Source: Candidatus Yonathbacteria bacterium (GTDB lineage Bacteria > Patescibacteriota > Minisyncoccia > Phycocordibacterales > JACNGX01). From it: DNA of 52,984 nucleotides. Of the stretch, positions 1 through 52,984 are shown piece after piece (positions within the stretch are counted from its first letter, which is position 1; every line of letters starts with the position of its first letter). The DNA lies in NCBI GenBank assembly GCA_013334825.1, contig JAAXWR010000002.1, positions 100,025-153,008 of the forward strand, given 5' to 3'. The translations under genes and the position numbers were made by a program. The notes below the pieces were generated by a model. The model saw only the letters and a program-made list of their open reading frames with translations. It was not told the origin of the DNA and searched no databases.

Positions 1-1
1 G

Positions 2-1156
2 GTTGCCGTCGTCATGGTATCGTACGTGCCGATGCCACCCAAAGTGGGTGAGATGAAGACCAAACCAACACAACACGCCAGTCGTTTACTCAATTCCGCG
101 GGACTTCAGGCGGATGTTATCATCGCACGTTCCGAACTTCCTCTTGATAAAAAGCGTAAAGATAAGATTGCGACATTTTGTAATATTGCATCTGAACGAG
201 TGATTTCCGCGCCAGATGCAGACAGTATCTATGATATCCCAGTGAACTTTGAGAAAGATAATTTGGGAGACACTATGCTCAAATTGTTATCATTGCCGCC
301 ACGTGAACGCGATATGGCACATTGGCGCCGCTTCGCGGCGCATACCAAGTCCGTGACCGAGCCAGCCAAGATTGCTGTCGTAGGGAAATATTTTGATACG
401 GGTGATTTTGTACTCTCTGATGCATATATTTCTGTTATCGAAGCAATCAAACACGCGGCATATCATCTGGATAAGAAGCCTGAACTCACATGGTTTTCCG
501 CGGAGCGTTTTGAAGATGGGAAAGAGCTTGCAAAGCTTGGTGTGTATGACGGCATTATTGTTCCCGGTGGCTTTGGAGAGCGGGGTATTGAAGGGAAGTT
601 GAATGTCATCCGTTATGCACGAGAAAAAAAGATTCCCTATTTCGGACTTTGTTATGGGATGCAACTCTTGACCATTGAATATGCGCGTCATGTCGCAGGG
701 CTCAAAGGTGCCAACACTGCCGAGATAGATGCCAAAGCTCCGCATGTCGTGATTGATATTATGGAAGATCAGCGCAAAAAACTTGAGCATGGAGATTATG
801 GTGGCAGTATGCGTCTCGGTGCGTATCCGGCAGTCCTTAAAAAAGGAACCATTGCTCGTGATGCGTACAAGAAGGAGGATATCCGTGAACGACATAGACA
901 TCGCTATGAAGTAAATCCTGAATACATCACGCGACTTACTGACGCAGGGTTAGTCTTTTCAGGAACATCTCCCGATGGTCGTCTTATGGAGATTGCGGAG
1001 CTTTCGCGAGAGAAACATCCATTTTTCTTGGGGACACAATTTCATCCAGAATTTCTTTCGCGACCGCTTCATCCGCATCCGCTCTTTGTCGCATTTGTGA
1101 AAGCGAGTACTGAAAGAAAAAAGAAACAGAAAAAAGACAAAGGGAAAAAACGATAA
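2..1156 (+). CDS. pyrG: CTP synthase, C-terminal part (5' end outside window)
   Basis: ORF is open to the window edge. Glutamine amidotransferase motifs GLCYGMQL and HRHRYEVN. Ends in an unusual Lys-rich tail RKKKQKKDKGKKR. Confidence 0.95.
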   Translation, partial: VAVVMVSYVPMPPKVGEMKTKPTQHASRLLNSAGLQADVIIARSELPLDKKRKDKIATFCNIASERVISAPDADSIYDIPVNFEKDNLGDTMLKLLSLPPRERDMAHWRRFAAHTKSVTEPAKIAVVGKYFDTGDFVLSDAYISVIEAIKHAAYHLDKKPELTWFSAERFEDGKELAKLGVYDGIIVPGGFGERGIEGKLNVIRYAREKKIPYFGLCYGMQLLTIEYARHVAGLKGANTAEIDAKAPHVVIDIMEDQRKKLEHGDYGGSMRLGAYPAVLKKGTIARDAYKKEDIRERHRHRYEVNPEYITRLTDAGLVFSGTSPDGRLMEIAELSREKHPFFLGTQFHPEFLSRPLHPHPLFVAFVKASTERKKKQKKDKGKKR

Positions 1157-1180
1157 ACGATAAAGATACAAAACGATATA

Positions 1181-1210
1181 CAGGCGCGGGGCATGCTTGC
1201 CCCGCGCCTG
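1181..1210 (+). terminator. GC-rich hairpin after pyrG
   Basis: caggcgcgggg / ccccgcgcctg stem around a short loop, 25 nt after the pyrG stop. Confidence 0.6.
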
Positions 1211-1283
1211 TACTGCTTGTGGTATATCTCCGTCCGTGGTATACCTAAGCAAGTCTTTTTCTTTTTAAATAAAAATCACCCTT

Positions 1284-1961
1284 ATGTTAAAGAAAAAAGA
1301 ACAAGTGCTGTACATTGCACATTCCGCGACAGATTGGCGTAGCCGAATGTTGAGTAATGACGTAGGTGCTTTTGTCATGATTGACGGAGAAGAAAGACGC
1401 CTGTTCCCCAGTGTGACGCAGTTTATTGAGATGATAAAATATCCTGAACATTCAGGATGGAGTCATCTTGATGAGTCACGTCTTTCCTTTGATGCAGAAA
1501 AAGAAACGGTTACCCTTGGAGAGTCAGACGTTTCCGATTCTGTCGGATATATGTGTGGTCGCCCGTATAATCCTGTGGTCTTTCATGCAAATAAGGGACT
1601 TGACTATCGGGAAATACTGAAACAATGTAGCCCCGATATAGCAAGGAAAATTGGATCGAAACTTCGTCCAGGGAGAGTCGTCGTGTATCTGTTTGGTAAG
1701 ACTTATCGGTACGGTTCCGCAGAACATGTTGCGCTTATTGAACAGGCGATTCGGGCAAAGTTTGCGCAAAACGAAACGGCTTTCAAGGCACTTCTTGCCA
1801 CGGAAGGATTGGAGCTTCGCTACGTCCCTCGTCGGGGCAAAGATTCAACACTTTTTTCTGCCGAAATGTTTTGCAAACTTCTCACAGAGATACGTGAAGC
1901 ATGTCTTGCGAAAAGAGATGCATATCGGCAGACATGTACAAACGGATGTGCACAGGTATAA
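1284..1961 (+). CDS. hypothetical protein, weak NADAR (DUF1768)-like
   Basis: 225-aa ORF. Segment AEHVALIEQAIRAKFAQNETAFKALLATEGLEL resembles the NADAR/YbiA helix pattern. The family call is tentative. Confidence 0.45.
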   Translation: MLKKKEQVLYIAHSATDWRSRMLSNDVGAFVMIDGEERRLFPSVTQFIEMIKYPEHSGWSHLDESRLSFDAEKETVTLGESDVSDSVGYMCGRPYNPVVFHANKGLDYREILKQCSPDIARKIGSKLRPGRVVVYLFGKTYRYGSAEHVALIEQAIRAKFAQNETAFKALLATEGLELRYVPRRGKDSTLFSAEMFCKLLTEIREACLAKRDAYRQTCTNGCAQV

Positions 1962-2043
1962 GGAAAACAAAAGCCACAGGGTCATACCTGTGGCGTTTTT
2001 TATATGTGTTATGAAGTGATAGGTGATGTTATACTATATGCAT

Positions 2044-2117
2044 TGCGGGGTCGTCTAACGTGGTAAGACACGGGCGCTTTGAACGCTTGTATCTGGGTTC
2101 GAGCCCTAGCCCCGCAT
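2044..2117 (+). tRNA. tRNA-Gln(UUG), copy 1
   Basis: Cloverleaf read by hand: acceptor TGCGGGG/CCCCGCA, D stem GTCT/AGAC, anticodon loop CTTTGAA (anticodon TTG), T arm CTGGG-TTCGAGC-CCTAG. No encoded CCA. TGTTATACT extended -10 lies upstream. Confidence 0.85.
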
Positions 2118-2387
2118 CAAAAAGCTCGCTTTTTGATGCGGGGAGCGGGGCGACTGCTCGTCCCGCGTCTAGGGTTCGAAAGCCACAGCGATGTCTGAGC
2201 GATTTATCGCGAAGACCGCGAGGAGAATTATTTACGATATGCCGGAATGATTTTAACAGTAATAAAGAAGAAGTATCTTAAATGTGTGCATTTGTCTCAT
2301 AGATTGAAGATATTACACAATACGTTTTTGTATGCAATATAACAAATCTGTTGCGTCTTTTTGGTGATACGGTATTATACTGTATAT

Positions 2388-3104
2388 ATGTCTTTATCTC
2401 ACGAGACGCTGACGGCTCCGGCCGAGGCAGGGTCAGTTGACTCATTAGAAAAACGTTTTAATGAACTAAAGGTCGAAAGAGAAAAAGTAGAACAAAGTAT
2501 TCGAGAGTCTTTCGATATTAAACGCTTGAAGGTGTATGTATCGATAGTTAATAGAGTGCATGCTCAGGAAGGGATAGATGATACCGAGAATATATTACGT
2601 AAGCGTCTTGAAGAGCTCGGAGAAGATTATGATGAATTAAAAAAAATGTATGAAGGATATCTGGCATATAAAGCGCAAAATCTTGATGTTATCGTTACAG
2701 AAATGCAACAAGTACAAGCATCAGCCATTAAAAAGTTTCAAGAAGACATAAAAAGAGACATTGCAGAAGCAGGACTTTTTGCGGAAGCGCTGAAGAGGGA
2801 AAAGGATGTATATCTATTTTCGCTCCTCACTGAGATTGTGCAATATGAAGAAGGTTTCATAGCTTCGGGGAAAAAAGAAGATTCTCTCGATTCAATTCTT
2901 GAGGATCAACCTGCAGATATACAAAAAAAATATTTTGGCTTGAAATGGGCATATAGTGAATTGGAAGCAATGGAGGGGCCCTTTATACAAGGGTCGTATG
3001 ACAGGGAAAGGTTTGTATATGAAATTCTTAAAGATTTGGGCATTACGATTGATACTGGACATTCGTTGATTTTTAATCGTAGAATGGAATCTCTAGAAAG
3101 ATAA
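2388..3104 (+). CDS. hypothetical protein (charged, coiled-coil-like)
   Basis: ATG at 2388 sits 6 nt after TATACT (2376-2381). No recognisable family. Lies between the two identical tRNA-Gln genes. Confidence 0.6.
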   Translation: MSLSHETLTAPAEAGSVDSLEKRFNELKVEREKVEQSIRESFDIKRLKVYVSIVNRVHAQEGIDDTENILRKRLEELGEDYDELKKMYEGYLAYKAQNLDVIVTEMQQVQASAIKKFQEDIKRDIAEAGLFAEALKREKDVYLFSLLTEIVQYEEGFIASGKKEDSLDSILEDQPADIQKKYFGLKWAYSELEAMEGPFIQGSYDRERFVYEILKDLGITIDTGHSLIFNRRMESLER

Positions 3105-3115
3105 TAAATATGACT

Positions 3116-3151
3116 AAACACACGGCGACCTATTTAGGCTGCCGTGTGTTT
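3116..3151 (+). terminator. hairpin after the 2388-3104 gene
   Basis: 11-bp stem aaacacacggc / gccgtgtgttt with a 14-nt loop. Confidence 0.5.
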
Positions 3152-3194
3152 AGTTGGAAACTATTCTAAAAGATATGTTATCATGCACCTATAT

Positions 3195-3268
3195 TGCGGG
3201 GTCGTCTAACGTGGTAAGACACGGGCGCTTTGAACGCTTGTATCTGGGTTCGAGCCCTAGCCCCGCAT
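3195..3268 (+). tRNA. tRNA-Gln(UUG), copy 2
   Basis: Positions 3193-3270 are identical to 2042-2119, giving the same cloverleaf. Confidence 0.85.
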
Positions 3269-3270
3269 CA

Positions 3271-3433
3271 GAGCGAAGCGATGATGTGGGGCTAGGGCTC
3301 GAACGCGGAGGGGGTCGGGGAACCTGTTGGTTCCTTGTGGAGGAAGTACATGGAACCGTGGGTTCCATGAGCGCAGCCCAGCCCTTTCCACCGAAAGGGC
3401 TGGGCGAGCAGTGAGTAGCCCTAGCCCCGCATC
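3271..3433 (+). ncRNA. GC-rich multi-hairpin module ending in a copy of the tRNA-Gln 3' end (function unknown)
   Basis: Perfect stems at 3319-3334, 3349-3369 and 3376-3405. 3288-3304 is the exact complement of tRNA positions 3248-3264. 3417-3433 repeats tRNA 3253-3269. Confidence 0.35.
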
Positions 3434-3469
3434 CTACAATATTTATTCTCATTTCTCATTATTACTACC

Positions 3470-4213
3470 ATGACAAACCTCACAGGAACCATTGCCCTTG
3501 TTACTGGAGCGTCAAAAGGTATCGGACGCGCGACGGCAATCGCCCTCGCGAAGGAAGGGTGTTCGGTCATTATCAATTATAAATCCGACGCCGAAGCAGC
3601 CGCCGATACTCTCAAAGAGTGCGATGCCTATTCACAAGGTAACATGACGATTGTGGCGGATGTTTCGCGCGAAGAGGATGTTGCTCGGATGTTCAACGAT
3701 ATCGAGAGCAGATACTCCCGCCTGGATGTTCTTGTTAACAATGCAGGGATATTTGACGAGCGTGACAGTCCGACAAATATTGAAACATTTGAGCATATAT
3801 ACAGAAATAATTTTCTCAGTGCTGTTATCGTTACCAAATATACACTGTCTCTTATGAAGGAAGGTAAGATTGTGAACGTGTCCTCCATCCATGGGAGACT
3901 TGGGTACGGTCGGCCCGGGGCGATTGCATACGCGGCATTCAAATCTGCACTTGAGAGCTATACGAAAAATCTTGCAAAGGAACTTGCCCCTCATATATGT
4001 GTGAATGCCATTGCCCCTGGGAGAACACTTACACCGATGTGGGGTACTTTGAGTGAGGATGAGCAAAAAGAATTGGGGAAGGGACAGCTCATCGGTCGTA
4101 TGATAGAACCGGAAGAAATTGCCGACGGTATTCTTTTTCTCATCAAAAATGATGCAATGTGTGGCGAAGTGATGACGATGGATGGCGGTATGGGAATCGC
4201 ATATCTCAAATAG
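3470..4213 (+). CDS. SDR-family oxidoreductase (FabG-like)
   Basis: TGASKGIGRA cofactor motif, NNAG, and catalytic YAAFK (YxxxK). Confidence 0.9.
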   Translation: MTNLTGTIALVTGASKGIGRATAIALAKEGCSVIINYKSDAEAAADTLKECDAYSQGNMTIVADVSREEDVARMFNDIESRYSRLDVLVNNAGIFDERDSPTNIETFEHIYRNNFLSAVIVTKYTLSLMKEGKIVNVSSIHGRLGYGRPGAIAYAAFKSALESYTKNLAKELAPHICVNAIAPGRTLTPMWGTLSEDEQKELGKGQLIGRMIEPEEIADGILFLIKNDAMCGEVMTMDGGMGIAYLK

Positions 4214-4217
4214 CGGT

Positions 4218-4679
4218 ATGAAATGGCAACACCCACCGATTATCAAAATATACGAAGCGCTTGGTGCCGTTGCTGACGGACGTATTGATGTATTAGAGAA
4301 TACGGCAAAAGTGTATTCATCCAGCCGGAACAAATGGTATGACGTTGTGTATGATGAGACGACGGGTGCCATTATGACGAACGATAACGGATCGTATTGG
4401 AAAGAGTATCTTGGGTATCCGTCTATCGCATTTTTCTTTGTGAAAGGAATACTTCCATATGATGCGCGCATGGGTGAATTGCTCAAAGGTATTAAGTGGA
4501 AAGATATCAATCAAGAATTCAAGAACGATTTTGACAAGACCCTCGCACATATCGAATCATCGCTCTCGTCGCCTGAGAGTGAAGCACTTGCTATATATGT
4601 TCGTGATATTGATACCCGCATTGCGACCCTCGCTCCGGACATGTTCGGTAAGAAAATACTGCCACCCGAGGGGTACTGA
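4218..4679 (+). CDS. hypothetical protein
   Basis: ATG 4 nt after the SDR stop. 153 aa, no recognised family. Confidence 0.55.
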   Translation: MKWQHPPIIKIYEALGAVADGRIDVLENTAKVYSSSRNKWYDVVYDETTGAIMTNDNGSYWKEYLGYPSIAFFFVKGILPYDARMGELLKGIKWKDINQEFKNDFDKTLAHIESSLSSPESEALAIYVRDIDTRIATLAPDMFGKKILPPEGY

Positions 4680-4703
4680 GTTGCTGGAATCTTCCAAAGA
4701 GCG

Positions 4704-4712
4704 TGCTATAAT
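4704..4712 (+). promoter_or_regulatory. extended -10 (TGCTATAAT) upstream of tRNA-Gln(CUG)
   Basis: Exact TGnTATAAT match 29 nt before the tRNA 5' end. Confidence 0.55.
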
Positions 4713-4741
4713 GCCCTCATATATTGAATATTGCGGGATCG

Positions 4742-4815
4742 TCTAATGGTAGGACATCGCCCTCTGGAGGCGAGTATCTAGGTTCGAGTCCTAGTCCCGC
4801 AGCCAGTCTGGACAC
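4742..4815 (+). tRNA. tRNA-Gln(CUG)
   Basis: Acceptor TGCGGGA/TCCCGCA, anticodon stem TCGCC/GGCGA, loop CTCTGGA (anticodon CTG), T arm CTAGG-TTCGAGT-CCTAG, discriminator G and encoded CCA. Confidence 0.9.
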
Positions 4816-4853
4816 TGTTCCTGAGACCAGGACGGGTCATATAAAATTAACCT

Positions 4854-5498
4854 ATGGCAGAAAAAGATATGACAGACAAGATTCAGTCTTGTTTAAATCA
4901 GGGTGAATCTATAACAGAGGATCAAGTCAGGTCCTTAATGATTTTGGTGCGTAAGCATCTTGAGCTCATGTCTGATACAGACATGCTGCAATTTTTAACA
5001 CTCAACCTATTTTGTAATTGGTGCGCTCATATAGAAATTACACAATCAAATACAGGCCTGCGAACTCTCGCAAAGATTAATGATGTTTTGGTGCGCGTAA
5101 AAAATTCAACAAACACTGATCACATGCTCGCGGAAATATCGGGTGCAATTGGTCTCGATGTGCTTCGTGCAGAGCTAATTACTTTCTTATCTCGAATTGG
5201 AGTTACACATCGTTTGGATCAGAGAGCAGAGTGGGCGGCTTTTCTAAAGTGCTTACTTGAAGTTGTTCGTGATGTGCCACTAGCATTTCCTCCGATTGCT
5301 AAACTCAACAAGGGAGCTCAAAAAATCTACGATCAGATTGCTCAAAATCCGATTAAGCCCGGGGCAGGGGTAATTCGCGCTACTATTTCAAAGGTAGATT
5401 ACGGCACTCTTGGAGCAGGAGAAGGAGAATTATGGTGTCTCCTAATACGGACTGAAGATACTACTACTCTCATTGCTCCTCTCCGTATCCTCGTCTAG
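4854..5498 (+). CDS. hypothetical protein
   Basis: 214-aa ORF. ATG 6 nt after TAAAAT (4842-4847). No recognised family. Confidence 0.6.
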   Translation: MAEKDMTDKIQSCLNQGESITEDQVRSLMILVRKHLELMSDTDMLQFLTLNLFCNWCAHIEITQSNTGLRTLAKINDVLVRVKNSTNTDHMLAEISGAIGLDVLRAELITFLSRIGVTHRLDQRAEWAAFLKCLLEVVRDVPLAFPPIAKLNKGAQKIYDQIAQNPIKPGAGVIRATISKVDYGTLGAGEGELWCLLIRTEDTTTLIAPLRILV

Positions 5499-5503
5499 TG
5501 GAT

Positions 5504-6841
5504 TCATGAAGGGTTTTCGAGCAATACTTTTTTGTTTATCAGAGTAAGCTTACTTTTAAACGACTGCATCAGCTCGCGCTTCTCCGCGACGGTTCCTTTT
5601 TTGAGAATATATTTTGCATAGGATCGTAGGTCTAAGCCGCTCTGGTCGGTTATCTGGTCTTCGGTTAAGCCAAGTACATTATTACGGAAATTACTGAAGC
5701 GCCCCATCTCTTTTTCGAGTTTTTCTTTAATTCCAATCTTATCTATTTGGATCTTGTCTAAGATCGCTAAAAGTTGTTCGACAAGACTGTCCTCACGCAA
5801 ATAGGTGTTTTTACACGACTTGTCATAAAATCGGGTACAGCCATAGTAGATGTAGCTGTTCGTAGATCCGTCTTTTAGATTTTTAAACTTCTCCTGTGCG
5901 GTTATACCAGAATTACATATTCCGCATTTCATCAGGCGAGTAAATGCAAATTCTTTCACCGCTGGCCCATGCGGTTTATGCGAATCAAGTTTTTCCTGGA
6001 CCTTCTTGAATAACTCCTGACTGATGATTGATTCGTGTCGGCCGATATTCCACCTACCACTCTTCCGTGGGTACTCGAGCAGTCCACAGTAAAAAGGATT
6101 TCGGAGAACGGTGTGCACGTTGCTAAGAGTGAAGGGCTTACCACTTTTGGTTCTAAATTTTAGGTCATCCTTCAACCATCTGTATAACGCTCTTCCACTC
6201 CACTTTTCGTACGCCACTTTTTCAAACATGATTTTGATGACGTGAGAGCGTTGAGGATCGAGAATGACGTGGCATTTCTTGGTGCGATCCGGGTGGTTGA
6301 GGTATCCGGTTGGTGCAACACTCGGCCACAGTCCCATTTCAATCCTGGTGCGAAGTCCGCGCTTCACGTTGACACTCTTATTATCGTTATCAAGCTTCGC
6401 CTGACTACAAAGAATCATCAAGAGGAACTTTTCGCTTGGAGAGTTGGTGAAGCGTTGCCCGTACGTTTTTACTTCTATCAGTTTGTGCTGATCCATCAGG
6501 TCAACAATTGAGCCGAGGTCGCCGGCATTTCTTGAGAGGCGATCGGGATGCCAAGCAAGAATACCGCCAAATCGACCCTCTTTAATTTGCCGGATCATCT
6601 CATTGAAGACCGGTCTCTGAGCAGTCTCTTTTGCCGAGTGCGACTCGCGTTTAATCTCTGTCACCTCGATTCCGTCTCGCTGGGCTAACTGCAACATCTC
6701 CTTGATCTGGGAATCGATGGACAGAGCCTGCTTTTCATCCGATTCGCTCGATTTACGGGCGTATAGGCAGTATTTGGGCGCTTCTATAGGAGGCGCCGGG
6801 TCAGAATTCAACTCTAGCGGGTTGCTGATGTGCATACACAC
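5504..6841 (-). CDS. large serine recombinase (resolvase domain + recombinase domain + zinc ribbon)
   Basis: N-terminal YARKSSESDEKQALSIDSQ resolvase-type catalytic Ser region. Later CGICNSG ... YYGC zinc-ribbon-like cysteines. Confidence 0.85.
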   Translation of the reverse strand: MCMHISNPLELNSDPAPPIEAPKYCLYARKSSESDEKQALSIDSQIKEMLQLAQRDGIEVTEIKRESHSAKETAQRPVFNEMIRQIKEGRFGGILAWHPDRLSRNAGDLGSIVDLMDQHKLIEVKTYGQRFTNSPSEKFLLMILCSQAKLDNDNKSVNVKRGLRTRIEMGLWPSVAPTGYLNHPDRTKKCHVILDPQRSHVIKIMFEKVAYEKWSGRALYRWLKDDLKFRTKSGKPFTLSNVHTVLRNPFYCGLLEYPRKSGRWNIGRHESIISQELFKKVQEKLDSHKPHGPAVKEFAFTRLMKCGICNSGITAQEKFKNLKDGSTNSYIYYGCTRFYDKSCKNTYLREDSLVEQLLAILDKIQIDKIGIKEKLEKEMGRFSNFRNNVLGLTEDQITDQSGLDLRSYAKYILKKGTVAEKRELMQSFKSKLTLINKKVLLENPS

Positions 6842-7024
6842 AACACATGCCGGACCTGGGGGAAGAAGTCTAGCCGCCCATTAGTGGATAACCAAGCAGA
6901 AAGTTAGAATTGCGGGAAGTTCTTATTAAAGTCACCTTCTAACCCACCGTCCCTTTTCGGGGGAGCAGGTTATTCTCTTATTTTAGGCCATTATATGGTA
7001 TGGCGAGGATGTAATAAGAACAAC

Positions 7025-7053
7025 TTGACAAGGCCTGGTACTTTGTATACACT
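7025..7053 (+). promoter_or_regulatory. sigma70-type promoter TTGACA-17-TACACT for the 7087 operon
   Basis: TTGACA at 7025-7030, a 17-nt spacer, then TACACT at 7048-7053. Confidence 0.55.
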
Positions 7054-7086
7054 TGTACTAAGCTTATTATTAATTCTGAAAACATC

Positions 7087-7890
7087 ATGGCTGAGGAAAA
7101 CAAAGGAGAATCTGGGGCTGGCAAGGTTAAGAAGGAGCGCAGTACCGCATATCCGGGTATTGCCGTACAAGACGCAATTGGATTCAGTAAGATTCTCGTC
7201 GATTCTTATGGAAAGTCTCCATTTAACAGAGACGCTGCGCTGCAGGCACTTAAGCTAAAACCCGGCGGTTCTTCGTTCACGAAGGTGGCGGCGCTGGTGC
7301 ATTACGGTCTACTTACAAGACAAGGTAACGCATACGGTATTTCGGAGCTTGCTGAGCGAATCATTTACTTCACTTCGGAGGAAGCGCAAAAGGCAGCAAT
7401 TGTCGAAGCTGTGTTAAAGCCGAAGCTGTTCAATTCACTCGTAACGGAATACACAGGCCGAGCGGTCCCAAATCTTCTGCGGAACATTTTGATCCAACAG
7501 CATAAGATAAACCGGAATGTTGCCGATAATGTCGCGGACATCTTCAAGTCCTCCATAGAGCATGCAGGCTTGTATATGAATGAAATCATAACCGCGGTAC
7601 CGGTTACGACTTCCGAAGTGTCTGATACGGGAGAAGAATTAGATGTACAGGATCTTGCCCAACCTCCTCGCGCTACAGGGAAGATGCCGGTTGCTCCACA
7701 GTTAAAAGTCCCCGCTGGGATGCAAAGTGTCTCTCTTCCAAGTGGAATTATTATCAGCTACCCCTCTGAAGTGGCATATCTGTTTGCGCTCGGTAAGTTT
7801 GGAGCCCAAGTAGCTGCTCTTGAGGAAGCTGTCGGTAAGGAGTTGAAAAAAGATAACAATGACCCAGAGCCTATTACTGCCACAGAATAA
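7087..7890 (+). CDS. hypothetical protein (possible winged-helix repeats)
   Basis: 267-aa ORF. The next gene overlaps it by 32 nt. No family recognised. Confidence 0.6.
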   Translation: MAEENKGESGAGKVKKERSTAYPGIAVQDAIGFSKILVDSYGKSPFNRDAALQALKLKPGGSSFTKVAALVHYGLLTRQGNAYGISELAERIIYFTSEEAQKAAIVEAVLKPKLFNSLVTEYTGRAVPNLLRNILIQQHKINRNVADNVADIFKSSIEHAGLYMNEIITAVPVTTSEVSDTGEELDVQDLAQPPRATGKMPVAPQLKVPAGMQSVSLPSGIIISYPSEVAYLFALGKFGAQVAALEEAVGKELKKDNNDPEPITATE

Positions 7891-8800
7891 CTGGAAGAAA
7901 GTACTTCCTCACATCCAAGCGGCTGGCGAACGTCAGTCGGTAAGTAAGGCTACGATTGGTGACGATTTTCAGTTTCTCCAAGACATCGGTGTCTTTCAAG
8001 AAGGCGCAGATGATGTTCTCACAGAAGCTGGGCGAGCTATCTTCGAGTCCATATTCATTCGGCGTGATGGGAAAGATGTAGAGATCCTTCAGCAACTATT
8101 GTTACAGTACCCAATCACTATCGCAATTCAGCAGTATCTTTGGGGGGTGAAAGATGCCAAGATCGATCAGGCGCTTACAGTCCTTAAAGCGACAGGTTTC
8201 TGGTTCTATTCCTCCGCAGAGCCAATGACACACTTTCTCGACCTACTAAATCAGGTTGGGATAATTAGCTATAGCAAAAAGTTGCGACAAGTTAAGGTTC
8301 TGGTTTCTCCTGACGTACCGTATGTTCCAAAAAATGTTTTTATTGACCCTAATCGACCGTTCTCAAACATTCTGTGGATAAAGAGGATCCTTGCGGAATG
8401 TAAGGGTTCAATATTGTGGTTTGATAAGCACTTCCAAAAAGAAGCCCTGGAATGGCTGTGGGCAGTAGCGGACGCAAACAAGATTACAGAGATCAAATTA
8501 CTCTCGCTTGATTTGGGGGAAGCAAATCTTAGCTCAGAAGCAAGGAAATCTTATAAACGATTTAAGCAAGAGATGCTTGCTAAAGGAATCAATGCCACTT
8601 GGTCAGTTATTGATAGTAAGCTAGTAAGAGATAGCCACGATAGGTGGATACTCGATGGGAGTGGTTACATGAGAAATGTTCCCAATGTAAATGCCATATC
8701 CTCAGGACAGCGATCCGAGATGTCTGTATCTGAGAATTATGATCAAATGCTTCCGGTGTTTGAAGAGTATTGGGAAAAGTCAAAAGAAATTACGAGTTAA
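7859..8800 (+). CDS. hypothetical protein, C-terminal PLD-fold / MIT_C-like module (tentative)
   Basis: 313 aa. The C-terminal pattern ILWFDKHF ... KLLSLD ... SHDRWILDGSGYMRNVPNV resembles the MITD1 C-terminal PLD-like domain (HDR-I ... G). Confidence 0.5.
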   Translation: MTQSLLLPQNNWKKVLPHIQAAGERQSVSKATIGDDFQFLQDIGVFQEGADDVLTEAGRAIFESIFIRRDGKDVEILQQLLLQYPITIAIQQYLWGVKDAKIDQALTVLKATGFWFYSSAEPMTHFLDLLNQVGIISYSKKLRQVKVLVSPDVPYVPKNVFIDPNRPFSNILWIKRILAECKGSILWFDKHFQKEALEWLWAVADANKITEIKLLSLDLGEANLSSEARKSYKRFKQEMLAKGINATWSVIDSKLVRDSHDRWILDGSGYMRNVPNVNAISSGQRSEMSVSENYDQMLPVFEEYWEKSKEITS

Positions 8801-8811
8801 TATTAAACATT

Positions 8812-9057
8812 ATGGCAAAACTGAATAAGTTCACACTGGAGTATAACGAGAAGAAGGATCGTTGGGATCTACGAAATGACAAGACGGATAAACTAATTGA
8901 ATCGTTCGACACTAAGACAGAGGCCACGGCCGGAGGTGTTCTACGGGAAGCGGTTGGTGATAGTGGCGGATCGGTCAAAATCCAAAAAGAGAATGGTCGC
9001 ATTCAGGAGGAGCGTACGTATCCAAAGAGCGCAGACCCTAGAGAATCAAAGGGATAG
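8812..9057 (+). CDS. DUF2188 family protein
   Basis: WDLRNDK ... FDTKTEATAGG ... SVKIQKENGRIQEERTYPKSADP matches the DUF2188 layout. Confidence 0.7.
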   Translation: MAKLNKFTLEYNEKKDRWDLRNDKTDKLIESFDTKTEATAGGVLREAVGDSGGSVKIQKENGRIQEERTYPKSADPRESKG

Positions 9058-9334
9058 TCTTGAGCCTTGTTGTATATAAATTAACCTAAGCTAAGCTAGA
9101 AATAGGTAGCAAATTTTGCTACAATTATTTAACAGTTCGGCCTAAACTTGTCGGTTAACTCCGGCAAGCATGGCAATAAATACCCGCTAGAGATCAAAGG
9201 ACTCCTGGTCAGAGTCACTCTAGCGGGTCATATCTGGAAACAGGTATGGGTTCGGCCGAAAGGTTGGATCGCGATGGTCAGGAGCCTTTTGATTATCTGG
9301 TTCACTCCGTCGATTAAAAACCCGCTAGAAAATT

Positions 9335-9559
9335 ATGAAAACAATACGAATCGTTCTTGGTTTGCTTTTCTGTCTTACTATTTATTTTCTTCCCACAGGA
9401 ATTGCAATTATTAGAAGCCGATCGAATACAGTAGCAATCCTTGTACTTGATCTATTCCTGGGTTGGACAGGAATTGGTTGGGTGGTCGCCTTAATTTGGG
9501 CAGTTGCCACAGATACGCCAAAGTCAGTAGTTCAGCAAACTCCTCAGCAAAAGATTTAA
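9335..9559 (+). CDS. superinfection immunity (Imm_superinfect) family membrane protein
   Basis: YFLPTGIAIIRSRSNTVAILVLDLFLGWTGIGWVVALIWAV matches the T4 Imm-like family signature (GWT-iGW--AliWA). Confidence 0.8.
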   Translation: MKTIRIVLGLLFCLTIYFLPTGIAIIRSRSNTVAILVLDLFLGWTGIGWVVALIWAVATDTPKSVVQQTPQQKI

Positions 9560-9790
9560 AGTGTGAATGAATATGTGGAGAAAGGGGTGGATATCTCGCC
9601 TTAGACTTCCGTGGGAGTTTTACCCTTTTTCATTTTTTAAGTATCTATAAAATAGCTTTGTTTTTAGCCAAAGTTGTGTAATCTCTTACCCCAAAATACC
9701 TGTTTTTATGGTGTAAAAGTCGGTATGTATTGGTCATAAAATTCCCCAGTTTTTGTGGAAGATCTGGCGGATAAGATTTTATCGAATTCT

Positions 9791-9902
9791 GGATGTGTAC
9801 ACCATAAGTATTTTTGATGTTTTCCTATTTTGTCTTTATTTTAAAGCCTTTAATCTTAAAAATAGGGGGGTCAAAAAAGCCCATCTTATGGTGTACACAT
9901 CC
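9791..9902. repeat. 18-bp perfect inverted repeat
   Basis: ggatgtgtacaccataag (9791-9808) and its exact reverse complement cttatggtgtacacatcc (9885-9902). Confidence 0.9.
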
Positions 9903-10178
9903 AATTTGATTAATAGGACTAATAACCCGTCTTAATGCTGTAAAAGTCTTTGGGCTATTTTGTTTTATCCTTATTTAAGGCTGTATTCTGGATGGTCTAA
10001 CTCGGACTTTTACAGGATCCTGGTTCTGGCGAATAGCGACCAAGACGGGTCACTGTCTGAGACTCGAACCGAGTATAATAAGGCTCAACAGTGGGGCATC
10101 AAACACACCCAACCAGACCTGTCAGCAATGAAGCGCAACGAAATGGTGCGGGACTCGAACGCGACAGAAACAAAATAC

Positions 10179-10217
10179 TAAAAACAAAAAACCCACTTCA
10201 TGGTATGGTAGTGGGTT
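10179..10217 (-). terminator. rho-independent terminator of the 10244-11077 gene
   Basis: Stem aacccact/agtgggtt followed by a T-run on the minus strand. Confidence 0.7.
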
Positions 10218-10243
10218 GTTTCACATGATGTGAAGTGATTATA

Positions 10244-11077
10244 TTACAGTGCCGTTGCAAACATGACAGGACAATCATAGCCATGTTTTGCATCGTAGCG
10301 GATTTTCGGAATGTTTTCACCACTCCAATGTTGCATGTTCACGTGAGAGATACGAGACGTGTTGAAGACGACATGATGGTGTTGTATGATGCGGGTCTCC
10401 TGTGAGAACTTCCAGAACAGATATCCGAGAGCAAATGGCGTTTGTTGCATATCCGCGACACGACTGTTGGCAAAGTCATTGTTGGCGCCTCTTCCTGAGC
10501 AATCAAACTTTGACTCCAGGAGTACTACACAGCGATGATTGAGAGAGTTGAACACTTCAAGTCCTCCAAACTCCTGCCAGATACACATTGCCAGAGATTC
10601 CGCGCAATCTTCATACTCTCGCATTGTTTTGGGAGCGATTTCATCGAGCGATTGGCCAGCAATAAACAGGTTAAGATGTTCCGCTCTCAGGTCATCGATG
10701 TTTTTCGGTGCTACCGTTGCAAAGACCGTAAGGGGATAGACCCGACAGATTTCGAATCCTCCACCATAGCGGTTGCAGACCACCATCTGCCGATTGTTTT
10801 CGAGGTTGGGCGGTGTGATGCCAAGATTTTTTTCACCGGACACAATGTTTGCAATCGCCTCATTTCGGGCATTGGTGTAAAGCTCGCGAAGGTGACCATC
10901 AAGGTCTATCGCTTCACGAAACACATCAGGGTGCAAACCGTAGTCCAGATTGTAGAAACTTTTTGCATTCGGATTGTGGAGAAAAAAACGACGAGTTTTA
11001 ATCAAATCAAGCACGACACGATTGGCGTGCTCTGCCTGCTCGGGGGTGTAGGCGTGATTGTCATAATAGTGTGTCAT
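10244..11077 (-). CDS. hypothetical protein
   Basis: 277-aa ORF with its own terminator. No family recognised. Confidence 0.6.
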   Translation of the reverse strand: MTHYYDNHAYTPEQAEHANRVVLDLIKTRRFFLHNPNAKSFYNLDYGLHPDVFREAIDLDGHLRELYTNARNEAIANIVSGEKNLGITPPNLENNRQMVVCNRYGGGFEICRVYPLTVFATVAPKNIDDLRAEHLNLFIAGQSLDEIAPKTMREYEDCAESLAMCIWQEFGGLEVFNSLNHRCVVLLESKFDCSGRGANNDFANSRVADMQQTPFALGYLFWKFSQETRIIQHHHVVFNTSRISHVNMQHWSGENIPKIRYDAKHGYDCPVMFATAL

Positions 11078-11255
11078 GTGGTGTTCCTCCTGCGGATTAC
11101 CAAGGTTGTTGAAAAAACAAGGGCGTTACGTGAATCGCACTGCCGTTACGAGCATACGATAAATAATCCGTAAATGCAAGACATACTGTTTAGGGTAACA
11201 GACGAAATGTTTTTGGTTATGGCAATCGATGGTTAGTGATGATAGAATAAGATTT

Positions 11256-11702
11256 ATGCACCATATCACACTGCGTAAACAATGGGTTATCAATGCTTCT
11301 GTTGATGATGTGTGTCGTATCGTGACGGACTTTGAACACATGCCGAAGCACTTTCCCAAGGTTGCCGAATCTATACATATCAAAAAGAGGGAAGGAAATA
11401 ATCTGGAGATGGAGGCGACTGCCAAGTCATTTGGTAGGACGTTCAAGGTGAATATGCATACGGAGATTCTTCCCGGCAAAGGATTTGTTTCAGATAACGA
11501 TAGCTACCAATTTGGGACGTCGGGACATGAGGAACTTCTTCTTTCTCAACATGTAGACGGAACATTGATTGACTATACGTATCAGATTTCCATCCACAAA
11601 GTATGGCTTCGTATCGTCGCGACACCGCTTATCAAATGGTATGCGATGAAAGCATGGGAAAAAGCGTTTATCAATGAACTCAAAAAGATGGTTGAGAGAT
11701 AA
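11256..11702 (+). CDS. SRPBCC (START/polyketide-cyclase-like) family protein
   Basis: N-terminus INASVDDVCRIVTDFEHMPKHFPKV is typical of SRPBCC proteins. ATG 7 nt after TGATAGAAT. Confidence 0.6.
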   Translation: MHHITLRKQWVINASVDDVCRIVTDFEHMPKHFPKVAESIHIKKREGNNLEMEATAKSFGRTFKVNMHTEILPGKGFVSDNDSYQFGTSGHEELLLSQHVDGTLIDYTYQISIHKVWLRIVATPLIKWYAMKAWEKAFINELKKMVER

Positions 11703-11731
11703 TATTTCTTGTGTTACTCTTACCCTACAAT

Positions 11732-12358
11732 ATGAAACTCTTTCTCGCATCATCACTCAATCAGACAATACAGAAATTCGATGAAAAGATCGAAGGTGGT
11801 TTGCGTGGTAAAACCGTTTTGTTTTTTGCAAACGCGTCGGATCCATATGACGGCGAAAAATGGTGGATTACGAATGACCGTATCGCTTTTGAGAAATTTG
11901 GATGTATTGTACATGAAGCCGATTTGAGAACTCTTGATAGCGATGCACTGCGCAAACTTCTCGACTCATCCGATATTATTCACTTTTGTGGTGGAAGTGT
12001 GGTATATCTCATGTCTCTTATTAGAGAAAGGGGCGTGGAAGAAATCATCAAAGAATACGTGTTGAGTGATAAGATTATGTATTCTGGTACGAGTGCTGGT
12101 TCTATGATTGCATCAAAAAATCTTGAGTTGTGTAAGTACGATACAGAAGAAGAGCCATTTGTGAGCAATATGAAGGATTGGTCAGGATTTGCTTTTGTTC
12201 ATGTGTACATACTTCCTCATGCAGGATCGCCTGATTTTTCAGAGACGAATAAAGAAATTGTCGGACATGTCCCCAAACACCCACAAGCAGTCATTGTCCT
12301 CTTTGACCATCAGGCGGTGTGGTATGCGGAGGAGAAATTTGAAATTGTGCAGGTTTAG
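11732..12358 (+). CDS. peptidase S51 (dipeptidase E-like)
   Basis: FCGGSVVYL ... YSGTSAGSMIAS nucleophile-elbow pattern of the S51 family. A GTG at 11711 is an alternative start. Confidence 0.7.
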   Translation: MKLFLASSLNQTIQKFDEKIEGGLRGKTVLFFANASDPYDGEKWWITNDRIAFEKFGCIVHEADLRTLDSDALRKLLDSSDIIHFCGGSVVYLMSLIRERGVEEIIKEYVLSDKIMYSGTSAGSMIASKNLELCKYDTEEEPFVSNMKDWSGFAFVHVYILPHAGSPDFSETNKEIVGHVPKHPQAVIVLFDHQAVWYAEEKFEIVQV

Positions 12359-12382
12359 CTGCTTTAATCTTTTAAATAATAA

Positions 12383-12859
12383 ATGTCTATGTCAGGTGCA
12401 ACAATGGAAATTCTGAAAAAGGAAACATATCTGAAGGCCGTTGAGAACGCCGTCGGCACGCGAATGTTCAATTCTTTGTTCGTTCGGTTCAGTGATGATA
12501 GGGAAGCGAAGGATATTTTGAATGATGGCATGTATTCGTGTGCGTTCTTTGTGAGCGCGGTGCTTTATTTGTCCGATATGCTTGATAAGCCGTATGCGAC
12601 TGTTGCGAGTCTTCTCGGATCGCTTGAGAAAGATACACGATGGCGACAGGTTGATATCGGGGATATCAAAGCGGGTGATGTTATTGTTTGGGAAAAAATC
12701 AGATTTGATGACGGTTCCGAAAATGCGCATACTGGCTTTGGAGTGACTGGTACCGAAGCTGTCTCAACGGATTACAAACAAAAGATGGTCGCACGGCATC
12801 CTATTGTGTCTGAGACACTATCACGAAAGATAGAAGCCGTATATCGGTATAGTTGGTAA
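12383..12859 (+). CDS. hypothetical protein, possible papain-fold (NlpC/P60-like) hydrolase
   Basis: Cys in YSCAFFVSAVL and His in GDVIVWE ... NAHTGF sit in the order expected for NlpC/P60-type enzymes. Weak call. Confidence 0.4.
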   Translation: MSMSGATMEILKKETYLKAVENAVGTRMFNSLFVRFSDDREAKDILNDGMYSCAFFVSAVLYLSDMLDKPYATVASLLGSLEKDTRWRQVDIGDIKAGDVIVWEKIRFDDGSENAHTGFGVTGTEAVSTDYKQKMVARHPIVSETLSRKIEAVYRYSW

Positions 12860-13223
12860 TATGAATTTTTCTTGTACCGCATCTTTTTTCATGGCGGTAT
12901 TTCGACACCCGCTCTATTCTCCACGAACTTCTTTGGGATCGAATTCTTTTTGGGAGGTCTACAGCAAGGAGTAGAATTATGAAAGACGAAGAGGGACACA
13001 AGGCTCTCTTTTTTGTTTATGCTGTTATAAAATGTTTGTATGACATGAGGAACCCTTATGTATCTATACTTCTGTATTCCCCAGCGTATAGAGTATATGT
13101 TGTGTAAAAGAGACACCCATCCGTGTGGAAAGATTTAATTGCGTTTGACTTCTTAGACACGGGTGATAGGATAAATATAGTATATACGTATGATTTTCTA
13201 AAATTATTTTTCATAATATTTTT

Positions 13224-14312
13224 ATGTTTATGTTCTCATCACTATTTGAACGTCAGACAGCAAAACAAGAAGGACAACATGATGTGTATGTCCAACACAA
13301 AGGAAGAGTTGCCGAAGCGGGTGATAGGTTTGTGCACGTCATGGCAGTCACACTTGATCCACAGACGGGTTACAAAGATGGTATTATCCGTTGTATTACG
13401 AGCAGGGAGGGAGAGTATGGTGTTGCTGGACAACTTGATAGAAGTGCATTATTCAAGATAAAAGCGGATTCTCTCGACAAGTTTGAAATTACAGAAGAAC
13501 TCAATATAAAGAATGCCGGGAATGTCATCACCAAGCTTAAAGGTGAAGGCGGAGATTTTATCGGTCTTGAAGATCCAGATATATGGAGAGATGAGGAAAC
13601 TGGATTGATGCATATATATTTTACTATGCCAGTGAAATTGGAAGAGAAAGATGCACAAGGTGATGACATATGGAATGTGCATTTGGGTCATGCTGTTGGA
13701 AAAGATTTGGATTCTTTGGAGATGACGGAACCGACACTCTTGGGAACTGCGGAGATGAATGCGAAAGAAGTGTCTATTGCTCCAAAAAACTCTGAGGGAT
13801 TTCGATACAATCTCTTTGAATCAAGTGATGAAAGAGATGGAGAAACCTATTCTGTCGTGCGTGTTGCGATTGCTCGTGATATGGGGAAGCCGTGGGAACT
13901 CGGAGAAATTGCCTTTCATCCGGCCGAGCACAATATCCCGTGGATTGCAGGACATGCTTCACCTGGCCCTCTTTTGTCGAAGAATTTTATTGATGTAGGA
14001 GAGAATAAATTGCTTGGAATCATGAATGGATGCGAAGCGAATAAGCATGAAGGAGACAAAATCATCTACGGCGCATTCACTGCGGGATTGTATATATATG
14101 ATTATGAAAAGGGAATGATTGATTGGGTTTCACCCGAACCTCTTATCTGGGATACGGAAGCGAGTGCAAAGAGACCTATTACATTTGCCAGTCAATTTGT
14201 GGAAGGTGCGAAAGGAGAGGGAACACTATATGCCCATGTTGATGATTCATTTGTGCGTGCATATACACTGAATGCGGAGGCACTCAAAGCGCTGTTGCCA
14301 GAAAAGAAGTGA
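13224..14312 (+). CDS. hypothetical protein
   Basis: 362-aa ORF. ATG 6 nt after CATAAT (13212-13217). GLEDPDIW is faintly glycosidase-like, but no firm call. Confidence 0.55.
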   Translation: MFMFSSLFERQTAKQEGQHDVYVQHKGRVAEAGDRFVHVMAVTLDPQTGYKDGIIRCITSREGEYGVAGQLDRSALFKIKADSLDKFEITEELNIKNAGNVITKLKGEGGDFIGLEDPDIWRDEETGLMHIYFTMPVKLEEKDAQGDDIWNVHLGHAVGKDLDSLEMTEPTLLGTAEMNAKEVSIAPKNSEGFRYNLFESSDERDGETYSVVRVAIARDMGKPWELGEIAFHPAEHNIPWIAGHASPGPLLSKNFIDVGENKLLGIMNGCEANKHEGDKIIYGAFTAGLYIYDYEKGMIDWVSPEPLIWDTEASAKRPITFASQFVEGAKGEGTLYAHVDDSFVRAYTLNAEALKALLPEKK

Positions 14313-14318
14313 TATTTG

Positions 14319-14350
14319 CTTATCTTTTCAGTGTAAAAAGATAAGTTTTT
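14319..14350 (+). terminator. rho-independent terminator
   Basis: Stem cttatcttt/aaagataag followed by ttttt. Confidence 0.65.
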
Positions 14351-14357
14351 ATGTTTG

Positions 14358-14419
14358 GAAAAAGGCAAAAATCTCTCGCATGTTTGATGTTTTCTGCTAT
14401 AATCGGGGAATGGAAGAAT
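14358..14419 (+). promoter_or_regulatory. repeated promoter/5' module, copy A (TGCTATAAT at 14395-14403)
   Basis: About 62 bp, near-identical to 15448-15510. The -10 ends 6 nt before ATG 14410. Confidence 0.6.
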
Positions 14420-15396
14420 TTCCTCTCAACAAAAAAGAATCGGGAATCAACAGAGTTGTTGGCTTTGACCATGAAAAGGAAACTGATTTTTTGGATTATT
14501 TCAAAGAAAAATTTGAAAGAAATTTTTTAGAATATGGAGAGAGAGAAAAGACCCTCGAAGAAATTGCCATTCTTAATCGTGTTAATAAGGATATGGTAGA
14601 GTTTTTACGGCATTACGGAGTTGAGGCAATTGAGATATCTCCCAATAATATTCATATACTTGATAAATCAAGATTTACTTCAGAAGAATTAAAAAAAATT
14701 CAAGAAAGATTTGGGACAGAGAGTGGTTTCTATTCTTCAAACAAACAAGGAGTCGGGATCATGAAAGATTATGAAGAAAATAAACTTTCTTTTCTTCAAA
14801 CTGTAGTGCATGAAGAACTTCATCTTCAAGGGTTCTATTCGTATCAAAAAAGTCTTCATGAAGGTGCAGAAATTACTTTAAAAAAAGAAGATGATTTGGT
14901 AGATATGAACACCCGAAGATCAGGGTTTTCTATGGGCACCACTGATGGAAAGACTCTGTTTTTTCGTGATGTTAACGAAGCTATCATTACTGAACTGCAA
15001 ATTCGTTTTGAACGTATGTTTTTAGAAAAATATCCCGAGTTAGAATCAGAGTTAGAAGCACGTGATGATTATATACAAGAAGTGGCAAGGAGAGATGATG
15101 CTCCTATAGAAAAAGTAAGAGAAGTGGTTGGAAAAGTCATTATAAATGAGGATGGGGAACGAAAGTGGAGAAGTTATGCATATCATGAAGAGCGCAAGAA
15201 GTTTGCTGAACTTATTGATGAATTGTATAAAAAGAACATGTCAGATTTTGAATCGAGAGAAGATGTGTTTAACCTCTTCGCACAAGCAACTTTGACGGGT
15301 AGGGTTCTCCCTGTTGCAAGATTGATTGAAAAAACATTTGGAAAGGGGGCATTTAGAAAACTCGGTGAAGGAAGTGCAGAGAATTATGTGGAATAA
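14410..15396 (+). CDS. hypothetical protein with HExxH motif (putative metallopeptidase)
   Basis: VVHEELHLQG motif. I place the start at MEEFPLNK because the upstream part of the long ORF is a DNA-level promoter repeat. Confidence 0.55.
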   Translation: MEEFPLNKKESGINRVVGFDHEKETDFLDYFKEKFERNFLEYGEREKTLEEIAILNRVNKDMVEFLRHYGVEAIEISPNNIHILDKSRFTSEELKKIQERFGTESGFYSSNKQGVGIMKDYEENKLSFLQTVVHEELHLQGFYSYQKSLHEGAEITLKKEDDLVDMNTRRSGFSMGTTDGKTLFFRDVNEAIITELQIRFERMFLEKYPELESELEARDDYIQEVARRDDAPIEKVREVVGKVIINEDGERKWRSYAYHEERKKFAELIDELYKKNMSDFESREDVFNLFAQATLTGRVLPVARLIEKTFGKGAFRKLGEGSAENYVE

Positions 15397-15447
15397 CATC
15401 GTATATACTCATGTATATGTTGCGTAAAAGAGACATTTCGCCTACGT

Positions 15448-15510
15448 GAAAAAGGGCAAAAATCTCTCGCATGTTTGATGTTTTCTGCTATAATCGGGGG
15501 ATGGAAGAAT
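15448..15510 (+). promoter_or_regulatory. repeated promoter/5' module, copy B (TGCTATAAT at 15486-15494)
   Basis: Same sequence as copy A with one inserted G and one substitution. The -10 ends 6 nt before ATG 15501. Confidence 0.6.
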
Positions 15511-16286
15511 ATCTTACATTTGCAAAAGAACTCGCCAAAGAGGCCGAGGAAATTGCGTTGAAATATTTCGGTTTTGATACCGAGACGACGTGGAAAGGGG
15601 ATAATACACCGCTGACGCAGGCGGATACGGAAATTAATGATTTGGTTATCCAAAGGGTTAATGAGCGATATCCCGAACACAGTATATATGGAGAAGAGAA
15701 AAGTGATAGAAAAGAAGGTGCCGAATATATCTGGGTGTGTGATCCTATTGATGGCACGATGGCTTTTTCGTGCGGAATGTCAGAGTTTGTATTTTCTATT
15801 GCGTTGGTAAATGTATCAAACGGCTTACCTGTGTTTGGATTGATACATAATCCGATAATGAAAAATACATATTGGGCGCATAAAGATGGCGGAGCATATA
15901 GGGATGGAAAAAAGATTATAGTATTAAAAAAAGAAGATTTTGCAAATACATATTTAAGTACTGGGGCTTCAGGACGTGCACTTGGTTTTTCAAATCTCCC
16001 TCTTTTAAAAACATTGAGTGAAAAGAAATGCGCGACGATGAAATTCCCGGGGTTTATCTATGGTGCGATACAAGTTGCAAATGGAAAATATATCGGCGCA
16101 GTGTATTATCATAAATATGCTCACGATGTCGCCGCGCTCAAGATTATTACCGAGGAAGCGGGTGGCAAAGTAACCGATTTAAATGGAGAAGAAAGGCGAT
16201 ATGATGAAGACGGTCTTGGCTGTATCATTTCAAACGGCATCCTCCATGATGAATTGGTGCAGATTGTGCAGACGGGGAAGGTATAA
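15501..16286 (+). CDS. inositol monophosphatase family protein
   Basis: IYGEE metal site and the WVCDPIDGT signature. Confidence 0.9.
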   Translation: MEEYLTFAKELAKEAEEIALKYFGFDTETTWKGDNTPLTQADTEINDLVIQRVNERYPEHSIYGEEKSDRKEGAEYIWVCDPIDGTMAFSCGMSEFVFSIALVNVSNGLPVFGLIHNPIMKNTYWAHKDGGAYRDGKKIIVLKKEDFANTYLSTGASGRALGFSNLPLLKTLSEKKCATMKFPGFIYGAIQVANGKYIGAVYYHKYAHDVAALKIITEEAGGKVTDLNGEERRYDEDGLGCIISNGILHDELVQIVQTGKV

Positions 16287-16336
16287 TTTTTTATGGACAT
16301 TGATATATAAAACAAAGAGACAACTTTTGAATAATT

Positions 16337-17455
16337 ATGAAGACTCTGGACATTACTCAAAACGTTGATTTTTTAAAAACATCTCCGATGTTTAATTTTT
16401 CACTTGGTTCGAAAGAGCTTTTTCACAGTAATTTCTTAGCATGGTTTGTTGAAGAGTATCCTGTGAGTGCGTCACATGTACTCAACACTTTTTGTATAGA
16501 AGATGATATTCCGCGAGATATAATCAATGTTGCTCGTGAAAGAAAAAATAAAGACCTCACTATTTATTTTTCAGACAATTCAAGTCTTATAGTTGAGAAT
16601 AAAGTAAAAAGTATACCGTCACTTGAACAACTAAGTAGGTACTCCAAGGATTGTAAAGGTATGCCAGGAAAAACATCATTCCTTCTTTTGTCTCTCATGC
16701 GCCCTCTCTTTGTATTGCCAAAACCATGGCAATACATGAATTACGGTGATCTCAGTAATCTAATAGAAAAAGAGATAGTGTATATTGAAAATTCATATCA
16801 TAAAGAAATCGTATATGATTATGTGAGAATGGTTAAGGCACTTCACACTCTTGTGCAAGAGATTCATGTTGCGGATGAGGATTTGTATAATTTTTGTGAA
16901 GATGGAATACACATAATTTTTAGAGAAATACGTATAGGTGATTTATATCACAAGCTACGGTTTCAGTTATTTGCGTTACGTATAGAAACAATGTTGAAAG
17001 AGTCCTTTCCTGAGAGTATATTTTCTATTGGTGATCGCGAGGGAGAGAAAGTAGCAGGACAGTTTTATATAAATATTGGGATGACGCGCGGGCAAGGATT
17101 GGTGGAGGTTGCATATATGATTATTCCAGGTTTATTTATTACGATACAGATTCAAGATAATCATTACAAACAAATGGTACAAGGATATGCCGGTTATGGC
17201 ACTGATGCAAAGCGTGTTGCTAAGATCCTTAAAGAACATGAATGGTGGTTTAACTTTGTCCAGATACAACATAAAAAAGAATATCCCAAAGATATAAACT
17301 CCTTTAATAAATACGGCACAACAGATTTTTATCGATCGGTATCATTAGATAATTCAGTCACGGTGAGAGATATTATTTATTCAATAGTAAGTGATATACG
17401 CACGCTTAAACAACAAGAAGGAAATATTAAAGCGATTCTTCCTAAAAGAATATAA
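16337..17455 (+). CDS. PD-(D/E)xK nuclease family protein (PDDEXK_4-like)
   Basis: ELFHSNFLAWFV, then DLTIYF ... LIVENKVKS ... EQLSRY, the typical N-terminal PD-ExK arrangement. Confidence 0.6.
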   Translation: MKTLDITQNVDFLKTSPMFNFSLGSKELFHSNFLAWFVEEYPVSASHVLNTFCIEDDIPRDIINVARERKNKDLTIYFSDNSSLIVENKVKSIPSLEQLSRYSKDCKGMPGKTSFLLLSLMRPLFVLPKPWQYMNYGDLSNLIEKEIVYIENSYHKEIVYDYVRMVKALHTLVQEIHVADEDLYNFCEDGIHIIFREIRIGDLYHKLRFQLFALRIETMLKESFPESIFSIGDREGEKVAGQFYINIGMTRGQGLVEVAYMIIPGLFITIQIQDNHYKQMVQGYAGYGTDAKRVAKILKEHEWWFNFVQIQHKKEYPKDINSFNKYGTTDFYRSVSLDNSVTVRDIIYSIVSDIRTLKQQEGNIKAILPKRI

Positions 17456-17615
17456 AAAATTATTACGAGAAATATTTCGGTATTGCTCCACAACCACTCA
17501 AAGCGGACGTGTCCGATGTAGATGAGGCGTTTACCACTCTTTGGCCAGATGTAGAAATAGTCACACAAAGAATCGGAGACGATAATAATTCCACACACGA
17601 ATAATCAGTTACTTC

Positions 17616-18707
17616 ATGTCCACCATTAACCACCTTGACCAACTTGGATATTCCTCTTTTTTTGAAGAGGGAAGGCGCGCGCTCGGCTGGGGCGATGTTT
17701 CTGTTGCACGCGTTATTTCCGAATCGCGCGGTATGTATCGCGTGAAAAATGCCGAAGGAGAATACACCGCGACGATAACAGGCAAGCGAATGTTTGATGC
17801 GTCATCGCGCGAGGATTATCCCGCTGTCGGGGATTGGGTGGCGATAGAGATGGCGGGTGCCGACCGCGCCGTGATACGCGGGATACTGCCTCGACGCACA
17901 GTGCTCAAGCGTGTGTATGGAGACGAGAACAAGTCTGGTAAAAAAGACGCCTCGCAACTCATTGCGGTCAATATCGATGTTGCTTTTATTATCATGTCGG
18001 TGGACCGCGACTTTAATCTCAATCGTATTGAACGCTATGTTGCCATTGCCGAACGTGGTGGTGTTACGCCCGCGATTGTCATCAACAAGATTGACCTCTG
18101 TGCACCCAAAGAGCGTGATACGCTATCGGCGGATCTCGGCAAGAGATTTCCCGACATTGATATCATCATGACGAGCACGGTGAACGGCGACGGTGTGGAA
18201 GTGCTGCGGACGTACATGCAAAAGGACATGACGTATTGTTTTCTTGGTTCGTCCGGCGTGGGCAAGTCATCGCTCGTGAATGCACTTCTTGGAACAGACA
18301 CAATACGAACTGGAGATATTGGTACCTATGCAAATAGAGGAAGACACGTAACGACAGCACGGCATCTCTATGTCTTGGTAGGTGGCGCCATCGTCATCGA
18401 TAATCCGGGCATGCGTGAAGTCGGTATGGCTGAGAGTGGTGACGTCGCGTCTTCGTTTGAGGAGATTGTACGTTTGTCCGAGGGGTGCAAATACGCGGAC
18501 TGTACGCATACGCATGAGCCTGGATGTGCGGTCTTGGCAGCGGTCGCAGTGGGCACGCTGGACGATGAGCAACGACTCAATTATGTCGCGCTCAAAAAAG
18601 AAGATGCATATCTGGAGATGGAAGAAAACGAAAAGAGAGAGAAAGACCGTCGTTTTGGCAAGTTTAAAAAGAACGCTCTCAAAGATTTGGGTAAGATTGA
18701 GAGGTAA
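17616..18707 (+). CDS. rsgA: ribosome small-subunit-dependent GTPase A
   Basis: NKIDL, GSSGVGKSSLVNALLG, GRHVTT, DNPGMRE, and the zinc knuckle CKYADCTHTHEPGCAV. Confidence 0.95.
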   Translation: MSTINHLDQLGYSSFFEEGRRALGWGDVSVARVISESRGMYRVKNAEGEYTATITGKRMFDASSREDYPAVGDWVAIEMAGADRAVIRGILPRRTVLKRVYGDENKSGKKDASQLIAVNIDVAFIIMSVDRDFNLNRIERYVAIAERGGVTPAIVINKIDLCAPKERDTLSADLGKRFPDIDIIMTSTVNGDGVEVLRTYMQKDMTYCFLGSSGVGKSSLVNALLGTDTIRTGDIGTYANRGRHVTTARHLYVLVGGAIVIDNPGMREVGMAESGDVASSFEEIVRLSEGCKYADCTHTHEPGCAVLAAVAVGTLDDEQRLNYVALKKEDAYLEMEENEKREKDRRFGKFKKNALKDLGKIER

Positions 18708-18749
18708 GGATATATCGCTCATAGGATGTTTTTTTAGTACAATACTGGT

Positions 18750-19286
18750 ATGTTCAATTTTTTTAAAAAATCAAAAAATATAGAAGAAAAATGTGAAGAG
18801 GTGCATGTTGTTCGTATAACTCCTGCACACCGTGTGTTTACAATGGAATATGCAAGGCGCCTGTATGGCACGGTAACGGATCCAGATCAAATTCCTATCA
18901 CTGATGAGACTCATGAGCGTATTGTGCGTATTCACCCCGATAGTGTCTTGGGTCTTGAAGATGCACAGGGAAACTTGCTTTCTTGGTCGGTATGTTTGCC
19001 GACGACGCGAGAACTCGCTGATCTCTTTTGTGAGGGAACGATTACCGAGAAAGAATTATTTGAGCGAACACCTGTTGGCGCAACGTATGATGCACTTTAT
19101 TTGTGTTCTATTATCACCTTGCCTGAGTTTCAACGTAAGGGATATGCAAGCACACTTCTTCGTGAAGGGATTGCGCGTTTCCCCGAAGCAAACACATATC
19201 TATTTGCCTGGGCGTGGAGCGAGGAAGGAAAAGCGCTTATTCGTTTTACAGAAAGAAATGGGCATACAATACGACTGAGAAAGTGA
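18750..19286 (+). CDS. GNAT-like acetyltransferase (tentative)
   Basis: LPEFQRKGYASTLLREG resembles the acetyl-CoA binding motif. ATG 6 nt after TACAAT (18738-18743). Confidence 0.55.
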   Translation: MFNFFKKSKNIEEKCEEVHVVRITPAHRVFTMEYARRLYGTVTDPDQIPITDETHERIVRIHPDSVLGLEDAQGNLLSWSVCLPTTRELADLFCEGTITEKELFERTPVGATYDALYLCSIITLPEFQRKGYASTLLREGIARFPEANTYLFAWAWSEEGKALIRFTERNGHTIRLRK

Positions 19287-19501
19287 AAGTTTTTGTGTTA
19301 TACTAGCCTCTTACGAACGAATCTCTCGTCTCTTTTTCTTTTTATGGTCTCGTTTATAGTTTATCGTTTACCGTTTTCTTCTTCATAATTTGCCTTTCGT
19401 ATTCTTGATTCGTGCTTCTTGATTCCCTGCACCACGTAGGATGCAGGGCACGCTTAATTCGAGTGTCCGCCCCTATCACCTCTAACCTATTTCCTCATTT
19501 T
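19287..19501 (+). repeat. pyrimidine-rich mosaic intergenic repeat (family F), locus 1
   Basis: Modules: TTATCGTTT, tcgtattcttgattcgtgcttc, hairpin ccctgca-N10-tgcaggg (19425-19448), cacgcttaattcgagtgtccg, and tatcacctctaacctatttcc. Shared with the loci at 26422, 39202, 42061 and 52597. Confidence 0.85.
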
Positions 19502-20908
19502 ATGTCCAAACTCCTCGAAGGTCCCATCATCACATCACTGCTTGCGCTCGCGGTGCCTATCGTACTTGCCAACATCTTGCAAACCGCATATCAGCTCACG
19601 GACGCTTTTTGGGTCGGACGTCTCGGGGGAGCGGCAGTTGCCGCCGTGTCGGTGTCATTTCCTATCACCTTTCTTCTTATTGCTCTTGGTGGCGGACTTG
19701 CGATTGCTGGCTCTACGTTGATTGCGCAGTACACGGGAGCAAAGAATAAAGAAATGGTCAGTCATGTCGCGGCACAAACGCTTCTCATGGTGTCTGTTGT
19801 GTCTGTCGTTCTCGGTATTATCGGGTATACACTTGCTCCGAGTATCTTGCGTCTTATGGGCGTGACATCTGATGTGTATACTGATGCGCTTGGTTTCATG
19901 CGTGTATCGTTCGTGGGAATCTTGTTCACCTTTATCACTATTATGTTCCAGTCGATTATGCGCGGTATCGGCAAGGCGACATTGCCCATGTATATCGTGT
20001 TGGTAACAGTCGTGCTCAACTTCGCGCTTGATCCATTCTTTATCTTTGGATGGGGAGGATTTCCCGCCTATGGCGTAGCGGGTGCCGCTCTCGCGACATT
20101 TGTGACACAAGCGCTTGCTGCTGTTGCCGGATTGGTCGTTCTTTTTGGTGGTAGACATGGTATCCATTTGAAGGTAAAGGATTTTACTCCTGATGTGCCA
20201 TTTATGCGCAAAGCATTTTTTCTTGGACTGCCTGCATCTATTGAACAATCAACACGCGCGCTTTCAATGACTGTCATGACATTTCTTATTACGAGTTTTG
20301 GTACACTCGCTATTGCTGGGTATGGTGTCGGTTCGAATGTTATTCAGCTTGTCATTATTCCGTCACTTGGTTTATCGATGGCTGTCTCGGCGCTTGTTGG
20401 CCAGAATATTGGTGCAGGGAACATGAAGCGTGCGGAGGATATTGCGCGTCTTGGAGCGATGATTTCATTTGTGGCACTTTCTGTTATTGGTGTCATCTCA
20501 TATATTTTTGCACCTCATATCATGGGATTTTTCGTACCTGGAGATGTGGCTACCATCGCAGTTGGTGTGTCATTTGTCCATGCAGTTGCGCTTACATTTG
20601 GCTTCATAGGTATTCAAATGGCGCTTCTTGGCGTGTTTCGTGCGTCTGGTAATATGATGACAACCATGATTCTGACGCTTGTATCGCAATGGGTACTTCA
20701 ATTTCCTCTTGCATATATTCTTTCCAAACATACTTCGCTCGGTGTGAACGGTATTTGGTGGGCATTTCCACTTACAAATATTCTTACAACGGCAATTACT
20801 ATTCTTTGGTATATGAAGGGAGATTGGAAGAACAAAAAATTGACGAAGGAAGAAAAAATTGAAGAAACTGTTTCCGAAGAAATTTTTGTGGAGGAAGGAG
20901 TGAGATAG
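19502..20908 (+). CDS. MATE family efflux transporter
   Basis: N-terminus PIVLANILQTAYQLTDAFWVGRLG and a 12-TM-like hydrophobic profile. Confidence 0.9.
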   Translation: MSKLLEGPIITSLLALAVPIVLANILQTAYQLTDAFWVGRLGGAAVAAVSVSFPITFLLIALGGGLAIAGSTLIAQYTGAKNKEMVSHVAAQTLLMVSVVSVVLGIIGYTLAPSILRLMGVTSDVYTDALGFMRVSFVGILFTFITIMFQSIMRGIGKATLPMYIVLVTVVLNFALDPFFIFGWGGFPAYGVAGAALATFVTQALAAVAGLVVLFGGRHGIHLKVKDFTPDVPFMRKAFFLGLPASIEQSTRALSMTVMTFLITSFGTLAIAGYGVGSNVIQLVIIPSLGLSMAVSALVGQNIGAGNMKRAEDIARLGAMISFVALSVIGVISYIFAPHIMGFFVPGDVATIAVGVSFVHAVALTFGFIGIQMALLGVFRASGNMMTTMILTLVSQWVLQFPLAYILSKHTSLGVNGIWWAFPLTNILTTAITILWYMKGDWKNKKLTKEEKIEETVSEEIFVEEGVR

Positions 20909-20981
20909 ACGATGAGTTTTTGCATTCCGTGTATGTTAAATGGTTTGTATATCAAACAAAAAACCGCGCGAGGCGGTCGTG

Positions 20982-21338
20982 TTACGGTGCGGACATGCGA
21001 GGAGTACAGAGAGAAATGAGTTTCTCCGTAGGCCTATATTCGTCCGTATTCGGGAAGAAGGGGTTTCCCGGATTTTTTTTAAAGTACCCTTGACGCGTCA
21101 TGGCTTCAAGGATTTGTTTGTCGGTCTCCCTATATTTCCATCTTCGTGTGTGGCGGATATATTTCCCGAAGGGAAACGCTACCCACCTATTGAGGTATTG
21201 GCGGGAAAGCAAATCAACAATTCCCTGTAATACAGGGATATAGACTATATTTATGTCTATATCTTGGGGGAATTGGGATACGTCTGATGGACGTATCAGT
21301 TGTTCGTTAGTCGCAACAGGATGTATGGTCATATTCAC
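20982..21338 (-). CDS. hypothetical protein
   Basis: 118-aa ORF followed on the minus strand by a short hairpin (20963-20977) and a T-run. Confidence 0.4.
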   Translation of the reverse strand: MNMTIHPVATNEQLIRPSDVSQFPQDIDINIVYIPVLQGIVDLLSRQYLNRWVAFPFGKYIRHTRRWKYRETDKQILEAMTRQGYFKKNPGNPFFPNTDEYRPTEKLISLCTPRMSAP

Positions 21339-21484
21339 ATTTTTTTGTGGGAAAAGCTACTCATCTAAATGGATGATACATGATATATTTTAATGTGTCA
21401 ATGTCTCATATAGTAAGATATGTGGGTGGAAAGTTACTAAAATTTTCTCTGTTTATAGCAAAAAATAAGCCGTATGTGAATAAG

Positions 21485-21520
21485 AAAAACAGCAGAGCAT
21501 TATATGCCCTGCTGTTTTTT
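21485..21520. terminator. bidirectional hairpin terminator
   Basis: aacagcag/ctgctgtt stem flanked by an A-run and a T-run. Confidence 0.6.
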
Positions 21521-21531
21521 GATGTTTAGTA

Positions 21532-22269
21532 TTACTTCAAACTGAACGTTGTTTTAACTGTTACCATGACTTCTTTATCAATACTCCCTGTGTCATACAT
21601 GCCGTAGTCAGAGACATCGACAGTTCCTGCGGGCATAACTTGAACAACACCCATGGAGACAGATTTGATAGAGTCTACTGTCTTACCACTACTTGTCGCG
21701 ATGGCTTCGGCTCGTTTTTTTGCATCAGCAATAGCATCGGGGAGCAGTGTGACGCGAAGCTCAGGAAGTGCTTGATAGTAATATTCCACCATACCCGCTG
21801 AGAATATAACACCATGAGTGGCAAGCGTTGAGCTTTCTTTGGCGAGGGCAGTCATCTTGTCAACATCATCGAGCTTTACTTCAACACTCTGAACGAGATT
21901 ATATTCTTTTGGCGCATTGGTGTCGTTTTTCCAAATTTCATTGGAAAAGACAGGAGAGATGGTAATATTTTCTGAGGGAACTCCTTGTCCTGTGAGGAAT
22001 GCAACTACTGCTTGTTCATCTGCTTTCATTTGCGCGTACCCTGTGGACATGCCAGACACCGTAACGGTACGTGAAAAGGATCCAGTCCAACGGGCAGAGT
22101 CAGCACGAACTTCTTGCTTGGCGGAACCAGAGACGGTGATAACATTGTCCATTGATTTTACAACAACGAACGTGCGCGCGACGATGATTGTCCCGATAAT
22201 AAGAGAAAGACCAAGGAGTGCTCCTAGTATGGGGAGTCCGAGATTACGTTCAGGAGAAAAGATGTTCAT
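21532..22269 (-). CDS. SIMPL (DUF541) domain protein
   Basis: N-terminal TM helix, then ITVSGSAKQEVRADSARWTGSF, typical of the SIMPL family. Start placed at MNIFSPE. Confidence 0.7.
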   Translation of the reverse strand: MNIFSPERNLGLPILGALLGLSLIIGTIIVARTFVVVKSMDNVITVSGSAKQEVRADSARWTGSFSRTVTVSGMSTGYAQMKADEQAVVAFLTGQGVPSENITISPVFSNEIWKNDTNAPKEYNLVQSVEVKLDDVDKMTALAKESSTLATHGVIFSAGMVEYYYQALPELRVTLLPDAIADAKKRAEAIATSSGKTVDSIKSVSMGVVQVMPAGTVDVSDYGMYDTGSIDKEVMVTVKTTFSLK

Positions 22270-22421
22270 AATAAAAAGAGATATGAATAAATGTGTATGC
22301 TGTATAGTGTAGCGTATTTGAGGGAGAGTGCAAGAGAGACACAGAAAGGTGCAGATTATGCGCGGAAACACACGGAATCAATATCTTGTATATACAAAAA
22401 AGCAGGCATACGCCTGCTTAG

Positions 22422-22859
22422 CTATGTCTCTGTGGGTATACACATCTTCCAGTAGTATCTGAATCCACAAGTGGTATCGATGTGGAATTCAAAGACGTCT
22501 GTATCATTTGCAAGAGAATCAAATATTAGACCAGTTCCGATACCACAATTGGGGGAAATATGATGTTTTGAAGAATATCCTGATTTACTGACAATATCCC
22601 AATCATATGGCTCATTATCATAATCAAAGATATCAAATGTGAGGATACTTTCATATTTTTTTATGAAACATATTCCTCTACCAGTCTCTGTGTGATCATA
22701 GATATTTTTTAATATTTCTTTTATGGTTAAAAAGACATTTGAAAAGGACAGCTCGACACCTAATGCATTGAATAGAGTTTTGTACGCTTTTATATTTATA
22801 AATTCTGAACGTTTTTTATCTTTTCGATCAAGGTGTATGGTTATTTCGATATGTTCCAT
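22422..22859 (-). CDS. small GHKL/HATPase_c-like protein (anti-sigma-kinase-like), tentative
   Basis: EILKNIYDHT (N-box-like) and CGIGTGLIF (G2-box-like GxGxGL). AT-rich gene. Confidence 0.4.
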   Translation of the reverse strand: MEHIEITIHLDRKDKKRSEFINIKAYKTLFNALGVELSFSNVFLTIKEILKNIYDHTETGRGICFIKKYESILTFDIFDYDNEPYDWDIVSKSGYSSKHHISPNCGIGTGLIFDSLANDTDVFEFHIDTTCGFRYYWKMCIPTET

Positions 22860-22942
22860 CGTGGTTATTTTTTTGTTTACGTTTGACTGAAAGCAACAAT
22901 AGCACATTCTTTCTCAATTGCAATGATATTTTATCAATATGT

Positions 22943-22988
22943 TATTTCGTCCTCCTCCACACAAGTGCAAAGAGGAAGATGAGTACTG
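22943..22988. repeat. 46-bp direct repeat, copy 1 (relic of the znuB 3' end)
   Basis: Identical to 23867-23912. Read on the minus strand it encodes ...VLIFLFALVWRRTK-stop, like the ZnuB C-terminus. Confidence 0.9.
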
Positions 22989-23013
22989 GCAGAATGATGG
23001 GGTTGTACAGATA

Positions 23014-23042
23014 GAGTGTTGTCTACAAAAAACCGAGGAATC
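23014..23042 (-). terminator. rho-independent terminator of 23073-23783
   Basis: accgaggaa-tca-ttcctcggt stem-loop followed by a T-run on the minus strand. Confidence 0.7.
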
Positions 23043-23072
23043 ATTCCTCGGTGATGTCATATAGCTAAGTTT

Positions 23073-23783
23073 TTATTTCCCATCAGCACCTCTTTTTTTC
23101 AAAGCTTCAAACTGTTTTCTTTGTCGTTCCATATAGCCTGAAAGCAGTTGAGCATTTGTTTTGAGAAGATGTGTTGTAACAGATTCAATTGTCACATTAG
23201 GAACAACTTTCTCCATTTTTTCTTTCAATATGGAAAAATTATCGGGTTCTATAAAAGATGTTCCGAGACAGAGAATCAATTTTGGGAGAAAACAATCTAA
23301 TGTATGAAGTGAGATTGTTACTTCCTCCGCCGTTTCTCCCCAGCAAAGGATTTTATCACTCTTTAACATAAGATAACCGAAAGTGTCAGAAAAGACAAAA
23401 TCAGACATCATGATAACGATGTCAAACTTTTTTTCGATTTGCATTATATTTTTGTTAAAAAATATATCTGCTCTTTCAGTGTTCGAGCATCTGTCATTTG
23501 CTTTTTCTGGTTTTTCTAAACCAACAAAGATAGGTATCTCAGTTTCAGTAAGATACCCAAATGGAGATGAAAAATCATCTTCCGTCAGGGCGCGTTCAAT
23601 CCAAGGCAGTTTCTTTGAATTTGAATTTGGTATTAAAAATTTATTTGCAATCATACTATGTCGATAGATTCTCGACATATCGATAATTGCAAGTCGTTTT
23701 CCTGATGTTGAAAGCTGTACTGCTAAAGCATAGCAGTAATAAACGGGCGATTGATCACCAAGACTAATAACACTGAGTATCAT
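23073..23783 (-). CDS. hypothetical protein, ParA/MinD-like fold lacking a Walker A lysine (tentative)
   Basis: ILSVISLGDQSPVYYCYALAVQLSTSGKRLAIIDM and FDIVIMMSDF align in layout with the ParA P-loop and Walker B regions, but GKT is absent. Confidence 0.4.
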   Translation of the reverse strand: MILSVISLGDQSPVYYCYALAVQLSTSGKRLAIIDMSRIYRHSMIANKFLIPNSNSKKLPWIERALTEDDFSSPFGYLTETEIPIFVGLEKPEKANDRCSNTERADIFFNKNIMQIEKKFDIVIMMSDFVFSDTFGYLMLKSDKILCWGETAEEVTISLHTLDCFLPKLILCLGTSFIEPDNFSILKEKMEKVVPNVTIESVTTHLLKTNAQLLSGYMERQRKQFEALKKRGADGK

Positions 23784-23865
23784 GGGATAATATTTTATTT
23801 TTATGAAAAAGGACGATATTTTTTTATAGCATGGTTAATATTTTTTGTCAATTTTTATATGATAG

Positions 23866-24672
23866 CTATTTCGTCCTCCTCCACACAAGTGCAAAGAGGA
23901 AGATGAGTACTGATAAGAGAACAATAGTGGCGCCAGTGGGGATGTCGGCAAAAAATGAGAGTGTGATACCGATAAGAATAACGCTTATAGCAAGGAACAC
24001 AGAAAGAGTCATTGCACCACCAAAGCTCTTGGCCAGCTGAAGTGCGGTAACAGCAGGAATGACAAGAAGCGCTGAAACAAGAAGAACGCCAACTGCTTTG
24101 ATGGAGAGAACAACAGCAATGCCGGTGAGTGCCATGAGAAGCGCTTCGATAAGTTTCGTGTGAATACCACTTGCACGCGCAAGTGATTCATCGAATGTTG
24201 TGAGGAAAAATGTGTGATAATTGACGAGGACAAGAACTGCTACTATGACAGAAAGTGCTGCGGCAAAAACAATTTCCCATGTCGCGACAGCGAGGATATT
24301 ACCAAAAAGATAGGAAAAAAGGTCCACGTTAAAGCCTTGTGCCATACTGGCAAGAAGTACTCCTCCTGCCACGCCTGTTGCTGATATGATACCAATTGCC
24401 GCATCACCAAAAAGTGTCGCGCGTTCGGTGAGTTTCCCTATACCAAGTGAGGCAAGGACGACAATAGGAACAGCGACCACAAAAGGATACATGCCCATGA
24501 CCATGCCGAGAGCAATTGCGCCGAATGATACGTGTGCGAGACCATCACCGATGAGCGCACGATTGCGGAGAACAAGAAGAAGTCCGAGCATGCCCGCGAG
24601 TGCGCCGATACACACACCTACGATATAGGCATGCATGATAAATCCATAAGAAAAAAGTGAGAATATATCCAT
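23866..24672 (-). CDS. znuB: metal (Zn/Mn) ABC transporter permease
   Basis: ABC-3 family pattern LRNRALIGDGLAHVSFGAIALG. Start placed at MDIFSLF, 1 nt after the znuC stop. Confidence 0.9.
   Translation of the reverse strand: MDIFSLFSYGFIMHAYIVGVCIGALAGMLGLLLVLRNRALIGDGLAHVSFGAIALGMVMGMYPFVVAVPIVVLASLGIGKLTERATLFGDAAIGIISATGVAGGVLLASMAQGFNVDLFSYLFGNILAVATWEIVFAAALSVIVAVLVLVNYHTFFLTTFDESLARASGIHTKLIEALLMALTGIAVVLSIKAVGVLLVSALLVIPAVTALQLAKSFGGAMTLSVFLAISVILIGITLSFFADIPTGATIVLLSVLIFLFALVWRRTK
23867..23912. repeat. 46-bp direct repeat, copy 2 (functional znuB 3' end)
   Basis: Identical to 22943-22988. Confidence 0.9.
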
Positions 24673-24673
24673 A

Positions 24674-25438
24674 TTAGTGTTCTGTGTGGGGATGATTGAA
24701 GAGGTGCTCTCCCGCGATATCTCCACCAAAATAATTGCGCAAGACGTCATCCTTACAAGAGCCGTCAAAAGGTCCGGAGAAAATAACTTTTTTGTCGAGG
24801 AAAAGAAGTGTGTCCGCGTATTGTCCGATATGCGCGGTATCGTGCGTTATCATGAGAATGGTAACACCACGTGCATGTTCGTCTTTGAGAAACGAAAAGA
24901 TGTGCGAACGTGTTTCTTGATCGAGTGCTGTTGAAGGTTCGTCAAGAATGAGCAAGTCAGGACGCGCGACAATAGCGCGTGCCAGAAGCATACGTTGTTT
25001 TTGTCCTCCGGAAAGCGCATGAACAGATGTGTCGCTTTTGTCTGTCATGCCGACACGTGCAAGTGCGTCTTGTACACGCGTTTTGTCTTGGGTGTTATAT
25101 CGTTTTGGGAATCGTTTCTCAGCCAAAAGTCCAGAACGCACAATTTCGGCGACAGTGGCGGGGAAGAGAGGGTTGAAATGACCCGTGTGTTGAGGAAGAT
25201 AGCCGATACGTTCCCATGAGGAAAACGATGTTTGTGGAGTTTCAAAAAGTGTGATGTCTCCTGTATAAGGTGTCGCAAGTCCAAGAAGGACACGAATGAG
25301 GGTCGTTTTGCCTGCACCATTGGGACCAGCAATTGCGACGTATGACCCTTTGAGAACAGAAAAAGAGACATTGCGCAGAGCGGTGTCAGTTTTGGTGTAT
25401 CCAAACGAGAGATTGTTAACAGAGATGATTGGTTGCAT
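24674..25438 (-). CDS. znuC: metal ABC transporter ATP-binding protein
   Basis: Walker A GPNGAGKTT, signature LSGGQKQR, Walker B LLILDEP. The ATG at 25438 is preferred over the upstream TTG. Confidence 0.9.
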   Translation of the reverse strand: MQPIISVNNLSFGYTKTDTALRNVSFSVLKGSYVAIAGPNGAGKTTLIRVLLGLATPYTGDITLFETPQTSFSSWERIGYLPQHTGHFNPLFPATVAEIVRSGLLAEKRFPKRYNTQDKTRVQDALARVGMTDKSDTSVHALSGGQKQRMLLARAIVARPDLLILDEPSTALDQETRSHIFSFLKDEHARGVTILMITHDTAHIGQYADTLLFLDKKVIFSGPFDGSCKDDVLRNYFGGDIAGEHLFNHPHTEH

Positions 25439-25443
25439 ATATG

Positions 25444-26421
25444 TTACTTGCAACGAAGTCCAGCACGGAGTGTCGCAAGATTCGTTTCAAGTATGGTGAT
25501 GAATGAGACACCATTGTCGCGTGCATCTTTACCAATATTTCCCGCCGGGTTTAACATATGTACTGTAGCTCCAGTCTCACGTGCAAGCGTGTCAGCGATA
25601 GCCGGACTTTCAAGTGCATCGGTAAATATTGCTGTTGCGTTTTCTTTTTTTACAATATCAGAAAGAGTAGCAAGCGCTGATGCGGAAGGTTCAGCGTCAG
25701 GGGAATATCCTTGGGCCGCGACATAGTGAAGGTCGAATGCTTCGGCAATGTATCCGAATGCGTAATGACCACCGTAGATGATTGTACGCGTATCACACGA
25801 AGAAAGCCCTGTTTCGTACGCGGCGAACACGGCATCGAGTTTTGCAAGATATGTGTCACGAGCATTGGCGATGTCTACGGAATGAGAGGGAAGCGCTTCT
25901 ACGAGCGCAGTGCCGATATCGTTCGCGATTACATGAGCATTGTGAGGTGAGAGCCAAATATGTGGGTCGCCCGCTTCGTGATCGTGGTCATGTTCTTCCG
26001 CTTCGTGTGCTTCTTCACTCTCATGTGCCTGTTCATCTTCTCCGTCTTCGTGATGAATGTCAGCATGGGTACTCGCATTGACAATAGTCATATGTGATGT
26101 ATCAATACCTGCAAGTAAATCAGCAACCCATGGTTCCATAAAAGGACCTGTATAGATAAACACATCTGCATGGGTAATTGCCATAATGTCAGAGGGTGTT
26201 GGTTCGTAGTTGTGTGGACTCATGCCGGGAGGAAGAAGGAGCGTTGTCTCAGTATATGTACCACCGATTTCACGTGCCATATCATAAAGTGGAAATAGTG
26301 TCGTTACTACGAAAAGTTTTTCCGAAGGTTTTGTGGAGGACGTATTTTGGATGATGAAGGTAAGAGCACCAAATATAATAACAAGCGTGACGATAATAAG
26401 TATGAGACGAGAGGTAGACAT
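25444..26421 (-). CDS. znuA: metal ABC transporter substrate-binding protein with His/Asp/Glu-rich loop
   Basis: TroA/ZnuA cluster-9 fold pattern, signal-anchor N-terminus, and loop HHEDGEDEQAHESEEAHEAEEHDHDHEAGDPH. Confidence 0.9.
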   Translation of the reverse strand: MSTSRLILIIVTLVIIFGALTFIIQNTSSTKPSEKLFVVTTLFPLYDMAREIGGTYTETTLLLPPGMSPHNYEPTPSDIMAITHADVFIYTGPFMEPWVADLLAGIDTSHMTIVNASTHADIHHEDGEDEQAHESEEAHEAEEHDHDHEAGDPHIWLSPHNAHVIANDIGTALVEALPSHSVDIANARDTYLAKLDAVFAAYETGLSSCDTRTIIYGGHYAFGYIAEAFDLHYVAAQGYSPDAEPSASALATLSDIVKKENATAIFTDALESPAIADTLARETGATVHMLNPAGNIGKDARDNGVSFITILETNLATLRAGLRCK

Positions 26422-26700
26422 AGTATATGGGGAAATAGGTTATAAATATAGGAAAGAGGTTAGAGGAACGGACATTCGAATCAAGCGTGCCCTGCATCCT
26501 ACGTGGTGCAGGGAATCACGAAGCACGAATCAAGAATTAAGGGTTACGAAGTACGAACTTGTACGAACATACGAAACGAGACGGGAATCAAGAATACGAG
26601 AGGCGAATGAAGAAATATGAACGTAGGAAATAGGTTAGAGGTGATAGGTTATAGGGACAGACGGGAAGCATGCTGAGATGTTAGGTTTATTCTTGCGCCT
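26422..26700 (-). repeat. family F intergenic repeat, locus 2 (inverted orientation)
   Basis: Reverse complement carries the same modules, including hairpin 26490-26513 and TAACCTATTTCC (26431-42) 9 nt upstream of the znuA ATG. Confidence 0.85.
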
Positions 26701-26755
26701 CACGTTGTGCTTCTCCCTACTGTATAGTATACACGATGCGTCAAGGGGGAGTTTT

Positions 26756-27064
26756 TTAAAGAGTCTGAGAGTCTCGGTGTTCTGTAGTTGGATGATCGAT
26801 GCGGATTGCCAAACCATGTACTACTGCTTGTGCGACTTTTGTACGTGCTGAAGTGAGAATACGTTGGAAAGTACTTTGGGATGTGTGCATTTCCGTGGCG
26901 GCATCTGTCTGCGACGTCCCTTCAGCGTCCGCGAGAGCGAGCGCCTCAAATTCTTCCGCGGAGAGTGTGACCACAGAAAGATTTCGCAAGGGGACACCTT
27001 GTGGTTTGAAATAGTTTGCGCGTGGGTTGCGACGAAGAATACGTTGTCGAGGAGGACGGGGCAT
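26756..27064 (-). CDS. DUF134 (UPF0251) DNA-binding protein
   Basis: MPRPPRQR ... FKPQGVP ... LSAEEFEALALADAEG ... STFQRILTSARTKVAQAVVHG matches the DUF134 consensus. Confidence 0.8.
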   Translation of the reverse strand: MPRPPRQRILRRNPRANYFKPQGVPLRNLSVVTLSAEEFEALALADAEGTSQTDAATEMHTSQSTFQRILTSARTKVAQAVVHGLAIRIDHPTTEHRDSQTL

Positions 27065-27085
27065 AAATAAGTGAATGAAAAAACT

Positions 27086-27199
27086 CAAATCACAAATTCC
27101 AAATCACAAATAATATTGAGTAATCAATAGATTATATAATATGTCTTATTATATATGTTTGAATATTGATATTGTTTGGGATTTGGTGATTGAGATTTG
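27086..27199. promoter_or_regulatory. operator-like repeat set between the DUF134 and DUF5320 genes
   Basis: caaatcacaaat occurs twice (27086-97, 27100-11). An imperfect inverted partner gtttgggatttggtgattgagatttg lies at 27174-99. These flank an AT-rich core. Confidence 0.45.
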
Positions 27200-27258
27200 A
27201 ATCGTTACCATGTACGCATTGTCTATCATATCATGTATCGCGTATTTCGGGTATTGAT

Positions 27259-27453
27259 TCAGCCGTTACTGCGTCGGCCACGACCTTGTCCGCGGCCCGT
27301 GCCACGACCTTGTCCGCGTACAGCGCCACGTCCACATCCTGCACCTTGAGCAGGGGACTCTACGGTTGTTCGCTGTTCATTAGCGCAGTTGCCACGTCCA
27401 CGACCTGTTTGGGGACCCTTTCCTTCGGGTCCTGTTCCGTCAAATTGAGGCAT
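27259..27453 (-). CDS. DUF5320 family protein
   Basis: MPQFDGTGPEGKGPQTGRGRGNC plus a Gly/Arg-rich tail, the typical DUF5320 N-terminus. Confidence 0.7.
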   Translation of the reverse strand: MPQFDGTGPEGKGPQTGRGRGNCANEQRTTVESPAQGAGCGRGAVRGQGRGTGRGQGRGRRSNG

Positions 27454-27621
27454 AGTGTATGTCATAATGAAAAAGAATAAAGGGTATCGACCATCACTAT
27501 TATGAGTATATACCCATAATAAAAAGAAGTCAAGTACCTTTACATTTCTCTGTTGATGTTTTTTTATAGTATGCTATAGTCAGCACAGGTGTTGTATTTT
27601 CATCAACTAAAAATAGTGGTT

Positions 27622-28215
27622 ATGAAATTTTTATCAAGAAATCAGTGGATTATTGATCCATTTGTTGAATTTCTTTCTTCTCTCCCTGAAAATGTTGAAA
27701 AGGGAAGAAAGGGATGCACAATTTTTTGTCTCAATTTGGAGACAGGCATTCCTGAAATAAAACAATACGGAAACGATGCACCTGAGAGGAGATTGCTGAC
27801 GGCGCGATATGCGCCAGAGAAAGTTCTCCGTATTATTGAAAAAGATGAGCAGCGCTCAATTTTTAGTGCGAAGGAAGAGAAAAAGAAATTCGGAGGTGGT
27901 GTAAAATCATCATCTTTTGCCATTGCTCCTTCAGGATGGCCGTGGAAACAGGATGAGGTCTTGGGAGTGTTCTTGATTGGGATTCACGCTGTGCAGAGAG
28001 ACATCACAAACTCTTCTTTATTGTCGGTGGATTCTTTTCTTAAGGAACTGTTTCCTTATGTTAAAGATTTTTATGATACTTGCATTTCGGGAAGTACGTA
28101 CCCAAATGAAGAGTTTCAAAAGATTCTCCCGAGATTTTTTGATGTAGGATTCTCCTCTTTTTCTTCTGTGAAACTCAAAGAACAAAAGGAACAATGGTCT
28201 TCTTTTTCTTCGTAA
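27622..28215 (+). CDS. hypothetical protein (paralog of 28332-28943)
   Basis: ATG 7 nt after TAAAAAT. Shares the pattern GG-x-SG-P-x-DE with the next gene. Confidence 0.5.
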   Translation: MKFLSRNQWIIDPFVEFLSSLPENVEKGRKGCTIFCLNLETGIPEIKQYGNDAPERRLLTARYAPEKVLRIIEKDEQRSIFSAKEEKKKFGGGVKSSSFAIAPSGWPWKQDEVLGVFLIGIHAVQRDITNSSLLSVDSFLKELFPYVKDFYDTCISGSTYPNEEFQKILPRFFDVGFSSFSSVKLKEQKEQWSSFSS

Positions 28216-28222
28216 CCGTGAT

Positions 28223-28247
28223 TCCTCCCCCTCAGGGAGGATTTTTG
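28223..28247 (+). terminator. rho-independent terminator
   Basis: tcctccc/gggagga stem followed by ttttt. Confidence 0.65.
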
Positions 28248-28331
28248 TTTGTCTTGACATACATACTTTTGTGTGTAAACTTACTGATAGATATGTCTTT
28301 CTTTTTCAAATAAAATAAACTGTGAAAAACT

Positions 28332-28943
28332 ATGAATTTTCAGTTTCCGTTTATGGGTGCGAGTCATCCGTTCGTGCAGGCGCTTCTGGAGGGAATTGGA
28401 AGATTTCCGGGATGTGAAGATGTATCAAAAAATGAAAATATAGTTGTTGCTGTGGGACCTTCTATATTTCGCGACGATTGGTTCACTGGCATTCAGTGGA
28501 TTGCCATGGGAAATCCGTCAGAGGATCAGACTATTTGTCTTCTTGAATCCGCAAAGACTGACATTGCATTATTTCACTTGGGTTTCCCCAAAAAAATAAT
28601 AAGTAATGGCGCTGTGGGAGGAGACGATGTCCTCAATGGACGTGTGTGGTCTGTGGCAGGTTTCCCCAGTGATGAGATGAATGCTGCTTTTGCCCTCTGT
28701 TATGGGGTGATGCAGACACTTCAATTGAATGGAAGAAAAAATGGACTGATACTTCCTGATGCTACTCAGAATACCACCCAAATGCAGATGGAAAGTGTTT
28801 TTTTTGGGCCTGAAATTCTCGAGCAGTGGAAATTGGAAGCAAATTCATTTCTTAATAGACTCACGGTAGATGATGACGACGTTTTTGCAAAAGTCATATC
28901 TACTGTTTGGTCTATTTGTTTCCAAAAAATAAAATTTCATTGA
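28332..28943 (+). CDS. hypothetical protein (paralog of 27622-28215)
   Basis: 203-aa ORF followed by a near-identical tcctcc/ggagga terminator. Confidence 0.5.
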   Translation: MNFQFPFMGASHPFVQALLEGIGRFPGCEDVSKNENIVVAVGPSIFRDDWFTGIQWIAMGNPSEDQTICLLESAKTDIALFHLGFPKKIISNGAVGGDDVLNGRVWSVAGFPSDEMNAAFALCYGVMQTLQLNGRKNGLILPDATQNTTQMQMESVFFGPEILEQWKLEANSFLNRLTVDDDDVFAKVISTVWSICFQKIKFH

Positions 28944-28953
28944 AATGGTGTCC

Positions 28954-28978
28954 TCCTCCTCTCTCGGGGAGGATTTTT
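28954..28978 (+). terminator. rho-independent terminator
   Basis: tcctcc/ggagga stem followed by ttttt. Confidence 0.6.
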
Positions 28979-29017
28979 GTACTTTCATTAGATTGGTGAA
29001 CATGATAGATTGGAAGT

Positions 29018-30301
29018 ATGAAGAAGGCAATGAAAAAAACAACAGCGGGAGATAGCTGGCGCGGCGGGCTTTCGCCCGCCGCGCCAGTTGACACACGAGG
29101 TAAAAGCGAAACCCCTTTGGCAGACCGTATGCGTCCACGTACACTTGATGAATTTGTTGGGCAGTCGTCGCTTGTCGGTGACGGCACGTTTCTTCGTAAG
29201 GCAATGCATACAGACTCAGTGCCGTCACTTATCTTTTGGGGACCACCAGGAAGTGGCAAGACAACGCTCGCGCATATTATTGCTAGTGAGACTGATGCGC
29301 TTTTTCTGACAATGTCGGCGGTTAACAGTGGTATTGCCGAACTTCGTGAAGTTATTGAGACTGCAGAGCATACACGGACTCAGGGTAAACGTACAATACT
29401 TTTTCTTGATGAAATTCATCGTTGGAATAAATCTCAACAAGACGCACTATTACCACATGTTGAACAGGGGATAATCACGCTCATTGGTGCTACGACAGAG
29501 AATCCAAGTTTTGAGGTTAATGCTGCGCTCTTGTCGCGCGCACGTGTGTTTGTACTTGAACGGCTTTCTGATGAAGCAATGAGTGATATCATCACGCATG
29601 CTCTCGCGGATACACAACGAGGACTCGGTATGGATGTGGTGCTTTCGGACGAAGCACGTGCTCTTATTGTGCGTTTTTCAGGAGGAGACGCACGTGTCGC
29701 GCTTGGTATGCTTGAAATTGCGGCGACTGAGACAGATCAGATTTCTGTTGAGACAATCAAAATGATTGTGCAACGCCCGAATCTTCGTTACGACAAAACA
29801 GGCGAAGAGCATTACCATATCATATCCGCGCTTCATAAATCGATGCGAGGGAGTGATGCCGATGCGTCACTCTATTGGCTTGGGCGTATGCTTGAAGCGG
29901 GAGAGGACCCTTTATATGTCGCGCGACGCCTCGTACGTTTTGCATCCGAAGATGTGGGGCTTGCCAATTCTCTTGCACTTCCACAAGCGGTCGCGGCGTA
30001 TCAGGCGTGTATGTATATTGGTATGCCAGAGTGTGAGCTTGCACTTGCTCAAGTTGTCGCGTATCTCGCGAAATGTAAAAAGTCTGTCGCACTGTATGAA
30101 GGATATAGTGCAGTAAAGCGGGATATCCAGAACTTACCTGATGATCCAGTACCACTTCATTTGCGTAATGCACCAACTGCACTGATGAAAGATCTTGGTT
30201 ATGGCAAAGACTATAAATATACACCACAATTTGACAATCCAGACGATGCTAAAAAAACATACCTTCCAGAACGGCTTCGTGGAAGAAGGTATTTACCGTA
30301 A
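29018..30301 (+). CDS. rarA: replication-associated recombination protein A (AAA+ ATPase)
   Basis: PLADRMRPRTLDEFVGQ, GPPGSGKTTLA, LFLDEIHRWNKSQQDALLPHVE, and a MgsA C-terminal domain. Confidence 0.95.
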   Translation: MKKAMKKTTAGDSWRGGLSPAAPVDTRGKSETPLADRMRPRTLDEFVGQSSLVGDGTFLRKAMHTDSVPSLIFWGPPGSGKTTLAHIIASETDALFLTMSAVNSGIAELREVIETAEHTRTQGKRTILFLDEIHRWNKSQQDALLPHVEQGIITLIGATTENPSFEVNAALLSRARVFVLERLSDEAMSDIITHALADTQRGLGMDVVLSDEARALIVRFSGGDARVALGMLEIAATETDQISVETIKMIVQRPNLRYDKTGEEHYHIISALHKSMRGSDADASLYWLGRMLEAGEDPLYVARRLVRFASEDVGLANSLALPQAVAAYQACMYIGMPECELALAQVVAYLAKCKKSVALYEGYSAVKRDIQNLPDDPVPLHLRNAPTALMKDLGYGKDYKYTPQFDNPDDAKKTYLPERLRGRRYLP

Positions 30302-30390
30302 CTCTTGCCAAATGTGTATATATGTGTATAGTAGGGGAAGAAAGTTCAAAGGAAAATATTTTTTTATGTAATGGTAAGAGGAGGTGTTTT

Positions 30391-30831
30391 ATGGTAATGA
30401 CAACTAATGAGTGGCCATATCCATTTCATCGTATAGGTACAGTACAGGAAAGGACAAGAATCGAAGAAGATGCAGGTGGCGGTACCACGGTCGCGCCTTC
30501 TTCGGGTCTTGGGGACATTCTCCCCAATCATTTGAAAGATTCCCGATGTCCTTTTTTCGGGATGAAGTTTGATGGCGATGCACTGATTCTTTCAGATGAA
30601 GTGGATTGTTGTGTTGTCGCGACACTTCTAAAAGAAACTGATGGTATGTGCAGTGTTGTTGCGTGTGGTGGCGTGTGTCCATCATGGACGGGCTGTCCCA
30701 GAAGTAAGCATACAAACGCAAAGAGCATTATCAGCATGCTAAGTGAAAATCGCGTCATTTTTTCGGATGATTTTCAAATGAATTTTGCACAGTGGTATGA
30801 CCGCTGTGTGAAAAAGACAAAACCAGCGTGA
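30391..30831 (+). CDS. hypothetical protein
   Basis: AGGAGG (30379-84) lies 6 nt before the ATG. A terminator hairpin (30821-30845) overlaps the stop. Confidence 0.5.
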   Translation: MVMTTNEWPYPFHRIGTVQERTRIEEDAGGGTTVAPSSGLGDILPNHLKDSRCPFFGMKFDGDALILSDEVDCCVVATLLKETDGMCSVVACGGVCPSWTGCPRSKHTNAKSIISMLSENRVIFSDDFQMNFAQWYDRCVKKTKPA

Positions 30832-30860
30832 TGGCTGGTTTTTTATATGTGTAAATCAAT

Positions 30861-30886
30861 AAACAAAAACCCGCCGGTAGGCGGGT
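30861..30886 (-). terminator. rho-independent terminator of 30894-31265
   Basis: acccgcc-ggta-ggcgggt stem-loop followed by a T-run on the minus strand. Confidence 0.65.
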
Positions 30887-30893
30887 GAGATAA

Positions 30894-31265
30894 TTAACCA
30901 TTCAGACAACGGTATGTACCGTCTTCCTGTTTTTCGAACTCAAATACCGTTCTCCGGCAAGCAGATGCCGGAGTTTTCATAGAAGGTTCTACGGAAATTC
31001 TGAAAACAGGTCGCATGCTCTTCTGAAGACGGTACGACCTTTCCGCCTCCGTCATATGGATCACAGAGATGGTTGCGTCCTTTTCTTTGAGCAAGTGAAA
31101 GAGGGTATCCGCCTCACTAAAATGACTGAGGTATTTTAACGTCCACGGATGTTCCGCAATGAATGCGGACGGGACATCAAAGACGTCAGTTCGTCTTTTA
31201 GCCGTTGCGACCAGGTCATGAATGACTTGAATCGCCGCTTCTTCGTTAGCATAATATTTTTTCAT
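30894..31265 (-). CDS. hypothetical protein
   Basis: 123-aa ORF with its own terminator. Confidence 0.55.
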   Translation of the reverse strand: MKKYYANEEAAIQVIHDLVATAKRRTDVFDVPSAFIAEHPWTLKYLSHFSEADTLFHLLKEKDATISVIHMTEAERSYRLQKSMRPVFRISVEPSMKTPASACRRTVFEFEKQEDGTYRCLNG

Positions 31266-31444
31266 GAAAGCTTATTTTTGTTGTTTTTTGGCGACTTGTC
31301 TTTGAGTTTCTACAAAAAGTTTATCACAAAAAATAGTATGTGTCAACTTACTGTATGATTGACAATGTTGAGGGTATGCCTTCATGATGTAATAGTTTAG
31401 AAAAATGATTCGTTTTTTTGTCTTTTTCCGTTATACTTGAACAT

Positions 31445-32059
31445 ATGGATATATTGTTTTTGAACGAAAATTTAGTGGAAGTGATTCGCGCTGTTGGCTA
31501 TGTGGGTGTCACCTTTGCAGTATTCGCCGAATCGGGACTCTTTTTCGGTTTCTTTTTACCGGGAGATAGTATGCTATTTACAGCAGGACTTCTTGCGTCA
31601 CAGGGTTTTTTTAATATTTATATACTTGCGTCTCTTACTGGAATTGCAGCGATTGTCGGGGATAGTGTGGGGTATTGGTTTGGTACGTTTGTGGGACCTG
31701 CAATTTTTGCAAAAGAAGACTCTCGTTTTTTCAAGAAGAGTGATATAGAAAAGGCGCATGCGTTTTATGACGCGCATGGACCAAAGGCAATTGTCTTGGG
31801 GCGTTTTATTCCTATTGTACGTACGTTTGTTCCGATACTCGCGGGTGTTGCCAAGATGGAATACATGACATTCCTCAGATACAATATCATTGGCGCGCTC
31901 ATTTGGGGTGTGGGGGTAACTGTTGCAGGGTATGTACTCGGTAGTGTTATCCCTGACGCGGAACGATATATATTGCCTATAGCGATCCTTATCATTGCAA
32001 CGTCGTTTATTCCCGTAGTGATGGAATATATACAAAAAAGAAAAAACATACGAATATAA
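31445..32059 (+). CDS. DedA family membrane protein
   Basis: FAESGLFFGFFLPGDSMLFTAG and GRFIPIVRTF motifs. ATG 7 nt after TATACT (31432-37). Confidence 0.9.
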   Translation: MDILFLNENLVEVIRAVGYVGVTFAVFAESGLFFGFFLPGDSMLFTAGLLASQGFFNIYILASLTGIAAIVGDSVGYWFGTFVGPAIFAKEDSRFFKKSDIEKAHAFYDAHGPKAIVLGRFIPIVRTFVPILAGVAKMEYMTFLRYNIIGALIWGVGVTVAGYVLGSVIPDAERYILPIAILIIATSFIPVVMEYIQKRKNIRI

Positions 32060-32127
32060 GATATGAAGAAACATATAACAAAAAAGCCCGCCGAAGCCGG
32101 CTTTTGAAGAATATATTGTATATTTTT

Positions 32128-32361
32128 TTATTTCCCTTTTAACGCCTCAATCAGTTTATAGATGACGATAGGTAGCCAAATCAAAAAACTGGCCAGTCCG
32201 ATAATAAACAGCGTCGGAATGATAGGGGTGAAATGATCGTCGCCGTTGTCGAACCATCCAAGCCAAATAGAAGCGATTGCGATTGTTGCGCAGGCAAGCA
32301 TGCAGACGAGAAAGATGCTCAAGGAGATTGTTTCAATGGTGTGTAGTGTAGTTTGTTTCAT
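32128..32361 (-). CDS. small membrane protein (2 TM), hypothetical
   Basis: 77 aa starting at MKQTTLH, with two hydrophobic helices. Confidence 0.4.
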   Translation of the reverse strand: MKQTTLHTIETISLSIFLVCMLACATIAIASIWLGWFDNGDDHFTPIIPTLFIIGLASFLIWLPIVIYKLIEALKGK

Positions 32362-32448
32362 ATAGAGAGAGTATAGCAGAATGTGGGGGAGATGGTAGGT
32401 TTGCGGAGGTGTGATGAGATGAAGCAGTTTTGTCGGTCTCTCTGTATG

Positions 32449-32479
32449 GAAAAAAACAAAACCCGCCTCGAGGGCGGGT
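32449..32479 (-). terminator. rho-independent terminator of 32483-32887
   Basis: aacccgcc/ggcgggtt stem followed by a T-run on the minus strand. Confidence 0.65.
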
Positions 32480-32482
32480 TCA

Positions 32483-32887
32483 CTAGTATCTTGAAAGGAC
32501 TTCTGGAATTTGCTTGCCATACGTGTATATTGCGATTTCCTTCGCAAGAATTTCAGGGTTCGCAGCAATGACGCCACAATAGATGAAGTCGAATTTGAAA
32601 TGATCCCATCTTAAAAGATGAAAAGAAGTGGGACATGTATGACCCCACCACACCACCTGAAACTCTTTTTCAACAGCGTGTCCACTGAAGGAGATGCCTC
32701 TGACTTTGATACGGAAATCATCATCAGCTTTCTGAAAAATGGAGATTACTTCCAGATTCAGTTTCTTGCCGGTATTTTTTTCAACCTGATTTTTTACAGT
32801 TTGAAGTTTCTCTGAAAGTCCCCCAATTATCCTTTTGAGACATTGGAGCATGGGAGATCTCAGTTCTTTATCGCTGCTTTTATTCAT
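32483..32887 (-). CDS. hypothetical protein
   Basis: 134 aa starting at MNKSSDK. No family recognised. Confidence 0.5.
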   Translation of the reverse strand: MNKSSDKELRSPMLQCLKRIIGGLSEKLQTVKNQVEKNTGKKLNLEVISIFQKADDDFRIKVRGISFSGHAVEKEFQVVWWGHTCPTSFHLLRWDHFKFDFIYCGVIAANPEILAKEIAIYTYGKQIPEVLSRY

Positions 32888-32969
32888 AGCAAATTTTGTT
32901 ATATTGTTTAATGAACAGGTATGATATTGCGATATTAGCATAAATACTAAAAAAGTCAAGGATGTGAGA

Positions 32970-33002
32970 TAAAATAAAACCCCAAGGGCATGCCTTGGGG
33001 TT
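32970..33002 (-). terminator. hairpin terminator
   Basis: ccccaagg/ccttgggg stem followed by a T-run on the minus strand. Confidence 0.55.
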
Positions 33003-33022
33003 CAACTATAGTATGCTCCAGT

Positions 33023-33049
33023 GGTAGGGATTATCCCGCAGTCACTAAG
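33023..33049 (-). repeat. partial family-E end (T-arm-like hairpin + TTAGTGAC box)
   Basis: ggtagggattatcccgcagtcactaag versus ggtagggctcgtcccgcagtcactaag at 33570-33596. Confidence 0.7.
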
Positions 33050-33195
33050 TAGGCGGCAGTAGGACTTGAGGTAGAGTAGTTGTTCTCTATGTCTGGAAGT
33101 TTCGAATCAAAGGCTTGCATATATAAAAAAGAACCGCCGACGCTGAGTGAGAAATTTTGACAAACGTCCTTTCTCCTTTCAGTGTGGCGGTTATT

Positions 33196-33474
33196 TCAAT
33201 TTACAAACGGGTGCGATGAGTTTATCCCATACACATAATGCCACGTGTGTGGGAATTGAAAGTACGGAAATGTATCCGCAACTTTCATTGTGATACAAAT
33301 AGACCCGTTGTCACCACTAGAGTGGTAGAAGTTGCCCTCTATACACTCTTTACCACGTCTCCACGCGCATGCGTGAGAATCGGATCCTTTTTTAAAGGTA
33401 ACCTCGTCAGGATTGACTCCTGTTACGATTGCGAAGGCTTTTTTGCCCAAATTTGCCAGATCTTGTCCATTCAT
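33196..33474 (-). CDS. hypothetical protein (cassette 2 downstream of tRNA-Asn)
   Basis: 92-aa ORF lying between two family-E ends. Confidence 0.4.
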   Translation of the reverse strand: MNGQDLANLGKKAFAIVTGVNPDEVTFKKGSDSHACAWRRGKECIEGNFYHSSGDNGSICITMKVADTFPYFQFPHTWHYVYGINSSHPFVN

Positions 33475-33568
33475 ATGAACCCCAGTCGTTTTGATGTTTA
33501 TTTATGTGATGGAACAGTATTAAAATGTATCGTACCATTTATACCATACTTTGTCAAATATATATTAA

Positions 33569-33680
33569 CGGTAGGGCTCGTCCCGCAGTCACTAAGCGGA
33601 TTGCTCCAAGTATTCGCAATCCGCAAAGTGCTGCTCCCCGCGGCGCGGCGACAAGCATGCGCGAACAGGCCACGCATCTT
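33569..33680 (-). repeat. family-E structured element fused to a copy of the tRNA-Asn 3' end
   Basis: The reverse complement aligns along about 110 nt with 43197-43313. Hairpin 33596-33624 has loop GAATACTTGGA. The terminal cggtagggctcg equals the tRNA-Asn 3' region (34431-34442). Confidence 0.8.
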
Positions 33681-33761
33681 ATTGTGTAAAGAGAAAGGCG
33701 GTCATCTCACGATGCCGCCTTGTAAAATACTCTTACAAACACAAATTACAAGCTGTTTTTA

Positions 33762-34304
33762 TTAAACTGCAACAAGCCCGACTTTGGTAGATTCGTACTT
33801 GGCACGGGTGATCATGCCGTTCTGGTCGGTGACAGTTATGCAATCTCCGACTTCCATCACCACCAAAGAATCATACCAGCCGATATTCTCTTTGTCCTGG
33901 CGGACAAAGAAATCAACCGGTCCGGTCGCGTTCTCAATGGCCTTGTTGTGTCCTTCGCGGGAAATGGACATCCCGCGTTCAAACCTCCAAGCGCCTGTGC
34001 ACTTTTGGTTTGAATGTCCGGCAACTGAGTATTGTGCCTTCGTACGAATCACGACGAGTATGTTTTCACTTTCGTGATTCGGCTTTGCCAGGGCGTACCC
34101 GTCACGAATCGGAACAGGGTGTGCTTCCATAATGATGCCAACCCACGGCATCCCAGGACCCTCGATGCGTTCGGCGGGATTTTTGTGGAAGAACGGGATG
34201 TTTTTCTGATTTTTCCCCGCTCCCAAACAAAGGGCGGACACTTTTGATCCAGTACTCATTGCACCGCGGCGGACCTTCTGGTCGGAAATTTCGTAGACGT
34301 TCAT
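33762..34304 (-). CDS. hypothetical protein (cassette 1 downstream of tRNA-Asn)
   Basis: 180-aa ORF with a strong AAGGAGG 5 nt upstream of the ATG. Confidence 0.6.
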   Translation of the reverse strand: MNVYEISDQKVRRGAMSTGSKVSALCLGAGKNQKNIPFFHKNPAERIEGPGMPWVGIIMEAHPVPIRDGYALAKPNHESENILVVIRTKAQYSVAGHSNQKCTGAWRFERGMSISREGHNKAIENATGPVDFFVRQDKENIGWYDSLVVMEVGDCITVTDQNGMITRAKYESTKVGLVAV

Positions 34305-34425
34305 GGCTTCCTCCTTAAGGAAAATCCGACAGCTTTCGCTGGGATTGTTTTAGTGTTTGTGTATAGGTATTGTTGGGAACTTTATTGTGTATATTATACA
34401 CTAGAATAAGTCTATTTGTCAAGTG

Positions 34426-34498
34426 CTCCGGCGGTAGGGCTCGAACCTACGACCAACGAGTTAACAGCTCGCCGCTCTACCAACTGAGCTACGCCGGA
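34426..34498 (-). tRNA. tRNA-Asn(GUU)
   Basis: Minus-strand cloverleaf: acceptor TCCGGCG/CGCCGGA, D arm GCTC-AGTTGGTA-GAGC, anticodon loop CTGTTAA, T arm GTAGG-TTCGAGC-CCTAC. Confidence 0.9.
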
Positions 34499-34506
34499 AT
34501 GGTACA

Positions 34507-34758
34507 TATTTGATTGTAAAACAAAACTTCTTATAAACAATTCCGTATATCTGCCAAAACAGCTACTTCGGAACAGTATATGTATTTGATTGTAAAACAA
34601 AACTTCTTATAAACAATTCCGTATATCTGCCAAAACAGTTATGCGGGAATATTGATACTACAATCTTTTGTAGTGTTTTGTGAGATTGGGACAAACCCGT
34701 ATATCTGCCAAAACAGCTACTTCGGAACAGTATATGTATTTGATTGTAAAACAAAACT
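34507..34758. repeat. 76-bp tandem repeat (one full copy plus two partial copies, the last after a 58-bp spacer) between tRNA-Asn and pyk
   Basis: Unit tatttgattgtaaaacaaaacttcttataaacaattccgtatatctgccaaaacagctacttcggaacagtatatg. Copies at 34507-34582, 34583-34638 (partial) and 34697-34758 (partial). Confidence 0.9.
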
Positions 34759-34962
34759 CCCTATTGGAATGATTGCTTGTCCCAAACTCTTTGTTACCTG
34801 TCAGGTAACGTTCTTTATCATACCAAACGGACGAAAAATGGCAACCTGTTTTCCCATACTGTCAAAATGTCTAAGAGTAGTATATACTATTGATGCCAGA
34901 TGTTCTCCGGCGTATTTTTTACCATTTTATTTTCCCGCCATAGGCGTTTCATATTTATGAAA

Positions 34963-36444
34963 ATGAAGAAAACTCATATTATCGGTACTATCGGTCCTGT
35001 TTCAGATTCTGTTCCTGCGCTCAAAAAATTGATTGGAGCAGGGATGAATGTTGCACGTCTCAACTTCTCGCACGGTGACTGGACGACACATGAGATGGCA
35101 TACAACAACGTGCGTCAGGCGGCAAAAGAAATGAATCGAACAGTGCCTATTATGCAAGATCTTATGGGTCCAAAGATTCGTATTGGTGATTTTGCGACTG
35201 AGTTTGTGACGCTTAAAAAAGGAGGAAAATTTACACTTGTAACGGAGAAAAAAATCGGCGATGAAACACATGCGCATATTACCTATGAAGGATTGTATAA
35301 GGATGTGAAGAAAGGTACGAAAATTCTTCTCAATGATGGAAAGATTGAATTGACAGTAAAAGAAATAAAAGGAACAGATATTGTGTGTAAGATAGATGTT
35401 GGTGGAAAAATTCGTGGACGTCGTACTGTCAATGTGCCAGGAGCATATCTCAAGATTTCTTCACTTACCGCAAAAGACAAAAAAGATTTAACACTCGGTA
35501 TGAAGCTCGGTGTCGATTTTGTCGCGTTTTCATTTGTGCGTACCGCTGATGATGTGCGTGAACTCCGTGCGCTTCTTAAAAAATATAAATCCTCAGCAAA
35601 AATTATAGTAAAACTTGAAACACCTGAAGCGGTAGAGAACATCGATGAAATTATTGAAGAGACGGATTCTGTCATGATTGCACGTGGTGACTTGGCAGTG
35701 GAAGTACCACGAGAAGATGTTCCCATGATTCAAAAACGTATTATTGAACTTTGTAATGCAGCAGGAAAGCCTGTAATTGTGGCAACGCAGATGCTCGAGA
35801 CAATGATTACTGAAGCACATCCAACACGTGCCGAGGTAAGTGATATTGCCTATGCGGTGCTTGAAGGTGCAGATGTGCTCATGCTTTCAGCAGAAACAGG
35901 TGTAGGAGAATATGCAGTGGAGGCGGTGTCTACGATGGCACGCGTTGCAAAGAAAGCAGAGAGTTATGTGGAGCCAAAGAAAATAAAACGTACGCACGCT
36001 GTCTGCCCTCCCGAAGGAGTGTGCGCGTATGATGTAGTAGATTCTGTAAGTGAATCAGCGGTTGATATTGCACGTTCGGTGCATGCAAAAGTGATTATTG
36101 CTTTGACACAATCGGGATTTACTGCACGGATGATTTCACGTTTTCGTCCCAAACAACCAATTCTTGCCGTGACGACAAATGATGCAACATATCATCAAGC
36201 TGAGTTTTCATATGGTTGTTATACGCATAAGATTAAACAATTCGGAAATATTGATGAAGTGTATGGTGAGGTAGATCATCTTGTCCTCGGTGAAAAACTC
36301 GCCAAGAAAGGGGATCGTGTAGTTATCGTTGCAGGACTTCCGTTTGGTAAGATTGGTGGGACAAATATGATCATGGTGCACGTTGTGGGAGATACAACAG
36401 ATAGAACAGGGACAAAAAAAGAGAAGGCAAAAAAGAAAAAATAA
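34963..36444 (+). CDS. pyk: pyruvate kinase
   Basis: KIIGTIGP, NVARLNFSHG, MIARGDLAVE and the rest of the PK barrel. Lys-rich C-terminal tail TKKEKAKKKK. An alternative ATG lies at 34957. Confidence 0.95.
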   Translation: MKKTHIIGTIGPVSDSVPALKKLIGAGMNVARLNFSHGDWTTHEMAYNNVRQAAKEMNRTVPIMQDLMGPKIRIGDFATEFVTLKKGGKFTLVTEKKIGDETHAHITYEGLYKDVKKGTKILLNDGKIELTVKEIKGTDIVCKIDVGGKIRGRRTVNVPGAYLKISSLTAKDKKDLTLGMKLGVDFVAFSFVRTADDVRELRALLKKYKSSAKIIVKLETPEAVENIDEIIEETDSVMIARGDLAVEVPREDVPMIQKRIIELCNAAGKPVIVATQMLETMITEAHPTRAEVSDIAYAVLEGADVLMLSAETGVGEYAVEAVSTMARVAKKAESYVEPKKIKRTHAVCPPEGVCAYDVVDSVSESAVDIARSVHAKVIIALTQSGFTARMISRFRPKQPILAVTTNDATYHQAEFSYGCYTHKIKQFGNIDEVYGEVDHLVLGEKLAKKGDRVVIVAGLPFGKIGGTNMIMVHVVGDTTDRTGTKKEKAKKKK

Positions 36445-36474
36445 AAAATGAAAAAGAAAAAACGATAAACCAGA

Positions 36475-36512
36475 ACATACACGGCGGCCTACTGGACGCC
36501 GTGTATGTTTGT
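36475..36512 (+). terminator. hairpin terminator after pyk
   Basis: 12-bp stem acatacacggcg/cgccgtgtatgt. Confidence 0.65.
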
Positions 36513-36566
36513 GTTGGTGATATAAAAAGATGTTTTGCAAAAATAAAAAGCGCGTATACGCGCGCT

Positions 36567-37016
36567 TTATACGTAACCGAGAATGATTGGCCGCGTCATT
36601 GTGAGGGATTCTACTCTCTCTGCAATTTTGGCCATCCCTGGGGCATGTGCATTTAGCATATCGGGAAGCATCATGTTGTTAAGGCGCTCCGCCATAGCAA
36701 CCACTGTCCACTCGGGTGGTGGGTACCACCGCAAGATACTTTTTCCAGGACTTTCTCCAAGAGAGAGAATATGTCGCCTCTGATAAAAAGTATCTGATAA
36801 TTCGATGAATGTTCCCTCGAAATACCAGGGAAGACTTTTGTCTATATAGGAATAGACAGAAATACCAGGTACCGAGAAGATATTTTTTCCTCTTAAGGTG
36901 ATTCGCAACACTTCAGGAGAGATATGGAGGCTTGTTTGTATGACAACATTACACATTTCTCTGTTCTTGCCTATAGCAAAAGCAAGATAGCCATTTTTTT
37001 CAGGATCTTTTTTCAT
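36567..37016 (-). CDS. hypothetical protein
   Basis: 149-aa ORF. No family recognised. Confidence 0.5.
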   Translation of the reverse strand: MKKDPEKNGYLAFAIGKNREMCNVVIQTSLHISPEVLRITLRGKNIFSVPGISVYSYIDKSLPWYFEGTFIELSDTFYQRRHILSLGESPGKSILRWYPPPEWTVVAMAERLNNMMLPDMLNAHAPGMAKIAERVESLTMTRPIILGYV

Positions 37017-37137
37017 GCTTCTTTTTTTGTGTGTTTTTCAGAACTTCTGACAAAAGGTATACACCCATAGATGACTTTTGTCAAAAAAACACACGGCAGA
37101 CATATTTGCCTGCCGTGTGTTTCTTCAATACTTTATA

Positions 37138-38448
37138 TTATTTGATTCCTTTTAAATATGAAGGGAGTTCAGCGAGTTTGACCGTGTCTTGGGAACGACT
37201 CTCCATGTTGCGGACGATGACCGTGCCATCCATTGCTTCTTGTTGTCCAAAAATAATCGCATAGGGAATGCCCATCTTTTCAGCAGTACCAAGTTGCGCG
37301 CCGAGTCCATCTTTTGACAAGGATTGGGCGATGGGGACGTGTGCTTTGCGGAGCATTTCAATGACGGACAGACTTTTCAGTCTCGCTTCAAAACCAAGTT
37401 GAATAAAATATACTTTTGGTTTCTTTAAGATACGTGGTGAGGGAATCTTGACTCCTTCTGTGGTGATAAGTCGGTCAATACCAATAGCCGCACCAACCGC
37501 GGGGATAGGTTTTTTGGAACCAAGCAATTTACCAAGTCCATCATAGCGGCCACCTCCAGCAATCGTGAGTGAGGTTGCTTCCTCGCTTCCTTCAGCGGGA
37601 CACAGTGCTTTAATCTCAAATACTGTGTGTGAGTAATAATCAAGTCCACGAACCAGTGTATTGTCGATACGGTAGGTGATACCTGAGGAGTCAAGATACT
37701 CAAGCACTTCTTTGAAATGCTTTTTTGCTGGTGCAGAAAGATGATTGAGAGATTCAGGCGCTTCTTCTTTGAATTCCTGACAACGAGCATCTTTACAATC
37801 AAGAAGACGTAGGGGATTCGTCTTGAGGCGCTCTTTGCAGTGAGGACACAAACTATCTGTGTGTTTCTTGTAATAGTTCACAAGTGCGCGTGTATACGCG
37901 ACACGAGAATCGATATCACCGATACTGTTTATTTCTACACATAAATCCGCGAAACCGACTTCTTCGAGAGCGTCGACAACGGTACGAATGACGATAGCAT
38001 CGGCAATACTTTTTTCACTTCCCAGTATTTCAAAATTAAATTGACGAAATTCACGAAGACGACCTTTTTGTGGATTTTCATGACGGAAGAATTCTCCGTA
38101 ATTGTAGAGCATGACGGGCTGAGGAAGCGATTGCATGCCGTGTTCCATATACGCGCGCATAACGGCAGCTGTTCCTTCTGGACGCATGACGAGTTTGTCA
38201 CCACCTTTTGTGCGAAGTCCATACATTTCTTTTTCAACAATATCTGTATGCTCACCGACACCACGGGCAAAAACGTCTTCGTCCTCGAGGATAGGCGTCT
38301 GGATGGGAGAGAAACCGTAATACACGGCTACTTCTTGAATCTTTTCAAAGAGGCCTTGATATGCGTAAAAGTCTTCACCGATGATGTCGTGCATACCTTT
38401 CGGTGTGCGTAATTCTTTTGAGGATTTTTTTGCAGGTGTAGCTGACAT
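37138..38448 (-). CDS. hisS: histidine--tRNA ligase
   Basis: Class II motifs: PKGMHDI, LRPEGTA, FRHENPQKGRLREF and GGGRYDGL. Confidence 0.95.
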   Translation of the reverse strand: MSATPAKKSSKELRTPKGMHDIIGEDFYAYQGLFEKIQEVAVYYGFSPIQTPILEDEDVFARGVGEHTDIVEKEMYGLRTKGGDKLVMRPEGTAAVMRAYMEHGMQSLPQPVMLYNYGEFFRHENPQKGRLREFRQFNFEILGSEKSIADAIVIRTVVDALEEVGFADLCVEINSIGDIDSRVAYTRALVNYYKKHTDSLCPHCKERLKTNPLRLLDCKDARCQEFKEEAPESLNHLSAPAKKHFKEVLEYLDSSGITYRIDNTLVRGLDYYSHTVFEIKALCPAEGSEEATSLTIAGGGRYDGLGKLLGSKKPIPAVGAAIGIDRLITTEGVKIPSPRILKKPKVYFIQLGFEARLKSLSVIEMLRKAHVPIAQSLSKDGLGAQLGTAEKMGIPYAIIFGQQEAMDGTVIVRNMESRSQDTVKLAELPSYLKGIK

Positions 38449-38518
38449 AGATGTGTATCTGCGTATGATACCATGACAAATGGTAAATGGGTAATAGGGA
38501 CGACGCCGCTTAGATATA

Positions 38519-39121
38519 TCAATAATTCATTTCTCCAGGAAGCCATGCGGCATGAGAGACGGGGAAGAGACGGAGCATGACTTTTCCTTGAAGAAATCCT
38601 TCATTAAGTGTTCCCCACACACGTGAGTCAGAGCTTGCATATCGATTGTCGCCCATGACGAAATAATCATCTTCACCCAATGTGACGGTCATGGTGTCTT
38701 CTTTGGGATAGGTGATGTATGGTTCAGAGAGAGTAAGTCCAGCGGTATCGTCAGGTGACTCTTTGATGGTGACTGCACCATCTTTCAGTGAGACCGTTTC
38801 TCCGGGAAGACCAATGACTCGCTTGATGAAAGAGACAGATGGGTCTCCAGGGTATTTAAAGACAATAACGTCACCTCTCTGTGGATCGGTAAACCGATAG
38901 GAAAATTTATCGACAATAAGATAGTCGCTTGATTCAAATGTGGGGAGCATTGATTCACCTGAGACGAGAAACGGACTGATGATATACATGCGTACCGGAA
39001 GGACAATAAGAAGAATGAGAAAAACCGCTTTTGCTGTCTCTCGAAAAAATCCAGATTTTGGCACTCCCTGTGGGGATGTTTCGTGTGTTGGCACGGCGGT
39101 ATGTTCAATGAGTGTGTCCAT
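38519..39121 (-). CDS. lepB: signal peptidase I
   Basis: GESMLPTF (catalytic Ser), GDVIVFKYP, IKRVIGLPGE (Lys) and GDNRYASSDSR. Confidence 0.95.
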   Translation of the reverse strand: MDTLIEHTAVPTHETSPQGVPKSGFFRETAKAVFLILLIVLPVRMYIISPFLVSGESMLPTFESSDYLIVDKFSYRFTDPQRGDVIVFKYPGDPSVSFIKRVIGLPGETVSLKDGAVTIKESPDDTAGLTLSEPYITYPKEDTMTVTLGEDDYFVMGDNRYASSDSRVWGTLNEGFLQGKVMLRLFPVSHAAWLPGEMNY

Positions 39122-39201
39122 GAGAAAAAACGATACGATTGATATAAAGAATAGTATCGCAGAACGAAAAAGGACGCAATGTTTTTTGACGTAGATACCA
39201 T

Positions 39202-39700
39202 GCGGATTAGAAGCGAAAGGTGAGTTTCCCGCGACGTCTCTGCTATGGTGGGGTGGATAAATTTTAAGAATGTTTATGAAGATTACGAATAATGAATGTA
39301 TACGAATACGATTTTTTTTATCGTTTATAGTTTTCTCTTCCCATATTCCTTATTTCTATTTTCTTATTTCATTGTCTATAGTTTTCGTTTTCATATTTCT
39401 ATTTTCTTATTTCATCGTCTATCGTTTATAGTTTTCGTCTTCATATTTCATATTTCATCATTCGTCTTTCGTATTCTTGCTTCATGCTTCGTGATTCGTG
39501 CTTCGAGTATCTGTCCCTATAACCTATCACCTATAACCTCTTTCCTACGTTCATATTTCATCATTCATCTCTCACATTCTTGCTTCATGCTTCGTGATTC
39601 GTGCTTCGAGTATCTGTCCCTATAACCTATCACCTATAACCTCTTTCCTACATTCGTCCGTCCCTATCACCTCTAACCCATTTCCTACATTCATATTCCC
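39202..39700 (+). repeat. family F intergenic repeat, locus 3 (expanded)
   Basis: T/C-rich modules with TTATCGTTT (39318, 39420). Includes the 103-bp tandem duplication and a third partial distal module (39652-39690). Confidence 0.85.
39448..39651 (+). repeat. tandem duplication, 2 x 101 bp (period 103)
   Basis: 39448-39548 and 39551-39651. The distal portion of about 75 nt is identical; the few mismatches are all near the 5' part. Confidence 0.9.
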
Positions 39701-39709
39701 AATAGAGCA

Positions 39710-39718
39710 TGATATACT
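39710..39718 (+). promoter_or_regulatory. extended -10 (TGATATACT) of pth
   Basis: Ends 7 nt before ATG 39726. Confidence 0.5.
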
Positions 39719-39725
39719 TATGCGC

Positions 39726-40340
39726 ATGGAAAAAGGATATGTTGTTGTTGGCTTGGGTAATCCTGGCAAAGAATACGAAAAAACTCCACACAATGCGGGA
39801 CGTCTTGCTGTGGAACATTTTGCTACTGTGCGCGCGTTCGGCGCGTTCCGCGCCGAACGCGCGCACAAAGGTCTTGTGAGTGACGGCACGCTTGATATGC
39901 AAGACGGTACTCCATGTCCCGTCACACTCCTCTTGCCCGAAACGTTCATGAATGCATCAGGGAAAAGTGTGATTACCTGTATCTTGTCTACAGAAGCAGA
40001 GCGTTTGATTGTTATACACGATGATGTGGATATACCTCTTGGTACGGTCAAGGTTTCGCGTGACAGAGGAGCGGGGGGACACAATGGTATTGCATCAATT
40101 ATCAAAGAGCTTGGTACTGCGTCATTCATTCGTGTACGTGTCGGTGTCGCACCCAAAACAGTATTTGGTACTGTTCGTCGTCCTACAGGTGACCGATTGC
40201 CTGCATATGTGCTCAAACCTGTGCCTGCTCTCCGTGAGAAATCGTTTATGACAGGCATTGTCCTCGCAGGAGATGCGACAGAAGCAATTATCCGCAACGG
40301 AGTCGGGAGTGCAATGAATACATATAACGGACACCAATAA
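39726..40340 (+). CDS. pth: peptidyl-tRNA hydrolase
   Basis: VVGLGNPGKEYEKTPHNAG, HDDVDIPLG and GHNG motifs. Confidence 0.95.
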   Translation: MEKGYVVVGLGNPGKEYEKTPHNAGRLAVEHFATVRAFGAFRAERAHKGLVSDGTLDMQDGTPCPVTLLLPETFMNASGKSVITCILSTEAERLIVIHDDVDIPLGTVKVSRDRGAGGHNGIASIIKELGTASFIRVRVGVAPKTVFGTVRRPTGDRLPAYVLKPVPALREKSFMTGIVLAGDATEAIIRNGVGSAMNTYNGHQ

Positions 40341-40344
40341 TTCT

Positions 40345-42060
40345 ATGAAAGACGAAGCAACCAAACGTATTCATATCATCTTCTTTTTATTTGTCGGGTT
40401 CGCGCTCGTGTTATCGGGGCGTCTCTTTTATATTCAGACGGCGCGCGCAAGTTATTATCGTGAAAAAGCAGAAAATCAATATGTTAAACATGCGCCCGAT
40501 ACTGCCAATCGCGGAAATATTTTATTCACGTACAAAGATGGTGGAACAATTTCTGCGGCAACACTTGGATATGGGTATGAAGTAATCATGGACCCGAGTA
40601 TGGTCGATGACCCTGCGGATGCACTTGCAAAGCTCAAGACCGTACTTCCTTCGTTTGAAACAGAGACATTTATCGCCAAGGCGTCCGATACGACCGATCG
40701 ATATGAAGTTGTGGCCGGACGTTTAGATGAAGAGACAGCAAAAGCGGTGGAAGCTCTCGATATCAAAGGAATTGGCGCATATAAAGAAAGTTGGCGTGTA
40801 TATCCAGGGGGATCGCTTGCCGCGCATGTGCTCGGTTTCGTGGGGTATCAAGGTGATGGACTTGCGGGTCGATATGGATTGGAGCGATATTATGAAGATG
40901 TATTATCGCGTAGCAATACATATATTCCTGCGAACTTCTTTGTAGAATTGTTTTCAAGTATTGCTGACTCTATTGTAAAAAGTGAATATGAAAGAGAGGG
41001 AGATATCGTTGCTTCTATCGAGCCCAATGTTCAAGCGTATGCCGAACGTGTCTTGCGAGAGACGCGCGCACATTGGAGCTCTGATGAAGGAGGCATGATT
41101 GTTGTTGACCCGATGACAGGACGTATCTATGCGATGGCGGCATTCCCATCCTTCGACCCCAATGTGTACGGTGAAGAAACTGACACTGCCGTCTTTGTCA
41201 ATCCACTCACGGAAAATGTGTATGAAATGGGTTCCATTATCAAACCACTTACTGTCGCGGCAGGGCTTGACGCGGGTGTCATTACCGCAAGGACGACATA
41301 TAACGATACAGGAAGCATTGTCATAAATAGTGCGAAAATCAGTAACTACGATGGCAAAGCACGCGGTGTCGTGCCCATGCAGGAAATTCTCAATCAGTCA
41401 CTGAACACAGGCGTATCGTTTATCGCAGGCAAGTTGGGACATGAACAATTTCGCACGTATATGCGCAAACTCGGTATCGATGAAGAAACAGGTATCGATT
41501 TGCCGGGTGAAGTGCATGGACTTGCAGACAATCTCGACAGCCCCCGTGATATTGAATACGCGACAGCTTCGTTCGGGCAAGGTATTGCGATGACACCGAT
41601 TGAAGCGACCATGGCACTGTCCGCGCTCGGCAATGGAGGGAAATTACTGACTCCTGGACTCGTCACGCGTATTGCTTATGAAGACGGCTCAGAAAAACTT
41701 ATCTACCCTGATGAAGGAAGACAGGTATTCAAAAAGAGCACCTCAGATGAAATCACTCGTATGTTGGTAACTGTCGTGGATGATGCGCTTGCTGGCGGGA
41801 AATACGCCCTTCCGCAACACACTATCGCCGCAAAGACAGGGACCGCGCAGATGTCCAACCCTGCGGGCGGAGGATATTATGAAGACCGCTATTTGCACTC
41901 ATTCTTCGGTTATTTCCCTGCGTACAATCCACGTTTTCTTGTCTTTATGTATCACACGTATCCCAAAGGAGCGAAGTATGCATCCGAGACGCTGACGGCA
42001 CCTTTTATGGAGATGACGAAGTTTCTCATTAGTTATTATGAGATTCCACCAGATAGATAG
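40345..42060 (+). CDS. penicillin-binding protein 2 / FtsI-type transpeptidase
   Basis: N-terminal TM helix and PBP dimer domain. SxxK (GSIIKP), SxN (SLNTG) and KTG (KTGTAQ). Confidence 0.9.
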   Translation: MKDEATKRIHIIFFLFVGFALVLSGRLFYIQTARASYYREKAENQYVKHAPDTANRGNILFTYKDGGTISAATLGYGYEVIMDPSMVDDPADALAKLKTVLPSFETETFIAKASDTTDRYEVVAGRLDEETAKAVEALDIKGIGAYKESWRVYPGGSLAAHVLGFVGYQGDGLAGRYGLERYYEDVLSRSNTYIPANFFVELFSSIADSIVKSEYEREGDIVASIEPNVQAYAERVLRETRAHWSSDEGGMIVVDPMTGRIYAMAAFPSFDPNVYGEETDTAVFVNPLTENVYEMGSIIKPLTVAAGLDAGVITARTTYNDTGSIVINSAKISNYDGKARGVVPMQEILNQSLNTGVSFIAGKLGHEQFRTYMRKLGIDEETGIDLPGEVHGLADNLDSPRDIEYATASFGQGIAMTPIEATMALSALGNGGKLLTPGLVTRIAYEDGSEKLIYPDEGRQVFKKSTSDEITRMLVTVVDDALAGGKYALPQHTIAAKTGTAQMSNPAGGGYYEDRYLHSFFGYFPAYNPRFLVFMYHTYPKGAKYASETLTAPFMEMTKFLISYYEIPPDR

Positions 42061-42291
42061 GACGAGAAGCAAGAATACGGGAAAACTGGAAGCAAGAATC
42101 ACGAAGCACGAATCAAGAATACGGGAAAACTGGAAGCGCGGGACGAACTTACTGGAAGCAAGCTTGCCATGCACCCTACGTGGTGCAGGGAACATACGAA
42201 CCGAGACGGGAATCAGGAATACGAGACTGAAGGACAGGAGGTGAGAATCAAGACAAAACTGATAGGGAAGCATGGGACAGTGGCGAATACT
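42061..42291 (-). repeat. family F intergenic repeat, locus 4 (inverted orientation)
   Basis: The reverse complement carries tcgtattcttgattcgtgcttcgtgattc modules and a degenerate hairpin (42167-42190). Confidence 0.8.
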
Positions 42292-42660
42292 TTATTTTTT
42301 TTGTTCCGTCACTCTAAATGCGACAATTTTTTCTATGAGGTCATAGGGAATAGGTTTTTCAATAGGGAATTGGATCGCACCCTTTGATGTTTTGTAGAGA
42401 GAAAGCTCCTTTTCAAATTTTTTGATTGCTGAGGGTGTCGGATAAAAACCGATATGATACGTGAATGCGGCGAAGTGTACCAAGTTGCCGTTCAGAGTAA
42501 ATGTCGGCATGCCGTAGGCAATTTTCTCTTCCGCGCGTGGCGCAGCTTTTTGTATTGTTCGCCGTATCTTTTTCAGTATCGTCTGGATATTAGAAGGGAA
42601 CGCAGCGATATATGCGTCGATATCCGCGTATGTGTGTTGCATGCTGGTGCGCCCGCTCAT
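42292..42660 (-). CDS. DUF1801 (YdhG-like) domain protein
   Basis: IDAYIAAFPSNIQTILKKIRRTI ... YGMPTF ... LVHFAAFTYHIGFYP is the typical DUF1801 layout. Confidence 0.6.
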   Translation of the reverse strand: MSGRTSMQHTYADIDAYIAAFPSNIQTILKKIRRTIQKAAPRAEEKIAYGMPTFTLNGNLVHFAAFTYHIGFYPTPSAIKKFEKELSLYKTSKGAIQFPIEKPIPYDLIEKIVAFRVTEQKK

Positions 42661-42813
42661 ATGCGCATTATAGCAGTAGGGGAAGACATGTCGCAGTAAC
42701 GGTAAGTGGATAATGTCGAGGTGTATCGTCAAAAAAGCAACATTGTCTTTTGGGCATTTTTGTATTAAAATAATGCGCACGTATTTCAAGAAATACAACG
42801 TATCATACAAATT

Positions 42814-42833
42814 GGCCCTATCGTCTGATGGTT
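42814..42833 (+). pseudogene. 5' fragment of tRNA-Glu
   Basis: ggccctatcgtctgatggtt matches tRNA-Glu positions 1-20 with one mismatch. It lies 74 nt upstream of the real gene. Confidence 0.6.
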
Positions 42834-42887
42834 GATCGCCGTCGCGAAAGGGTAATAACATATATAAAGAGAAAAGAGAATAATCAT

Positions 42888-42959
42888 GGCCCTATCGTCT
42901 AATGGTTAGGACATCACCCTCTCACGGTGGTAATCGGGGTTCAAATCCCCGTAGGGTCA
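42888..42959 (+). tRNA. tRNA-Glu(CUC)
   Basis: Acceptor GGCCCTA/TAGGGTC, D arm GTCT-AATGGTTA-GGAC, anticodon stem TCACC/GGTGG, loop CTCTCAC, T arm CGGGG-TTCAAAT-CCCCG. Confidence 0.9.
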
Positions 42960-43024
42960 CAAAAAATCTTTAGGTCGCCGAAGAGGCGACCTTTAGATTT
43001 TTCTGTGACCCTACGAGAAAGGCA

Positions 43025-43167
43025 ACTGCTTGCCTTTCGTGGGATTTGAACCGGCGGAGCATATCGCACCAAAAGTGCGATGCGAGCCGCGCCCAGCGGT
43101 ACTTATGAAAATCCGAATACATGGAGGATTTTCATTAGTAACCGCGGGGTCGACTCCCCGTAGGGTC
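43025..43167 (+). repeat. family-E structured module 1 (ends in a tRNA-Glu 3'-end copy)
   Basis: Hairpin atcgcac/gtgcgat, GCCGCGCC box, hairpin 43106-43134 with loop GAATACATGGA, TTAGTAAC, T-arm-like cgggg-tcgact-ccccg, then tagggtc. Confidence 0.8.
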
Positions 43168-43170
43168 TTT

Positions 43171-43313
43171 ATATGAGTCGAACGGCGCAAGGCGGTATAC
43201 AAGATGCGCGACTTGTTCGCGCATGCTTGTCGCCGCGCCGCGTCCAGGAGTACTTAGTAGATTGCGAATACTTGGAGCAATCTACTTAGTAACTCCGGGA
43301 CGACTCCCCGTAA
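43171..43313 (+). repeat. family-E structured module 2
   Basis: Hairpin atgcgcga/tcgcgcat, GCCGCGCC box, hairpin 43257-43285 with loop GAATACTTGGA, TTAGTAAC, then ccgggacgactccccgta. Confidence 0.8.
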
Positions 43314-43318
43314 ATCGG

Positions 43319-43470
43319 ACTGCTTGCCTTTCGTGGGATTTGAACCGGCGGAGCATATCGCACCAAAAGTGCGATGCGAGCCGCGCCCAGTAACCCTTTG
43401 CATATTCCGAATACCTGGAGTAATATACGTAATAATCGGTAATAATCGCGGGACGATTTCCCGTAGGGTG
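43319..43470 (+). repeat. family-E structured module 3
   Basis: 43319-43390 is identical to 43025-43096. Degenerate hairpin with loop GAATACCTGGA (43409-19). Ends cgcgggacgatttcccgtagggtg. Confidence 0.75.
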
Positions 43471-43596
43471 TCACCGTCATTGTTTGGTATGAGAAAGCTT
43501 CGGTAAAATGTCTTTTGAGAGGTACTTTAGTTGATATTTCAATATTTTTTTAAACGTCTTTTGACTCCTTTTAATAAAGTAAAATAAGAATTTTCA

Positions 43597-45696
43597 ATGA
43601 AAATATTCAAGATAAAAATTGAAAACTACAGACTTTTAAAAAAATTCTCTATTGATTTGGAGGATAAACTTTCGTTGATTATTGGCAAGAACAATACTGG
43701 GAAAACCTCTATACTTACAATCCTCGATAAGTCATTAAATTTTGAAAAGATTAGATTTTCTCTAGATGATTTTAATGTTGACTTCAAGAAGGACCTGAAG
43801 ACCTTAATTGAGACAAATGAAGATACGTTAGAAGATGATTTTAATAAATACAATGGTTTAGGTATAAAACTCAAGTTATTCATTAAATATGGAGAGGGTG
43901 ATAATCTCACCAATATCAGTCGAGTAATGATGGATCTTGACCCAACCAATAATGTTATCGTTCTCGGTTTCGATTATGTACTGGACTATTCTCATTATAT
44001 AGAACTTAAAAGAGATTATTCTGCTTTCAAAATTAACGAGGAATCAAAAAAGGCAGCCGAATCAAAATATGAAATAAAATGTTTTTTTGATTTTCTCAGA
44101 GAGACTCACTCTTCTTACTTTAAAATAAGAAGAAAAACCATCGAGTTTGATCAGCACACAAAGGAAGAAAATGAGGCAAATTTCATCGATTTAATTAAGG
44201 AAAAGATAAACATCAAGGACATCATTAATTTTAAATACATCAGCGCGAAGCGAGAGGTCGCCAACACCGATTCCGACAAAACGCTCTCGGCGCAAACCTC
44301 TAAGATATATGAGAAGACCGAAATAAGTGACGACCAGAGCGAGGTCATTGAGGTTTTTAAAGATAGGCTGACCGAAGCCGATGCCAGTTTAAGTAACGTA
44401 TATAAAACGCTGTTTGCTAACGCCATAGAGAAAGTAAGAAAATTCGGAGGCGTCAAAATCAACGAATCAGAGATTGAAATAATCTCAACTCTGCAACATC
44501 AAAAATTGCTTGAGGGAAACACTACTGTCGTATATAGGCATGATGTAGATAGCCAGCTCCCCGAGCATTACAACGGACTCGGCTACATGAATCTAATTAG
44601 CATGATTTTTGAGATTGAAATCCTCTTGCAGGATTTCAAGAAAGAAAAAGAATCAAAACCCGCTGACATCAATCTGCTTTTTATTGAAGAGCCTGAGGCG
44701 CATACTCACCCTCAAATGCAGTATGTGTTCATCAAGAACATAAAGGAGCTACTCAGAGAAGGAATCAAAAGAACGGACGGAGAAAATCGAGAGCTACAGT
44801 ACATCATCAGCACCCACTCTTCGCACATTGTCGCCGACAGTGATTTCGACGACATCAAATATCTCAAAAAAGACGACAGCGATGGTGTCACAGCAAGAAA
44901 TCTCAAAGACCTTCAGAAAGAATACACAACAGGGAAAAACCAGTATCAATTTTTGAGGCAGTATCTGACGATTAGCAGGGCTGAAATATTCTTTGCAGAG
45001 AAAGCTGTGCTTATCGAGGGTGACACCGAAAGAATCTTGATACCGACGATAATGAAGAAAGTCGATATTGAGGAAGTAACCGCACACGAAACGGCAGGTA
45101 CGACAGACCCTTGTCTTCCGCTATTGTCGCAGAATATTTCCATCATAGAAGTTGGCGCATATTCTCAGATTTTCGAGAAATTCATAGACTTTCTGGGAAT
45201 CAAATCTTTGGTTGTTACAGACTTGGACACAGTCGATGCTGACGGAGTGGCTTGCAAAGTAGCCGACGGTGTTGGCTACTCAAACAGTGCCCTCAACTTC
45301 TTTTTTGGCACACCCACACTCGCCGCTTTGAGAGGATTTGCCATCGGAGACAAGCAACTCAGCAAGGTCACTGGCGCTTGGGCTCGACAAGCCGATGGTA
45401 AGGTTTGTGTCGTATACCAAGTTGAAGAGAATGGGTATAACGCTCGAAGCTTCGAGGACGGATTCATACACCTTAATCGAGCATTCGTAACAACTAACAA
45501 AGACAGCTTCCAAGGATTGCAGAATCGGGCTGACTTTGACGATGGTGCGAAAGACGCGTATGACCTCGCTGGCAACTGCATAAAAAAGAAAACTCACTTT
45601 GCATTGGATATTCTATTTCACAGCAATGAAAACCTCGATAACTGGCTAATACCGTCGTATATAAGAGAAGGACTCCTATGGTTGAAGAAAGACTAA
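43597..45696 (+). CDS. OLD-family ATPase-Toprim nuclease (GajA-like)
   Basis: Walker A GKNNTGKTS, Walker B region LLFIEEPEAHTHPQMQ, C-terminal Toprim VLIEGDTERILIP and VVTDLDTVD. Confidence 0.85.
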   Translation: MKIFKIKIENYRLLKKFSIDLEDKLSLIIGKNNTGKTSILTILDKSLNFEKIRFSLDDFNVDFKKDLKTLIETNEDTLEDDFNKYNGLGIKLKLFIKYGEGDNLTNISRVMMDLDPTNNVIVLGFDYVLDYSHYIELKRDYSAFKINEESKKAAESKYEIKCFFDFLRETHSSYFKIRRKTIEFDQHTKEENEANFIDLIKEKINIKDIINFKYISAKREVANTDSDKTLSAQTSKIYEKTEISDDQSEVIEVFKDRLTEADASLSNVYKTLFANAIEKVRKFGGVKINESEIEIISTLQHQKLLEGNTTVVYRHDVDSQLPEHYNGLGYMNLISMIFEIEILLQDFKKEKESKPADINLLFIEEPEAHTHPQMQYVFIKNIKELLREGIKRTDGENRELQYIISTHSSHIVADSDFDDIKYLKKDDSDGVTARNLKDLQKEYTTGKNQYQFLRQYLTISRAEIFFAEKAVLIEGDTERILIPTIMKKVDIEEVTAHETAGTTDPCLPLLSQNISIIEVGAYSQIFEKFIDFLGIKSLVVTDLDTVDADGVACKVADGVGYSNSALNFFFGTPTLAALRGFAIGDKQLSKVTGAWARQADGKVCVVYQVEENGYNARSFEDGFIHLNRAFVTTNKDSFQGLQNRADFDDGAKDAYDLAGNCIKKKTHFALDILFHSNENLDNWLIPSYIREGLLWLKKD

Positions 45697-47579
45697 AACT
45701 TGAGCCAGAGGTTCAGGAAATATTCACTTGTATCGACAACAAGCGGAATTTTCTCTTGAGTGGTGGTGCTGGAAGTGGCAAGACCCATTCTTTGGTACAA
45801 GTAATCAAACAGGTCATAGCAGAAAACCCGACATCGAGAATAGCTTGCATGACTTTTACGAATGCGGCGGTCAAACAAATCGAAGAAAGAATCGGACATG
45901 CTAATCTTAGCGTATCCACGATCCATGATTTTTTATGGGATAACATCAAGCATTTTCAAAACGAACTCAAAATAGCGTTAGTTTCTATGGCAAATGACCC
46001 TCTTGTTGAAAAAATTAAAATAGAAGACCCAACACCAGTACCGAATGATTTTTTTGATCCATGCGAAAAAGGAATTCAATATAAAGAATATCTAAAGTTG
46101 AATAAGGGTATAATTTCACATGACGAGTTACTCTTGGTAGCAAACTATCTTTTTGAAAATTACCCTAAGCTTTGCGACATTGTAAAAGACAAGTTCGGTT
46201 TCATCTTCATTGACGAATATCAGGACACGGACAAAGCGGTTGTGGTAATTCTTCTTGACCATTTCAATCAAAGCGTTAAGCACAACATCGTCGGTTTCTT
46301 CGGGGATGCTATGCAGTCGATTTACGACGACGGTATCGGGAATCTTGACGCATATAAAGGAACAAATCCAGATCAAGTACAGGAAATTAAAAAGGAGCAA
46401 AATAGAAGAAATCCTAGAGCTATCATTGACCTCGCTAACAGGTTGCGCACGGACGGAATAACACAGGTACCCTCAATCGATAGAACCGCCCCGAACATGA
46501 CGACTGGCGGAGAGGTAAAAGAAGGAATCATTAAATTTATCTACTCTACAAATCCAGACATTGATCCAGTGAGATCATATCTGTCAGAAAATTTTGGTTG
46601 GGACTTTTCCAATTCCAAGGAAACAAAGGAACTGAATCTGACACATAACCTAATAGCGGACAAGGCTGGTTTTAGAACTTTGATGGATATATACGACAAG
46701 GAGAGAATCTTGGAATTGAAATACAAAATCACAAAGGAGATAAAGGAAAAAAATATAACGATTGCTGAGGCAGCCACTTTCGGTGAGGTTATTGACCAAG
46801 TTAATTTGATGATTAGTCCCACTACCGAGATTGGTAGGTTTCTTACTGAAAATCCTGAATTGTATGAAAAGGCTCGAGGATATCTTTTTTCAGATTTCAG
46901 AAAAATATATGCGGATAAAGAGCAATTACTCGACGATAAAAAACAAGACGAGGAGGATGAGAATAAAAAGGGCACAAAAAGAGATAATCTCATACGGCAC
47001 CTCTTTAAAATTCAAAATAATATTTTTCTGTATCAAAACAAGCAGTATAATGAATTTTTACGAGTCACTGATTTTTCTATTTTAACTATTGGAGATAAGG
47101 AGGATTTACAGAAGAATATTGAAGAGTTGACGAGTGTTGGAGATAAGACAATCGAAGAAATAATTAATCTTGCTGATGAAAACGGAATTTGTTTTATTGA
47201 CGACAATCTTGTTCGTTTCAAAATTGAAAATGAATACCTTTACGATCGTGTAAAAGAGGTTAAATTCAGCGAGTTCCAGAAGCTGTACGATTATTTGGAG
47301 GGTAAGACTCCATTCTCTACCCAGCATAAAACCAAAGGTGCGGAATTCGACAATGTATTCATCATTTTGGATAATGGCAAATGGAACGACTACAATTTCG
47401 AAAACCTTTTTCTTGGGTCAGGTAAAGCGAGTGTTTTAGAAAGAACACAAAAAATTTTCTATGTTTGCTGTACTCGGTCAAAGGAAAAATTAGCTGTCTT
47501 CTTTCATGATCCATCGGCTGGAGTAATCACCAAAGCACAAGAATGGTTCGGAGCTGAAAATGTGATATCACTGCCGTAG
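45678..47579 (+). CDS. UvrD/PcrA-like superfamily 1 helicase (GajB-like)
   Basis: GGAGSGKTHS, FIFIDEYQDTD, HKTKGAEFDNVFI and YVCCTRSKEKL. Overlaps the upstream OLD gene by 19 nt. Confidence 0.85.
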   Translation: MVEERLKLEPEVQEIFTCIDNKRNFLLSGGAGSGKTHSLVQVIKQVIAENPTSRIACMTFTNAAVKQIEERIGHANLSVSTIHDFLWDNIKHFQNELKIALVSMANDPLVEKIKIEDPTPVPNDFFDPCEKGIQYKEYLKLNKGIISHDELLLVANYLFENYPKLCDIVKDKFGFIFIDEYQDTDKAVVVILLDHFNQSVKHNIVGFFGDAMQSIYDDGIGNLDAYKGTNPDQVQEIKKEQNRRNPRAIIDLANRLRTDGITQVPSIDRTAPNMTTGGEVKEGIIKFIYSTNPDIDPVRSYLSENFGWDFSNSKETKELNLTHNLIADKAGFRTLMDIYDKERILELKYKITKEIKEKNITIAEAATFGEVIDQVNLMISPTTEIGRFLTENPELYEKARGYLFSDFRKIYADKEQLLDDKKQDEEDENKKGTKRDNLIRHLFKIQNNIFLYQNKQYNEFLRVTDFSILTIGDKEDLQKNIEELTSVGDKTIEEIINLADENGICFIDDNLVRFKIENEYLYDRVKEVKFSEFQKLYDYLEGKTPFSTQHKTKGAEFDNVFIILDNGKWNDYNFENLFLGSGKASVLERTQKIFYVCCTRSKEKLAVFFHDPSAGVITKAQEWFGAENVISLP

Positions 47580-47851
47580 TTATATTTCATCTTTTCTCAA
47601 AATAGTTTTATTCCCCAAGCATTTTGCAAGTTATTGAAGACCACCTAATGAGGACAAATTCTTGTATTATATTATCCATGTTTTTAATTTCACTCCAGTT
47701 TTGTCTCCAAGAAGTGTCTACATATTGGTTAGTCACACAAAATAGTTATATACGAGAAAGTTTGAAACGGTCTAAAAACATTAAGAGCAGTATTATAAGA
47801 CGAGGAATCTCCTTTAACCTTCTCAACCCTGCTATACTAAAGAAAAGCTAT

Positions 47852-48235
47852 ATGAGTATGAAACCAAAAAAACCAAAAGATAGTAGCGAGTGGCGCGACA
47901 CCTATTATCATAAACTGTTCGGGCTCAAAGCCGCGCAAGAAGCGGAGCGGGTGCTTCCGCTTTTTGAACGAGAACACCCTGGCGACAGCCGGCCGCGAAA
48001 GGCAATCGAAGCCTTGCGATCGTGGGCGGAAGGGAAGCGTGCCCTCAATATGAAAGAAGTGCGGACGCTTTCTCTCGATGCTCATGCCGCCGCACGAGAA
48101 GCGACATCGGACGCTGCCCGGCACGCGGCGCGAGCCGCGGGGCAGGCGATTGCCACATGGCATGTGCCCACGCATGCATTGGGGGCCTTTTCCTATGCGG
48201 CAAAAGCTCTCTGTGCTCAAAAGAAAGACAGGTAA
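47852..48235 (+). CDS. all-alpha hypothetical protein, resembles 'putative immunity protein' (Imm5-like) families, tentative
   Basis: 127 aa, Ala-rich helical repeat DAHAAAREATSDAARHAARAAGQAIATWHVPTHALGAFSYAAKA. Visibly GC-richer than its neighbours. TGCTATACT promoter at 47830-38. Confidence 0.4.
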   Translation: MSMKPKKPKDSSEWRDTYYHKLFGLKAAQEAERVLPLFEREHPGDSRPRKAIEALRSWAEGKRALNMKEVRTLSLDAHAAAREATSDAARHAARAAGQAIATWHVPTHALGAFSYAAKALCAQKKDR

Positions 48236-48375
48236 TAAAGCCACCCCAAAGAAGGGGACATCTTTCCACTGACACATTTGACAGAAATAGTCAAACATGG
48301 TAGTCTCTGAGAAGGTCAAAGTTGTTCTTTGTTTTTTTGTTTGTATTTTTTTAAAACCCTCTATTTTTAAAAAAC

Positions 48376-48690
48376 ATGTCAGGAAAACTTTTTATTGAAG
48401 CAAAGAATCTTTTCACTCTTCTGGGATCTGAGGGGTTTCCTCAGAGGTCTTTCCTCCGTTTTTCGGTAACCCATGAAGGGTTGCCGTTCCTCTGTAATTT
48501 TGGGGAGTCAGAGGTAATTCGTGTGATGGTGCCGAGAGGGGCAACTGTAGCCACTCTTGAATATTATCTGGGCGGAAGACGGTTGGGGATAGGATCAGTC
48601 CCCTTAGCCCTTTTTTCCAACGGGAAACCGATGGAAAATCTCCATCAGGGTTTCTGGAAGGAAAAAAAAGAGGAACCCGTGTGTGTTTGA
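48376..48690 (+). CDS. hypothetical protein
   Basis: 104-aa ORF followed by the terminator at 48693-48720. Confidence 0.45.
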   Translation: MSGKLFIEAKNLFTLLGSEGFPQRSFLRFSVTHEGLPFLCNFGESEVIRVMVPRGATVATLEYYLGGRRLGIGSVPLALFSNGKPMENLHQGFWKEKKEEPVCV

Positions 48691-48692
48691 TT

Positions 48693-48720
48693 ACAGGGCC
48701 GAAAGGCCCTGTTTTTGTTT
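48693..48720 (+). terminator. rho-independent terminator
   Basis: acagggcc-gaaa-ggccctgt stem-loop followed by tttttg. Confidence 0.75.
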
Positions 48721-48765
48721 TTTCGTATACTCATCTCCTAATATGCTCAGCTACTCACCTCCTAT

Positions 48766-49356
48766 CTAAAATGGTAATGTATGATTCATCATGGGTGACG
48801 TTCCACGATGTGTGTCACCCCACGATGATGTGTCGATAGTGAATTCTTTAATAGCGCCGAGTTCTTTGTATTTGAGCTTTTTGTGTTCAAGCGCGTATTC
48901 ATATACCTCTTTGGTGATACGCACATCTTCTTCACAATATTTACGAATCTCTTCAATTTTTCCTTCGCGCCACCATTTGATGGCTTCGAGTCCGTGACCT
49001 ATTTTGTTTTTGCCAAGTGTCCCTTCGGCGATTGCGTCAAGGCGAATACGACGACCGAGACTGTTTTTCACATGGACGAGCAAATCAAGAGACGGTATTG
49101 CCGTGAGGTCTCCCGGATAATATTTATTGAGCAGGGGAATATCAAAATGATCGGAATTATATCCGATGATGAGGTCGGTATGTTCAAGTGTTCGCCAAAG
49201 CTCGCCCAGTGTTTGTTCCGTGTATGAGCGATATGTGTCGTCCGTGTAATCGTAGACAACAAGAAGAGAAATAGAAAGAGATGCAGGGTCGTTCGAACCG
49301 ACATCGTTAAATGTATTTTGTGTCTCAATATCAAGTACGATTTTGCGGAACGCCAT
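48766..49356 (-). CDS. DEDD-type 3'-5' exonuclease (RNase H-like fold, PolB-exo-like)
   Basis: VLDIETQ (ExoI), IGYNSDHFDIPLL (ExoII) and YCEEDV (ExoIII-like). Confidence 0.7.
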   Translation of the reverse strand: MAFRKIVLDIETQNTFNDVGSNDPASLSISLLVVYDYTDDTYRSYTEQTLGELWRTLEHTDLIIGYNSDHFDIPLLNKYYPGDLTAIPSLDLLVHVKNSLGRRIRLDAIAEGTLGKNKIGHGLEAIKWWREGKIEEIRKYCEEDVRITKEVYEYALEHKKLKYKELGAIKEFTIDTSSWGDTHRGTSPMMNHTLPF

Positions 49357-49554
49357 ATACAGTAGGTCTTATGGTAACACAAAATCATAGGACTAGGAAT
49401 TATTTTATGTGTGAGAAACAGGTCTGTATGATAAGCAAAGAGTTTTGTTGTAAATGTTTATTTTGTTGCGGAATAATTTTAATATTTTTATTGAATTATA
49501 GAAACTTTTTATAAATTTTGGTGATGCGTAGCACTCTTCTTTATGTTATCGGGA

Positions 49555-49584
49555 ACAAAAAAGAACCCGTATGAAACGGGCTCT
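49555..49584 (-). terminator. rho-independent terminator of 49590-50081
   Basis: cccgt/acggg-centred stem followed by a T-run on the minus strand. Confidence 0.55.
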
Positions 49585-49589
49585 CGTGC

Positions 49590-50081
49590 TTAGCTGAGTG
49601 GGAAATACTCTTTCACCACTTCAAACTGTTTTTTGAAAACGGTCTTCACAACCGTAAGATATAATACTCCCAAAAGGAGCATGTATAAAAGGTTGTGTAT
49701 CCCTTCTGTGATTGGGATATTTACAAAAGGGATAAAAAGTTTATAAAAAACAGCCCCAGGGAAAAACGACAAGATAATCGCAATTCCACAATACCTCCAC
49801 GTGTCGTCGTGGGAGTATTTTCTGGTACCCCAGTACCAGTAGTACGGGGCATAGACAAAGACCGTTATGGCTGCAAATATAAAAAACGGACTCAGTGCCC
49901 ACATGGAGGCAGTATCCATCCATGTTCCATGGTATCCGCTCCCCATCCAAAAAACAGGCAGAAGGAGAATAATCGCCATTCCACTGCTGGCGAGTATTAC
50001 TTTGCGCCATGCGTTGGGGAAAATTGAAAAAATCTTTTTCCCGCGTTCTGTTTTGGTGAGAAAATTCAAAAACCTTTTCAT
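49590..50081 (-). CDS. hypothetical membrane protein
   Basis: 163 aa starting at MKRFLNF, with 4-5 hydrophobic helices. Confidence 0.5.
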   Translation of the reverse strand: MKRFLNFLTKTERGKKIFSIFPNAWRKVILASSGMAIILLLPVFWMGSGYHGTWMDTASMWALSPFFIFAAITVFVYAPYYWYWGTRKYSHDDTWRYCGIAIILSFFPGAVFYKLFIPFVNIPITEGIHNLLYMLLLGVLYLTVVKTVFKKQFEVVKEYFPLS

Positions 50082-50225
50082 TTTTTTTATTGTTGCACAG
50101 CCCCCACATATAGGGAAGCTGTAATGTTTGGAAAAGAAGACACCTTTTTTATGATAGCACAATATGATGTATTAGTCAATAACTGCACATGCGGGGAGAA
50201 TGTATCGACCACGCGTTATCGTTAT

Positions 50226-50810
50226 ATGTATCTAAACCCAAGGTCAGTTTTATTTTTCGTATGGTATGATAATACAGTGAATACTCTATATAAAAGGAAC
50301 ATACTGGAGCAAGAATTTTTTGATCAAGATACACTTGTTGTGGCACAGAAATTGTTGGGAAAATTTCTTGTACGACACTATCGGGGCAAGGACATGCGAC
50401 TTATGATTGTTGAGACCGAAGCATATGACGGTCCTGATGACAAAGCCAGTCATGCGTCACGAGGAAAGACCCCACGTAACGCACCTATGTTTGGTCCGCC
50501 GGGCATGTGGTATGTGTATCTCTGTTATGGCATGCATGAAATGCTCAATGTGGTGACAGGACCCGAAGGATATCCGTCAGCTGTTCTCATACGGGGAGTT
50601 GCGGGACATGATGGACCGGGCAAGCTGACAAAAGCACTCCATATCGGACGGAGTATGAATGACGTATGTGCGTGTCCCGCATCGGGCTTGTGGATTGAAG
50701 AAGGTGTGTCTGTACAGGAAGAAGATATTGTCCGTCTCCCACGTGTTGGGGTCGCGTATGCAGGGCATGACTGGTCGACACGTCCATATCGATTTCGTAT
50801 TTCCTGTTGA
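50226..50810 (+). CDS. mpg: DNA-3-methyladenine glycosylase (AAG/MPG family)
   Basis: FFDQDTLVVAQKLLGKFLV, ETEAYDGPDDKASHA and PGMWYVYLCYGMHEMLNVV. Start uncertain (first in-frame ATG used). Confidence 0.85.
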   Translation: MYLNPRSVLFFVWYDNTVNTLYKRNILEQEFFDQDTLVVAQKLLGKFLVRHYRGKDMRLMIVETEAYDGPDDKASHASRGKTPRNAPMFGPPGMWYVYLCYGMHEMLNVVTGPEGYPSAVLIRGVAGHDGPGKLTKALHIGRSMNDVCACPASGLWIEEGVSVQEEDIVRLPRVGVAYAGHDWSTRPYRFRISC

Positions 50811-50896
50811 CGATTTTTTTGATATACTTTGAGGAAGAAGGGGGACGCATCTCCTATGAATTGCGTGTACTATATTTATTATTAACAACTACTCAT

Positions 50897-51451
50897 ATGA
50901 TTCTCTATATTATTCTCGCCGTTATTGTTGTCATTGCCCTATGGGTTGTGTTTGCGTATAACGGATTTGTGAGCCTCGTAAAACGTGCTGAAGAAGCATG
51001 GGCGGATATTGATGTCCAACTCAAACGTCGCTACGACCTTATTCCTAATCTTGTGAATACGGTAAAGGGATATGCTACGCATGAAAGCGCAACATTTGAA
51101 AAAGTAACTGAAGCACGCACAAAAGCAATGGGTGCGCAGACACTTGCCGAACATGCTGAAGCAGAAAACATGCTTGCGGGTACACTCAAGTCACTTTTTG
51201 CTGTCGCGGAACAATATCCCGACCTTAAAGCAAACACAAACTTTCTTGAACTTCAACGTGAATTGTCTGATACAGAAAATAAAATCCAAGCCGCACGTCG
51301 CTTTTACAACGGTAATGTGCGTGATTTGAACACGATGATAGACATGTTCCCTTCAAATGTGATTGCAGGAATGTTTAAGTTTAAGTCTCGTGAATTCTTT
51401 GAACTTACTGAAGGTTCTGCAGAACGTGAACCCGTTGCTGTTTCGTTTTAA
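50897..51451 (+). CDS. lemA: LemA family protein
   Basis: N-terminal TM helix, then YNGFVSLVKRAEEAWADIDVQLKRRYDLIPNLV. Confidence 0.9.
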   Translation: MILYIILAVIVVIALWVVFAYNGFVSLVKRAEEAWADIDVQLKRRYDLIPNLVNTVKGYATHESATFEKVTEARTKAMGAQTLAEHAEAENMLAGTLKSLFAVAEQYPDLKANTNFLELQRELSDTENKIQAARRFYNGNVRDLNTMIDMFPSNVIAGMFKFKSREFFELTEGSAEREPVAVSF

Positions 51452-51489
51452 GAATCTTCCATCTTTTATTTGTTAATGTTCTTTTCCCT

Positions 51490-51639
51490 ATGATTTTCAT
51501 TGGATCGCTTCTTATTGTTACCGGTGTACTCTTTCTTCTCAATAATCTCGGTATCATTTCTCATATCAGCATGGATTTGTTCTGGCCGATTCTTGTTATC
51601 GCGCTGGGAGTCCATCTTCTTCTCCGCCGAAAGTGGTAG
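51490..51639 (+). CDS. small membrane protein (49 aa), hypothetical
   Basis: My own translation: MIFIGSLLIVTGVLFLLNNLGIISHISMDLFWPILVIALGVHLLLRRKW-stop. Two TM helices. Not in the supplied track because it is under 60 aa. Confidence 0.4.
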   Translation: MIFIGSLLIVTGVLFLLNNLGIISHISMDLFWPILVIALGVHLLLRRKW

Positions 51640-51679
51640 AACAATAACCGTTGTTTCTTAGGGTTTCTGTACGACATAT

Positions 51680-52594
51680 ATGCCGACACTGTATACACAA
51701 CAAGACAAGAATATTGGGCGGACATGGTTTCTCATGTTCACGTTTGTGTTTGTTGTGATTGCTATTGGTTGGGCGGCGTCATGGTATTTCAATGACCCTC
51801 TCATACTGACAGGATTTGTTCTTTTCAGTATTGTTATGAACGTTAGTAGTTTTTGGTTTTCTGACAAGATTGTACTGTCGACTGCTGGTGCGCATGAAGC
51901 CGATCCTGTCACATATTTGGAACTGCATCGTATTGTCGAAAATCTCGCTATCACAGCAGGACTTCCGAAACCACGGGTATATATTGTGAATGATCCGTCA
52001 CCCAATGCATTTGCGACTGGGCGTAATCCAGAACATGGAGTGGTGGCGGTGACAACAGGACTTTTGTCTCTTCTTGATCGTAGTGAACTCGAAGGTGTTG
52101 TCGCGCACGAACTTTCACATATCGGTAATCGCGATACACTTATTGCCACCGTTGCGGCGATACTCGTTGGTTTTGTTGCTCTTATCTCAGATGTTCTCTT
52201 ACGCGCGCATTTGTGGGGTGGAGGAGACGATGACCATGGTGATGGTCGTATACGTATCATTATGATGCTTGTTGGATTTGCGCTCGCTCTTCTTGCGCCC
52301 ATTTTTGCACGACTGTTACAACTTGCCATTTCACGTAAACGAGAGTTTCTCGCTGATGCTTCGGGTGCGCTTCTCACGCGATACCCCGATGGTCTGGCAT
52401 CTGCCTTGCAAAAGATTTCTGGTGCCGCGGTACCTCTTCGTCATGCCAATCAGGCTACCGCGCATTTGTATATTGAAAATCCATTTTCACGTCACGGAAA
52501 GGTAAGTGGTATGGCGTCGCTCTTTATGACTCATCCGCCCGTAGAAGCACGTATCGCCGCCCTTCTCGGTAATAATAAAGAAGAGACCGTTTAG
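51680..52594 (+). CDS. htpX: protease HtpX (M48 zinc metalloprotease)
   Basis: HELSHIGNRD zinc motif, four TM segments, and EFLADASGA. Confidence 0.95.
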   Translation: MPTLYTQQDKNIGRTWFLMFTFVFVVIAIGWAASWYFNDPLILTGFVLFSIVMNVSSFWFSDKIVLSTAGAHEADPVTYLELHRIVENLAITAGLPKPRVYIVNDPSPNAFATGRNPEHGVVAVTTGLLSLLDRSELEGVVAHELSHIGNRDTLIATVAAILVGFVALISDVLLRAHLWGGGDDDHGDGRIRIIMMLVGFALALLAPIFARLLQLAISRKREFLADASGALLTRYPDGLASALQKISGAAVPLRHANQATAHLYIENPFSRHGKVSGMASLFMTHPPVEARIAALLGNNKEETV

Positions 52595-52596
52595 TA

Positions 52597-52645
52597 CAAC
52601 ATTTTTTCTAGCCTATCTCCTATAACCTATTTCCTATTTCCTACT
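52597..52645 (+). repeat. family F intergenic repeat, short locus 5
   Basis: cctatctcctataacctatttcctatttcctact immediately upstream of ATG 52646. Confidence 0.7.
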
Positions 52646-52984
52646 ATGTCTTACCAAATCGCACACAGAGGATGGTCACAAGATGACCCAGAAGAGAATA
52701 CGCGCGCGGCGTTTCGTCGTGCCGAAGAAGCAGGTGTACACGGTGTTGAGTTTGATGTTCGGTGGAGTGACGCACGCGCGGAGCCGGTCGTGTGCCATTA
52801 TCCGTGGCAAGAAAAAGACGCTGAATCACTTGATCAGGCGCTCGCATTTCTTTCTACGACAACGTTCTCCATTCTTCTTCTTGAACTCAAAGAATACCAT
52901 CCGTTTTTGTGGTCAGAAATCAAACGTCTGCTCTTGTATTATGGGATTATGGACAGAACGGTTATTTTTGCGTTTCCACGTATA
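52646..52984 (+). CDS. glycerophosphodiester phosphodiesterase family protein (3' end outside window)
   Basis: My own translation: MSYQIAHRGWSQDDPEENTRAAFRRAEEAGVHGVEFDVRW... contains the GDPD signature HRG-x-ENT-x-AF-x-A-x-G-x-E-DV. Open to the window end. Confidence 0.8.
   Translation, partial: MSYQIAHRGWSQDDPEENTRAAFRRAEEAGVHGVEFDVRWSDARAEPVVCHYPWQEKDAESLDQALAFLSTTTFSILLLELKEYHPFLWSEIKRLLLYYGIMDRTVIFAFPRI

Follow-up and report, generated by a model that had tools for sequence, protein, structure and literature searches.

What is the GC-rich, multi-hairpin segment that follows the second tRNA-Gln gene of a Candidatus Yonathbacteria genome and repeats the end of that tRNA at both of its own ends? 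The segment lies in a 52,984-nt stretch of DNA (the window, throughout its full length), in which a sequence-only reading of positions 3271-3433 had described three perfect hairpins between an inverted and a direct copy of the tRNA end. That observation is correct and lies well above chance expectation. The hairpins proved exact on direct inspection at 3319-3334 (GGAACC-TGTT-GGTTCC), 3349-3369 (CATGGAACC-GTG-GGTTCCATG) and 3376-3405, positions 3288-3304 are the exact reverse complement of tRNA positions 3248-3264, positions 3417-3433 are identical to tRNA-Gln positions 3253-3269, and 3271-3433 has 63% GC, where the window as a whole has 43% and the upstream segment 38%. The inverted repeat exceeds the length first claimed, with 28-nt arms (3243-3270 and 3282-3309; 89% complementary) lying 11 nt apart, and two G.U pairs extend the first hairpin to 3317-3336. 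The 17-mer AGCCCTAGCCCCGCATC occurs at four sites in the window (≤2 mismatches), namely both tRNA genes plus the direct and inverted copies, against 0.01 expected, and four sites were reached in none of 100 shuffles. The segment was also predicted to fold with -98.1 kcal/mol (z = -7.95) when read as the + strand and with -87.7 kcal/mol (z = -7.6) as the - strand, energies that no shuffle equalled. The proposed mimicry of an acceptor/T stem is real at the level of sequence. The proposed interval needed trimming: a covariance model places the element at 3283-3434, and the first 12 nt (3271-3282) are a spacer outside the fold.

Searches for a known identity returned no confident RNA match over the module at either gathering or permissive thresholds. 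Rfam 15 recognized only LOOT and three tRNAs in the whole window at gathering thresholds; at E ≤ 10 over 1950-3500 it returned tRNA-Gln(UUG) at 2044-2117 and 3195-3268, the rest being weak, chance-level matches far below threshold, which over the module comprised generic hairpin 'miRNA' models and other weak ones. An origin from IS200/IS605 elements, omega-RNA or IS110 bridge RNA was rejected as no IS605-orfB, HEARO or related Rfam match was obtained; the neighbours of the module are a tRNA and an SDR gene, and terminal inverted arms are present, unlike in IS200/IS605-derived elements. Scans of IMG/VR with the tRNA end, the 12-bp hairpin and two core patterns gave one chance match, in a high-GC coding region (L014), and blastn of the module against phage and plasmid collections gave none. 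No description of such an element was found in the literature searched, whose incomplete coverage makes this weak evidence of novelty. A small protein encoded by ORF 3154-3414 (+) or 3189-3452 (-) is refuted for practical purposes. Both frames are open, and gene callers did call the + strand ORF on Logan contigs, but a comparison with 5.8 billion proteins gave it no homologue, Pfam matches are lacking for both ORFs, both cross a tRNA gene, and the indels and whole hairpin insertions that separate family members do not preserve the reading frame. The earlier suspicion that these ORFs are artefacts is upheld. Neither of the two outcomes named as refuting the sequence-only reading, a confident Rfam match or a conserved protein from an overlapping ORF, was observed.

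To place the module among relatives, a search pattern was built from it and one Saccharibacteria relative. The core pattern matched 88 metagenome loci, and the resulting covariance model, R1, yielded 97 matches (79 distinct) in 712 kb, full-length in 77 of the 79 distinct copies and compact in all 79. Positions 3283-3434 (+) are the sole R1 copy in the window (78.9 bits, E 1.3e-17, match 1-134 of 134). The module is thus a copy of a large uncatalogued family of GC-rich elements, 115-160 nt long, that sit directly 3' of tRNA genes: a tRNA on the same strand ends ≤216 nt upstream in 64 of the 79 distinct copies, usually at 6-60 nt, and these tRNAs cover 16 amino-acid specificities. The hosts are CPR/Patescibacteria, the window being Parcubacteria-like with a Ca. 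Yonathbacteria MAG as its closest relative, and one other copy lying in a Saccharibacteria MAG. A 'second family of tRNA-anchored structured elements', one of three options raised by the sequence-only reading, accordingly finds its support in the 79 distinct homologues that follow tRNA genes and whose stems covary. The module at tRNA-Glu has the like architecture and unrelated sequence that had been reported for it.

The shared anatomy is a three-way-junction core, comprising two purine-rich junction strands, two covarying hairpins and optional extra hairpins, enclosed by a closing helix (P1) whose inner ~10 bp are T-loop/T-stem-like and whose outer 7-12 bp are specific to the upstream tRNA. 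Of all cells, 83.9% were paired (shuffles, 70.6%), both sides vary in 24 of 34 pairs, and the covariation score was 0.323 against 0.126 in shuffles (none of 500 as high) and 0.07-0.10 for slid partners, while RNAalifold recovered P2 and part of P1 from a structure-blind alignment. Covariation across homologous loci, which had been suggested as a check of the fold, thus bears it out.

In the window, the anchor is tRNA-Gln(UUG) copy 2 (3195-3269, +; found by ARAGORN and Rfam, 41.8 bits against a threshold of 29 for the Rfam tRNA model), which is identical to copy 1 (2042-2119) at 78 of 78 nt and whose 3' end is copied to both module ends. Its 3' part, here called A (3243-3270, +), comprises the T-arm, the acceptor 3' strand, the discriminator and 2 nt more, and recurs inverted and direct downstream, as delimited by the inverted repeat and the 17-mer statistics. 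The spacer GAGCGAAGCGAT (3271-3282, +) forms the loop of the palindrome between A and its inverted copy A', and contains GCGAAGC (3273-3279), an exceptionally stable DNA mini-hairpin whose motif is also found in the spacers of L032, L083 and L098. A' itself (GATGTGGGGCTAGGGCTCGAAC, 3283-3304, +; from sequence and covariance model) is the 5' strand of P1 and is complementary, by Watson-Crick pairing, to the T-loop of the tRNA and to the 3' strands of its T-stem and acceptor; at the G.U pair of the tRNA T-stem, A' complements the base of the 3' strand instead of repeating the 5' base of the tRNA itself. The conserved purine-rich junction J1/2 follows (GCGGAGGGGGTC, 3305-3316, +), with the family consensus ACGnGRARGGGGUC (GnGRARGGGGUC for 3305-3316) and columns that are invariant or near-invariant in a 44-sequence MAFFT alignment. 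Hairpin P2 (GGGGAACC-TGTT-GGTTCCTT, 3317-3336, +), recovered by both covariation and RNAalifold, is paired in 98% of cells with GC<->AU and AU<->CG exchanges, and is joined by J2/3 (GTGGAGGAAGTA, 3337-3348, +; family consensus GUGGNGGAAG, invariant columns) to hairpin P3 (3349-3369, +), which keeps its pairing across 25 distinct sequences, its apical AACCG..GGTT being conserved and the base of its stem covarying. The 12-bp perfect stem P4 (3376-3405, +) is an optional third hairpin, an insertion relative to the model that is lineage-specific and absent from minimal family members. J4/1 (GAGCAGTGAGT, 3406-3416, +) holds an altered T-loop copy in which GTGAG replaces GTTCG and, facing CGAAC of A', gives tandem G.A/A.G pairs; the GTTCGAT and GTGAGAT variants both recur across the family. 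The final segment, A2 (3417-3433, +), is the 3' strand of P1 and the exact direct copy of tRNA positions 3253-3269, that is, the T-stem 3' strand, the acceptor 3' strand, U73 and C. The start codon of the SDR gene lies 36 nt past the module end.

Which strand matters can be read from the non-canonical pairs. P2 holds 13 G.U against 1 A.C, from which the tRNA (+) strand is the one under selection; A.C 'mismatches' in P3 were discarded as a strand signal, being due to a bulged A in one subfamily. The P2 and P3 loops are often of GNRA type (GGGA, GGAA, GCAA, GCGA). Conserved unpaired junctions across distant CPR lineages are more typical of an RNA with a partner or a catalytic core than of junk DNA. 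Together with the strand bias, the common GNRA-type loops and the covariation of stems around these junctions, they favour a host-useful small RNA that mimics the tRNA acceptor/T-arm and whose arm identity to the tRNA is functional, a possibility that we consider real but on balance doubtful. Under this reading RNase P, RNase Z and/or RNase III would cut the module from the tRNA transcript, CCA may be received or already encoded, and the module would act through its core, for instance by protein binding or by diverting or buffering enzymes or toxins that recognize tRNA acceptor stems as a decoy would. The location of many copies within tRNA operons is in keeping with it; the next tRNA gene starts ≤50 nt past the module in eight copies. 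So is the 3' arm of 10 of 46 loci, which carries N73-CCA, in eight of them behind a tRNA gene that itself lacks CCA (CAA, CAT or CAC in its place); the latter hints at a function or an RNA intermediate.

Known tRNA mimics offer a partial parallel. In the tmRNA domain, MALAT1 mascRNA and viral tRNA-like structures, an acceptor-/T-stem helix also closes a non-tRNA body, and the present modules add the N73-CCA encoded by some copies and, in a second family described below, a hairpin at the position of the D/anticodon arms. Unlike these mimics, the module has no T-loop, its core sitting in that position; its helix is continuous with the discriminator usually paired, and its acceptor sequence follows that of the neighbouring tRNA. 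ARAGORN reported five tRNAs only and no tmRNA in the window, and the Rfam tRNA, tmRNA and mascRNA models gave no match to 3283-3434. A likeness to the tmRNA 5' end was dismissed, only a T-loop-derived UUCGA-like string being common to both. The continuous helix of ~20 bp, which usually runs through the discriminator and C74 without a T-loop, would also make a poor substrate for RNase P or RNase Z. A T-box-like reading of NCCA by the UGGN of GUGGNGGAAG was rejected too: the N tracks the subfamily and is independent of the discriminator, leaving no such reading evident in support of a host RNA.

The arms themselves speak against selection for mimicry. Among the 64 tRNA-linked loci the 3' arm is identical to the tRNA end at 14 of 14 positions in 39, and the 5' arm is complementary to it at 13-14 of 14 positions in most. 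At tRNA G.U pairs, the 5' arm complements the base of the 3' strand in 4 of 4 cases, and where the 3' arm has drifted the 5' arm still tracks the tRNA, by 10 to 2, so that this drift is uncompensated; the outer part of P1 is paired in 79% of cells, against 98% for P2. The arms look templated from the tRNA rather than selected, a view to which the non-complementary 5' arm of a tRNA-Tyr copy in L033 (see below) adds, and we count this in favour of a mobile cassette over a host RNA. The restriction of modules to some tRNA genes only also weighs against a host RNA, and among 11 GTDB loci that share the tRNA-Gln 3' end, 10 are without the module, which is therefore not a property of the tRNA-Gln sequence.

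The 3' arm is at the same time one end of a direct repeat, which runs from the T-loop to between +2 and ~+60 nt beyond the tRNA end. It spans 17 nt in the window and 35 nt in L033, and in L016, L038 and L102 it comprises the tRNA end together with the entire terminator. As in integrase-borne islands of tRNA genes, for which the T-loop is one of the classical sublocations of crossover, the insert lies between direct repeats of the 3' part of the tRNA (3253-3269 = 3417-3433) and the tRNA stays intact; tRNA genes are hot spots in this window too. The module might thus be the decayed attL/attR scar of an island once seated in the tRNA gene: direct repeats of tRNA 3' ends do flank real islands here, including a partial copy of the tRNA-Asn end 1.4 kb downstream (33014), and a serine integrase lies close by (5504-6841). 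Unlike such islands, the module has no integrase or cargo between the repeats, gains an extra inverted copy and contains a conserved 100-nt fold. Island remains were rejected as the content of the insert, there being no ORF with homologues and 79 distinct copies that are complete and covarying. Independent decay is ruled out because the shared core and covarying stems of these compact copies, spread over distant lineages, cannot arise by convergent decay. The miniature integrative scar, proposed at first sight, is consequently the weakest of the three original options and is effectively refuted.

A living attachment site fares somewhat better, though we still judge it unlikely. Here the arms of a miniature integrative element would anneal in single-stranded DNA into a duplex tRNA 3' end, and a recombinase would exchange strands with the chromosomal tRNA gene, as for the CTX attP hairpin or an integron attC. 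CTX phage reportedly uses a folded attP(+) hairpin to exploit Xer recombination. Like this hairpin, the module has inverted copies of its target ~90-110 nt apart that could anneal within one strand to mimic the duplex target, and its integrated order (target copy, element, inverted site, loop, target copy), observed at 3243-3433 and across the family, matches the predicted one of tRNA end, element rest, inverted arm, core loop and direct arm, the two inverted target-like arms being ~110 nt apart. Further points in favour are the structure kept on one strand only, the recurrence of GCGAAGC at palindrome centres and in the core, tandem arrays (in L023 and L082, as also known for CTX), and serine-integrase genes near modules in the window, L043, L054 and L062. 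Unlike CTX, the module targets the 3' ends of many tRNA genes rather than dif, is shorter than 200 nt, gene-free and variable in its repeat boundaries, and has a conserved covarying three-way junction as its loop; single-strand phage genes near the module were absent. The circle would measure only ~170-200 nt and have no gene for replication or recombination, the direct repeat varies at its right end between +2 and ~+60 nt, which does not suit a fixed crossover point, and most copies have no adjacent integrase. The tRNA-Tyr copy of L033, moreover, has a perfect 35-nt direct repeat (T-loop to +18) and a non-complementary 5' arm, so that its arms are unable to fold into such a site.

With integron attC sites, which at 57-141 nt are of comparable length, the module shares one-strand structure conservation, imperfect inverted arms and inner boxes near RYYYAAC...GTTRRRY, the inner arm ends ATCGAAC...GTTCGAT matching at 6 of 7 positions; this likeness of only 6 of 7 coincides with the T-loop. 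An attC proper was rejected, the copies lying behind tRNA genes and often between two tRNAs, and the annotated parts of the window showing neither a cassette array nor a gene for an integron integrase. The module further differs from attC in lying neither at cassette ends nor in arrays with an integron integrase, and in its tRNA-derived arms and strongly conserved junction; conserved unpaired junctions with covarying stems are unlike known attC or attP hairpins.

Small dispersed repeats provide another comparison. The module resembles transcribed, folding MITEs and palindromic elements of bacteria (Correia/NEMIS of Neisseria, Rickettsia palindromic elements, ERIC and REP/REPIN) in being small, non-coding, multi-copy and GC-rich against a reduced genome, in having terminal inverted repeats that would give a long transcript hairpin, and in its probable co-transcription with neighbouring genes. 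MITEs have terminal repeats that are constant within a family and a short target duplication of fixed length. A MITE, in the sense of a non-autonomous derivative of a DDE transposon, was rejected on both counts: the outer 7-12 bp of the module vary per locus and equal the end of the local tRNA, only the inner ~10 bp being constant, and a fixed-length duplication is absent, the direct repeat starting in the T-loop and ending anywhere from +2 to ~+60 nt. Unlike in MITEs, the interior junctions are also conserved while the stems covary.

Evidence of movement comes from within single contigs and from synteny. On L033, cores that are 100% identical over the aligned positions (72 nt) lie behind tRNA-Tyr and tRNA-Glu, each with the 3' arm specific to its own tRNA, and the shared sequence extends on both sides of the variable 5' arm. 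On L036, two copies at two tRNAs have lineage-specific optional hairpins in common, and the tandem arrays of L023 and L082 also speak for mobility. At the syntenic Yonathbacteria locus L103, the tRNA-Gln(UUG), the spacer (AGAGCGAAGCGATGAT) and the SDR gene downstream agree with those of the window but accompany an unrelated core that R1 did not match; unrelated cores at the same site in relatives would be unusual for a housekeeping RNA. No pair of empty and filled versions of an otherwise identical site occurred among the fetched loci, a set chosen for module presence, and no transposase, integrase or reverse transcriptase was consistently adjacent to copies.

The tRNA-Glu and tRNA-Gln copy-1 modules, which R1 did not match even at E ≤ 10, are members of a second family, whose flanks are likewise derived from the tRNA. 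Here a constant hairpin splits the 5' arm where the D and anticodon arms of a tRNA would emerge, giving an order of acceptor strand, hairpin and T-stem strand that favours a host RNA; it goes beyond simple flank copying and looks like a selected tRNA-like topology. The ACTGCT loop of this hairpin was rejected as an anticodon mimic, being identical behind tRNA-Gln and tRNA-Glu. Constant sequence flanking variable, target-matched segments, in L033 and around the constant hairpin of the second family, also recalls IS110 bridge RNA and the tigRNA of TIGR-Tas, in which a constant scaffold carries two variable segments for the two strands of one target. The core could on this basis be a protein-binding scaffold, and the arms programmable guides to both strands of the tRNA 3' end (or to the tRNA) that would steer an RNA-guided enzyme, a recombinase or nuclease, whose gene lies elsewhere in the genome. 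The arms do fit both strands of one target and the junctions are highly conserved, as would be expected of a protein scaffold, yet we hold a guide RNA to be very unlikely. Unlike bridge RNA and tigRNA, the variable segments are mutually paired in the predicted fold, the module has no effector gene next to it, and neither sequence nor structure model shows any similarity, the bridge-RNA, omega-RNA and CRISPR families of Rfam being unmatched. The target is, besides, always the immediate neighbour, for which local copying is the cheaper explanation.

The position between a tRNA and a coding gene raises a last alternative, a cis-acting terminator or attenuator for the tRNA or an SDR leader, switching between a hairpin of the tRNA end with the 5' arm and the closed module. 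The sequence allows three pairings that exclude one another; when tRNA and module are folded together, the structure of minimum energy joins the 3' half of the tRNA to the 5' arm and the 5' acceptor strand of the tRNA to the 3' arm. The proximity of the SDR start codon would suit a leader. We nevertheless regard this as highly improbable. An intrinsic terminator was rejected for want of a T-run after any of the stems, P4 being followed by GAGCAGTGAG, and no terminator-like site was found between the tRNA and the SDR gene (scan of 3270-4213). Downstream neighbours vary by locus (other tRNAs, terminators, unrelated genes), and terminator-like hairpins, where present, lie outside the module.

Taken together, we favour, at about even confidence and with a mechanism that we infer, a structured, non-autonomous cassette that is anchored at tRNAs, spreads from one tRNA gene to another and is co-transcribed with the tRNA. 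The cassette would be installed just behind an intact tRNA by recombination or copy-choice anchored on the near-palindromic T-loop GTTCGAA, and the same event would copy the target 3' end to both sides of the core, producing the direct repeat that leaves the tRNA whole as well as the inverted repeat. It would have no promoter of its own and be transcribed from the tRNA promoter within a tRNA(-mRNA) transcript, in keeping with a promoter-like site ahead of tRNA-Gln at 3155-3184, with the lack of a terminator-like site before the SDR gene and with the eight copies closely followed by another tRNA gene. Selection would keep the + strand fold, probably because a compact, helix-closed insert spares tRNA folding and permits excision by dsRNA- or tRNA-processing enzymes; the fold may also aid propagation of the element itself. 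Counted against the cassette are the missing filled/empty pair, the lack of a consistently adjacent transposase, integrase or reverse transcriptase, the junction conservation, the split arm of the second family and the N73-CCA arms.

More tentatively, the modules may represent a new class of tRNA-anchored element, distinct from MITEs and integrase islands, which either arises by target-templated insertion or has cores that scaffold guide or decoy RNAs, their two arms recognizing the two strands of a tRNA acceptor end. In the templated version, the insertion would use the target tRNA gene as template and add its 3' end on each side of a structured core that can be exchanged, through copy-choice or fold-back synthesis on the palindromic T-loop and possibly by way of a CCA-tailed RNA or a dumb-bell single-strand circle. 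Sibling families share the same 'socket', and this may be a so far unknown way to move or program nucleic acid in CPR.

Overall, the module family is apparently undescribed, and the evidence points to a tRNA-anchored mobile cassette or a tRNA-mimicking RNA of a kind not yet catalogued. CPR/Patescibacteria account for a large share of bacterial diversity and have tiny genomes; to our knowledge they are almost unexplored at the RNA level and cannot yet be grown alone. The modules have practical consequences for the study of these genomes, as they break assemblies (Logan contigs end within the repeat), yield spurious ORF calls and could be mistaken for tRNA fragments or for att sites in island prediction. 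A GC-rich structured element that recurs behind many tRNA genes, has no Rfam entry and fits both arms to each tRNA would be new in one of two ways, as a class of RNAs that mimic tRNA or as a mode of mobility templated by the target. If the module acts as an RNA, it would give access to the biology of tRNA processing, decoys or quality control in CPR; if it is mobile DNA, it would be an element that acquires its target sequence at insertion, and possibly a programmable insertion principle.

Behind tRNA-Gln(UUG) copy 2 (3195-3269, + strand), a 12-nt spacer that includes GCGAAGC (3271-3282) leads into a folded module (3283-3434, + strand) closed by two arms related to the tRNA end. Apart from one G.U-compatible change, the 5′ arm GATGTGGGGCTAGGGCTCGAAC (3283-3304) is complementary to the tRNA's T-loop and to the 3′ strands of its T-stem and acceptor stem; the 3′ arm (3417-3433) is an exact copy of tRNA positions 3253-3269, and three perfect hairpins lie at 3319-34, 3349-69 and 3376-3405. 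The sequence-only reading had described these hairpins and the inverted and direct tRNA-end copies, all of which are present as stated, and its remark on GC richness holds (63% GC vs 43% for the whole window). The inverted-repeat arms reach 28 nt each, the 17-mer of the tRNA end occurs four times in the window vs 0.01 expected (the inverted copy counted with one mismatch), and no other sequence within the window resembles the module interior. Two Logan contigs, assembled from other runs, match without a difference and stop within the repeat. A promoter-like site (3155-3184) stands directly ahead of the tRNA, no terminator-like site was found in the window between the tRNA and the SDR gene, which starts 36 nt past the module end, and a terminator scan ruled out the module as an intrinsic terminator. 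The minimum-energy fold of tRNA plus module (3195-3440) was predicted at −149 kcal/mol (z −10.6), with the tRNA 3′ half paired to the 5′ arm and the 5′ acceptor strand to the distal 3′ arm, which gives the transcript competing folds; in place of a tRNA and a closed module, the co-transcript could in principle form a single giant molecule resembling a tRNA.

Scanning the tRNA-Gln 3′ end in one genome per species gave 11 loci, one of which, in a Saccharibacteria MAG, has a clearly homologous module behind tRNA-Gln(CUG), with three hairpins of different sequence in the same places and identical linkers (TAGGGCTCGAACG, GGGGTCGGG, GTGGNGGAAGTA). A linker-based pattern then yielded 88 metagenome loci, mainly from groundwater and sediment assemblies, of which two were chance matches in high-GC coding DNA. 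A covariance model (R1; 134 positions, 34 pairs), built from an alignment of 44 representatives, returned 97 hits (79 distinct) in all fetched sequence (712 kb), recovered additional copies that the linker pattern had missed, and matched the window solely at 3283-3434 (78.9 bits). With 79 distinct homologous copies and covarying stems, the earlier proposal of a tRNA-anchored structured element is borne out, whereas its option of a miniature integrative-element scar falls, because the copies are complete and covarying rather than the remains of a decayed integrase site. An Rfam search without a match ruled out a known RNA family; a protein gene was likewise ruled out, the + strand ORF having no homologues and the ORFs no Pfam match, in line with the earlier view of them as probable artefacts. 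The module was absent from the phage and plasmid collections examined, the elements are not classical MITEs because outer arms and duplication length vary, and no description of such an element was found in the literature covered, which was partial.

The shared fold is closed by helix P1, whose inner part sets GGAWTCGAAC opposite GTTCGAWTCC or GTGAGAWTCC, the latter producing tandem G.A/A.G. Junction J1/2, (AC)GnGRARGGGGUC, leads to hairpin P2 (about 8 bp, GGGRAAAC/GUUUYCCC and variants, plus an invariant C-G pair extending the stem); J2/3, GUGGNGGAAG, sometimes followed by an extra hairpin, leads to hairpin P3, with a conserved AACCG..GGUU apex and a covarying stem base. An optional further hairpin, in the window the 12-bp stem at 3376-3405 and commonly a site of GCGAAGC mini-hairpins, precedes the 3′ strand of P1, the last part of the module. 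In the model-fitted alignment of homologous loci, 83.9% of cells are paired vs 70.6% in shuffles, 24 of the 34 pairs change on both sides, and the covariation score is 0.323 vs 0.126 shuffled and 0.07-0.10 with slid partners, the observed values being reached by none of 500 shuffles. A structure-blind MAFFT alignment gives P2 pairing in nearly all 44 sequences, with three pairs in 44/44 and exchanges between GC and AU (25:19) and AU and CG (35:9); distinct pairing-preserving sequences number 41 for P2 and 25 for P3. Predicted folding is extreme on both strands (z about −8); non-Watson-Crick pairs in P2 comprise 13 G.U vs 1 A.C, and structural selection therefore acts on the tRNA strand. GNRA-type loops are frequent, which pulls against arms that are templated and decaying, and conservation of the unpaired junctions extends across CPR lineages that are very far apart, like that of RNAs possessing a partner or an active site. 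Two more specific alternatives are a folded single-strand att site, which we regard as improbable, and a guide RNA, which is very improbable.

Same-strand tRNA ends lie at most 216 nt upstream, usually 6-60 nt, in 64 of the 79 distinct copies, the other 15 being mostly at contig ends or behind a tRNA 3′ end uncalled by ARAGORN. The anchoring tRNAs span 16 amino-acid specificities, the 3′ arm equals the end of its own upstream tRNA at 14/14 positions in 39 loci, and the complement of the 5′ arm matches the tRNA end at 13-14/14 in most. In eight copies the next tRNA gene begins no more than 50 nt after the module, which places them inside tRNA operons. Amongst 46 well-matched loci (including L015, L018, L029, L046, L050, L063, L083 and L085), the 3′ arm ends N73-CCA in ten, and eight of the ten lie behind a tRNA gene with CAA, CAT or CAC after the discriminator; in the window (3431-3436) the tRNA gene has U-CAG vs U-CCU in the module. 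Selection for a tRNA-like 3′ end, or an origin by way of a CCA-tailed RNA, could account for this suggestive enrichment. Behind tRNA-Thr(GGU) on contig L033 (about 9620-9700), a hairpin is followed by GAGGTCA-[TCCCGAC CCAG TCGGGA]-TCAACGGCTCA, a miniature of the theme in which the T-arm/acceptor end is copied and the T-arm swapped for another hairpin. In these genomes, duplicated tRNA tails seem to be frequent.

A second family occupies the same tRNA-derived socket (window 2119-2215, 42961-43460 and, on the − strand, 33578-33680; 1804-2036 and 2929-3236 on L103, a syntenic Ca. Yonathbacteria locus) and is not matched by R1, in agreement with the earlier view that the tRNA-Glu module has the same architecture and an unrelated sequence. 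Its 5′ arm is split into acceptor complement, constant hairpin (..GCGACTGCTCGC.. / ..GCAACTGCTTGC..) and T-stem complement, re-matched behind tRNA-Gln(UUG), tRNA-Gln(CUG) and tRNA-Glu; it also has a long hairpin (GTACTTAGTA...TACTTAGTAAC), and behind tRNA-Glu it forms a tandem, partly mosaic array. This gives it the topology of a tRNA, in which a single hairpin stands where the D arm and anticodon arm would be and the T-loop contains the core; such a layout pulls against templated arms. Further cores fill the same socket behind first-family modules at three loci (L027, L029, L068).

Outer P1 pairs at 79% vs 98% for P2. At 12 positions the 3′ arm has diverged from the tRNA by drift, and at 10 of them the 5′ arm keeps to the tRNA; at G.U pairs in the tRNA's own stems the 5′ arm is the Watson-Crick complement of the 3′ strand (4/4 cases), behaviour seen by eye in the tRNA-Glu module also. 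In the recent tRNA-Tyr copy on L033, a direct repeat of 35 nt runs without mismatch from the T-loop until 18 nt beyond the tRNA, but the 5′ arm shows no complementarity. The right end of the direct repeat differs among loci, from +2 nt up to the whole terminator. These observations, small in number, suggest target-templated arms: each new copy would take its arm sequences from the target, after which they decay instead of being maintained through selection on pairing. The conserved junctions, the GNRA-type loops, the N73-CCA ends, the tRNA topology of the second family and the competing transcript folds pull the opposite way. A host-useful tRNA-mimic RNA is the main rival, albeit an unlikely one. 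How copies would be made, any processing of the RNA and any role it may have are matters that we infer.

Several other features were recorded in the window. A full-length LOOT RNA (Rfam RF03000) lies at 9139-9270 (+), with 79.1 bits vs a threshold of 46.4. About 700 nt beyond tRNA-Gln(CUG) there is a phage-type large serine recombinase (5504-6841, − strand; PHROG integrase, E 7e-67), with homologues (35-51% identity) near modules at three fetched loci (L043, 936-2234; L054; L062) and another (33%) at L012, near a tRNA-Gln gene without a module. The 3′ end of tRNA-Asn recurs 1.4 kb downstream of that gene as a partial direct copy (13/15 nt), which delimits a small island (33014-34424, − strand) with two short ORFs and a reverse-oriented second-family module. 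Directly past the tRNA-Glu array, an OLD-family ATPase/TOPRIM nuclease and then a UvrD-like helicase (43597-47579, +) form a Gabija-like defence pair, such as an island in a tRNA hot spot would be expected to carry. An AT-rich intergenic repeat family unrelated to the tRNA modules (19382-19514, 26431-26661, 39342-39700, 42082-42226, 52609-52646) has units, for instance CCTATCACCTATAACC and TTCGTATTCTTGATTCGTGCTTC, that occur in either orientation and in short tandem arrays. A 67-nt direct repeat (14356-14422 and 15447-15513, 94% identical) ahead of two adjacent ORFs (13224-14312 and 14272-15396, about 370 aa each, without Pfam match) resembles a promoter or leader region that was duplicated.

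On L033, two copies behind tRNA-Tyr and tRNA-Glu have cores 100% identical over 72 aligned positions, each with a 3′ arm specific to its own tRNA; at L036, two copies at different tRNAs share lineage-specific optional hairpins (86% identity), and in L023 and L082 a unit made up of tRNA end, spacer, inverted arm and core is repeated in tandem. The SDR gene downstream has its closest relative (79% identical) in the Ca. Yonathbacteria MAG of L103, which is syntenic with the window (orf1284 homologue, tRNA-Gln(UUG), SDR gene, tRNA-Gln(CUG)). There the tRNA is nearly identical, its 3′ end identical and the spacer AGAGCGAAGCGATGAT exactly shared, but the core between the arms is unrelated, is not matched by R1, and is homologous to the tRNA-Glu modules and to the half-module behind tRNA-Gln copy 1 (2119-2215). 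In the window, tRNA-Gln(UUG) is duplicated whole (2042-2119 and 3193-3270, 78/78 nt identical), bracketing a 1.07-kb low-GC (38%) segment with an ORF (2361-3104) lacking Pfam, PHROG or NCBIfam matches. As L103 has a single tRNA-Gln(UUG) and lacks 2216-3194, the second tRNA copy and this ORF were inserted in the lineage leading to the window, an event that cut the older module at about 2215. Anatomy, conservation, strand and tRNA linkage are shown, together with core exchange at one orthologous site, the most telling evidence for what would be turnover and spread. The likeliest reading, held with moderate confidence, is a structured, non-autonomous cassette that is anchored at tRNA genes and transcribed together with the tRNA, its arms templated by the target. 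Ultimately, the finding is real, and behind it stands a widespread family of which the window's module is the visible tip.

Follow-up and report, generated by a model that had tools for sequence, protein, structure and literature searches.

A probable integrative island of a Candidatus Yonathbacteria bacterium at a tRNA-Gln gene, with a large serine recombinase and a LOOT RNA

Introduction

The attP sites of large serine recombinases (LSRs) are usually roughly 50 bp. Among small mobile elements, the tycheposons of Prochlorococcus carry cargo, use a site-specific integrase and occupy tRNA-gene sites (Hackl et al., bioRxiv 10.1101/2020.12.28.424599). As far as the available text of this preprint goes, Prochlorococcus has a streamlined genome without classical transfer systems, in which tycheposons build islands beside tRNA genes; some are PICI-like and carry terS, and of 937 tycheposon-like elements, 910 rely on tyrosine recombinases and only the remainder on LSRs.

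The LOOT RNA motif was described by Weinberg et al. 2017 (PMC5737381). We found its function stated neither in the main text of that paper nor in PMC7657543 or PMC11701678; PMC7657543 notes only many cross-covariations. In this study, we analysed a serine-recombinase island that adjoins the end of a tRNA-Gln(CTG) gene in a CPR bacterium with a tiny genome. It lies in a 53-kb window, by which we mean the whole analysed stretch of 52,984 nt.

Results

Extent of the island and its tRNA target

The block is best explained as an integrative island of ~5.3 kb, which its LSR (5504-6841) very probably inserted site-specifically at the 3' terminus of tRNA-Gln(CTG). The layout runs from the left arm through a variable gene, the LSR, a divergent cargo slot, the LOOT RNA with the gene it leads, and iterons to the right arm. 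The gene slot led by LOOT holds an envelope or exclusion gene, Imm_superinfect in the present island. The target and the ends, compared with sibling elements including one in genome G024, comprise the following features:

4732-4805, + strand: tRNA-Gln(CTG), integration target (ARAGORN; Rfam tRNA 61.3 bits)
about 4804-10126: integrative island, ~5.3 kb, ends from junction and sibling comparisons
4800-4803: attL junction core CAGC, then CA, the last bases of the tRNA; placed by empty-site and sibling junction comparisons
4806-4850: left arm (P' arm), conserved with the G024 sibling (sibling left-arm alignment)
4825-4838: palindrome GACC-N6-GGTC in the left arm (palindrome scan)
10036-10122: right arm (P arm), 91% identical to G024 (four-sibling alignment)
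10038-10051: right-arm palindrome
10074-10090: right-arm conserved 17-mer with TATAAT box
10123-10126: attR junction core CAGC, host DNA from here on
10141-10165: inverted partial copy of the tRNA-Gln 3' end, host flank, outside the element

The encoded CCA at the end of tRNA-Gln(CTG) occupies 4803-4805, which puts the start of the block at 4806 and not at 4816, where the initial annotation had placed it. The sequence common to both junctions is CAGC only, at 4800-4803 and 10123-10126; the att sites are not the imperfect inverted repeats within 4816-4853 and 9560-10240 that the initial annotation had suggested. The element provides the last bases of the tRNA, which is therefore kept whole. AACCA-N7 in the right arm runs up to the attR junction, and CCAGAC (10110-10115) and GTCTGG (4806-4811), as read from the sequence, form a perfect inverted repeat whose halves stand at equal distances from the CA of CAGC. 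Both T-arm-like fragments noted earlier are present; the one near 10060 belongs to the right arm of the element, and the one near 10150 is host DNA, not element. The LSR would recombine an attP, consisting of the right arm joined to the left arm, with the 3' terminus of tRNA-Gln(CTG).

This junction architecture is kept in four siblings. Their four right arms align with the palindrome, a TA(T/G)AATA box, AACCA and CAGC at constant spacing, and divergence begins past CAGC. A right arm joins a left arm at CAGC in locus L036, and a duplicated left arm begins at CAGC in locus L037. The junction was mapped in few siblings only, because the tRNA 3' end is seldom repeated directly over a long stretch (at least 12 nt in only 5 of 52 loci). 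The conserved arms (45 and ~90 nt), with their internal palindromes, exceed the usual LSR attP, and the recombination-site model is therefore understood only in part.

Sibling elements and an empty site

The G024 genome belongs to another family, and its element lies at the same tRNA with an LSR that is 96% identical in protein and 87% in DNA; pyrG beside the same tRNA is only 63-66% identical in protein. The two elements have in common the left arm (42 of 45 nt), the right arm (91%), the LSR and LOOT-Imm, and their cargo differs. Judged by these sequence comparisons, the island has moved between bacterial families.

The initial annotation had proposed looking for an empty site in relatives, and one was found in a third genome, G007, which has no LSR match. 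Directly after its tRNA-Gln(CTG), starting at nt 1, comes the sequence that in G024 lies beyond the right arm (E 1.5e-11 for 73 nt at 78% identity, the best match in the contig), and the left-flank genes of G007 are syntenic. Past nt 16, this match overlaps a dispersed repeat with three further copies in the G024 contig; the case for orthology is thus made by the first ~16 nt, the best score and the synteny of the left flank. At protein level, no synteny was seen among the right flanks of G000, G024 and G007. The same-tRNA sibling, the empty site and the conserved junctions bear out the earlier proposal of a small integrated element moved by an LSR. The block is not fixed and syntenic across relatives, a possibility raised at the outset; its right arm was detected in only 3 of 301 genomes of the order.

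The recombinase and its clade

5504-6841, - strand: large serine recombinase (LSR, integrase), 445 aa, convergent with tRNA-Gln(CTG) (Pfam PF00239, PF07508, PF13408)

The Pfam domains of the protein (Resolvase, Recombinase and Zn_ribbon_recom) agree with its earlier description as a convergent 445-aa LSR, and this three-domain architecture is not that of a small resolvase or invertase, the other enzyme considered there. It matches the PHROG integrase phrog_95 (E 7e-67), its catalytic motifs YARKSS and DRLSR are intact, and its nearest solved structure is SPbeta SprA/YokA (E 1e-11). The NCBIfam match is CcrB-like, at 135 bits against a cut-off of 900.

The clade of this LSR is large and common in Patescibacteria, and its members are convergent with tRNA genes. 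Of 599 candidate stretches, 412 encode relatives. Among 80 fetched loci, 58 have a tRNA gene on the 3' side of the LSR, the nearest one being convergent in 58 of 58; the 80 loci together contain 98 tRNA genes, 97 of them on that side. On IMG/VR contigs, some relatives (43-59% identical) directly follow ParB-methylase, TerS and TerL genes.

Cargo genes and iterons

4854-5498, + strand: 214-aa protein, conserved unnamed family (AF2 pLDDT 96, pTM 0.90)
7025-7053, + strand: promoter-like TTGACA-17-TACACT of the cargo pair (10/12 consensus matches; consensus match only)
7087-7890, + strand: 267-aa protein, partner of the next gene (19 homologues)
7859-8800, + strand: 313-aa protein, winged-helix N-terminal part and C-terminal PLD-fold domain (AF2 pLDDT 90)
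8770-9057, + strand: DUF2188 protein (PF09954 E 3.5e-9; phrog_3220; PADLOC candidate PDC-S16 E 8e-9)
9706-9895: three TTATGGTGTA iterons in the order + - + (9706, 9798, 9886), AT-rich non-coding DNA

Siblings differ in the gene slot that separates tRNA and LSR. The 214-aa protein encoded there, previously called an orphan, is matched by 392 cluster representatives at E<=1e-3; searches of Pfam, PHROG and NCBIfam gave no match, and none of its PDB fold matches was convincing.

The overlapping pair at 7087-8800 and the promoter before it, as well as the DUF2188 gene, were found as initially annotated, the two ORFs of the pair overlapping by 32 nt. The 267-aa protein has no family match in Pfam, PHROG or NCBIfam, and for at least 8 of its 19 homologues the longest contig of the source agrees in length with that of a homologue of the 313-aa protein. 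Foldseek matched the 313-aa protein to TrmBL2 (5bpd, E 1e-5), Nuc (1byr, TMt 0.66), Zucchini, NucT and R.NgoAVII. Its 92 homologues, mostly Patescibacteria by source names, have an invariant H260-D-R-W and N273, with H-D-R where the canonical motif is H-x-K. The modelled structure makes this wHTH-PLD-fold protein a candidate DNA-binding nuclease or defence gene. The G024 cargo slot holds an N6_N4 methylase and an MvaI/BcnI endonuclease (an R-M system) together with a KAP NTPase, and the slot here includes the DUF2188/PDC-S16 gene beside that of the wHTH-PLD-fold protein. With the wHTH-PLD-fold protein and its partner here and the R-M system and KAP NTPase in the sibling, the cargo looks defensive, and the slot would carry anti-phage defence genes.

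The repeat-rich non-coding stretch reported after the Imm gene is present: 9560-10243 contains no ORF with a Pfam match, and it includes a perfect 19-nt inverted repeat (9790-9808/9885-9903) and the three iterons, which are the only exact TTATGGTGTA copies in the window. Iteron order and spacing are identical in the G024 sibling.

LOOT RNA and the gene that it precedes

9097-9125, + strand: promoter-like TAGAAA-17-TACAAT with upstream TG, ends 14 nt before LOOT (9/12; consensus match only)
9139-9270, + strand: LOOT RNA, Rfam RF03000 (cmscan 79.1 bits, gathering score 46.4, E 5.7e-14, full model)
9182-9191 and 9219-9228: 5' and 3' strands of the long LOOT helix
9320-9329, + strand: copy of the LOOT helix 5' strand, ends 5 nt before the Imm start codon
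9335-9559, + strand: LOOT-led Imm_superinfect small membrane protein (PF14373 E 1.1e-17; phrog_1039)

The Imm superinfection-immunity gene had been recognised initially, and the LOOT RNA was absent from that feature list. The LOOT fold has z = -5.6, LOOT also occurs in siblings, and an Imm_superinfect gene follows it in G024/L033 as well. LOOT was found in 36 of the 80 LSR loci. Among the 37 matches, 31 occupy an upstream position divergent to the LSR, and another 5 are no more than 92 nt from the LSR 3' end. A sample of the phylum gave 41 LOOT matches, of which 20 were at most 10 kb from an LSR match (hand comparison) and 21 were away from any LSR, as were 3 of 14 matches among relatives.

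LOOT looks like a riboswitch-like translational switch that would gate the following gene, acting in cis as its 5' leader (of Imm in this island). In this model, the helix 3' strand (9219-9228) would be the sequestering partner of the pre-start copy (9320-9329), and the long LOOT helix would compete with that pairing, so that folded LOOT would free the initiation region and unfolded LOOT would occlude it. The region before the Imm start codon has no obvious Shine-Dalgarno sequence.

We weighed this against LOOT being a free-standing trans-acting sRNA or a DNA-level site, with the pre-start strand copy not being a regulatory partner. Rfam does type LOOT as 'Gene; sRNA', the genes that follow it are functionally diverse, unlike those of a metabolite riboswitch, the minimum-energy fold of 9132-9345 leaves the pre-start copy unpaired, and 20 of 47 LOOT instances lack an exact pre-start copy of at least 9 nt. 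Such a copy of the helix 5' strand, taken from LOOT positions 30-52, is nevertheless present in 27 of 47, compared with 3 of 47 in the upstream-flank control and 59 of 2162 (2.7%) mismatched pairs. The copies comprise 25 distinct words, the complementary strand accompanies all 27 of them, and the copy covaries with the helix; this three-way covariation of 5' strand, 3' strand and copy argues against the sRNA reading. In 26 of 27 cases the copy ends between -3 and +6 nt relative to the start codon; in 46 of 47 instances an ORF follows LOOT at a fixed distance of 36-87 nt, every time on the strand of LOOT; and no terminator-like site separates LOOT from the Imm gene. These points speak against the sRNA reading too. 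We therefore regard the sRNA or DNA-site reading as unlikely.

Alternative explanations of the block

The block could instead be what is left of a larger prophage or satellite and be immobile, with the LSR and arms surviving and autonomous excision and spread lost. No phage structural, packaging, replication or transfer genes were found in the island by Pfam and PHROG matches, in line with the initial annotation's statement on structural genes, and the two closest siblings share no conserved RDF candidate. In the two runs that contain this DNA, element depth equals flank depth, and the assembled contigs contain no excised circle or empty site. The TerS, TerL and ParB-methylase genes beside some LSR relatives, and the surrounding DNA, which also resembles accreted island material, would fit a remnant too. 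However, both arms, the junction core and the LSR catalytic motifs are intact, and many family members are compact, with LOOT 108-219 nt from the LSR start. Moreover, the two siblings (5.3 and ~9.5 kb), from different families, have common ends and unlike cargo, indicating recent movement of small modular elements and not parallel prophage decay. A remnant thus appears somewhat improbable to us.

The crossover could also have occurred at the centre of the GACC-N6-GGTC palindromes (4825-4838 and 10038-10051), in which case ~110 nt (4806-4831 plus 10046-10126) would be a pre-existing host or older-element site, not arms. The two palindromes form a 14/15 direct repeat with everything else between its copies, a design of palindrome plus central spacer is reminiscent of the core site of a recombinase, homology with G024 begins 2 nt before the right palindrome, and related elements retain a palindrome near the tRNA. 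Yet the P half-site within the element, left of 10038, would then be unconserved between LSRs that are 96% identical, and the 110 nt would be needed at ~90% identity in two hosts of different families, although they are absent from G007 and were detected only in the 3 of 301 genomes mentioned above. The fixed spacing of four right arms up to CAGC and the L036 joint likewise favour crossover at CAGC, and we consider the palindrome crossover very unlikely. Least credible, to the point of being nearly dismissed, is that the recombinase, as an invertase or resolvase, works on a local segment bounded by the tRNA 3' end and the inverted copy at 10141-10165. An 18-nt, 83% complementary inverted repeat (4784-4801/10147-10164) and a weaker PHROG match to 'DNA invertase' phrog_125 point that way; the reading is already contradicted by the integrase-type Recombinase and zinc-ribbon domains, by the single orientation of all occupied sites (58 of 58 convergent), and by the inverted copy itself, which is native host DNA and also directly follows tRNA-Gln in element-free genomes, including the empty site and genomes free of the LSR clade.

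Discussion

The LSR of the island resembles the large serine integrases (SPbeta SprA/YokA, A118, TP901-1, Bxb1, and Ccr of SCC) in its Resolvase/Recombinase/zinc-ribbon architecture and catalytic motifs, and in junctions that have few bases in common and no long target duplication. It differs from these model enzymes, to which it is at most distantly related, in its target, a tRNA gene 3' terminus, and in its arms, which each carry a palindrome and adjoin iterons; model attP sites are compact and shorter than these arms. No RDF has been identified for the island's LSR.

Like the tycheposons, as the available preprint text describes them, the island is small, bears cargo and sits at a tRNA gene of a streamlined genome without classical transfer systems, and the relatives of its LSR that adjoin TerS and TerL recall the PICI-like, terS-carrying tycheposons. 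Tycheposons occur in another phylum and many carry replication genes, unlike the island, in which none were found; a LOOT-type leader is not described for them in that text (bioRxiv 10.1101/2020.12.28.424599).

Rfam types LOOT as an sRNA, and its behaviour here is that of a 5' leader associated with mobile islands. Unlike translational riboswitches, it has no known ligand or binding factor, and the genes it leads are functionally diverse mobile-element genes. In having a conserved structured domain with an ORF at a fixed short distance behind it, LOOT is like translational riboswitches and leader switches. As in initiation-sequestering switches, its two mutually exclusive pairings covary, and one of them covers ~10 nt before the start codon.

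The block beside tRNA-Gln(CTG) is a serine-integrase island

The genome studied here is a CPR/Patescibacteria genome of 0.84 Mb (97% complete). The initial annotation had placed a small integrated element directly after tRNA-Gln(CTG), with a large serine recombinase (LSR), a promoter, DUF2188 and superinfection-immunity genes and a repeat-rich end. We found all of the listed ORFs in the window; ARAGORN called the tRNA with its CCA encoded, Pfam returned the DUF2188 and Imm_superinfect genes, and the TTGACA-17-TACACT promoter-like site was recovered. The stretch 9560-10243 was repeat-rich and non-coding by the tests applied. The parts of the locus are as follows.

4732-4805, tRNA-Gln(CTG)
4806-4850, left arm of the element
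4854-5498, gene for a 214-aa protein
5504-6841, minus strand, LSR gene
7025-7053, promoter-like site
7087-7890, gene for a 267-aa protein
7859-8800, gene for a 313-aa protein
8770-9057, DUF2188 gene
9139-9270, LOOT RNA motif (Rfam RF03000)
9335-9559, Imm_superinfect gene
10036-10122, right arm of the element

The LSR scored above the Pfam cut-offs for PF00239 (71.5 bits), PF07508 (62.4 bits) and PF13408 (30.3 bits), giving the Resolvase, Recombinase and Zn_ribbon_recom domain set of a large serine integrase. Its translation keeps YARKSS (around residue 30) and DRLSR (around residue 100), which we take to be the catalytic serine and arginine motifs. The best solved relative was SPbeta SprA.

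Sibling elements and an empty site

The recombinase was matched in 25 of 41 related genomes, counting the one studied here. The closest sibling, in genome G024 from another family of the order, has a recombinase with 96% protein and 87% DNA identity, whose gene adjoins pyrG and tRNA-Gln(CTG). DNA identity between the two loci was 85% in the tRNA region, 76% over about 9087-9438, 91% over 10037-10115 and 65% in pyrG (60-66% as protein), with the rest unmatched; their right flanks had no protein in common. In the alignments, conserved sequence is confined to a left block adjoining the tRNA (4806-4850) and a right block from 10036, with unrelated DNA inside and outside them. Among 301 genomes of the order the right block occurred in three only: this genome, G024 and, weakly, G102, where a third sibling (LSR 57% identical) also sits at tRNA-Gln(CTG) and the contig ends close to the island. 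BLAST of both arms against 103 fetched loci returned the G024 copy (L033) only, plus a 17-nt word in sibling L035, and a metagenome scan with a 29-nt right-arm word returned two contigs, both G024-type, with neither a new context nor a circle.

An empty site was found in genome G007, which had no recombinase match. There, tRNA-Gln(CTG) is followed from base 1 by the sequence that lies after the right block in G024 (78% over 73 nt, E 1.5e-11, top match in the contig), the part beyond about nt 17 belonging to a dispersed repeat, of which the G024 contig carries three more copies. Gene order upstream of the tRNA is syntenic. A same-genus empty site in G002 was considered and rejected, as only an SDR gene is common locally. 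These sequence comparisons indicate that the block is a horizontally acquired element, and the reading as a small integrated element held on the G024 sibling, the shared arms and the G007 site.

The flanking DNA was also inspected. Since pyrG in G024 is directly followed by tRNA-Gln(CTG), window positions 1157-4731 look like additional island DNA that accreted beside the tRNAs. This stretch holds two 78-nt copies of tRNA-Gln(TTG), 100% identical and 1151 nt apart (2042-2119 and 3193-3270), which bracket an ORF (2361-3104) with a weak PADLOC LmuA/DUF4297 match. On the right, a terminator-like hairpin and T-run of its own (about 10189-10216) accompany the gene at 10244-11077 (minus strand); with the query used, no homologue was found in G001, G002, G007 or G024, and the gene may be older island DNA. 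A group I intron match (50.8 bits versus a gathering score of 50) lies near tRNA genes in G024 (L023, 115-338).

Junctions, arms and iterons

A 15-nt direct repeat (4825-4839 and 10038-10052) was considered as the crossover and dropped on four lines of evidence. Besides the G007 site, the right arms of the window, G024 and siblings L035 and L036 carry a palindrome, a TA(T/G)AATA box, AACCA and CAGC at equal spacing, and diverge straight after CAGC. In L036 the right arm continues at CAGC into left-arm sequence, forming an attP-like junction, and in sibling L037 a duplicated left arm starts at CAGC. Finally, the window has CCAGAC at 10110-10115 and its perfect inverted repeat GTCTGG at 4806-4811, both at the same distance from the CA of CAGC. 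From these we infer attL at 4800-4803 and attR at 10123-10126, so that the last tRNA bases would be supplied by the element. The right arm-CAGC-left arm sequence of L036 (5700-5860) lies within a chromosome, which suggests tandem elements or dimer integration.

Both arms contain palindromes, which lie 110 bp apart in the inferred attP. Close to the right arm is a set of iterons:

9706-9895, strands + - +, three TTATGGTGTA iterons about 90-100 nt apart

Their order and spacing are kept in G024 (L023, 15938-16146) although the surrounding DNA has diverged, and no Rep-like gene lies beside them in the two siblings. The two palindromes and the nearby iterons may together make an extended attP. If true, direction would have to be under the control of accessory factors, a feature new to serine integrases.

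Of the two T-arm-like fragments that had been noted in this region, the one at about 10060 does belong to the element, within its right arm; the one at about 10150 does not, being a native host inverted copy of the tRNA 3' end that is also present in genomes lacking the element. Reading 10058-10070 as a decayed minus-strand tRNA was rejected, as neither ARAGORN nor Rfam supports it and it sits in the conserved right arm. In loci L017, L019 and L022, and at window 10141-10165, the native sequence after tRNA-Gln is a partial, inverted copy of the tRNA's 3' end; this copy is often hairpin-split, and in G024 it is part of a dispersed multi-copy repeat.

Cargo genes

The genes at 4854-5498, 7087-7890 and 7859-8800 had no Pfam match. 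The first was described as an orphan, and this did not hold: it belongs to a conserved family with 392 representatives at E<=1e-3. The model of its 214-aa product is confident (pLDDT 96, pTM 0.90), and no convincing match to solved structures was found (Foldseek best E 0.097, VIA wide best Z 5.1).

We found 92 homologues of the 313-aa protein. Its model (pLDDT 90) matches TrmBL2, which has a wHTH and a PLD-like domain, and PLD nucleases. The C-terminal half has a PLD fold, with modest scores (Nuc 1byr TMt 0.66, rmsd 3.5 over 150 columns), and further PLD-fold matches were Zucchini, NucT and R.NgoAVII. The PLD catalytic motif is H-x-K-x4-D; this canonical form is absent, and the protein has the invariant motif H260-D261-R262-W263. 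The 267-aa partner has 19 homologues, many of which share contigs with 313-aa homologues. Atlas look-ups gave unnamed clusters and PLD leads, nothing more.

The DUF2188 protein matches the PADLOC candidate PDC-S16, and Imm_superinfect (PF14373) scored 64.0 bits against a threshold of 27.9, with a putative exclusion role. In G024, an M23 peptidase gene lies between the tRNA and the recombinase, followed by genes for an N6_N4 methylase, an MvaI/BcnI endonuclease and a KAP NTPase. Because that slot carries a restriction-modification system and a KAP NTPase, our best guess by analogy is that the cargo slot here putatively serves anti-phage defence.

LOOT RNA often accompanies the recombinase

The LOOT motif scored 79.1 bits against a gathering score of 46.4 over model positions 1-121, which places it in the Rfam family. 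Rfam searches also found it in the siblings G024, G028 and G020, and 14 matches were obtained in 12 genomes among 41 relatives, 11 of them sharing a contig with a recombinase homologue within about 10 kb by hand comparison. A model rebuilt from these 14 matches was run on 80 recombinase loci and gave 37 matches in 36 of them: 31 lie upstream of the recombinase in divergent orientation, at distances of 108-9652 nt, five are no more than 92 nt from its 3' end and one is elsewhere. In a phylum-wide sample LOOT occurred in 30/151 genomes, versus 0/14 control genomes. By hand comparison, 20 of the 41 LOOT matches in that sample were at most 10 kb from a recombinase match (15 of these divergent), and some of the linked recombinases shared no more than 27-39% identity with the query. 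There are also LOOT copies with no recombinase, for example ahead of a FemAB gene (G029) and within a zeta-toxin islet (G019). A published function for the motif was not found, the discovery paper (PMC5737381) being covered by its main text.

LOOT as a candidate leader switch

In 46 of 47 instances a same-strand ORF starts 36-87 nt past LOOT. An exact copy of at least 9 nt of LOOT positions 30-52, the 5' strand of the long helix, precedes the start codon in 27/47, and in 26 of these 27 it ends between -3 and +6 nt from that codon. The flank test gave 28/47 downstream versus 3/47 in the upstream control, and pairing each LOOT with the pre-start regions of other instances gave 59/2162 (2.7%). 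The instances are related, so these counts overstate independence, and the variety of the copies (25 distinct words, with the complementary 3' strand found in 27/27) is the real support for a LOOT leader. The pairing partners in the window, ahead of the start codon at 9335, are as follows.

9182-9191, plus strand, LOOT pairing partner
9219-9228, plus strand, LOOT pairing partner
9320-9329, plus strand, LOOT pairing partner

In the minimum-energy fold (z -5.6) the LOOT helices are formed and the copy is unpaired. The end of a promoter-like site lies 14 nt ahead of LOOT, and no terminator-like site was found after the motif. The conserved domain upstream of an ORF, with predicted alternative pairing over the initiation region, agrees with a riboswitch or cis-regulatory leader.

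Pfam families of LOOT-led genes (n=47)
Imm_superinfect: 4
SNase: 2
zinc-ribbon membrane: at least 3
DUF4352: 2
DUF5655: 2
Ltp lipoprotein: 1
Eco57I-type enzyme: 1
without Pfam match: 25 (others make up the remainder)

LOOT may be a candidate riboswitch, or a protein- or RNA-responsive switch, controlling translation in Patescibacteria mobile islands; the switch would consist of the long helix plus a decoy at the start codon that covaries with it. Our joint proposal is that LOOT is a sensor-type leader gating the first exclusion or defence gene of the island and that this LSR clade also has an unusually extended attP; we put it forward tentatively, at somewhat less than even chances. Through this locus, an orphan Rfam motif acquires a regulatory hypothesis that can be tested and whose pairing partners are named.

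The recombinase family across Patescibacteria

The genome collection yielded 599 candidate stretches, 412 of them relatives, and 80 loci were retained; record names of the relatives include Candidatus Yonathbacteria, Kaiserbacteria, Paceibacterota and Patescibacteria group. Across these loci, 97 of 98 tRNA genes lay on the 3' side of the recombinase. Such a tRNA was present at 58/80 loci, and the nearest one was convergent in all 58.

Nearest tRNA types (58 loci)
Gln: 22
Ser: 20
Arg: 9
Lys: 3
Trp: 2
Ile: 1
odd call: 1

Direct repeats of the tRNA 3' end of at least 12 nt were found at 5/52 loci (5'-end control 0/52), a rarity expected for serine integrases. As general att markers they were rejected, 5/52 being too few to map junctions.

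IMG/VR contigs carry 13 relatives, several of which directly follow ParB-methylase, TerS and TerL genes, and this position indicates that part of the clade is phage-linked. In the IMG/VR loci L127, L131 and L135, recombinases 43-56% identical lie immediately 3' of ParB-methyltransferase and small and large terminase genes.

An LSR match at E<=1e-20 was present in 80/151 genomes of the phylum-wide sample. The island is real, precisely bounded, of serine-integrase type and from a widespread CPR family, and the recombinase clade seems to ferry genes for defence and superinfection exclusion to tRNA genes. For a clade present in more than half of the phylum sample, the locus provides boundaries at base resolution, together with an empty site and a sibling in another family. 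Patescibacteria have tiny genomes, are host-dependent and have few described mobile elements, and we found no published account of LSR islands or of LOOT function in them. The locus also provides a compact serine integrase whose att sequences are defined by the proposed junctions, a type of enzyme used in genome engineering.

Comparison with known classes of element

A small resolvase or invertase acting locally would have about 180-200 aa, a catalytic domain with a C-terminal HTH, and nearby inverted or direct res/hix sites; the LSR does not fit this class, being 445 aa long with Recombinase and zinc-ribbon domains, and the identical orientation relative to the tRNA in 58/58 loci argues against the invertase class. 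Large serine integrases recombine short attP and attB sites that have only a small central core in common, and no duplication of the target results. Here the junctions of four siblings have a common CAGC core and long repeats are rare, but the conserved arms span 45 and about 90 nt. A prophage finds no support in gene content: PHROGs matches within 4854-9559 were limited to integrase, DUF2188-like and immunity to superinfection, with none for capsid, tail, terminase or lysis, in line with the absence of structural phage genes noted initially. Pfam, PHROGs and NCBIfam gave no primase/rep, terS or capsid-size factors of a PICI/P4-like satellite, and no relaxase or type IV secretion families of an ICE or mobilizable element; three element proteins match no family, so hidden functions are possible. 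The two closest siblings share only the recombinase, LOOT, Imm and the arms, with no common RDF (recombination directionality factor) candidate. In two public runs, element and flank depths were 175 versus 167 and 309 versus 304 and the joints were absent from the assembled contigs, a form of data that can neither show nor exclude excision.

The island is ordinary in kind, and its new aspects are the proposed LOOT leader switch and the extended arms. It has the features of a tycheposon-like tRNA island, namely a site-specific integrase, a full tRNA, cargo modules, patchy distribution and independent integrations, the likeness being functional only. The closest functional analogue in print is the Prochlorococcus tycheposon (bioRxiv 10.1101/2020.12.28.424599), whose integrase clades are mostly tyrosine recombinases; the island described here uses an LSR instead.

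Follow-up and report, generated by a model that had tools for sequence, protein, structure and literature searches.

Five pyrimidine-rich stretches lie between genes in the window (the whole stretch of 52,984 nucleotides analysed here), which raises the question whether they are copies of a single element and, if so, what this element is and does. Family F is a genuine multi-copy intergenic repeat family in an uncultivated CPR/Patescibacteria-like bacterium: each of the five loci and every module named in the original prediction is present where it was described, with a shared module order and far above chance. The sequence TAACCTMTTTCC was matched eight times with at most one mismatch (0.53 expected from dinucleotide-preserving shuffles of the window), the B module CGTATTCTTGMTTCRTGCTTC five times (0.01 expected in dinucleotide-preserving shuffles), and the hairpin CCCTGCACCACGTAGGATGCAGGG three times, at 19425-48, 26490-513 and, with two mismatches, 42167-90, versus none in dinucleotide-preserving shuffles. 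A repeat search aligned 19401-19490 with 26448-26537 (90 nt, 90% identity) and 26576-26661 with 39510-39595 (86 nt, 86% identity). The sense strand is C/T-rich as described (70-74% pyrimidine, 9-13% G), and the HPTWCRE-type peptide (...RIKRALHPTWCRESRSTNQE) is indeed common to the antisense ORFs 19354-19479 and 26333-26620. The proposed locus limits stood for the repeat part, whereas 19287-19345 and 39202-39295 are single-copy flank, with 1x depth over both and with 39122-39295 being 95% conserved in a relative. Family F occupies about 2% of the window, and every copy seen, whether here or in CPR loci, is intergenic. The T-rich 'A-like' tracts at 1117-1180 and 36401-36475 (minus strand) were not accepted as family members, the latter being the Lys-rich 3' end and flank of the pyruvate kinase gene, conserved in relative L010, and a replication-strand bias was rejected because the copies point in both directions along the window.

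Apart from the hairpin, all modules are arrays of degenerate 7-nt units whose core is pyrimidine (TGCTTCG, TTCGTAN, TAACCTA, TTTCCTA), and the unit types can be divided into A (TTATCGT/TTTATAG), B (TGCTTCG/TGATTCG), G (TTCGTAN) and E (TAACCTA/TCACCTC/TTTCCTA). TRF detected period-7 units (TCGTTTA, TTCGTGC, CCTATAA and CCTATTT) at 19350, 39474, 39516, 39577, 39619 and 52612, and found no 36-nt period in the window. Period-7 autocorrelation at the loci was 0.5-0.73, versus a window mean of 0.26 (sd 0.06), and within the window values of at least 0.5 were limited to family F spacers. The units are degenerate (68-88% matches in TRF, and 84-88% in arrays of 3-5 copies) and their type shifts along the element, the only perfect array seen, (CAACTCG)x10, being that of relative L013. 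Indels among paralogous copies measure 7, 7, 7 and 28 nt. The 7-nt periodicity, the main structural feature, was missed in the original prediction, and module G (TTCGTAN heptads, 26526-26578) was absent from its module list.

Locus 1 (plus strand) starts with A-type T-rich heptads at 19346-19394 (about four TCGTTTA units including TTATCGTTT; TRF period 7 at 19350-19376, blastn module map, depth 2-3.6x), and TTATCGTTT boxes are restricted to loci 1 and 3. These are followed by the B module at 19395-19425 (TTCGTAT TCTTGAT TCGTGCT TCTTGAT TC; shuffles and module map, summed depth 21-33x single copy), hairpin C at 19425-19448 (CCCTGCACC-ACGTA-GGATGCAGGG; predicted RNA fold and covariation, depth up to 37x), the D module CACGCTTAATTCGAGTGTCCG at 19447-19469 (blastn module map, depth 16-21x) and E heptads at 19470-19498 (CTATCAC CTCTAAC CTATTTC CT; depth 10-16x, and 1x from 19499). 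The E array stops 3 nt, and its TAACCTATTTCC box (19483-19494) 7 nt, before the ATG of the MATE gene at 19502. Locus 2 (26431-26665, minus strand) is a full mosaic, E-(B fragment)-G-B-C-D-E, on the evidence of repeat search, blastn module map, register print and shuffles, with E at 26623-26661, G at 26526-26578, B at 26513-26540, C at 26490-26513, D at 26468-26491 and the last E at 26431-26466, ending 9 nt from the znuA ATG (26421, minus strand). Locus 3 combines a short run of inverted TTCGTAT-type heptads at 39263-39303 (minus strand; TACGAAT AATGAAT GTATACGAATACGA on the plus strand, by direct reading), which faces the divergent signal-peptidase gene, with the longest copy at 39310-39697 (plus strand; TRF, repeat search, module map, autocorrelation up to 0.73, depth 7-19x); the outward arrangement is also found in L014, L015, L008 and L004. 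The longest copy consists of A-type heptads (39310-39460), a B-E unit (39447-39549), its 95% tandem duplicate (39550-39652) and a third E array (39656-39691). Locus 4 (42066-42260, minus strand, depth 5-8x) has B-type arrays (42066-42137), the degenerate hairpin C (42167-42190) and a G fragment (42190-42226), lacks an E array and a downstream start codon, and sits between the convergent PBP2 and DUF1801 genes as predicted (42061-42291). Locus 5 (52605-52643, plus strand) has only E heptads (CTA TCTCCTA TAACCTA TTTCCTA TTTCCTA; TRF, module map, shuffles) and takes up the spacer of 51 nt that separates the stop codon of the M48 peptidase gene from the GDPD ATG (52646). A fixed orientation relative to genes did not hold: in co-directional spacers four copies are co-oriented and two anti-oriented to the genes, the latter in L012/L041 and L042.

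The window occurs in two biofilm metagenomes with unique depths of about 170 and 300-330, against which the summed contig depth reaches 3600-6170 over B/C, 1670-3580 over D/E and 3300 over 39384-39504, i.e. 10-37x, with the hairpin depth bins at 21-37x single copy. The modules are thus present at about 10-37 copies per genome by assembly depth, a number which may include co-occurring strains. Contigs of genome-like depth break within the repeat, so that short-read assemblies are broken by family F with contigs ending inside it, which matters for the binning and finishing of CPR genomes.

The family was originally thought to be genome-specific, which is incorrect, as it is present in related CPR contigs from several other metagenomes: contigs Ga0194119/25/26/27, Ga0209835 and ERZ27245471 contain the same modules in the same order, and G heptads are also found in CPR genomes with a PBP2 which is only 61-69% identical. 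Searching GTDB species genomes with the E-box pattern gave no matches, and a protein-database search with the peptide of the spurious antisense ORF gave only two, because gene callers seldom call such ORFs. A match in L001 (Hainich) is unrelated, being in reverse orientation with the purine strand supplying the SD there. In an approximately 90%-identical relative the family is present at the orthologous znuA and pth loci with swapped modules, and both are filled sites. At znuA (L003) the distal half is conserved, while E-E stands in place of the proximal B-C-D (identity 0.58), alongside a 21-nt indel. At pth (L010), indels make up 201 of the 402 aligned columns, including the missing 103-nt duplicate and 35 nt. 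The adjacent unique spacer is 95-100% conserved in the relative, the promoter-like site is identical (1.0), and third codon positions stand at 0.62-0.89. Between genomes with only 62-89% identity at third codon positions, the modules agree at 97-100%. At locus 1 the GNAT gene is followed by another gene in the relative, and at locus 4 synteny stops at the PBP2 stop codon. Family F is a source of hypervariable strain markers.

The 24-nt hairpin is predicted to fold as RNA at -14.3 kcal/mol (z -3.7), with variants down to -28 kcal/mol. Its stem covaries and its loop is invariant: 91.5% of cells pair, double changes occur in 4/9 pairs, and none of 500 shuffles equalled this. There are nested forms with a hairpin inside the hairpin loop, and the copies seen contain either one hairpin or two in the same orientation, never alternating pairs; GTAG is located within the loop (CGTAGG) rather than beside the stem. 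The hairpin is also present, 26/26 identical and in multiple copies, in Mu-like phage contigs encoding MuA and MuB, where it is the sole sequence in common with the CPR loci, and no matches to the E and G patterns were found in viral contigs. The shared hairpin is a possible phage-host link. Most single viral-contig matches to the 16-nt hairpin core were rejected as chance, being inside genes and lacking the outer stem. An intrinsic terminator was likewise rejected, as hairpin C is followed by CACGCTT without a T run and the terminator scan of the loci was empty. Rfam covariance models gave no match at E ≤1 at the family F loci of the window, the related loci or the phage contigs, with sub-threshold 'miRNA' matches in L004 and L008 merely reflecting long inverted heptad arrays, and a literature search with the hairpin sequence returned unrelated primers only.

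The predicted distances between box and start codon were confirmed at 7 nt for MATE (ATG at 19502), 9 nt for znuA (ATG at 26421, minus strand) and 11 nt for GDPD (ATG at 52646), with all three gene identities supported by Pfam, and forward direct heptamers are just upstream of an SD-less start codon at 3/5 window loci. The significance originally attached to the SD position is lost, as an SD-like 4-mer precedes only 4/54 predicted starts in the window. Of these 54, the start regions next to the three boxes are predicted to be the least structured (MFE 0, 0 and -0.3 kcal/mol, versus a mean of -7.05, sd 3.9), with 0.0 at locus 5 and the value of -0.3 for the MATE start region, which is predicted to be unpaired; the upstream genes at these loci are co-directional, and in the related locus L007 the arrays reach right to the ATG. 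A search for RNA-seq runs containing the locus returned none; leader inclusion and promoter positions were read from consensus matches. A promoter-like extended -10 box (TGtTATACT; CTGAGA-18-TATACT with TG) at 19296-19304 (plus strand, single-copy depth over 19287-19342) directly follows the GNAT stop codon upstream of the repeat and would put locus 1 in the MATE 5' leader, and there is no -10-like site between the E array and the MATE ATG. The second promoter-like site (TTCATA-17-TATACT with TG, 39690-39718, plus strand), 100% conserved in L010, is downstream of the repeat and 7 nt before the pth ATG (39726), making the pth mRNA probably leaderless and the repeat there promoter-upstream DNA. 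The suggestion of a shared 5'-UTR element thus survives for MATE, znuA and GDPD (leader or intercistronic) and fails for pth; at the first three genes the repeat probably acts as a leader that is unstructured and has no Shine-Dalgarno site. Mimicry of the anti-SD sequence (ATCACCTC would match the 16S 3' end) was rejected because variant units (ATCACCTA) break the match, and is also disfavoured by the lack of a downstream SD to sequester. A Rho rut site was set aside on spacing, with a period of 7 nt compared to the preference of Rho for a C spacing of about 11-13 nt.

Family F is best read as a fast-evolving STRR/BIME-like mosaic repeat which resembles known bacterial mosaic repeats. We consider it fairly probable that it is a lineage-wide, multi-copy mosaic intergenic repeat of Parcubacteria-like CPR, shaped by slippage and recombination, mostly filler and a leader where transcribed. 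It has two building blocks, the degenerate pyrimidine-core heptad arrays and a small G+C-rich REP-like hairpin, the latter an independent module also carried by Mu-like phages. Slipped-strand mispairing by 7-nt units would create and alter the arrays, exchange among copies through recombination or gene conversion would homogenise or shuffle them, and the hairpin may spread separately as a hairpin-specific mobile module. Most of this DNA would be weakly constrained filler, and the last E array abutting the start codon of MATE, znuA and GDPD would be transcribed as leader or intercistronic spacer, giving a G-poor, structure-free, SD-less initiation region where ribosomes could load without Shine-Dalgarno pairing. 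The dispersed copies with common module order, and the module swaps, tandem duplication and indels (including 7, 28 and 35 nt) which distinguish close relatives, are consistent with this explanation. It is less comfortable with several other results: slippage alone cannot carry a 90-nt block to a non-homologous locus, and there is no transposase or RAYT in the DNA examined; the 97-100% module identity despite diverged third codon positions needs ongoing homogenisation, recent spread or selection; some indels are not multiples of 7 (e.g. 20-21, 10 and 31 nt); and E arrays abut start codons in 3/4 E-bearing window loci, above random spacer placement.

The first of the alternatives is a functional RNA, in which the heptad arrays, above all the E arrays beside start codons, would form a beads-on-a-string platform for an OB-fold protein binding single-stranded RNA (ribosomal protein S1 or a cold-shock protein) with a footprint of about 7 nt, the bound protein recruiting ribosomes or regulating translation of a set of SD-less genes. 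It would account for E boxes stopping 7, 9 and 11 nt ahead of three start codons, for the L007 arrays extending up to the ATG, and for a G-poor sense strand predicted to be unpaired through the start codon in a genome where SD sequences are nearly absent (4/54 window starts). That Bacillus CspB binds pyrimidine-rich heptanucleotides also counts for this reading. The same idea was put forward for the TAACTGA repeats of Beggiatoaceae, a parallel case with S1, Csp and CsrA as candidates (MacGregor 2015, PMC4679880). We nevertheless think a functional RNA rather unlikely, as the start-proximal box is not kept at the orthologous znuA start of the approximately 90%-identical relative (TAACCTAACCCTTTTAC there), no part of the spacers is as indel-prone as the arrays, and several unrelated heptads take the same position at other genes. 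Furthermore, some copies run against both neighbouring genes (L012/L041, L042) or are located between convergent genes, the pth array is upstream of the promoter-like site, and the downstream genes (MATE, ZnuA, GDPD, Pth) share no common function. The combined proposal, with the heptads as an SD-independent initiation or regulatory platform (S1/Csp, 7-nt footprint) and the hairpin as a mobile module exchanged with Mu-like phages, is quite unlikely; if true, hairpin exchange would tie Mu-like phages to CPR hosts.

We also consider it very unlikely that the arrays act at the DNA level as protein-binding sites (operator, UP-element or nucleoid-protein sites), bound cooperatively beside core promoters to tune transcription. 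The omega repressor of pSM19035 binds arrays of WATCACW heptads, and the heptad period and direct-repeat geometry of family F would be similar to such operators; arrays also end just upstream of a TGnTATACT-type -10 at pth, at the L009 gene and at the L014/L015 divergent pairs, and face outward symmetrically in divergent spacers. However, the diverse heptads would require many binding proteins or a non-specific one, no candidate has been linked to the loci, copies are also found in convergent 3' spacers without promoters, and unit sequence and number vary freely in close relatives where the promoter-proximal unique DNA is conserved.

It is highly improbable that family F is a non-autonomous transposable element (MITE, or a REP/RAYT- or IS200/IS605-type hairpin element), moved in trans as a whole unit by a transposase whose gene lies elsewhere in the genome. 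Dispersed copies at non-homologous loci and across genomes are 86-100% alike, the covarying stem and conserved loop are as expected for sites recognised as single-stranded hairpins, hairpins are nested in hairpin loops and shared with transposable (Mu-like) phages, and L014 and L015 contain an inverted G-core-G cassette with a conserved 37-nt core. Against this, the A-E unit has no terminal inverted repeats or recognisable target duplication, its 5' boundary is different in every copy, and module content varies from copy to copy. The A/B end is not complementary to the E end and no inverted repeat brackets any copy, with inverted arms found only in the separate G-core-G cassette of L014 and L015. 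Neither a Y1/HUH nor a DDE transposase was found in the window or in those related loci that are annotated; Y1_Tnp was absent from the 46 window proteins scanned and from the Pfam annotation of L041 and L042 (about 5% of a genome seen), and the sole recombinase is a serine recombinase in the tRNA-Gln island. The label 'MITE-like' lacks support, there being neither terminal inverted repeats, visible target duplication nor a nearby transposase. Finally, there is a negligible chance that the loci arose by independent low-complexity pyrimidine-rich drift in AT-rich spacers, as despite the simple composition and the other-sequence heptad arrays in the window, drift without module order is already ruled out by the inter-locus matches (90 nt at 90%, 86 nt at 86%), the exact recurrence of a 24-nt G+C-rich hairpin, motif counts exceeding shuffles 15- to 500-fold and a module order kept across genomes.

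Returning to the STRR/BIME-like mosaic repeat, the REP-like part of the original prediction is upheld, as the family is dispersed between genes, REP/BIME-like and conserved in its module order. Like REP/BIME elements, it has a short G+C-rich imperfect palindrome at high copy, is strictly extragenic, forms mosaics of variable composition with conserved linkers and would often be co-transcribed with neighbouring genes; unlike those of enterobacteria and pseudomonads, it has no alternating REP pairs, its linkers are heptad arrays, GTAG is not beside the stem, and no RAYT was found in the available DNA. BOX elements of Streptococcus pneumoniae consist of boxA, a variable number of boxB, and boxC, with modules of 45-59 nt and extended RNA structures. 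They are also modular and intergenic with fixed order, variable module number and no encoded transposase, but have no sequence relation to family F, which consists of mostly unstructured heptad arrays. With STRR/LSSR repeats the family shares intergenic head-to-tail 7-nt arrays, several unit types per genome, many loci and whole-unit length changes, and heptamers are the commonest bacterial LSSR class, attributed to polymerase slippage (Mrazek 2007, as cited in PMC4679880). It differs in having degenerate units, in unit types joined in a fixed-order mosaic copied as a block, in the embedded hairpin, and, compared with cyanobacterial STRRs, in its CPR host.

Direct repeats of the TAACTGA heptamer in marine Beggiatoaceae, cyanobacteria and Bacteroidetes (MacGregor 2015, PMC4679880) similarly have 2-6 forward direct heptamers only a few nucleotides from start codons, in the ribosome-binding-site place of SD-less genes with functionally unrelated products, and the role is putative in both cases. 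Family F differs in its units (TAACCTA, TCACCTC, TTTCCTA), in its arrays being the 3' end of a longer mosaic, and in having many copies away from start codons, some of them inverted. It is the second independent example, after TAACTGA, of heptamer arrays in ribosome-binding-site position in an SD-poor genome, which makes SD-independent initiation testable in this lineage. The 7-bp repeats between promoter and start codon of Haemophilus influenzae hmw1A and hmw2A vary by slippage (PMC8262952, PMC12721329), but there each tract repeats one unit perfectly and belongs to a particular contingency gene for which phase variation has been demonstrated, whereas family F is degenerate and dispersed. TIGR arrays are defined by an adjacent tas (Nop-domain) gene, by two variable 9-nt spacers flanked by box C/D, and by stems flanking the spacer pair in units of about 36-54 nt (bioRxiv 10.64898/2026.09.09.750476). 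They were rejected, as the family F neighbours are MATE, ZnuA, Pth, PBP2 and GDPD without a tas gene, the hairpin encloses only 5-6 nt, the sequence between copies is conserved rather than spacer-like, and there is no 36-nt period. Our literature search returned no description of such repeats in CPR/Patescibacteria; genomes of this group are small and streamlined, yet here a fast-changing mosaic repeat takes up roughly 10-37 sites per genome. Other spacers of the lineage contain further heptad classes, i.e. TTTGGAN/TTTGTGA and the perfect (CAACTCG)x10, which fits a general tendency to 7-nt slippage.

Reading of the sequence confirmed family F as a real feature, with its modules at five loci of the window: 19346-19498 (+), 26431-26665 (-), 39263-39697, 42066-42260 (-) and 52605-52643 (+). 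The original prediction, the interpretation of which was supported in part only, located the repeats correctly, but 19287-19345 and 39202-39295 are unique flank rather than repeat. The sense strand is C/T-rich as described (70-74% pyrimidine, G 9-13%), and the common spurious peptide RIKRALHPTWCRESRSTNQE corresponds to modules D-C-B read antisense. All eight matches to the box TAACCTMTTTCC, which is part of module E (≤1 mismatch), lie within the five loci, versus 0.53 expected in the window from shuffles, while module B occurs five times (0.01 expected) and the 24-nt hairpin module C three times (0 expected). A repeat search matched locus 1 to locus 2 over 90 nt (90% identity) and locus 2 to locus 3 over 86 nt (86%), and found an internal 103-nt tandem duplication in locus 3 (95%). 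Independent low-complexity drift as the origin of family F is refuted.

The main structure of the family, which went unseen in the original prediction, is a period of 7 nt. Tandem Repeats Finder reported the units TCGTTTA, TTCGTGC, CCTATAA and CCTATTT within the loci, and sliding period-7 autocorrelation (mean 0.26, sd 0.06 over the window) reaches 0.5-0.73 only at the family F loci and a few other spacers. When locus 3 is written in rows of seven, a single register is held over long stretches, among them ATATTTC ATCATTC GTCTTTC, TGCTTCA TGCTTCG TGATTCG and TAACCTA TCACCTA TAACCTC TTTCCTA, from which it follows that all modules except the hairpin are degenerate heptad arrays with a pyrimidine core. 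One of these, module G (26526-26578), consists of TTCGTAN heptads and is frequent in related genomes.

The hairpin is a module separate from the heptad arrays. Its predicted folding energies range from -14 to -28 kcal/mol, with z-scores of -3.4 to -6.3 for the simple forms, and the longer forms resemble one hairpin inserted in the loop of another. Among 17 distinct instances (all those from CPR loci plus three phage contigs; we chose to exclude single matches elsewhere which lack the outer stem), 91.5% of cells are paired and two-sided changes are seen at 4/9 pairs, a covariation reached by no shuffle. The loop A-C-G...G-G is invariant. Covariation in the stem combined with conservation of the loop would be expected if the hairpin were recognised in its folded, single-stranded form. 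The hairpin is common to family F and Mu-like phages, since it is multicopy, intergenic and 26/26 identical in three contigs encoding MuA- and MuB-like proteins, which have nothing else in common with the CPR loci. These are IMG/VR contigs of Mu-like transposable phages (L021, L022 and L023; MuA phrog_310, MuB phrog_296), where many intergenic copies, some tandem or nested, are located just upstream of GGAGG-type ribosome-binding sites.

The PBP2 protein is nearest to those of two GTDB genomes, a 'Parcubacteria group' MAG (69% identity) and a 'Ca. Saccharibacteria' MAG (61%), and the window thus belongs to a CPR/Patescibacteria-like bacterium. It was found at 95% of sampled words in two biofilm metagenomes, and hot-spring, lake, soil and freshwater runs contain relatives. 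In the two biofilm assemblies, unique sequence has a depth of ~170 and 300-330, whereas summed contig depth is 3600-6170 for modules B/C, 1670-3580 for D/E and ~3300 for 39384-39504, which gives about 10-37 genome equivalents of family F modules. The family is abundant in a streamlined genome, and it breaks assemblies, as many genome-depth contigs break off inside the repeat. The family had been proposed to be genome-specific, but this does not hold: the E pattern, when scanned against metagenomes, gave 13 loci, 11 of which are on eight contigs from related CPR bacteria and share both the modules and their order (for example EGBCDE, BCGGDE, GCGBEEE and AABBDE), and two further loci came from searching protein space with the spurious ORF. 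G-type heptads are also present in the relatives with 61-69% PBP2 identity, as inverted pairs that face outward from a core, in or adjoining spacers of divergent genes.

Comparison with Ga0194119_10000852, which is ~90% identical to and syntenic with the window, revealed rapid change in the arrays. At znuA, identity is 99% in the unique spacer and 94% in the distal half of the element; in the proximal half (58% identity), two E arrays take the place of B-hairpin-D, and there is a 21-nt indel. At pth the relative lacks the 103-nt duplicate, one E array and 35 nt of B, with gaps in 201/402 alignment columns, against identities of 95% for the unique spacer, 100% for the promoter-like site and 62-89% for third codon positions. 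Paralogous copies in the source assembly differ by indels of 7, 7, 7 and 28 nt. The indels and module swaps make the arrays the part of these spacers with the least constraint on length, and would be accounted for by unit slippage, tandem duplication and whole-module exchange between copies. Module sequences are nevertheless 97-100% identical between genomes, which requires homogenisation, recent spread or selection.

According to Pfam, the neighbouring genes are GNAT/MatE, DUF134/ZnuA, signal peptidase/Pth-PBP2, DUF1801 and M48/GDPD. The distance from the end of the box to the start codon is 7 nt at MATE, 9 nt at znuA and 11 nt at GDPD, as predicted. The placement of the box in the Shine-Dalgarno (SD) position thus stands, but is not unusual in itself, as SD-like 4-mers precede only 4/54 predicted starts (background 12%); together with TGnTAnnnT just upstream of 5/54 starts (background 1.7%), this indicates an SD-poor genome with some leaderless or short-leader genes. 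The gene upstream of MATE, znuA and GDPD is co-directional in each case. No -10-like site was found between array and ATG at MATE, and the TATACT at znuA adjoins the ATG itself, too late for that start, and is not kept in L003, a ~90%-identical relative at this locus; a promoter-like site precedes the element at MATE and, as judged by eye, also at znuA. From these positions we infer that the E array at the three genes is within leader or intercistronic RNA. No other start among the 54 has a -40 to +20 region as unstructured as those of these three genes (0.0, 0.0 and -0.3 kcal/mol, mean -7.05), and in the minimum free energy fold of the whole locus 1 leader, E and the start codon are unpaired. 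Family F parallels the Beggiatoaceae TAACTGA repeats (PMC4679880) in position and SD-less context, here in an SD-poor lineage, although the unit differs; the role proposed for those repeats, a platform in RNA for an OB-fold protein, appears unlikely for family F. At pth the repeat is followed by a TG-extended TATACT, 7 nt from the ATG, so the element there is probably promoter-upstream DNA. Locus 4 is between convergent genes as described, two copies in related genomes, at MFS/BipA (L012 and L041) and at YebC/RuvC (L042), are anti-oriented to both neighbours, and co-directional spacers have four co-oriented and two anti-oriented copies, hence orientation follows no strict rule. Heptad operator arrays acting at the DNA level are an improbable explanation.

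We consider it reasonably probable that family F is a mosaic repeat of the STRR/LSSR and REP/BIME kind, mostly weakly constrained, which forms an SD-less initiation region where transcribed by starts. Slipped-strand mispairing would generate and resize the heptad arrays, and recombination between copies would shuffle and homogenise them, with an independently mobile hairpin embedded among them. The DNA would be largely under weak constraint, and beside a start codon its transcript would provide a G-poor, unstructured, SD-less initiation region. The main weaknesses of this reading are a dispersal mechanism that is hypothetical and an excess of start-codon adjacency. The closest analogues are heptanucleotide LSSR/STRR, which have the unit length and slippage logic in common with it, the TAACTGA repeats, and REP/BIME and BOX elements. 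Like REP/BIME and BOX elements, family F is mosaic, extragenic and hairpin-bearing, but it is without the alternating REPs of BIMEs. A MITE- or RAYT-type element mobilised in trans is very improbable, and the terminal inverted repeats of a MITE were not found on family F. TIGR arrays were rejected (no tas gene or spacer architecture at family F), as were intrinsic terminators, the defining test of which family F fails. It matches no Rfam family, and repeats of this kind in CPR bacteria are not described in the literature searched.

A second heptad class, TTTGTGA TTTGGAA TTTGTGA TTTGAGT, reaches the DUF134 start codon (27067-27110, minus strand), with a mirror-image array facing the divergent gene (27150-27200, plus strand), and also adjoins the RuvC start in relative L042 (~4225-4296), so start-adjacent heptad arrays are not confined to family F. 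In contig L013, a perfect (CAACTCG)x10 array (8897-8966) is closely followed by a TATACT-type -10 and a gene for a pilin-like protein (N-terminal FTLIELLVAVSIIGLL), and may be a slippage-controlled, phase-variable promoter. An inverted rc(G)-core-G cassette, not found in the window, is present in L014 (12996-13099 and 14872-14965) and L015 (8154-8260), with a conserved 37-nt core GTTGTTTCGGAAAATGAATTGCAGGGTATACATTGTG common to these two CPR genomes (PBP2 61% and 69% identical to that of the window), and is a putative MITE-like or portable divergent-promoter unit. G-free heptads at start codons also occur independently in the unrelated, high-GC organism of contig L002, where an intercistronic element repeated at 3310-3425 and 4385-4500 consists of stop codon, GC hairpin, purine-strand heptads (GGGTCAT GGGTGAT...), spacer and CCCATAA/CCTATAA heptads running into the ATG.

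Elsewhere in the window, an exact duplicate of tRNA-Gln(TTG) (2044-2118 and 3195-3269), more 3'-end fragments, tRNA-Gln(CTG) at 4732 and a large serine recombinase (5504-6841) make 2044-6841 look like an element integrated at tRNA-Gln. The region 42888-47579 is probably a defence island integrated at a tRNA: tRNA-Glu precedes several tRNA-3'-end-like fragments (with CCCCGTAGGGT repeats, a 120-nt repeat at 43025/43319 and a 103-nt inverted match to 33578-33680), after which come a Gabija-like pair (AAA_15 + OLD-TOPRIM ATPase, 43597-45696; UvrD-like helicase, 45678-47579) and then an Imm5-like protein. There is a LOOT RNA (RF03000) match at 9139-9270 (79 bits, gathering score 46.4), and the interval from tRNA-Asn to the pyruvate kinase promoter region holds a 76-nt tandem repeat unrelated to family F (34507-34758; 3.3 copies, two 95-98% alike). 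A 67-nt repeat (94% identity) including the promoter-like TGCTATAAT may be a duplicated promoter cassette, with one copy (14356-14422) at the 5' end of the 14272-15396 ORF and the other (15447-15513) upstream of the inositol monophosphatase gene (15471-16286), overlapping its start codon. Finally, exact 46-nt direct repeats TATTTCGTCCTCCTCCACACAAGTGCAAAGAGGAAGATGAGTACTG at 22943-22988 and 23867-23912, 924 nt apart, flank the 23073-23783 ORF beside the end of znuB.

Follow-up and report, generated by a model that had tools for sequence, protein, structure and literature searches.

A 924-bp unit separates a znuB-type gene from its ancestral downstream flank in the 52,984-bp stretch of DNA analysed here (the window). 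Comparison with two related contigs confirms a strain-specific insertion, in which the predicted ZnuB C terminus is unaltered and only the stop codon differs (TAG in this strain, TAA in the relatives). The unit comprises 878 unique bp (22989..23866, minus strand, 33.7% GC), which are missing from both relatives (L002 and L003), and one copy of a 46-bp direct repeat. We put the probability at about 50% that it entered by Campbell-type integration over this repeat as an att-like core, with an enzyme that acted in trans or has since been lost, in the manner of a CIME. Patescibacteria have tiny genomes with few recognized mobile elements, and strain-specific gene gain in them is poorly understood. 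The znuB locus offers a clean, polarized case, with occupied and empty states, exact junctions and a single, nearly unique cargo gene; it shows that genes can be added at a gene end without harm to an essential transporter operon, and reversibly so by way of the 46-bp repeats. On its own, the insert is a small variation on the well known theme of the att-flanked islet and a modest case within an established mode of gene acquisition.

The target gene lies in a three-gene operon on the minus strand. A znuA-type gene for a metal-binding lipoprotein comes first (25444..26421; Pfam ZnuA, 6.9e-71), with a His/Asp/Glu-rich loop visible in its translation, and is followed by a znuC-type ABC ATPase gene (24674..25453; Pfam ABC_tran, 4.7e-32) and by the znuB-type metal ABC permease gene, which is intact and encodes 268 amino acids (23866..24672; Pfam ABC-3, 1.2e-60). 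This adjacency of a ZnuA-family binding protein, an ABC ATPase and an ABC-3 permease in the Pfam assignments identifies a ZnuABC-type metal importer. The znuB product scores below the cut-offs of the NCBIfam ZnuB and AztB models, and we thus regard the zinc specificity of the transporter as putative. ZnuB shares 97% sequence identity with the protein of the relatives (P0002) and has the same length. A scan of genome contigs with ZnuB returned only distant homologues (29-45% identity) and no informative locus.

The two copies of the direct repeat, at 22943..22988 and 23867..23912, match perfectly over 46 nt, as the first-pass annotation had reported. The proximal copy (23867..23912, its copy 2) lies between insert DNA to the left and the znuB body to the right, and it makes up the 46 nt of znuB that precede the last base of the stop codon. 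On the minus strand, the 46-mer comprises two nucleotides of a Ser codon, the 14 sense codons at the end of ZnuB (VLIFLFALVWRRTK) and the first two stop-codon bases, TA. The distal copy (22943..22988, its copy 1) is non-coding and is bordered on its left by the ancestral TAA stop and the downstream flank. The base that follows the repeat is G at the proximal copy, giving TAG, and A at the distal copy, giving TAA; on its outer side the repeat thus reaches the second stop-codon base, and the gene is restored exactly. The distal copy still translates to YNPIILPVLIFLFALVWRRTK followed by a stop, as had been noted, in a reading frame that is closed by a stop 26 codons upstream and has no start codon. 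A weaker similarity had been thought to continue upstream of the perfect repeat, but it is at chance level, with 428 of 2000 shuffles scoring equally well for the upstream arms. The downstream arms are no more similar than expected by chance either (667 of 2000 shuffles as good), and at both edges identity drops sharply from 100% to chance.

Only these two copies of the 46-mer occur in the window when up to three mismatches are allowed, and none occurs in 100 dinucleotide shuffles of the window. Scans of the window and of sequence collections speak against a generic repeat, a possibility that had been raised together with the insertion. An exact 21-mer from the repeat core gave a single chance match in metagenome contigs, to an unrelated permease gene (L019), and none in viral contigs. 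A dyad inside the 46-mer is weak and non-significant (z = -1.45).

The uninterrupted arrangement that the first-pass annotation had suggested looking for is present in two independent metagenome contigs, L002 (ENA ERZ27245471) and L003 (JGI 3300025115), which share 92.5-94% DNA identity with the window. Their znuB genes end in TAA and run directly into the flank that lies to the left of the distal copy in the window, and BLAST alignments of both contigs leap from 23853 to 22988. The duplication is absent from L002 and L003, and the empty site supports the proposal that a cassette was inserted at the znuB 3' end with the gene end regenerated. Both contigs are collinear with the window on either side, with an even identity of about 91-98% per 100 nt up to the junctions; because of this collinearity and uniform divergence, we consider the event a clean insertion rather than part of a larger imported tract, and no differently diverged tract was found beside the znuB junction. 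The single 46-nt copy of the relatives differs from the window copies at 3 of 46 positions, and the two window copies are identical. These sequences point to an event that was probably recent, or to an element that would have been matched to this lineage.

Downstream of the distal copy lies the ancestral znuB-ORF145 intergenic region (22860..22942, minus strand), now displaced 924 bp from znuB and collinear with positions 2589-2695 of L002 except for a 19-nt gap. ORF145 (22422..22859, minus strand) is AT-rich (32% GC), has no known relatives and is followed by its own terminator (22400-22419). It directly follows znuB in L002 and is therefore outside the insertion. The AT-rich stretch extends leftwards from the insert across this gene. 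No third relic of the znuB end was found downstream of ORF145 or of the SIMPL gene, in the window or in L002, so that ORF145 is not demonstrably an earlier cassette at the znuB site. Searches of ORF145 against Pfam, NCBIfam, PADLOC and PHROGs gave no match, and an assignment as a histidine kinase-like ATPase was withdrawn, the single-sequence AF2 model being unusable (pLDDT 41).

The insert is markedly AT-rich, as had been observed, with 33.7% GC compared with 42.8% for the window and 46-47% for znuA, znuB and znuC; only 1.6% of 878-bp windows are equally AT-rich. It indeed holds one ORF on the minus strand (23073-23783, termed ORF236) and a terminator. This intrinsic terminator (23025..23052, minus strand) has a 9-bp stem (ACCGAGGAA/TTCCTCGGT) followed by a T-run, and the hairpin with its T-run was located at 23052-23032. 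A direct reading of the sequence suggests a promoter-like site ahead of the gene (TTGACA, 17 nt, TATAAA; 23823..23851, minus strand), which the promoter scan did not call, its second hexamer lacking the final T. Judged by these signals, the insert forms what appears to be a complete small transcription unit, with the promoter as its most tentative part. The 878 bp contain no pseudogene or gene-fragment remains of a larger element, no inverted repeat across the insert ends, no transposase by Pfam and, at the cassette end, no attC-like imperfect palindrome, only the plain terminator hairpin. Neither the unit nor the 46-mer turned up again, whether free, at a second chromosomal site or in viral, phage, plasmid, metagenome or protein collections, and an attP has thus not been seen; insert-specific 32-35-mers had no match in viral contigs. 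Its base composition marks the insert as foreign, and relatives of its gene are very scarce.

As the first-pass annotation had stated, the insert encodes no recombinase: the one ORF present lacks a recombinase domain and yields a MinD/ParA-like model. ORF236 (23073..23783, minus strand) has no match in Pfam, NCBIfam, PADLOC or PHROGs, finds only itself among 5.8 billion clustered proteins and, searched by tblastn, has no counterpart in 50,697 phage or 72,556 plasmid records. Five weak relatives, all encoded by solitary genes, were recovered from 1.84 billion representative proteins. The alignments of four of them (P0124-P0127) extend over ORF236 residues 1-43 as well, in support of a start at 23783, and the fifth (P0128) aligns to the C-terminal part only. 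No flanking direct repeats were detected at the three homologue loci L016-L018. A profile of the ORF236 family found nothing among PDB sequences. The AF2 model of ORF236 is of moderate confidence (pLDDT 68.9, pTM 0.67), and a Foldseek search with it returned BcsQ (6yb5), MinD (1hyq) and ParA (3ea0) with E values of 1.6e-5 to 5.6e-5 and TM scores of about 0.5. Predicted topology and structural matches thus agree on a MinD/ParA/BcsQ-like fold of the SIMIBI class of P-loop NTPases, and the β1-loop-α1 element and the arrangement of a hydrophobic strand with Asp/Ser align with the MinD/ParA family. Unlike these proteins, ORF236 has no match at the sequence level in Pfam or the PDB, including the family HMMs, and lacks the deviant Walker A motif (KGGxGK[ST]): its degenerate P-loop reads GDQSPV, with the lysines missing. 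The aligned loops of three other homologues are likewise without these lysines, and that of P0125 (GIRGKGV) has one. The model predicts that ORF236 is a MinD/ParA-fold protein that no longer binds or hydrolyzes ATP canonically, and its role would most likely be that of a binding partner or adaptor rather than of an enzyme.

In the preferred mechanism, the unit would have arrived as a DNA circle, or by way of one, that contained a 46-bp sequence matching the znuB end exactly. One reciprocal crossover within this sequence (attP × attB) would have generated attL and attR, so that the copy adjoining the gene body completes ZnuB and the other copy becomes a non-coding relic 924 bp downstream, together with the old TAA and its flank. 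As no recombinase gene lies in the unit, the responsible enzyme would have acted in trans from another genomic locus or from a helper element, or would have been lost as a larger element decayed. The unit would then represent an integrase-less, att-flanked islet of the CIME kind, whose two repeats would permit precise loss through the recombinase or by ordinary repeat-mediated deletion. The sharp repeat edges, the exact restoration of the gene, the foreign cargo and the site-specific-looking traffic at the tRNA-Gln locus all count in favor of integration at an att site. Perfect repeats flank the unit and its target gene is intact, as expected for att elements, an unoccupied attB is seen in L002 and L003, and, as in a CIME, attL and attR are kept and integration and transfer genes are missing. 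The insert carries no integrase of its own beside the att site, and we count against this mechanism that the window has no tyrosine recombinase, that no attP was seen, that the insert keeps no decayed gene fragment and that the dyad is non-significant. It is also somewhat surprising, for an element that hops between strains, that attP should match all 46 positions of this strain when 3 of them vary among 92%-identical relatives. No related element that uses the znuB att site was found. The first-pass annotation had described the event as restoring its target in a tRNA-like style; this holds for the outcome, whereas a site-specific recombinase is a putative origin, and illegitimate recombination fits the anatomy nearly as well.

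Several known systems resemble the znuB insert in part. Phage 21 and e14 of Escherichia coli integrate into the 3' end of icd and bring a replacement end; as in our case, the new 3' end keeps the protein functional and the original end persists as a downstream relic, but these elements are complete prophages or extensive remnants that have an integrase gene alongside and whose replacement end is longer than, and not identical to, that of the host. SCC and pseudo-SCC elements occupy the 3' end of staphylococcal rlmH (orfX) and are moved by the large serine recombinases CcrAB. They share with the znuB insert a housekeeping-gene 3' end and direct repeats, and some lack a recombinase, which is supplied in trans, or form tandem arrays; they differ in their short serine-recombinase repeats (about 15-18 bp) and in cassettes of many kilobases. 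Elements with tyrosine recombinases typically insert at the 3' end of a tRNA gene or of a housekeeping protein gene, more rarely at the 5' end of the latter, and one flanking repeat then contains the gene end and leaves the target undisrupted (PMC5704250). Those that keep attL and attR and have lost their integration genes are termed CIMEs (cis-mobilizable elements), and integrase-less, att-flanked ICE/IME remnants are found in streptococci, for example at the 3' end of fda or of ribosomal-protein genes (PMC5704250). The znuB insert resembles CIMEs in its intact target gene, the lack of integration and transfer genes and the empty site in relatives; it differs in that it spans only 0.9 kb with one gene, contains no recognizable ICE/IME remains and has no known cognate integrase or full-length element. 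A search of the literature on Patescibacteria/CPR yielded no relevant report of such elements. Tycheposons, which carry an integrase and adjoin tRNA and tmRNA genes, have att sites of about 40 nt and form islands in which partial copies of the target recur and degenerate remnants lack the integrase (bioRxiv 10.1101/2020.12.28.424599). The window resembles the tycheposon-seeded islands of Prochlorococcus in its streamlined genome, in att repeats of ∼40 nt that are partial target copies, in tandem, degenerate, integrase-less cargo segments and in strain-specific cargo. The znuB insert itself targets a protein-coding 3' end, contains no hallmark gene and has no sequence relation to tycheposons.

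An illegitimate or homology-facilitated join that involves no recombinase is the main alternative, though a less probable one than integration at an att site. Patescibacteria are thought to depend on DNA uptake. Incoming DNA with a znuB-ORF236 arrangement from a sibling strain could have paired with the recipient znuB, after which its foreign tail was joined illegitimately to recipient DNA at a point 46 nt ahead of the znuB stop codon, or two locus variants could have undergone unequal exchange. The 46-bp repeat would then be a by-product, its outer edge marking the end of homology at the stop codon and its inner edge an arbitrary junction. Such a join explains perfect identity at the strain-variable positions without a matched attP and fits the absence of a recombinase, of terminal inverted repeats and of attC-like structure. 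At several loci of this lineage, strain-variable segments begin directly past a stop codon, as in the case of one that starts 19 nt beyond the SIMPL gene, or shortly ahead of a start codon, which makes the stop-codon edge of the repeat not specific to an att mechanism. A further case in the window resembles such a join: at the 5' end of suhB, a low-GC single-gene insert is bounded by a 67-nt repeat of the promoter and four codons (94% identical), the repeat is fused in frame to a foreign ORF, and the adjoining suhB allele shares 77% identity with suhB of the relatives, compared with 84-91% for the neighboring genes. The znuB junction, however, is not accompanied by a differently diverged imported tract, and no donor with adjacent znuB and ORF236 was found in protein collections. 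A join of this kind also merely shifts the origin of ORF236 behind znuB to another strain and requires that the foreign fragment end just past an intact terminator.

It is quite improbable that the insertion predates the split from L002 and L003 and was precisely lost there by recombination between the repeats, which would make the empty site secondary. Repeat-mediated deletion would indeed give the exact sequence seen in L002 and L003, and more remote relatives, whose ZnuB is 75-78% identical, differ in what lies downstream and cannot polarize the event. The two repeat copies are identical, however, even though one of them is non-coding and DNA divergence between the lineages is about 7.5%, with 3 of 46 positions differing in the repeat segment itself; by a rough estimate, a repeat of that age should show one to three differences unless homogenized. 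In addition, ORF236 was found only in assemblies of this strain.

We consider an assembly artefact, in which a 924-bp circle or a strain variant sharing the 46-mer was threaded into the contig, very unlikely. The Logan k = 31 assembly of SRR11449211 breaks 30 nt into each repeat copy (L001, L020), leaving the 878 bp with 30 nt of each repeat as a separate unitig (L001), and in a k = 31 graph, integration and the combination of a circle with an empty site look alike. Both junctions are, however, resolved in the source contig of 388,826 bp; usual final k-mers (55-141) exceed 46 nt, so that junction-spanning reads were probably needed, and the insert unitig is present in two sequencing runs. A transposon with a long target duplication or an integron-type cassette, either of which could produce a single-gene unit flanked by a target duplication, is hardly credible: 46 bp far exceeds usual transposon target duplications, the insert has neither terminal inverted repeats nor a transposase, the cassette end shows no attC-like palindrome, the window contains no IntI-type recombinase or attI, and the cassette has its own promoter-like site.

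The 53-kb window contains no tyrosine recombinase. The one recombinase present, a large serine recombinase (5504-6841) at a distance of 16 kb from the insert, belongs to an island at the tRNA-Gln cluster that is missing from the relatives; to our knowledge, enzymes of this class use very short crossover cores and leave no 46-bp repeats. At tRNA-Gln(UUG), a low-GC single-gene insert is bounded by a 78-nt repeat of the whole tRNA gene (100% identical). Three repeat-bounded, low-GC, single-gene inserts thus lie within 53 kb (znuB, 46 nt; tRNA-Gln, 78 nt; suhB, 67 nt), which raises the idea, in our view an unlikely one, of a general, as yet undescribed route of gene gain in this lineage, by which small self-contained cassettes would be added at gene ends with duplication of 46-78 nt, perhaps by an enzyme other than a classical element-borne integrase. 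Were this true, an ultra-small genome would maintain an integron-like cassette economy without attC or IntI, and if the other repeat-bounded inserts share the route taken at znuB, the locus would provide a handle on a general mechanism of gene gain in the phylum. By inspection, the three cassettes share no obvious end motif. The window also contains a 166-nt non-coding element bounded by 17 nt of the tRNA 3' end, and its variable slots include defense genes, namely Gabija and a match to the candidate defense family PDC-S26.

The znuABC genes lie on the minus strand in the order znuA (25444-26421), znuC (24674-25453) and znuB (23866-24672, ATG start, 268 aa). They are followed on the same strand by an 83-nt spacer, ORF236 (23073-23783), a terminator hairpin (23052-23032 plus a T-run), ORF145 (22422-22859), which has its own terminator, and a SIMPL-domain gene. 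Direct comparison confirms the exact duplication reported in the first-pass annotation: 46 nt at the znuB end (proximal copy, 23867-23912) recur between the ORF236 terminator and ORF145 (distal copy, 22943-22988) with 46/46 identities. The window holds no third copy at up to three mismatches, and shuffled sequences contain none. In gene orientation the repeat runs from CA of a Ser codon through the final 14 sense codons of ZnuB to TA of the stop, the next base being G in the proximal copy (TAG) and A in the distal copy (TAA); a stop 26 codons upstream closes the distal reading frame. Outside the repeat, the sequences around the two copies resemble each other no better than shuffled sequence does, on either side, contrary to the earlier claim that weaker similarity continues upstream of the perfect repeat. 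The 878 bp between the copies are AT-rich with one ORF and a terminator, as first described; their GC content is 33.7% versus 46-47% in znuABC, an AT-richness reached by only 1.6% of equally long windows.

Two independent metagenome contigs, L002 (ENA ERZ27245471, 21 kb) and L003 (JGI 3300025115), encode the closest relative of ZnuB (P0002, 97% identity) and match the window at 92.5-94% DNA identity in two alignment blocks. One block stops at 23853 and the next begins at 22988, the 878 bp being absent from both contigs. Their znuB ends in ...GAAATAA and continues directly with CATATCGATAAAATATCATTGCAATTGAG, the sequence left of the distal copy in the window, after which an ORF145 orthologue and then the SIMPL gene come, arranged as in the window. 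The distal copy and its flank run on into ancestral downstream DNA and the proximal copy into the gene body. Divergence between the window and L002 is uniform (91-98 matches per 100 nt) as far as both junctions; the event is therefore a clean insertion and not a piece of a larger imported segment. The single copy in the relatives differs from the window copies at 3/46 positions, two of them non-synonymous, while the window copies are identical, an argument that the event is recent. The existence of a strain-specific insertion as such is nearly certain. The uninterrupted orthologous loci agree with the proposal of a gene cassette inserted at the znuB 3' end, and the exactly restored gene with the proposal that the insertion regenerated this end.

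ZnuB homologues are labelled Parcubacteria, Yonathbacteria or Patescibacteria by their sources. In more distant relatives (75-78% ZnuB identity) an FtsX-type gene or other DNA comes immediately after znuB, and ORF145 and the SIMPL gene are missing. The DNA past the znuB stop therefore represents a variable slot in the clade; no older relic of the znuB end was found further downstream. Collinearity with L002 stops at ~21513, 19 nt past the SIMPL gene stop, after which L002 contains FtsX, ABC ATPase and sigma-70 genes and the window a convergent MatE gene. A 38-nt leader motif (AAACTCAAAGACAAGTCGCC...AAAAATAA) is located upstream of ORF145 in L002 (2650-2687) and again in the window at 31272-31309, upstream of an unrelated 123-aa ORF (30894-31265, minus strand); the ORF145 leader in the window lacks 19 nt of the motif.

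Pfam, NCBIfam, PADLOC and PHROGs gave no match for ORF236, which retrieved only itself among 5.8 billion clustered proteins. An exhaustive HMMER scan of 1.84 billion representatives returned five weak relatives (78-238 aa, E values 2e-17 to 2e-4). P0123, a repetitive protein matching only the C-terminal stretch 188-233, was left out of the family. Relatives with available context are solitary genes in unrelated neighbourhoods: one adjoins rmuC and another sits between dnaK and dnaJ, and neither of these two has flanking repeats. The public ORF236 protein (P0001, 193 aa) begins at an internal Met; the 43 residues upstream of it (window 23655-23783) are also aligned by four of the five relatives (P0124-P0127). 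This conservation in remote homologues places the start at 23783, and the public annotation is probably too short. An AF2 model calculated on the small alignment (pLDDT 68.9, pTM 0.67, the good part being residues 1-170) gave Foldseek matches to BcsQ, MinD, ParA, Wzc kinase domains and FlhG (E ~1e-5, TM ~0.5). At the position of KGGxGK[ST] in these NTPases, the ORF236 loop reads GDQSPV; the other three homologues with an aligned P-loop also lack the lysines, and P0125 has GIRGKGV. There is no sequence-level match of ORF236 to any solved structure. On this combination we interpret ORF236 as a protein of MinD/ParA fold in which canonical nucleotide binding has been lost; with low confidence, it is probably a binding or adaptor protein. 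It is not a recombinase and, this being the only ORF, the insert contains none, as had been stated.

We favour, with a probability of about 0.5, an att-type, CIME-like origin of the insertion. In its anatomy the locus matches a Campbell-type integration, with one crossover between the znuB end and an identical 46-bp sequence on an incoming circle. The sharp identity edges, the exactly restored znuB and the empty site in relatives count for such an event. Characteristic targets of tyrosine-recombinase elements are the 3' ends of tRNA genes and of housekeeping genes, in the latter more rarely the 5' ends, the gene end then sitting within one flanking repeat; CIMEs (cis-mobilizable elements) are versions that have kept attL and attR and lost the integration genes (PMC5704250). 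Tycheposons, in streamlined genomes, have att repeats of ~40 nt and integrase-less remnants (bioRxiv 10.1101/2020.12.28.424599). The znuB locus is alike in outcome to an att-flanked element integrated at a housekeeping-gene 3' end, with repeats, intact target and empty site, but it lacks an element-borne integrase and fits the CIME definition only descriptively. Counting against an att event, the 924-bp unit (878 bp plus one repeat copy) has no recombinase, and attP would need to match this strain's znuB at three positions variable in close relatives. Scanned with Pfam, 48 ORFs, most of those of at least 130 aa in the window, yielded no tyrosine recombinase; the only recombinase was a large serine recombinase (5504-6841), a family not known to leave long repeats. 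Neither a second copy nor an attP-bearing element was found in protein, viral, phage, plasmid or metagenome collections.

The main alternative, which we hold to be less likely, is an illegitimate or homology-facilitated join during DNA uptake from a sibling strain in which ORF236 already followed znuB. It needs no recombinase, and the outer repeat edge would simply be the end of homology between two locus variants; variable DNA in this lineage often starts immediately behind a stop codon, as it does 19 nt past the SIMPL gene. We consider it quite unlikely that the 878 bp were present ancestrally and then precisely lost in the relatives. In a k = 31 Logan assembly (SRR11449211 and one further run), a separate unitig, L001, consists of the same 878 bp and exactly 30 nt of either repeat, and a neighbouring unitig, L020, begins 30 nt inside the repeat. 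L001 independently confirms the insert sequence, although k = 31 does not distinguish integration from an empty site accompanied by a circle. An assembly artefact appears very improbable. An integron cassette or transposon identity of the 924-bp unit was rejected, such an origin being extremely unlikely. The znuB insertion is real and, as far as the literature was searched, new for this phylum; conceptually it is a small variant of an already known kind.

Three further repeat-bounded inserts in the window are relevant to the mechanism. A perfect 78-nt repeat of the whole tRNA-Gln(UUG) gene (2042-2119 and 3193-3270) brackets 1073 bp of lower GC content (38%) with a hairpin and one ORF (2388-3104, 238 aa), which has no family match except a weak LmuA-like one (E 5e-4). 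In L026-L030, relatives with only one tRNA-Gln(UUG), tRNA-Gln(CUG) comes 51 nt behind it, and the whole of 2120-4682 is therefore extra and strain-specific in the window. Next to the second tRNA copy lies a GC-rich, non-coding structured element of 166 nt (3271-3436), bounded by a 17-nt direct repeat of the tRNA-Gln(UUG) 3' end; a longer version (~295 nt, L026 6576-6870), bounded by 13 nt of tRNA-Gln(CUG), is found at that tRNA in relatives. At its start the element has the 3' half of tRNA-Gln in inverted form, and it terminates with the direct repeat of the tRNA-Gln that precedes it. It contains conserved boxes (GTGGAGGARGTACATGGAACCGT, GGTTCCATGAGCGCAG, CGAGCAGTGAGTA) and a variable hairpin, and it belongs to no Rfam family, returning only meaningless sub-threshold matches to miRNA hairpin models. 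At the suhB 5' end, a 67-nt sequence comprising the promoter, the leader and the four initial codons is repeated with 94% identity (14356-14422 and 15447-15513). The AT-rich ORF between the copies encodes 328 aa including an HExxH motif and is read in frame out of the first one. Other cargo occupies this slot in relatives (YunG, PRiA4_ORF3, two unknown genes), and suhB itself is only 77% identical to theirs, the neighbouring genes 84-91%. The suhB arrangement looks rather like a segment that was imported and joined illegitimately on its left side. The inserts show that the genome is very plastic, gene ends having repeatedly received new DNA and been duplicated in the process; we doubt that one mechanism lies behind all of them.

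An island downstream of tRNA-Gln(CUG) (4806-10154) contains the large serine recombinase gene (minus strand), several ORFs without family match and a LOOT RNA (9139-9270, 79 bits). At this site the relatives' cargo is another one, of 1.1 kb (241-aa ORF), and the right border has inverted tRNA-like fragments in window and relatives alike. Between suhB and rsgA lies an AT-rich PD-(D/E)XK gene (16337-17455; Pfam PDDEXK_4; candidate defence family PDC-S26, 1e-9); L021 and L022 have a NUDIX gene at this position. Another single-gene presence/absence difference is a 164-aa gene between the CTP synthase gene and a 225-aa ORF in relatives (L026 5099-5593), missing in the window (1157-1283). Tandem repeats of 74-76 nt (34507-34764) adjoin tRNA-Asn, where a gene of 411-413 aa in the more distant L007 and L008 weakly matches rve (DDE integrase). 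A complete, AT-rich Gabija pair (GajA, 43597-45696, 8e-284; GajB, 45678-47579, 8.5e-238) followed by an Imm5-like gene (43597-48235 in all) comes shortly after tRNA-Glu (42888-42960) and two 120-nt repeats of 84% identity (43025-43438). An intergenic repeat family of ~14-nt units (GAATCAAGAATACG-like) and a hairpin (CCCTGCACCACGTAGGATGCAGGG) is located upstream of operons (19382-19495, 26441-26661, 39346-39700, 42066-42226 and 52605-52636), and the L002 contig terminates at it. Two of its copies, 19401-19490 and 26448-26537, lie in inverted orientation (90% complementary) on either side of the entire MatE-to-znuA block.
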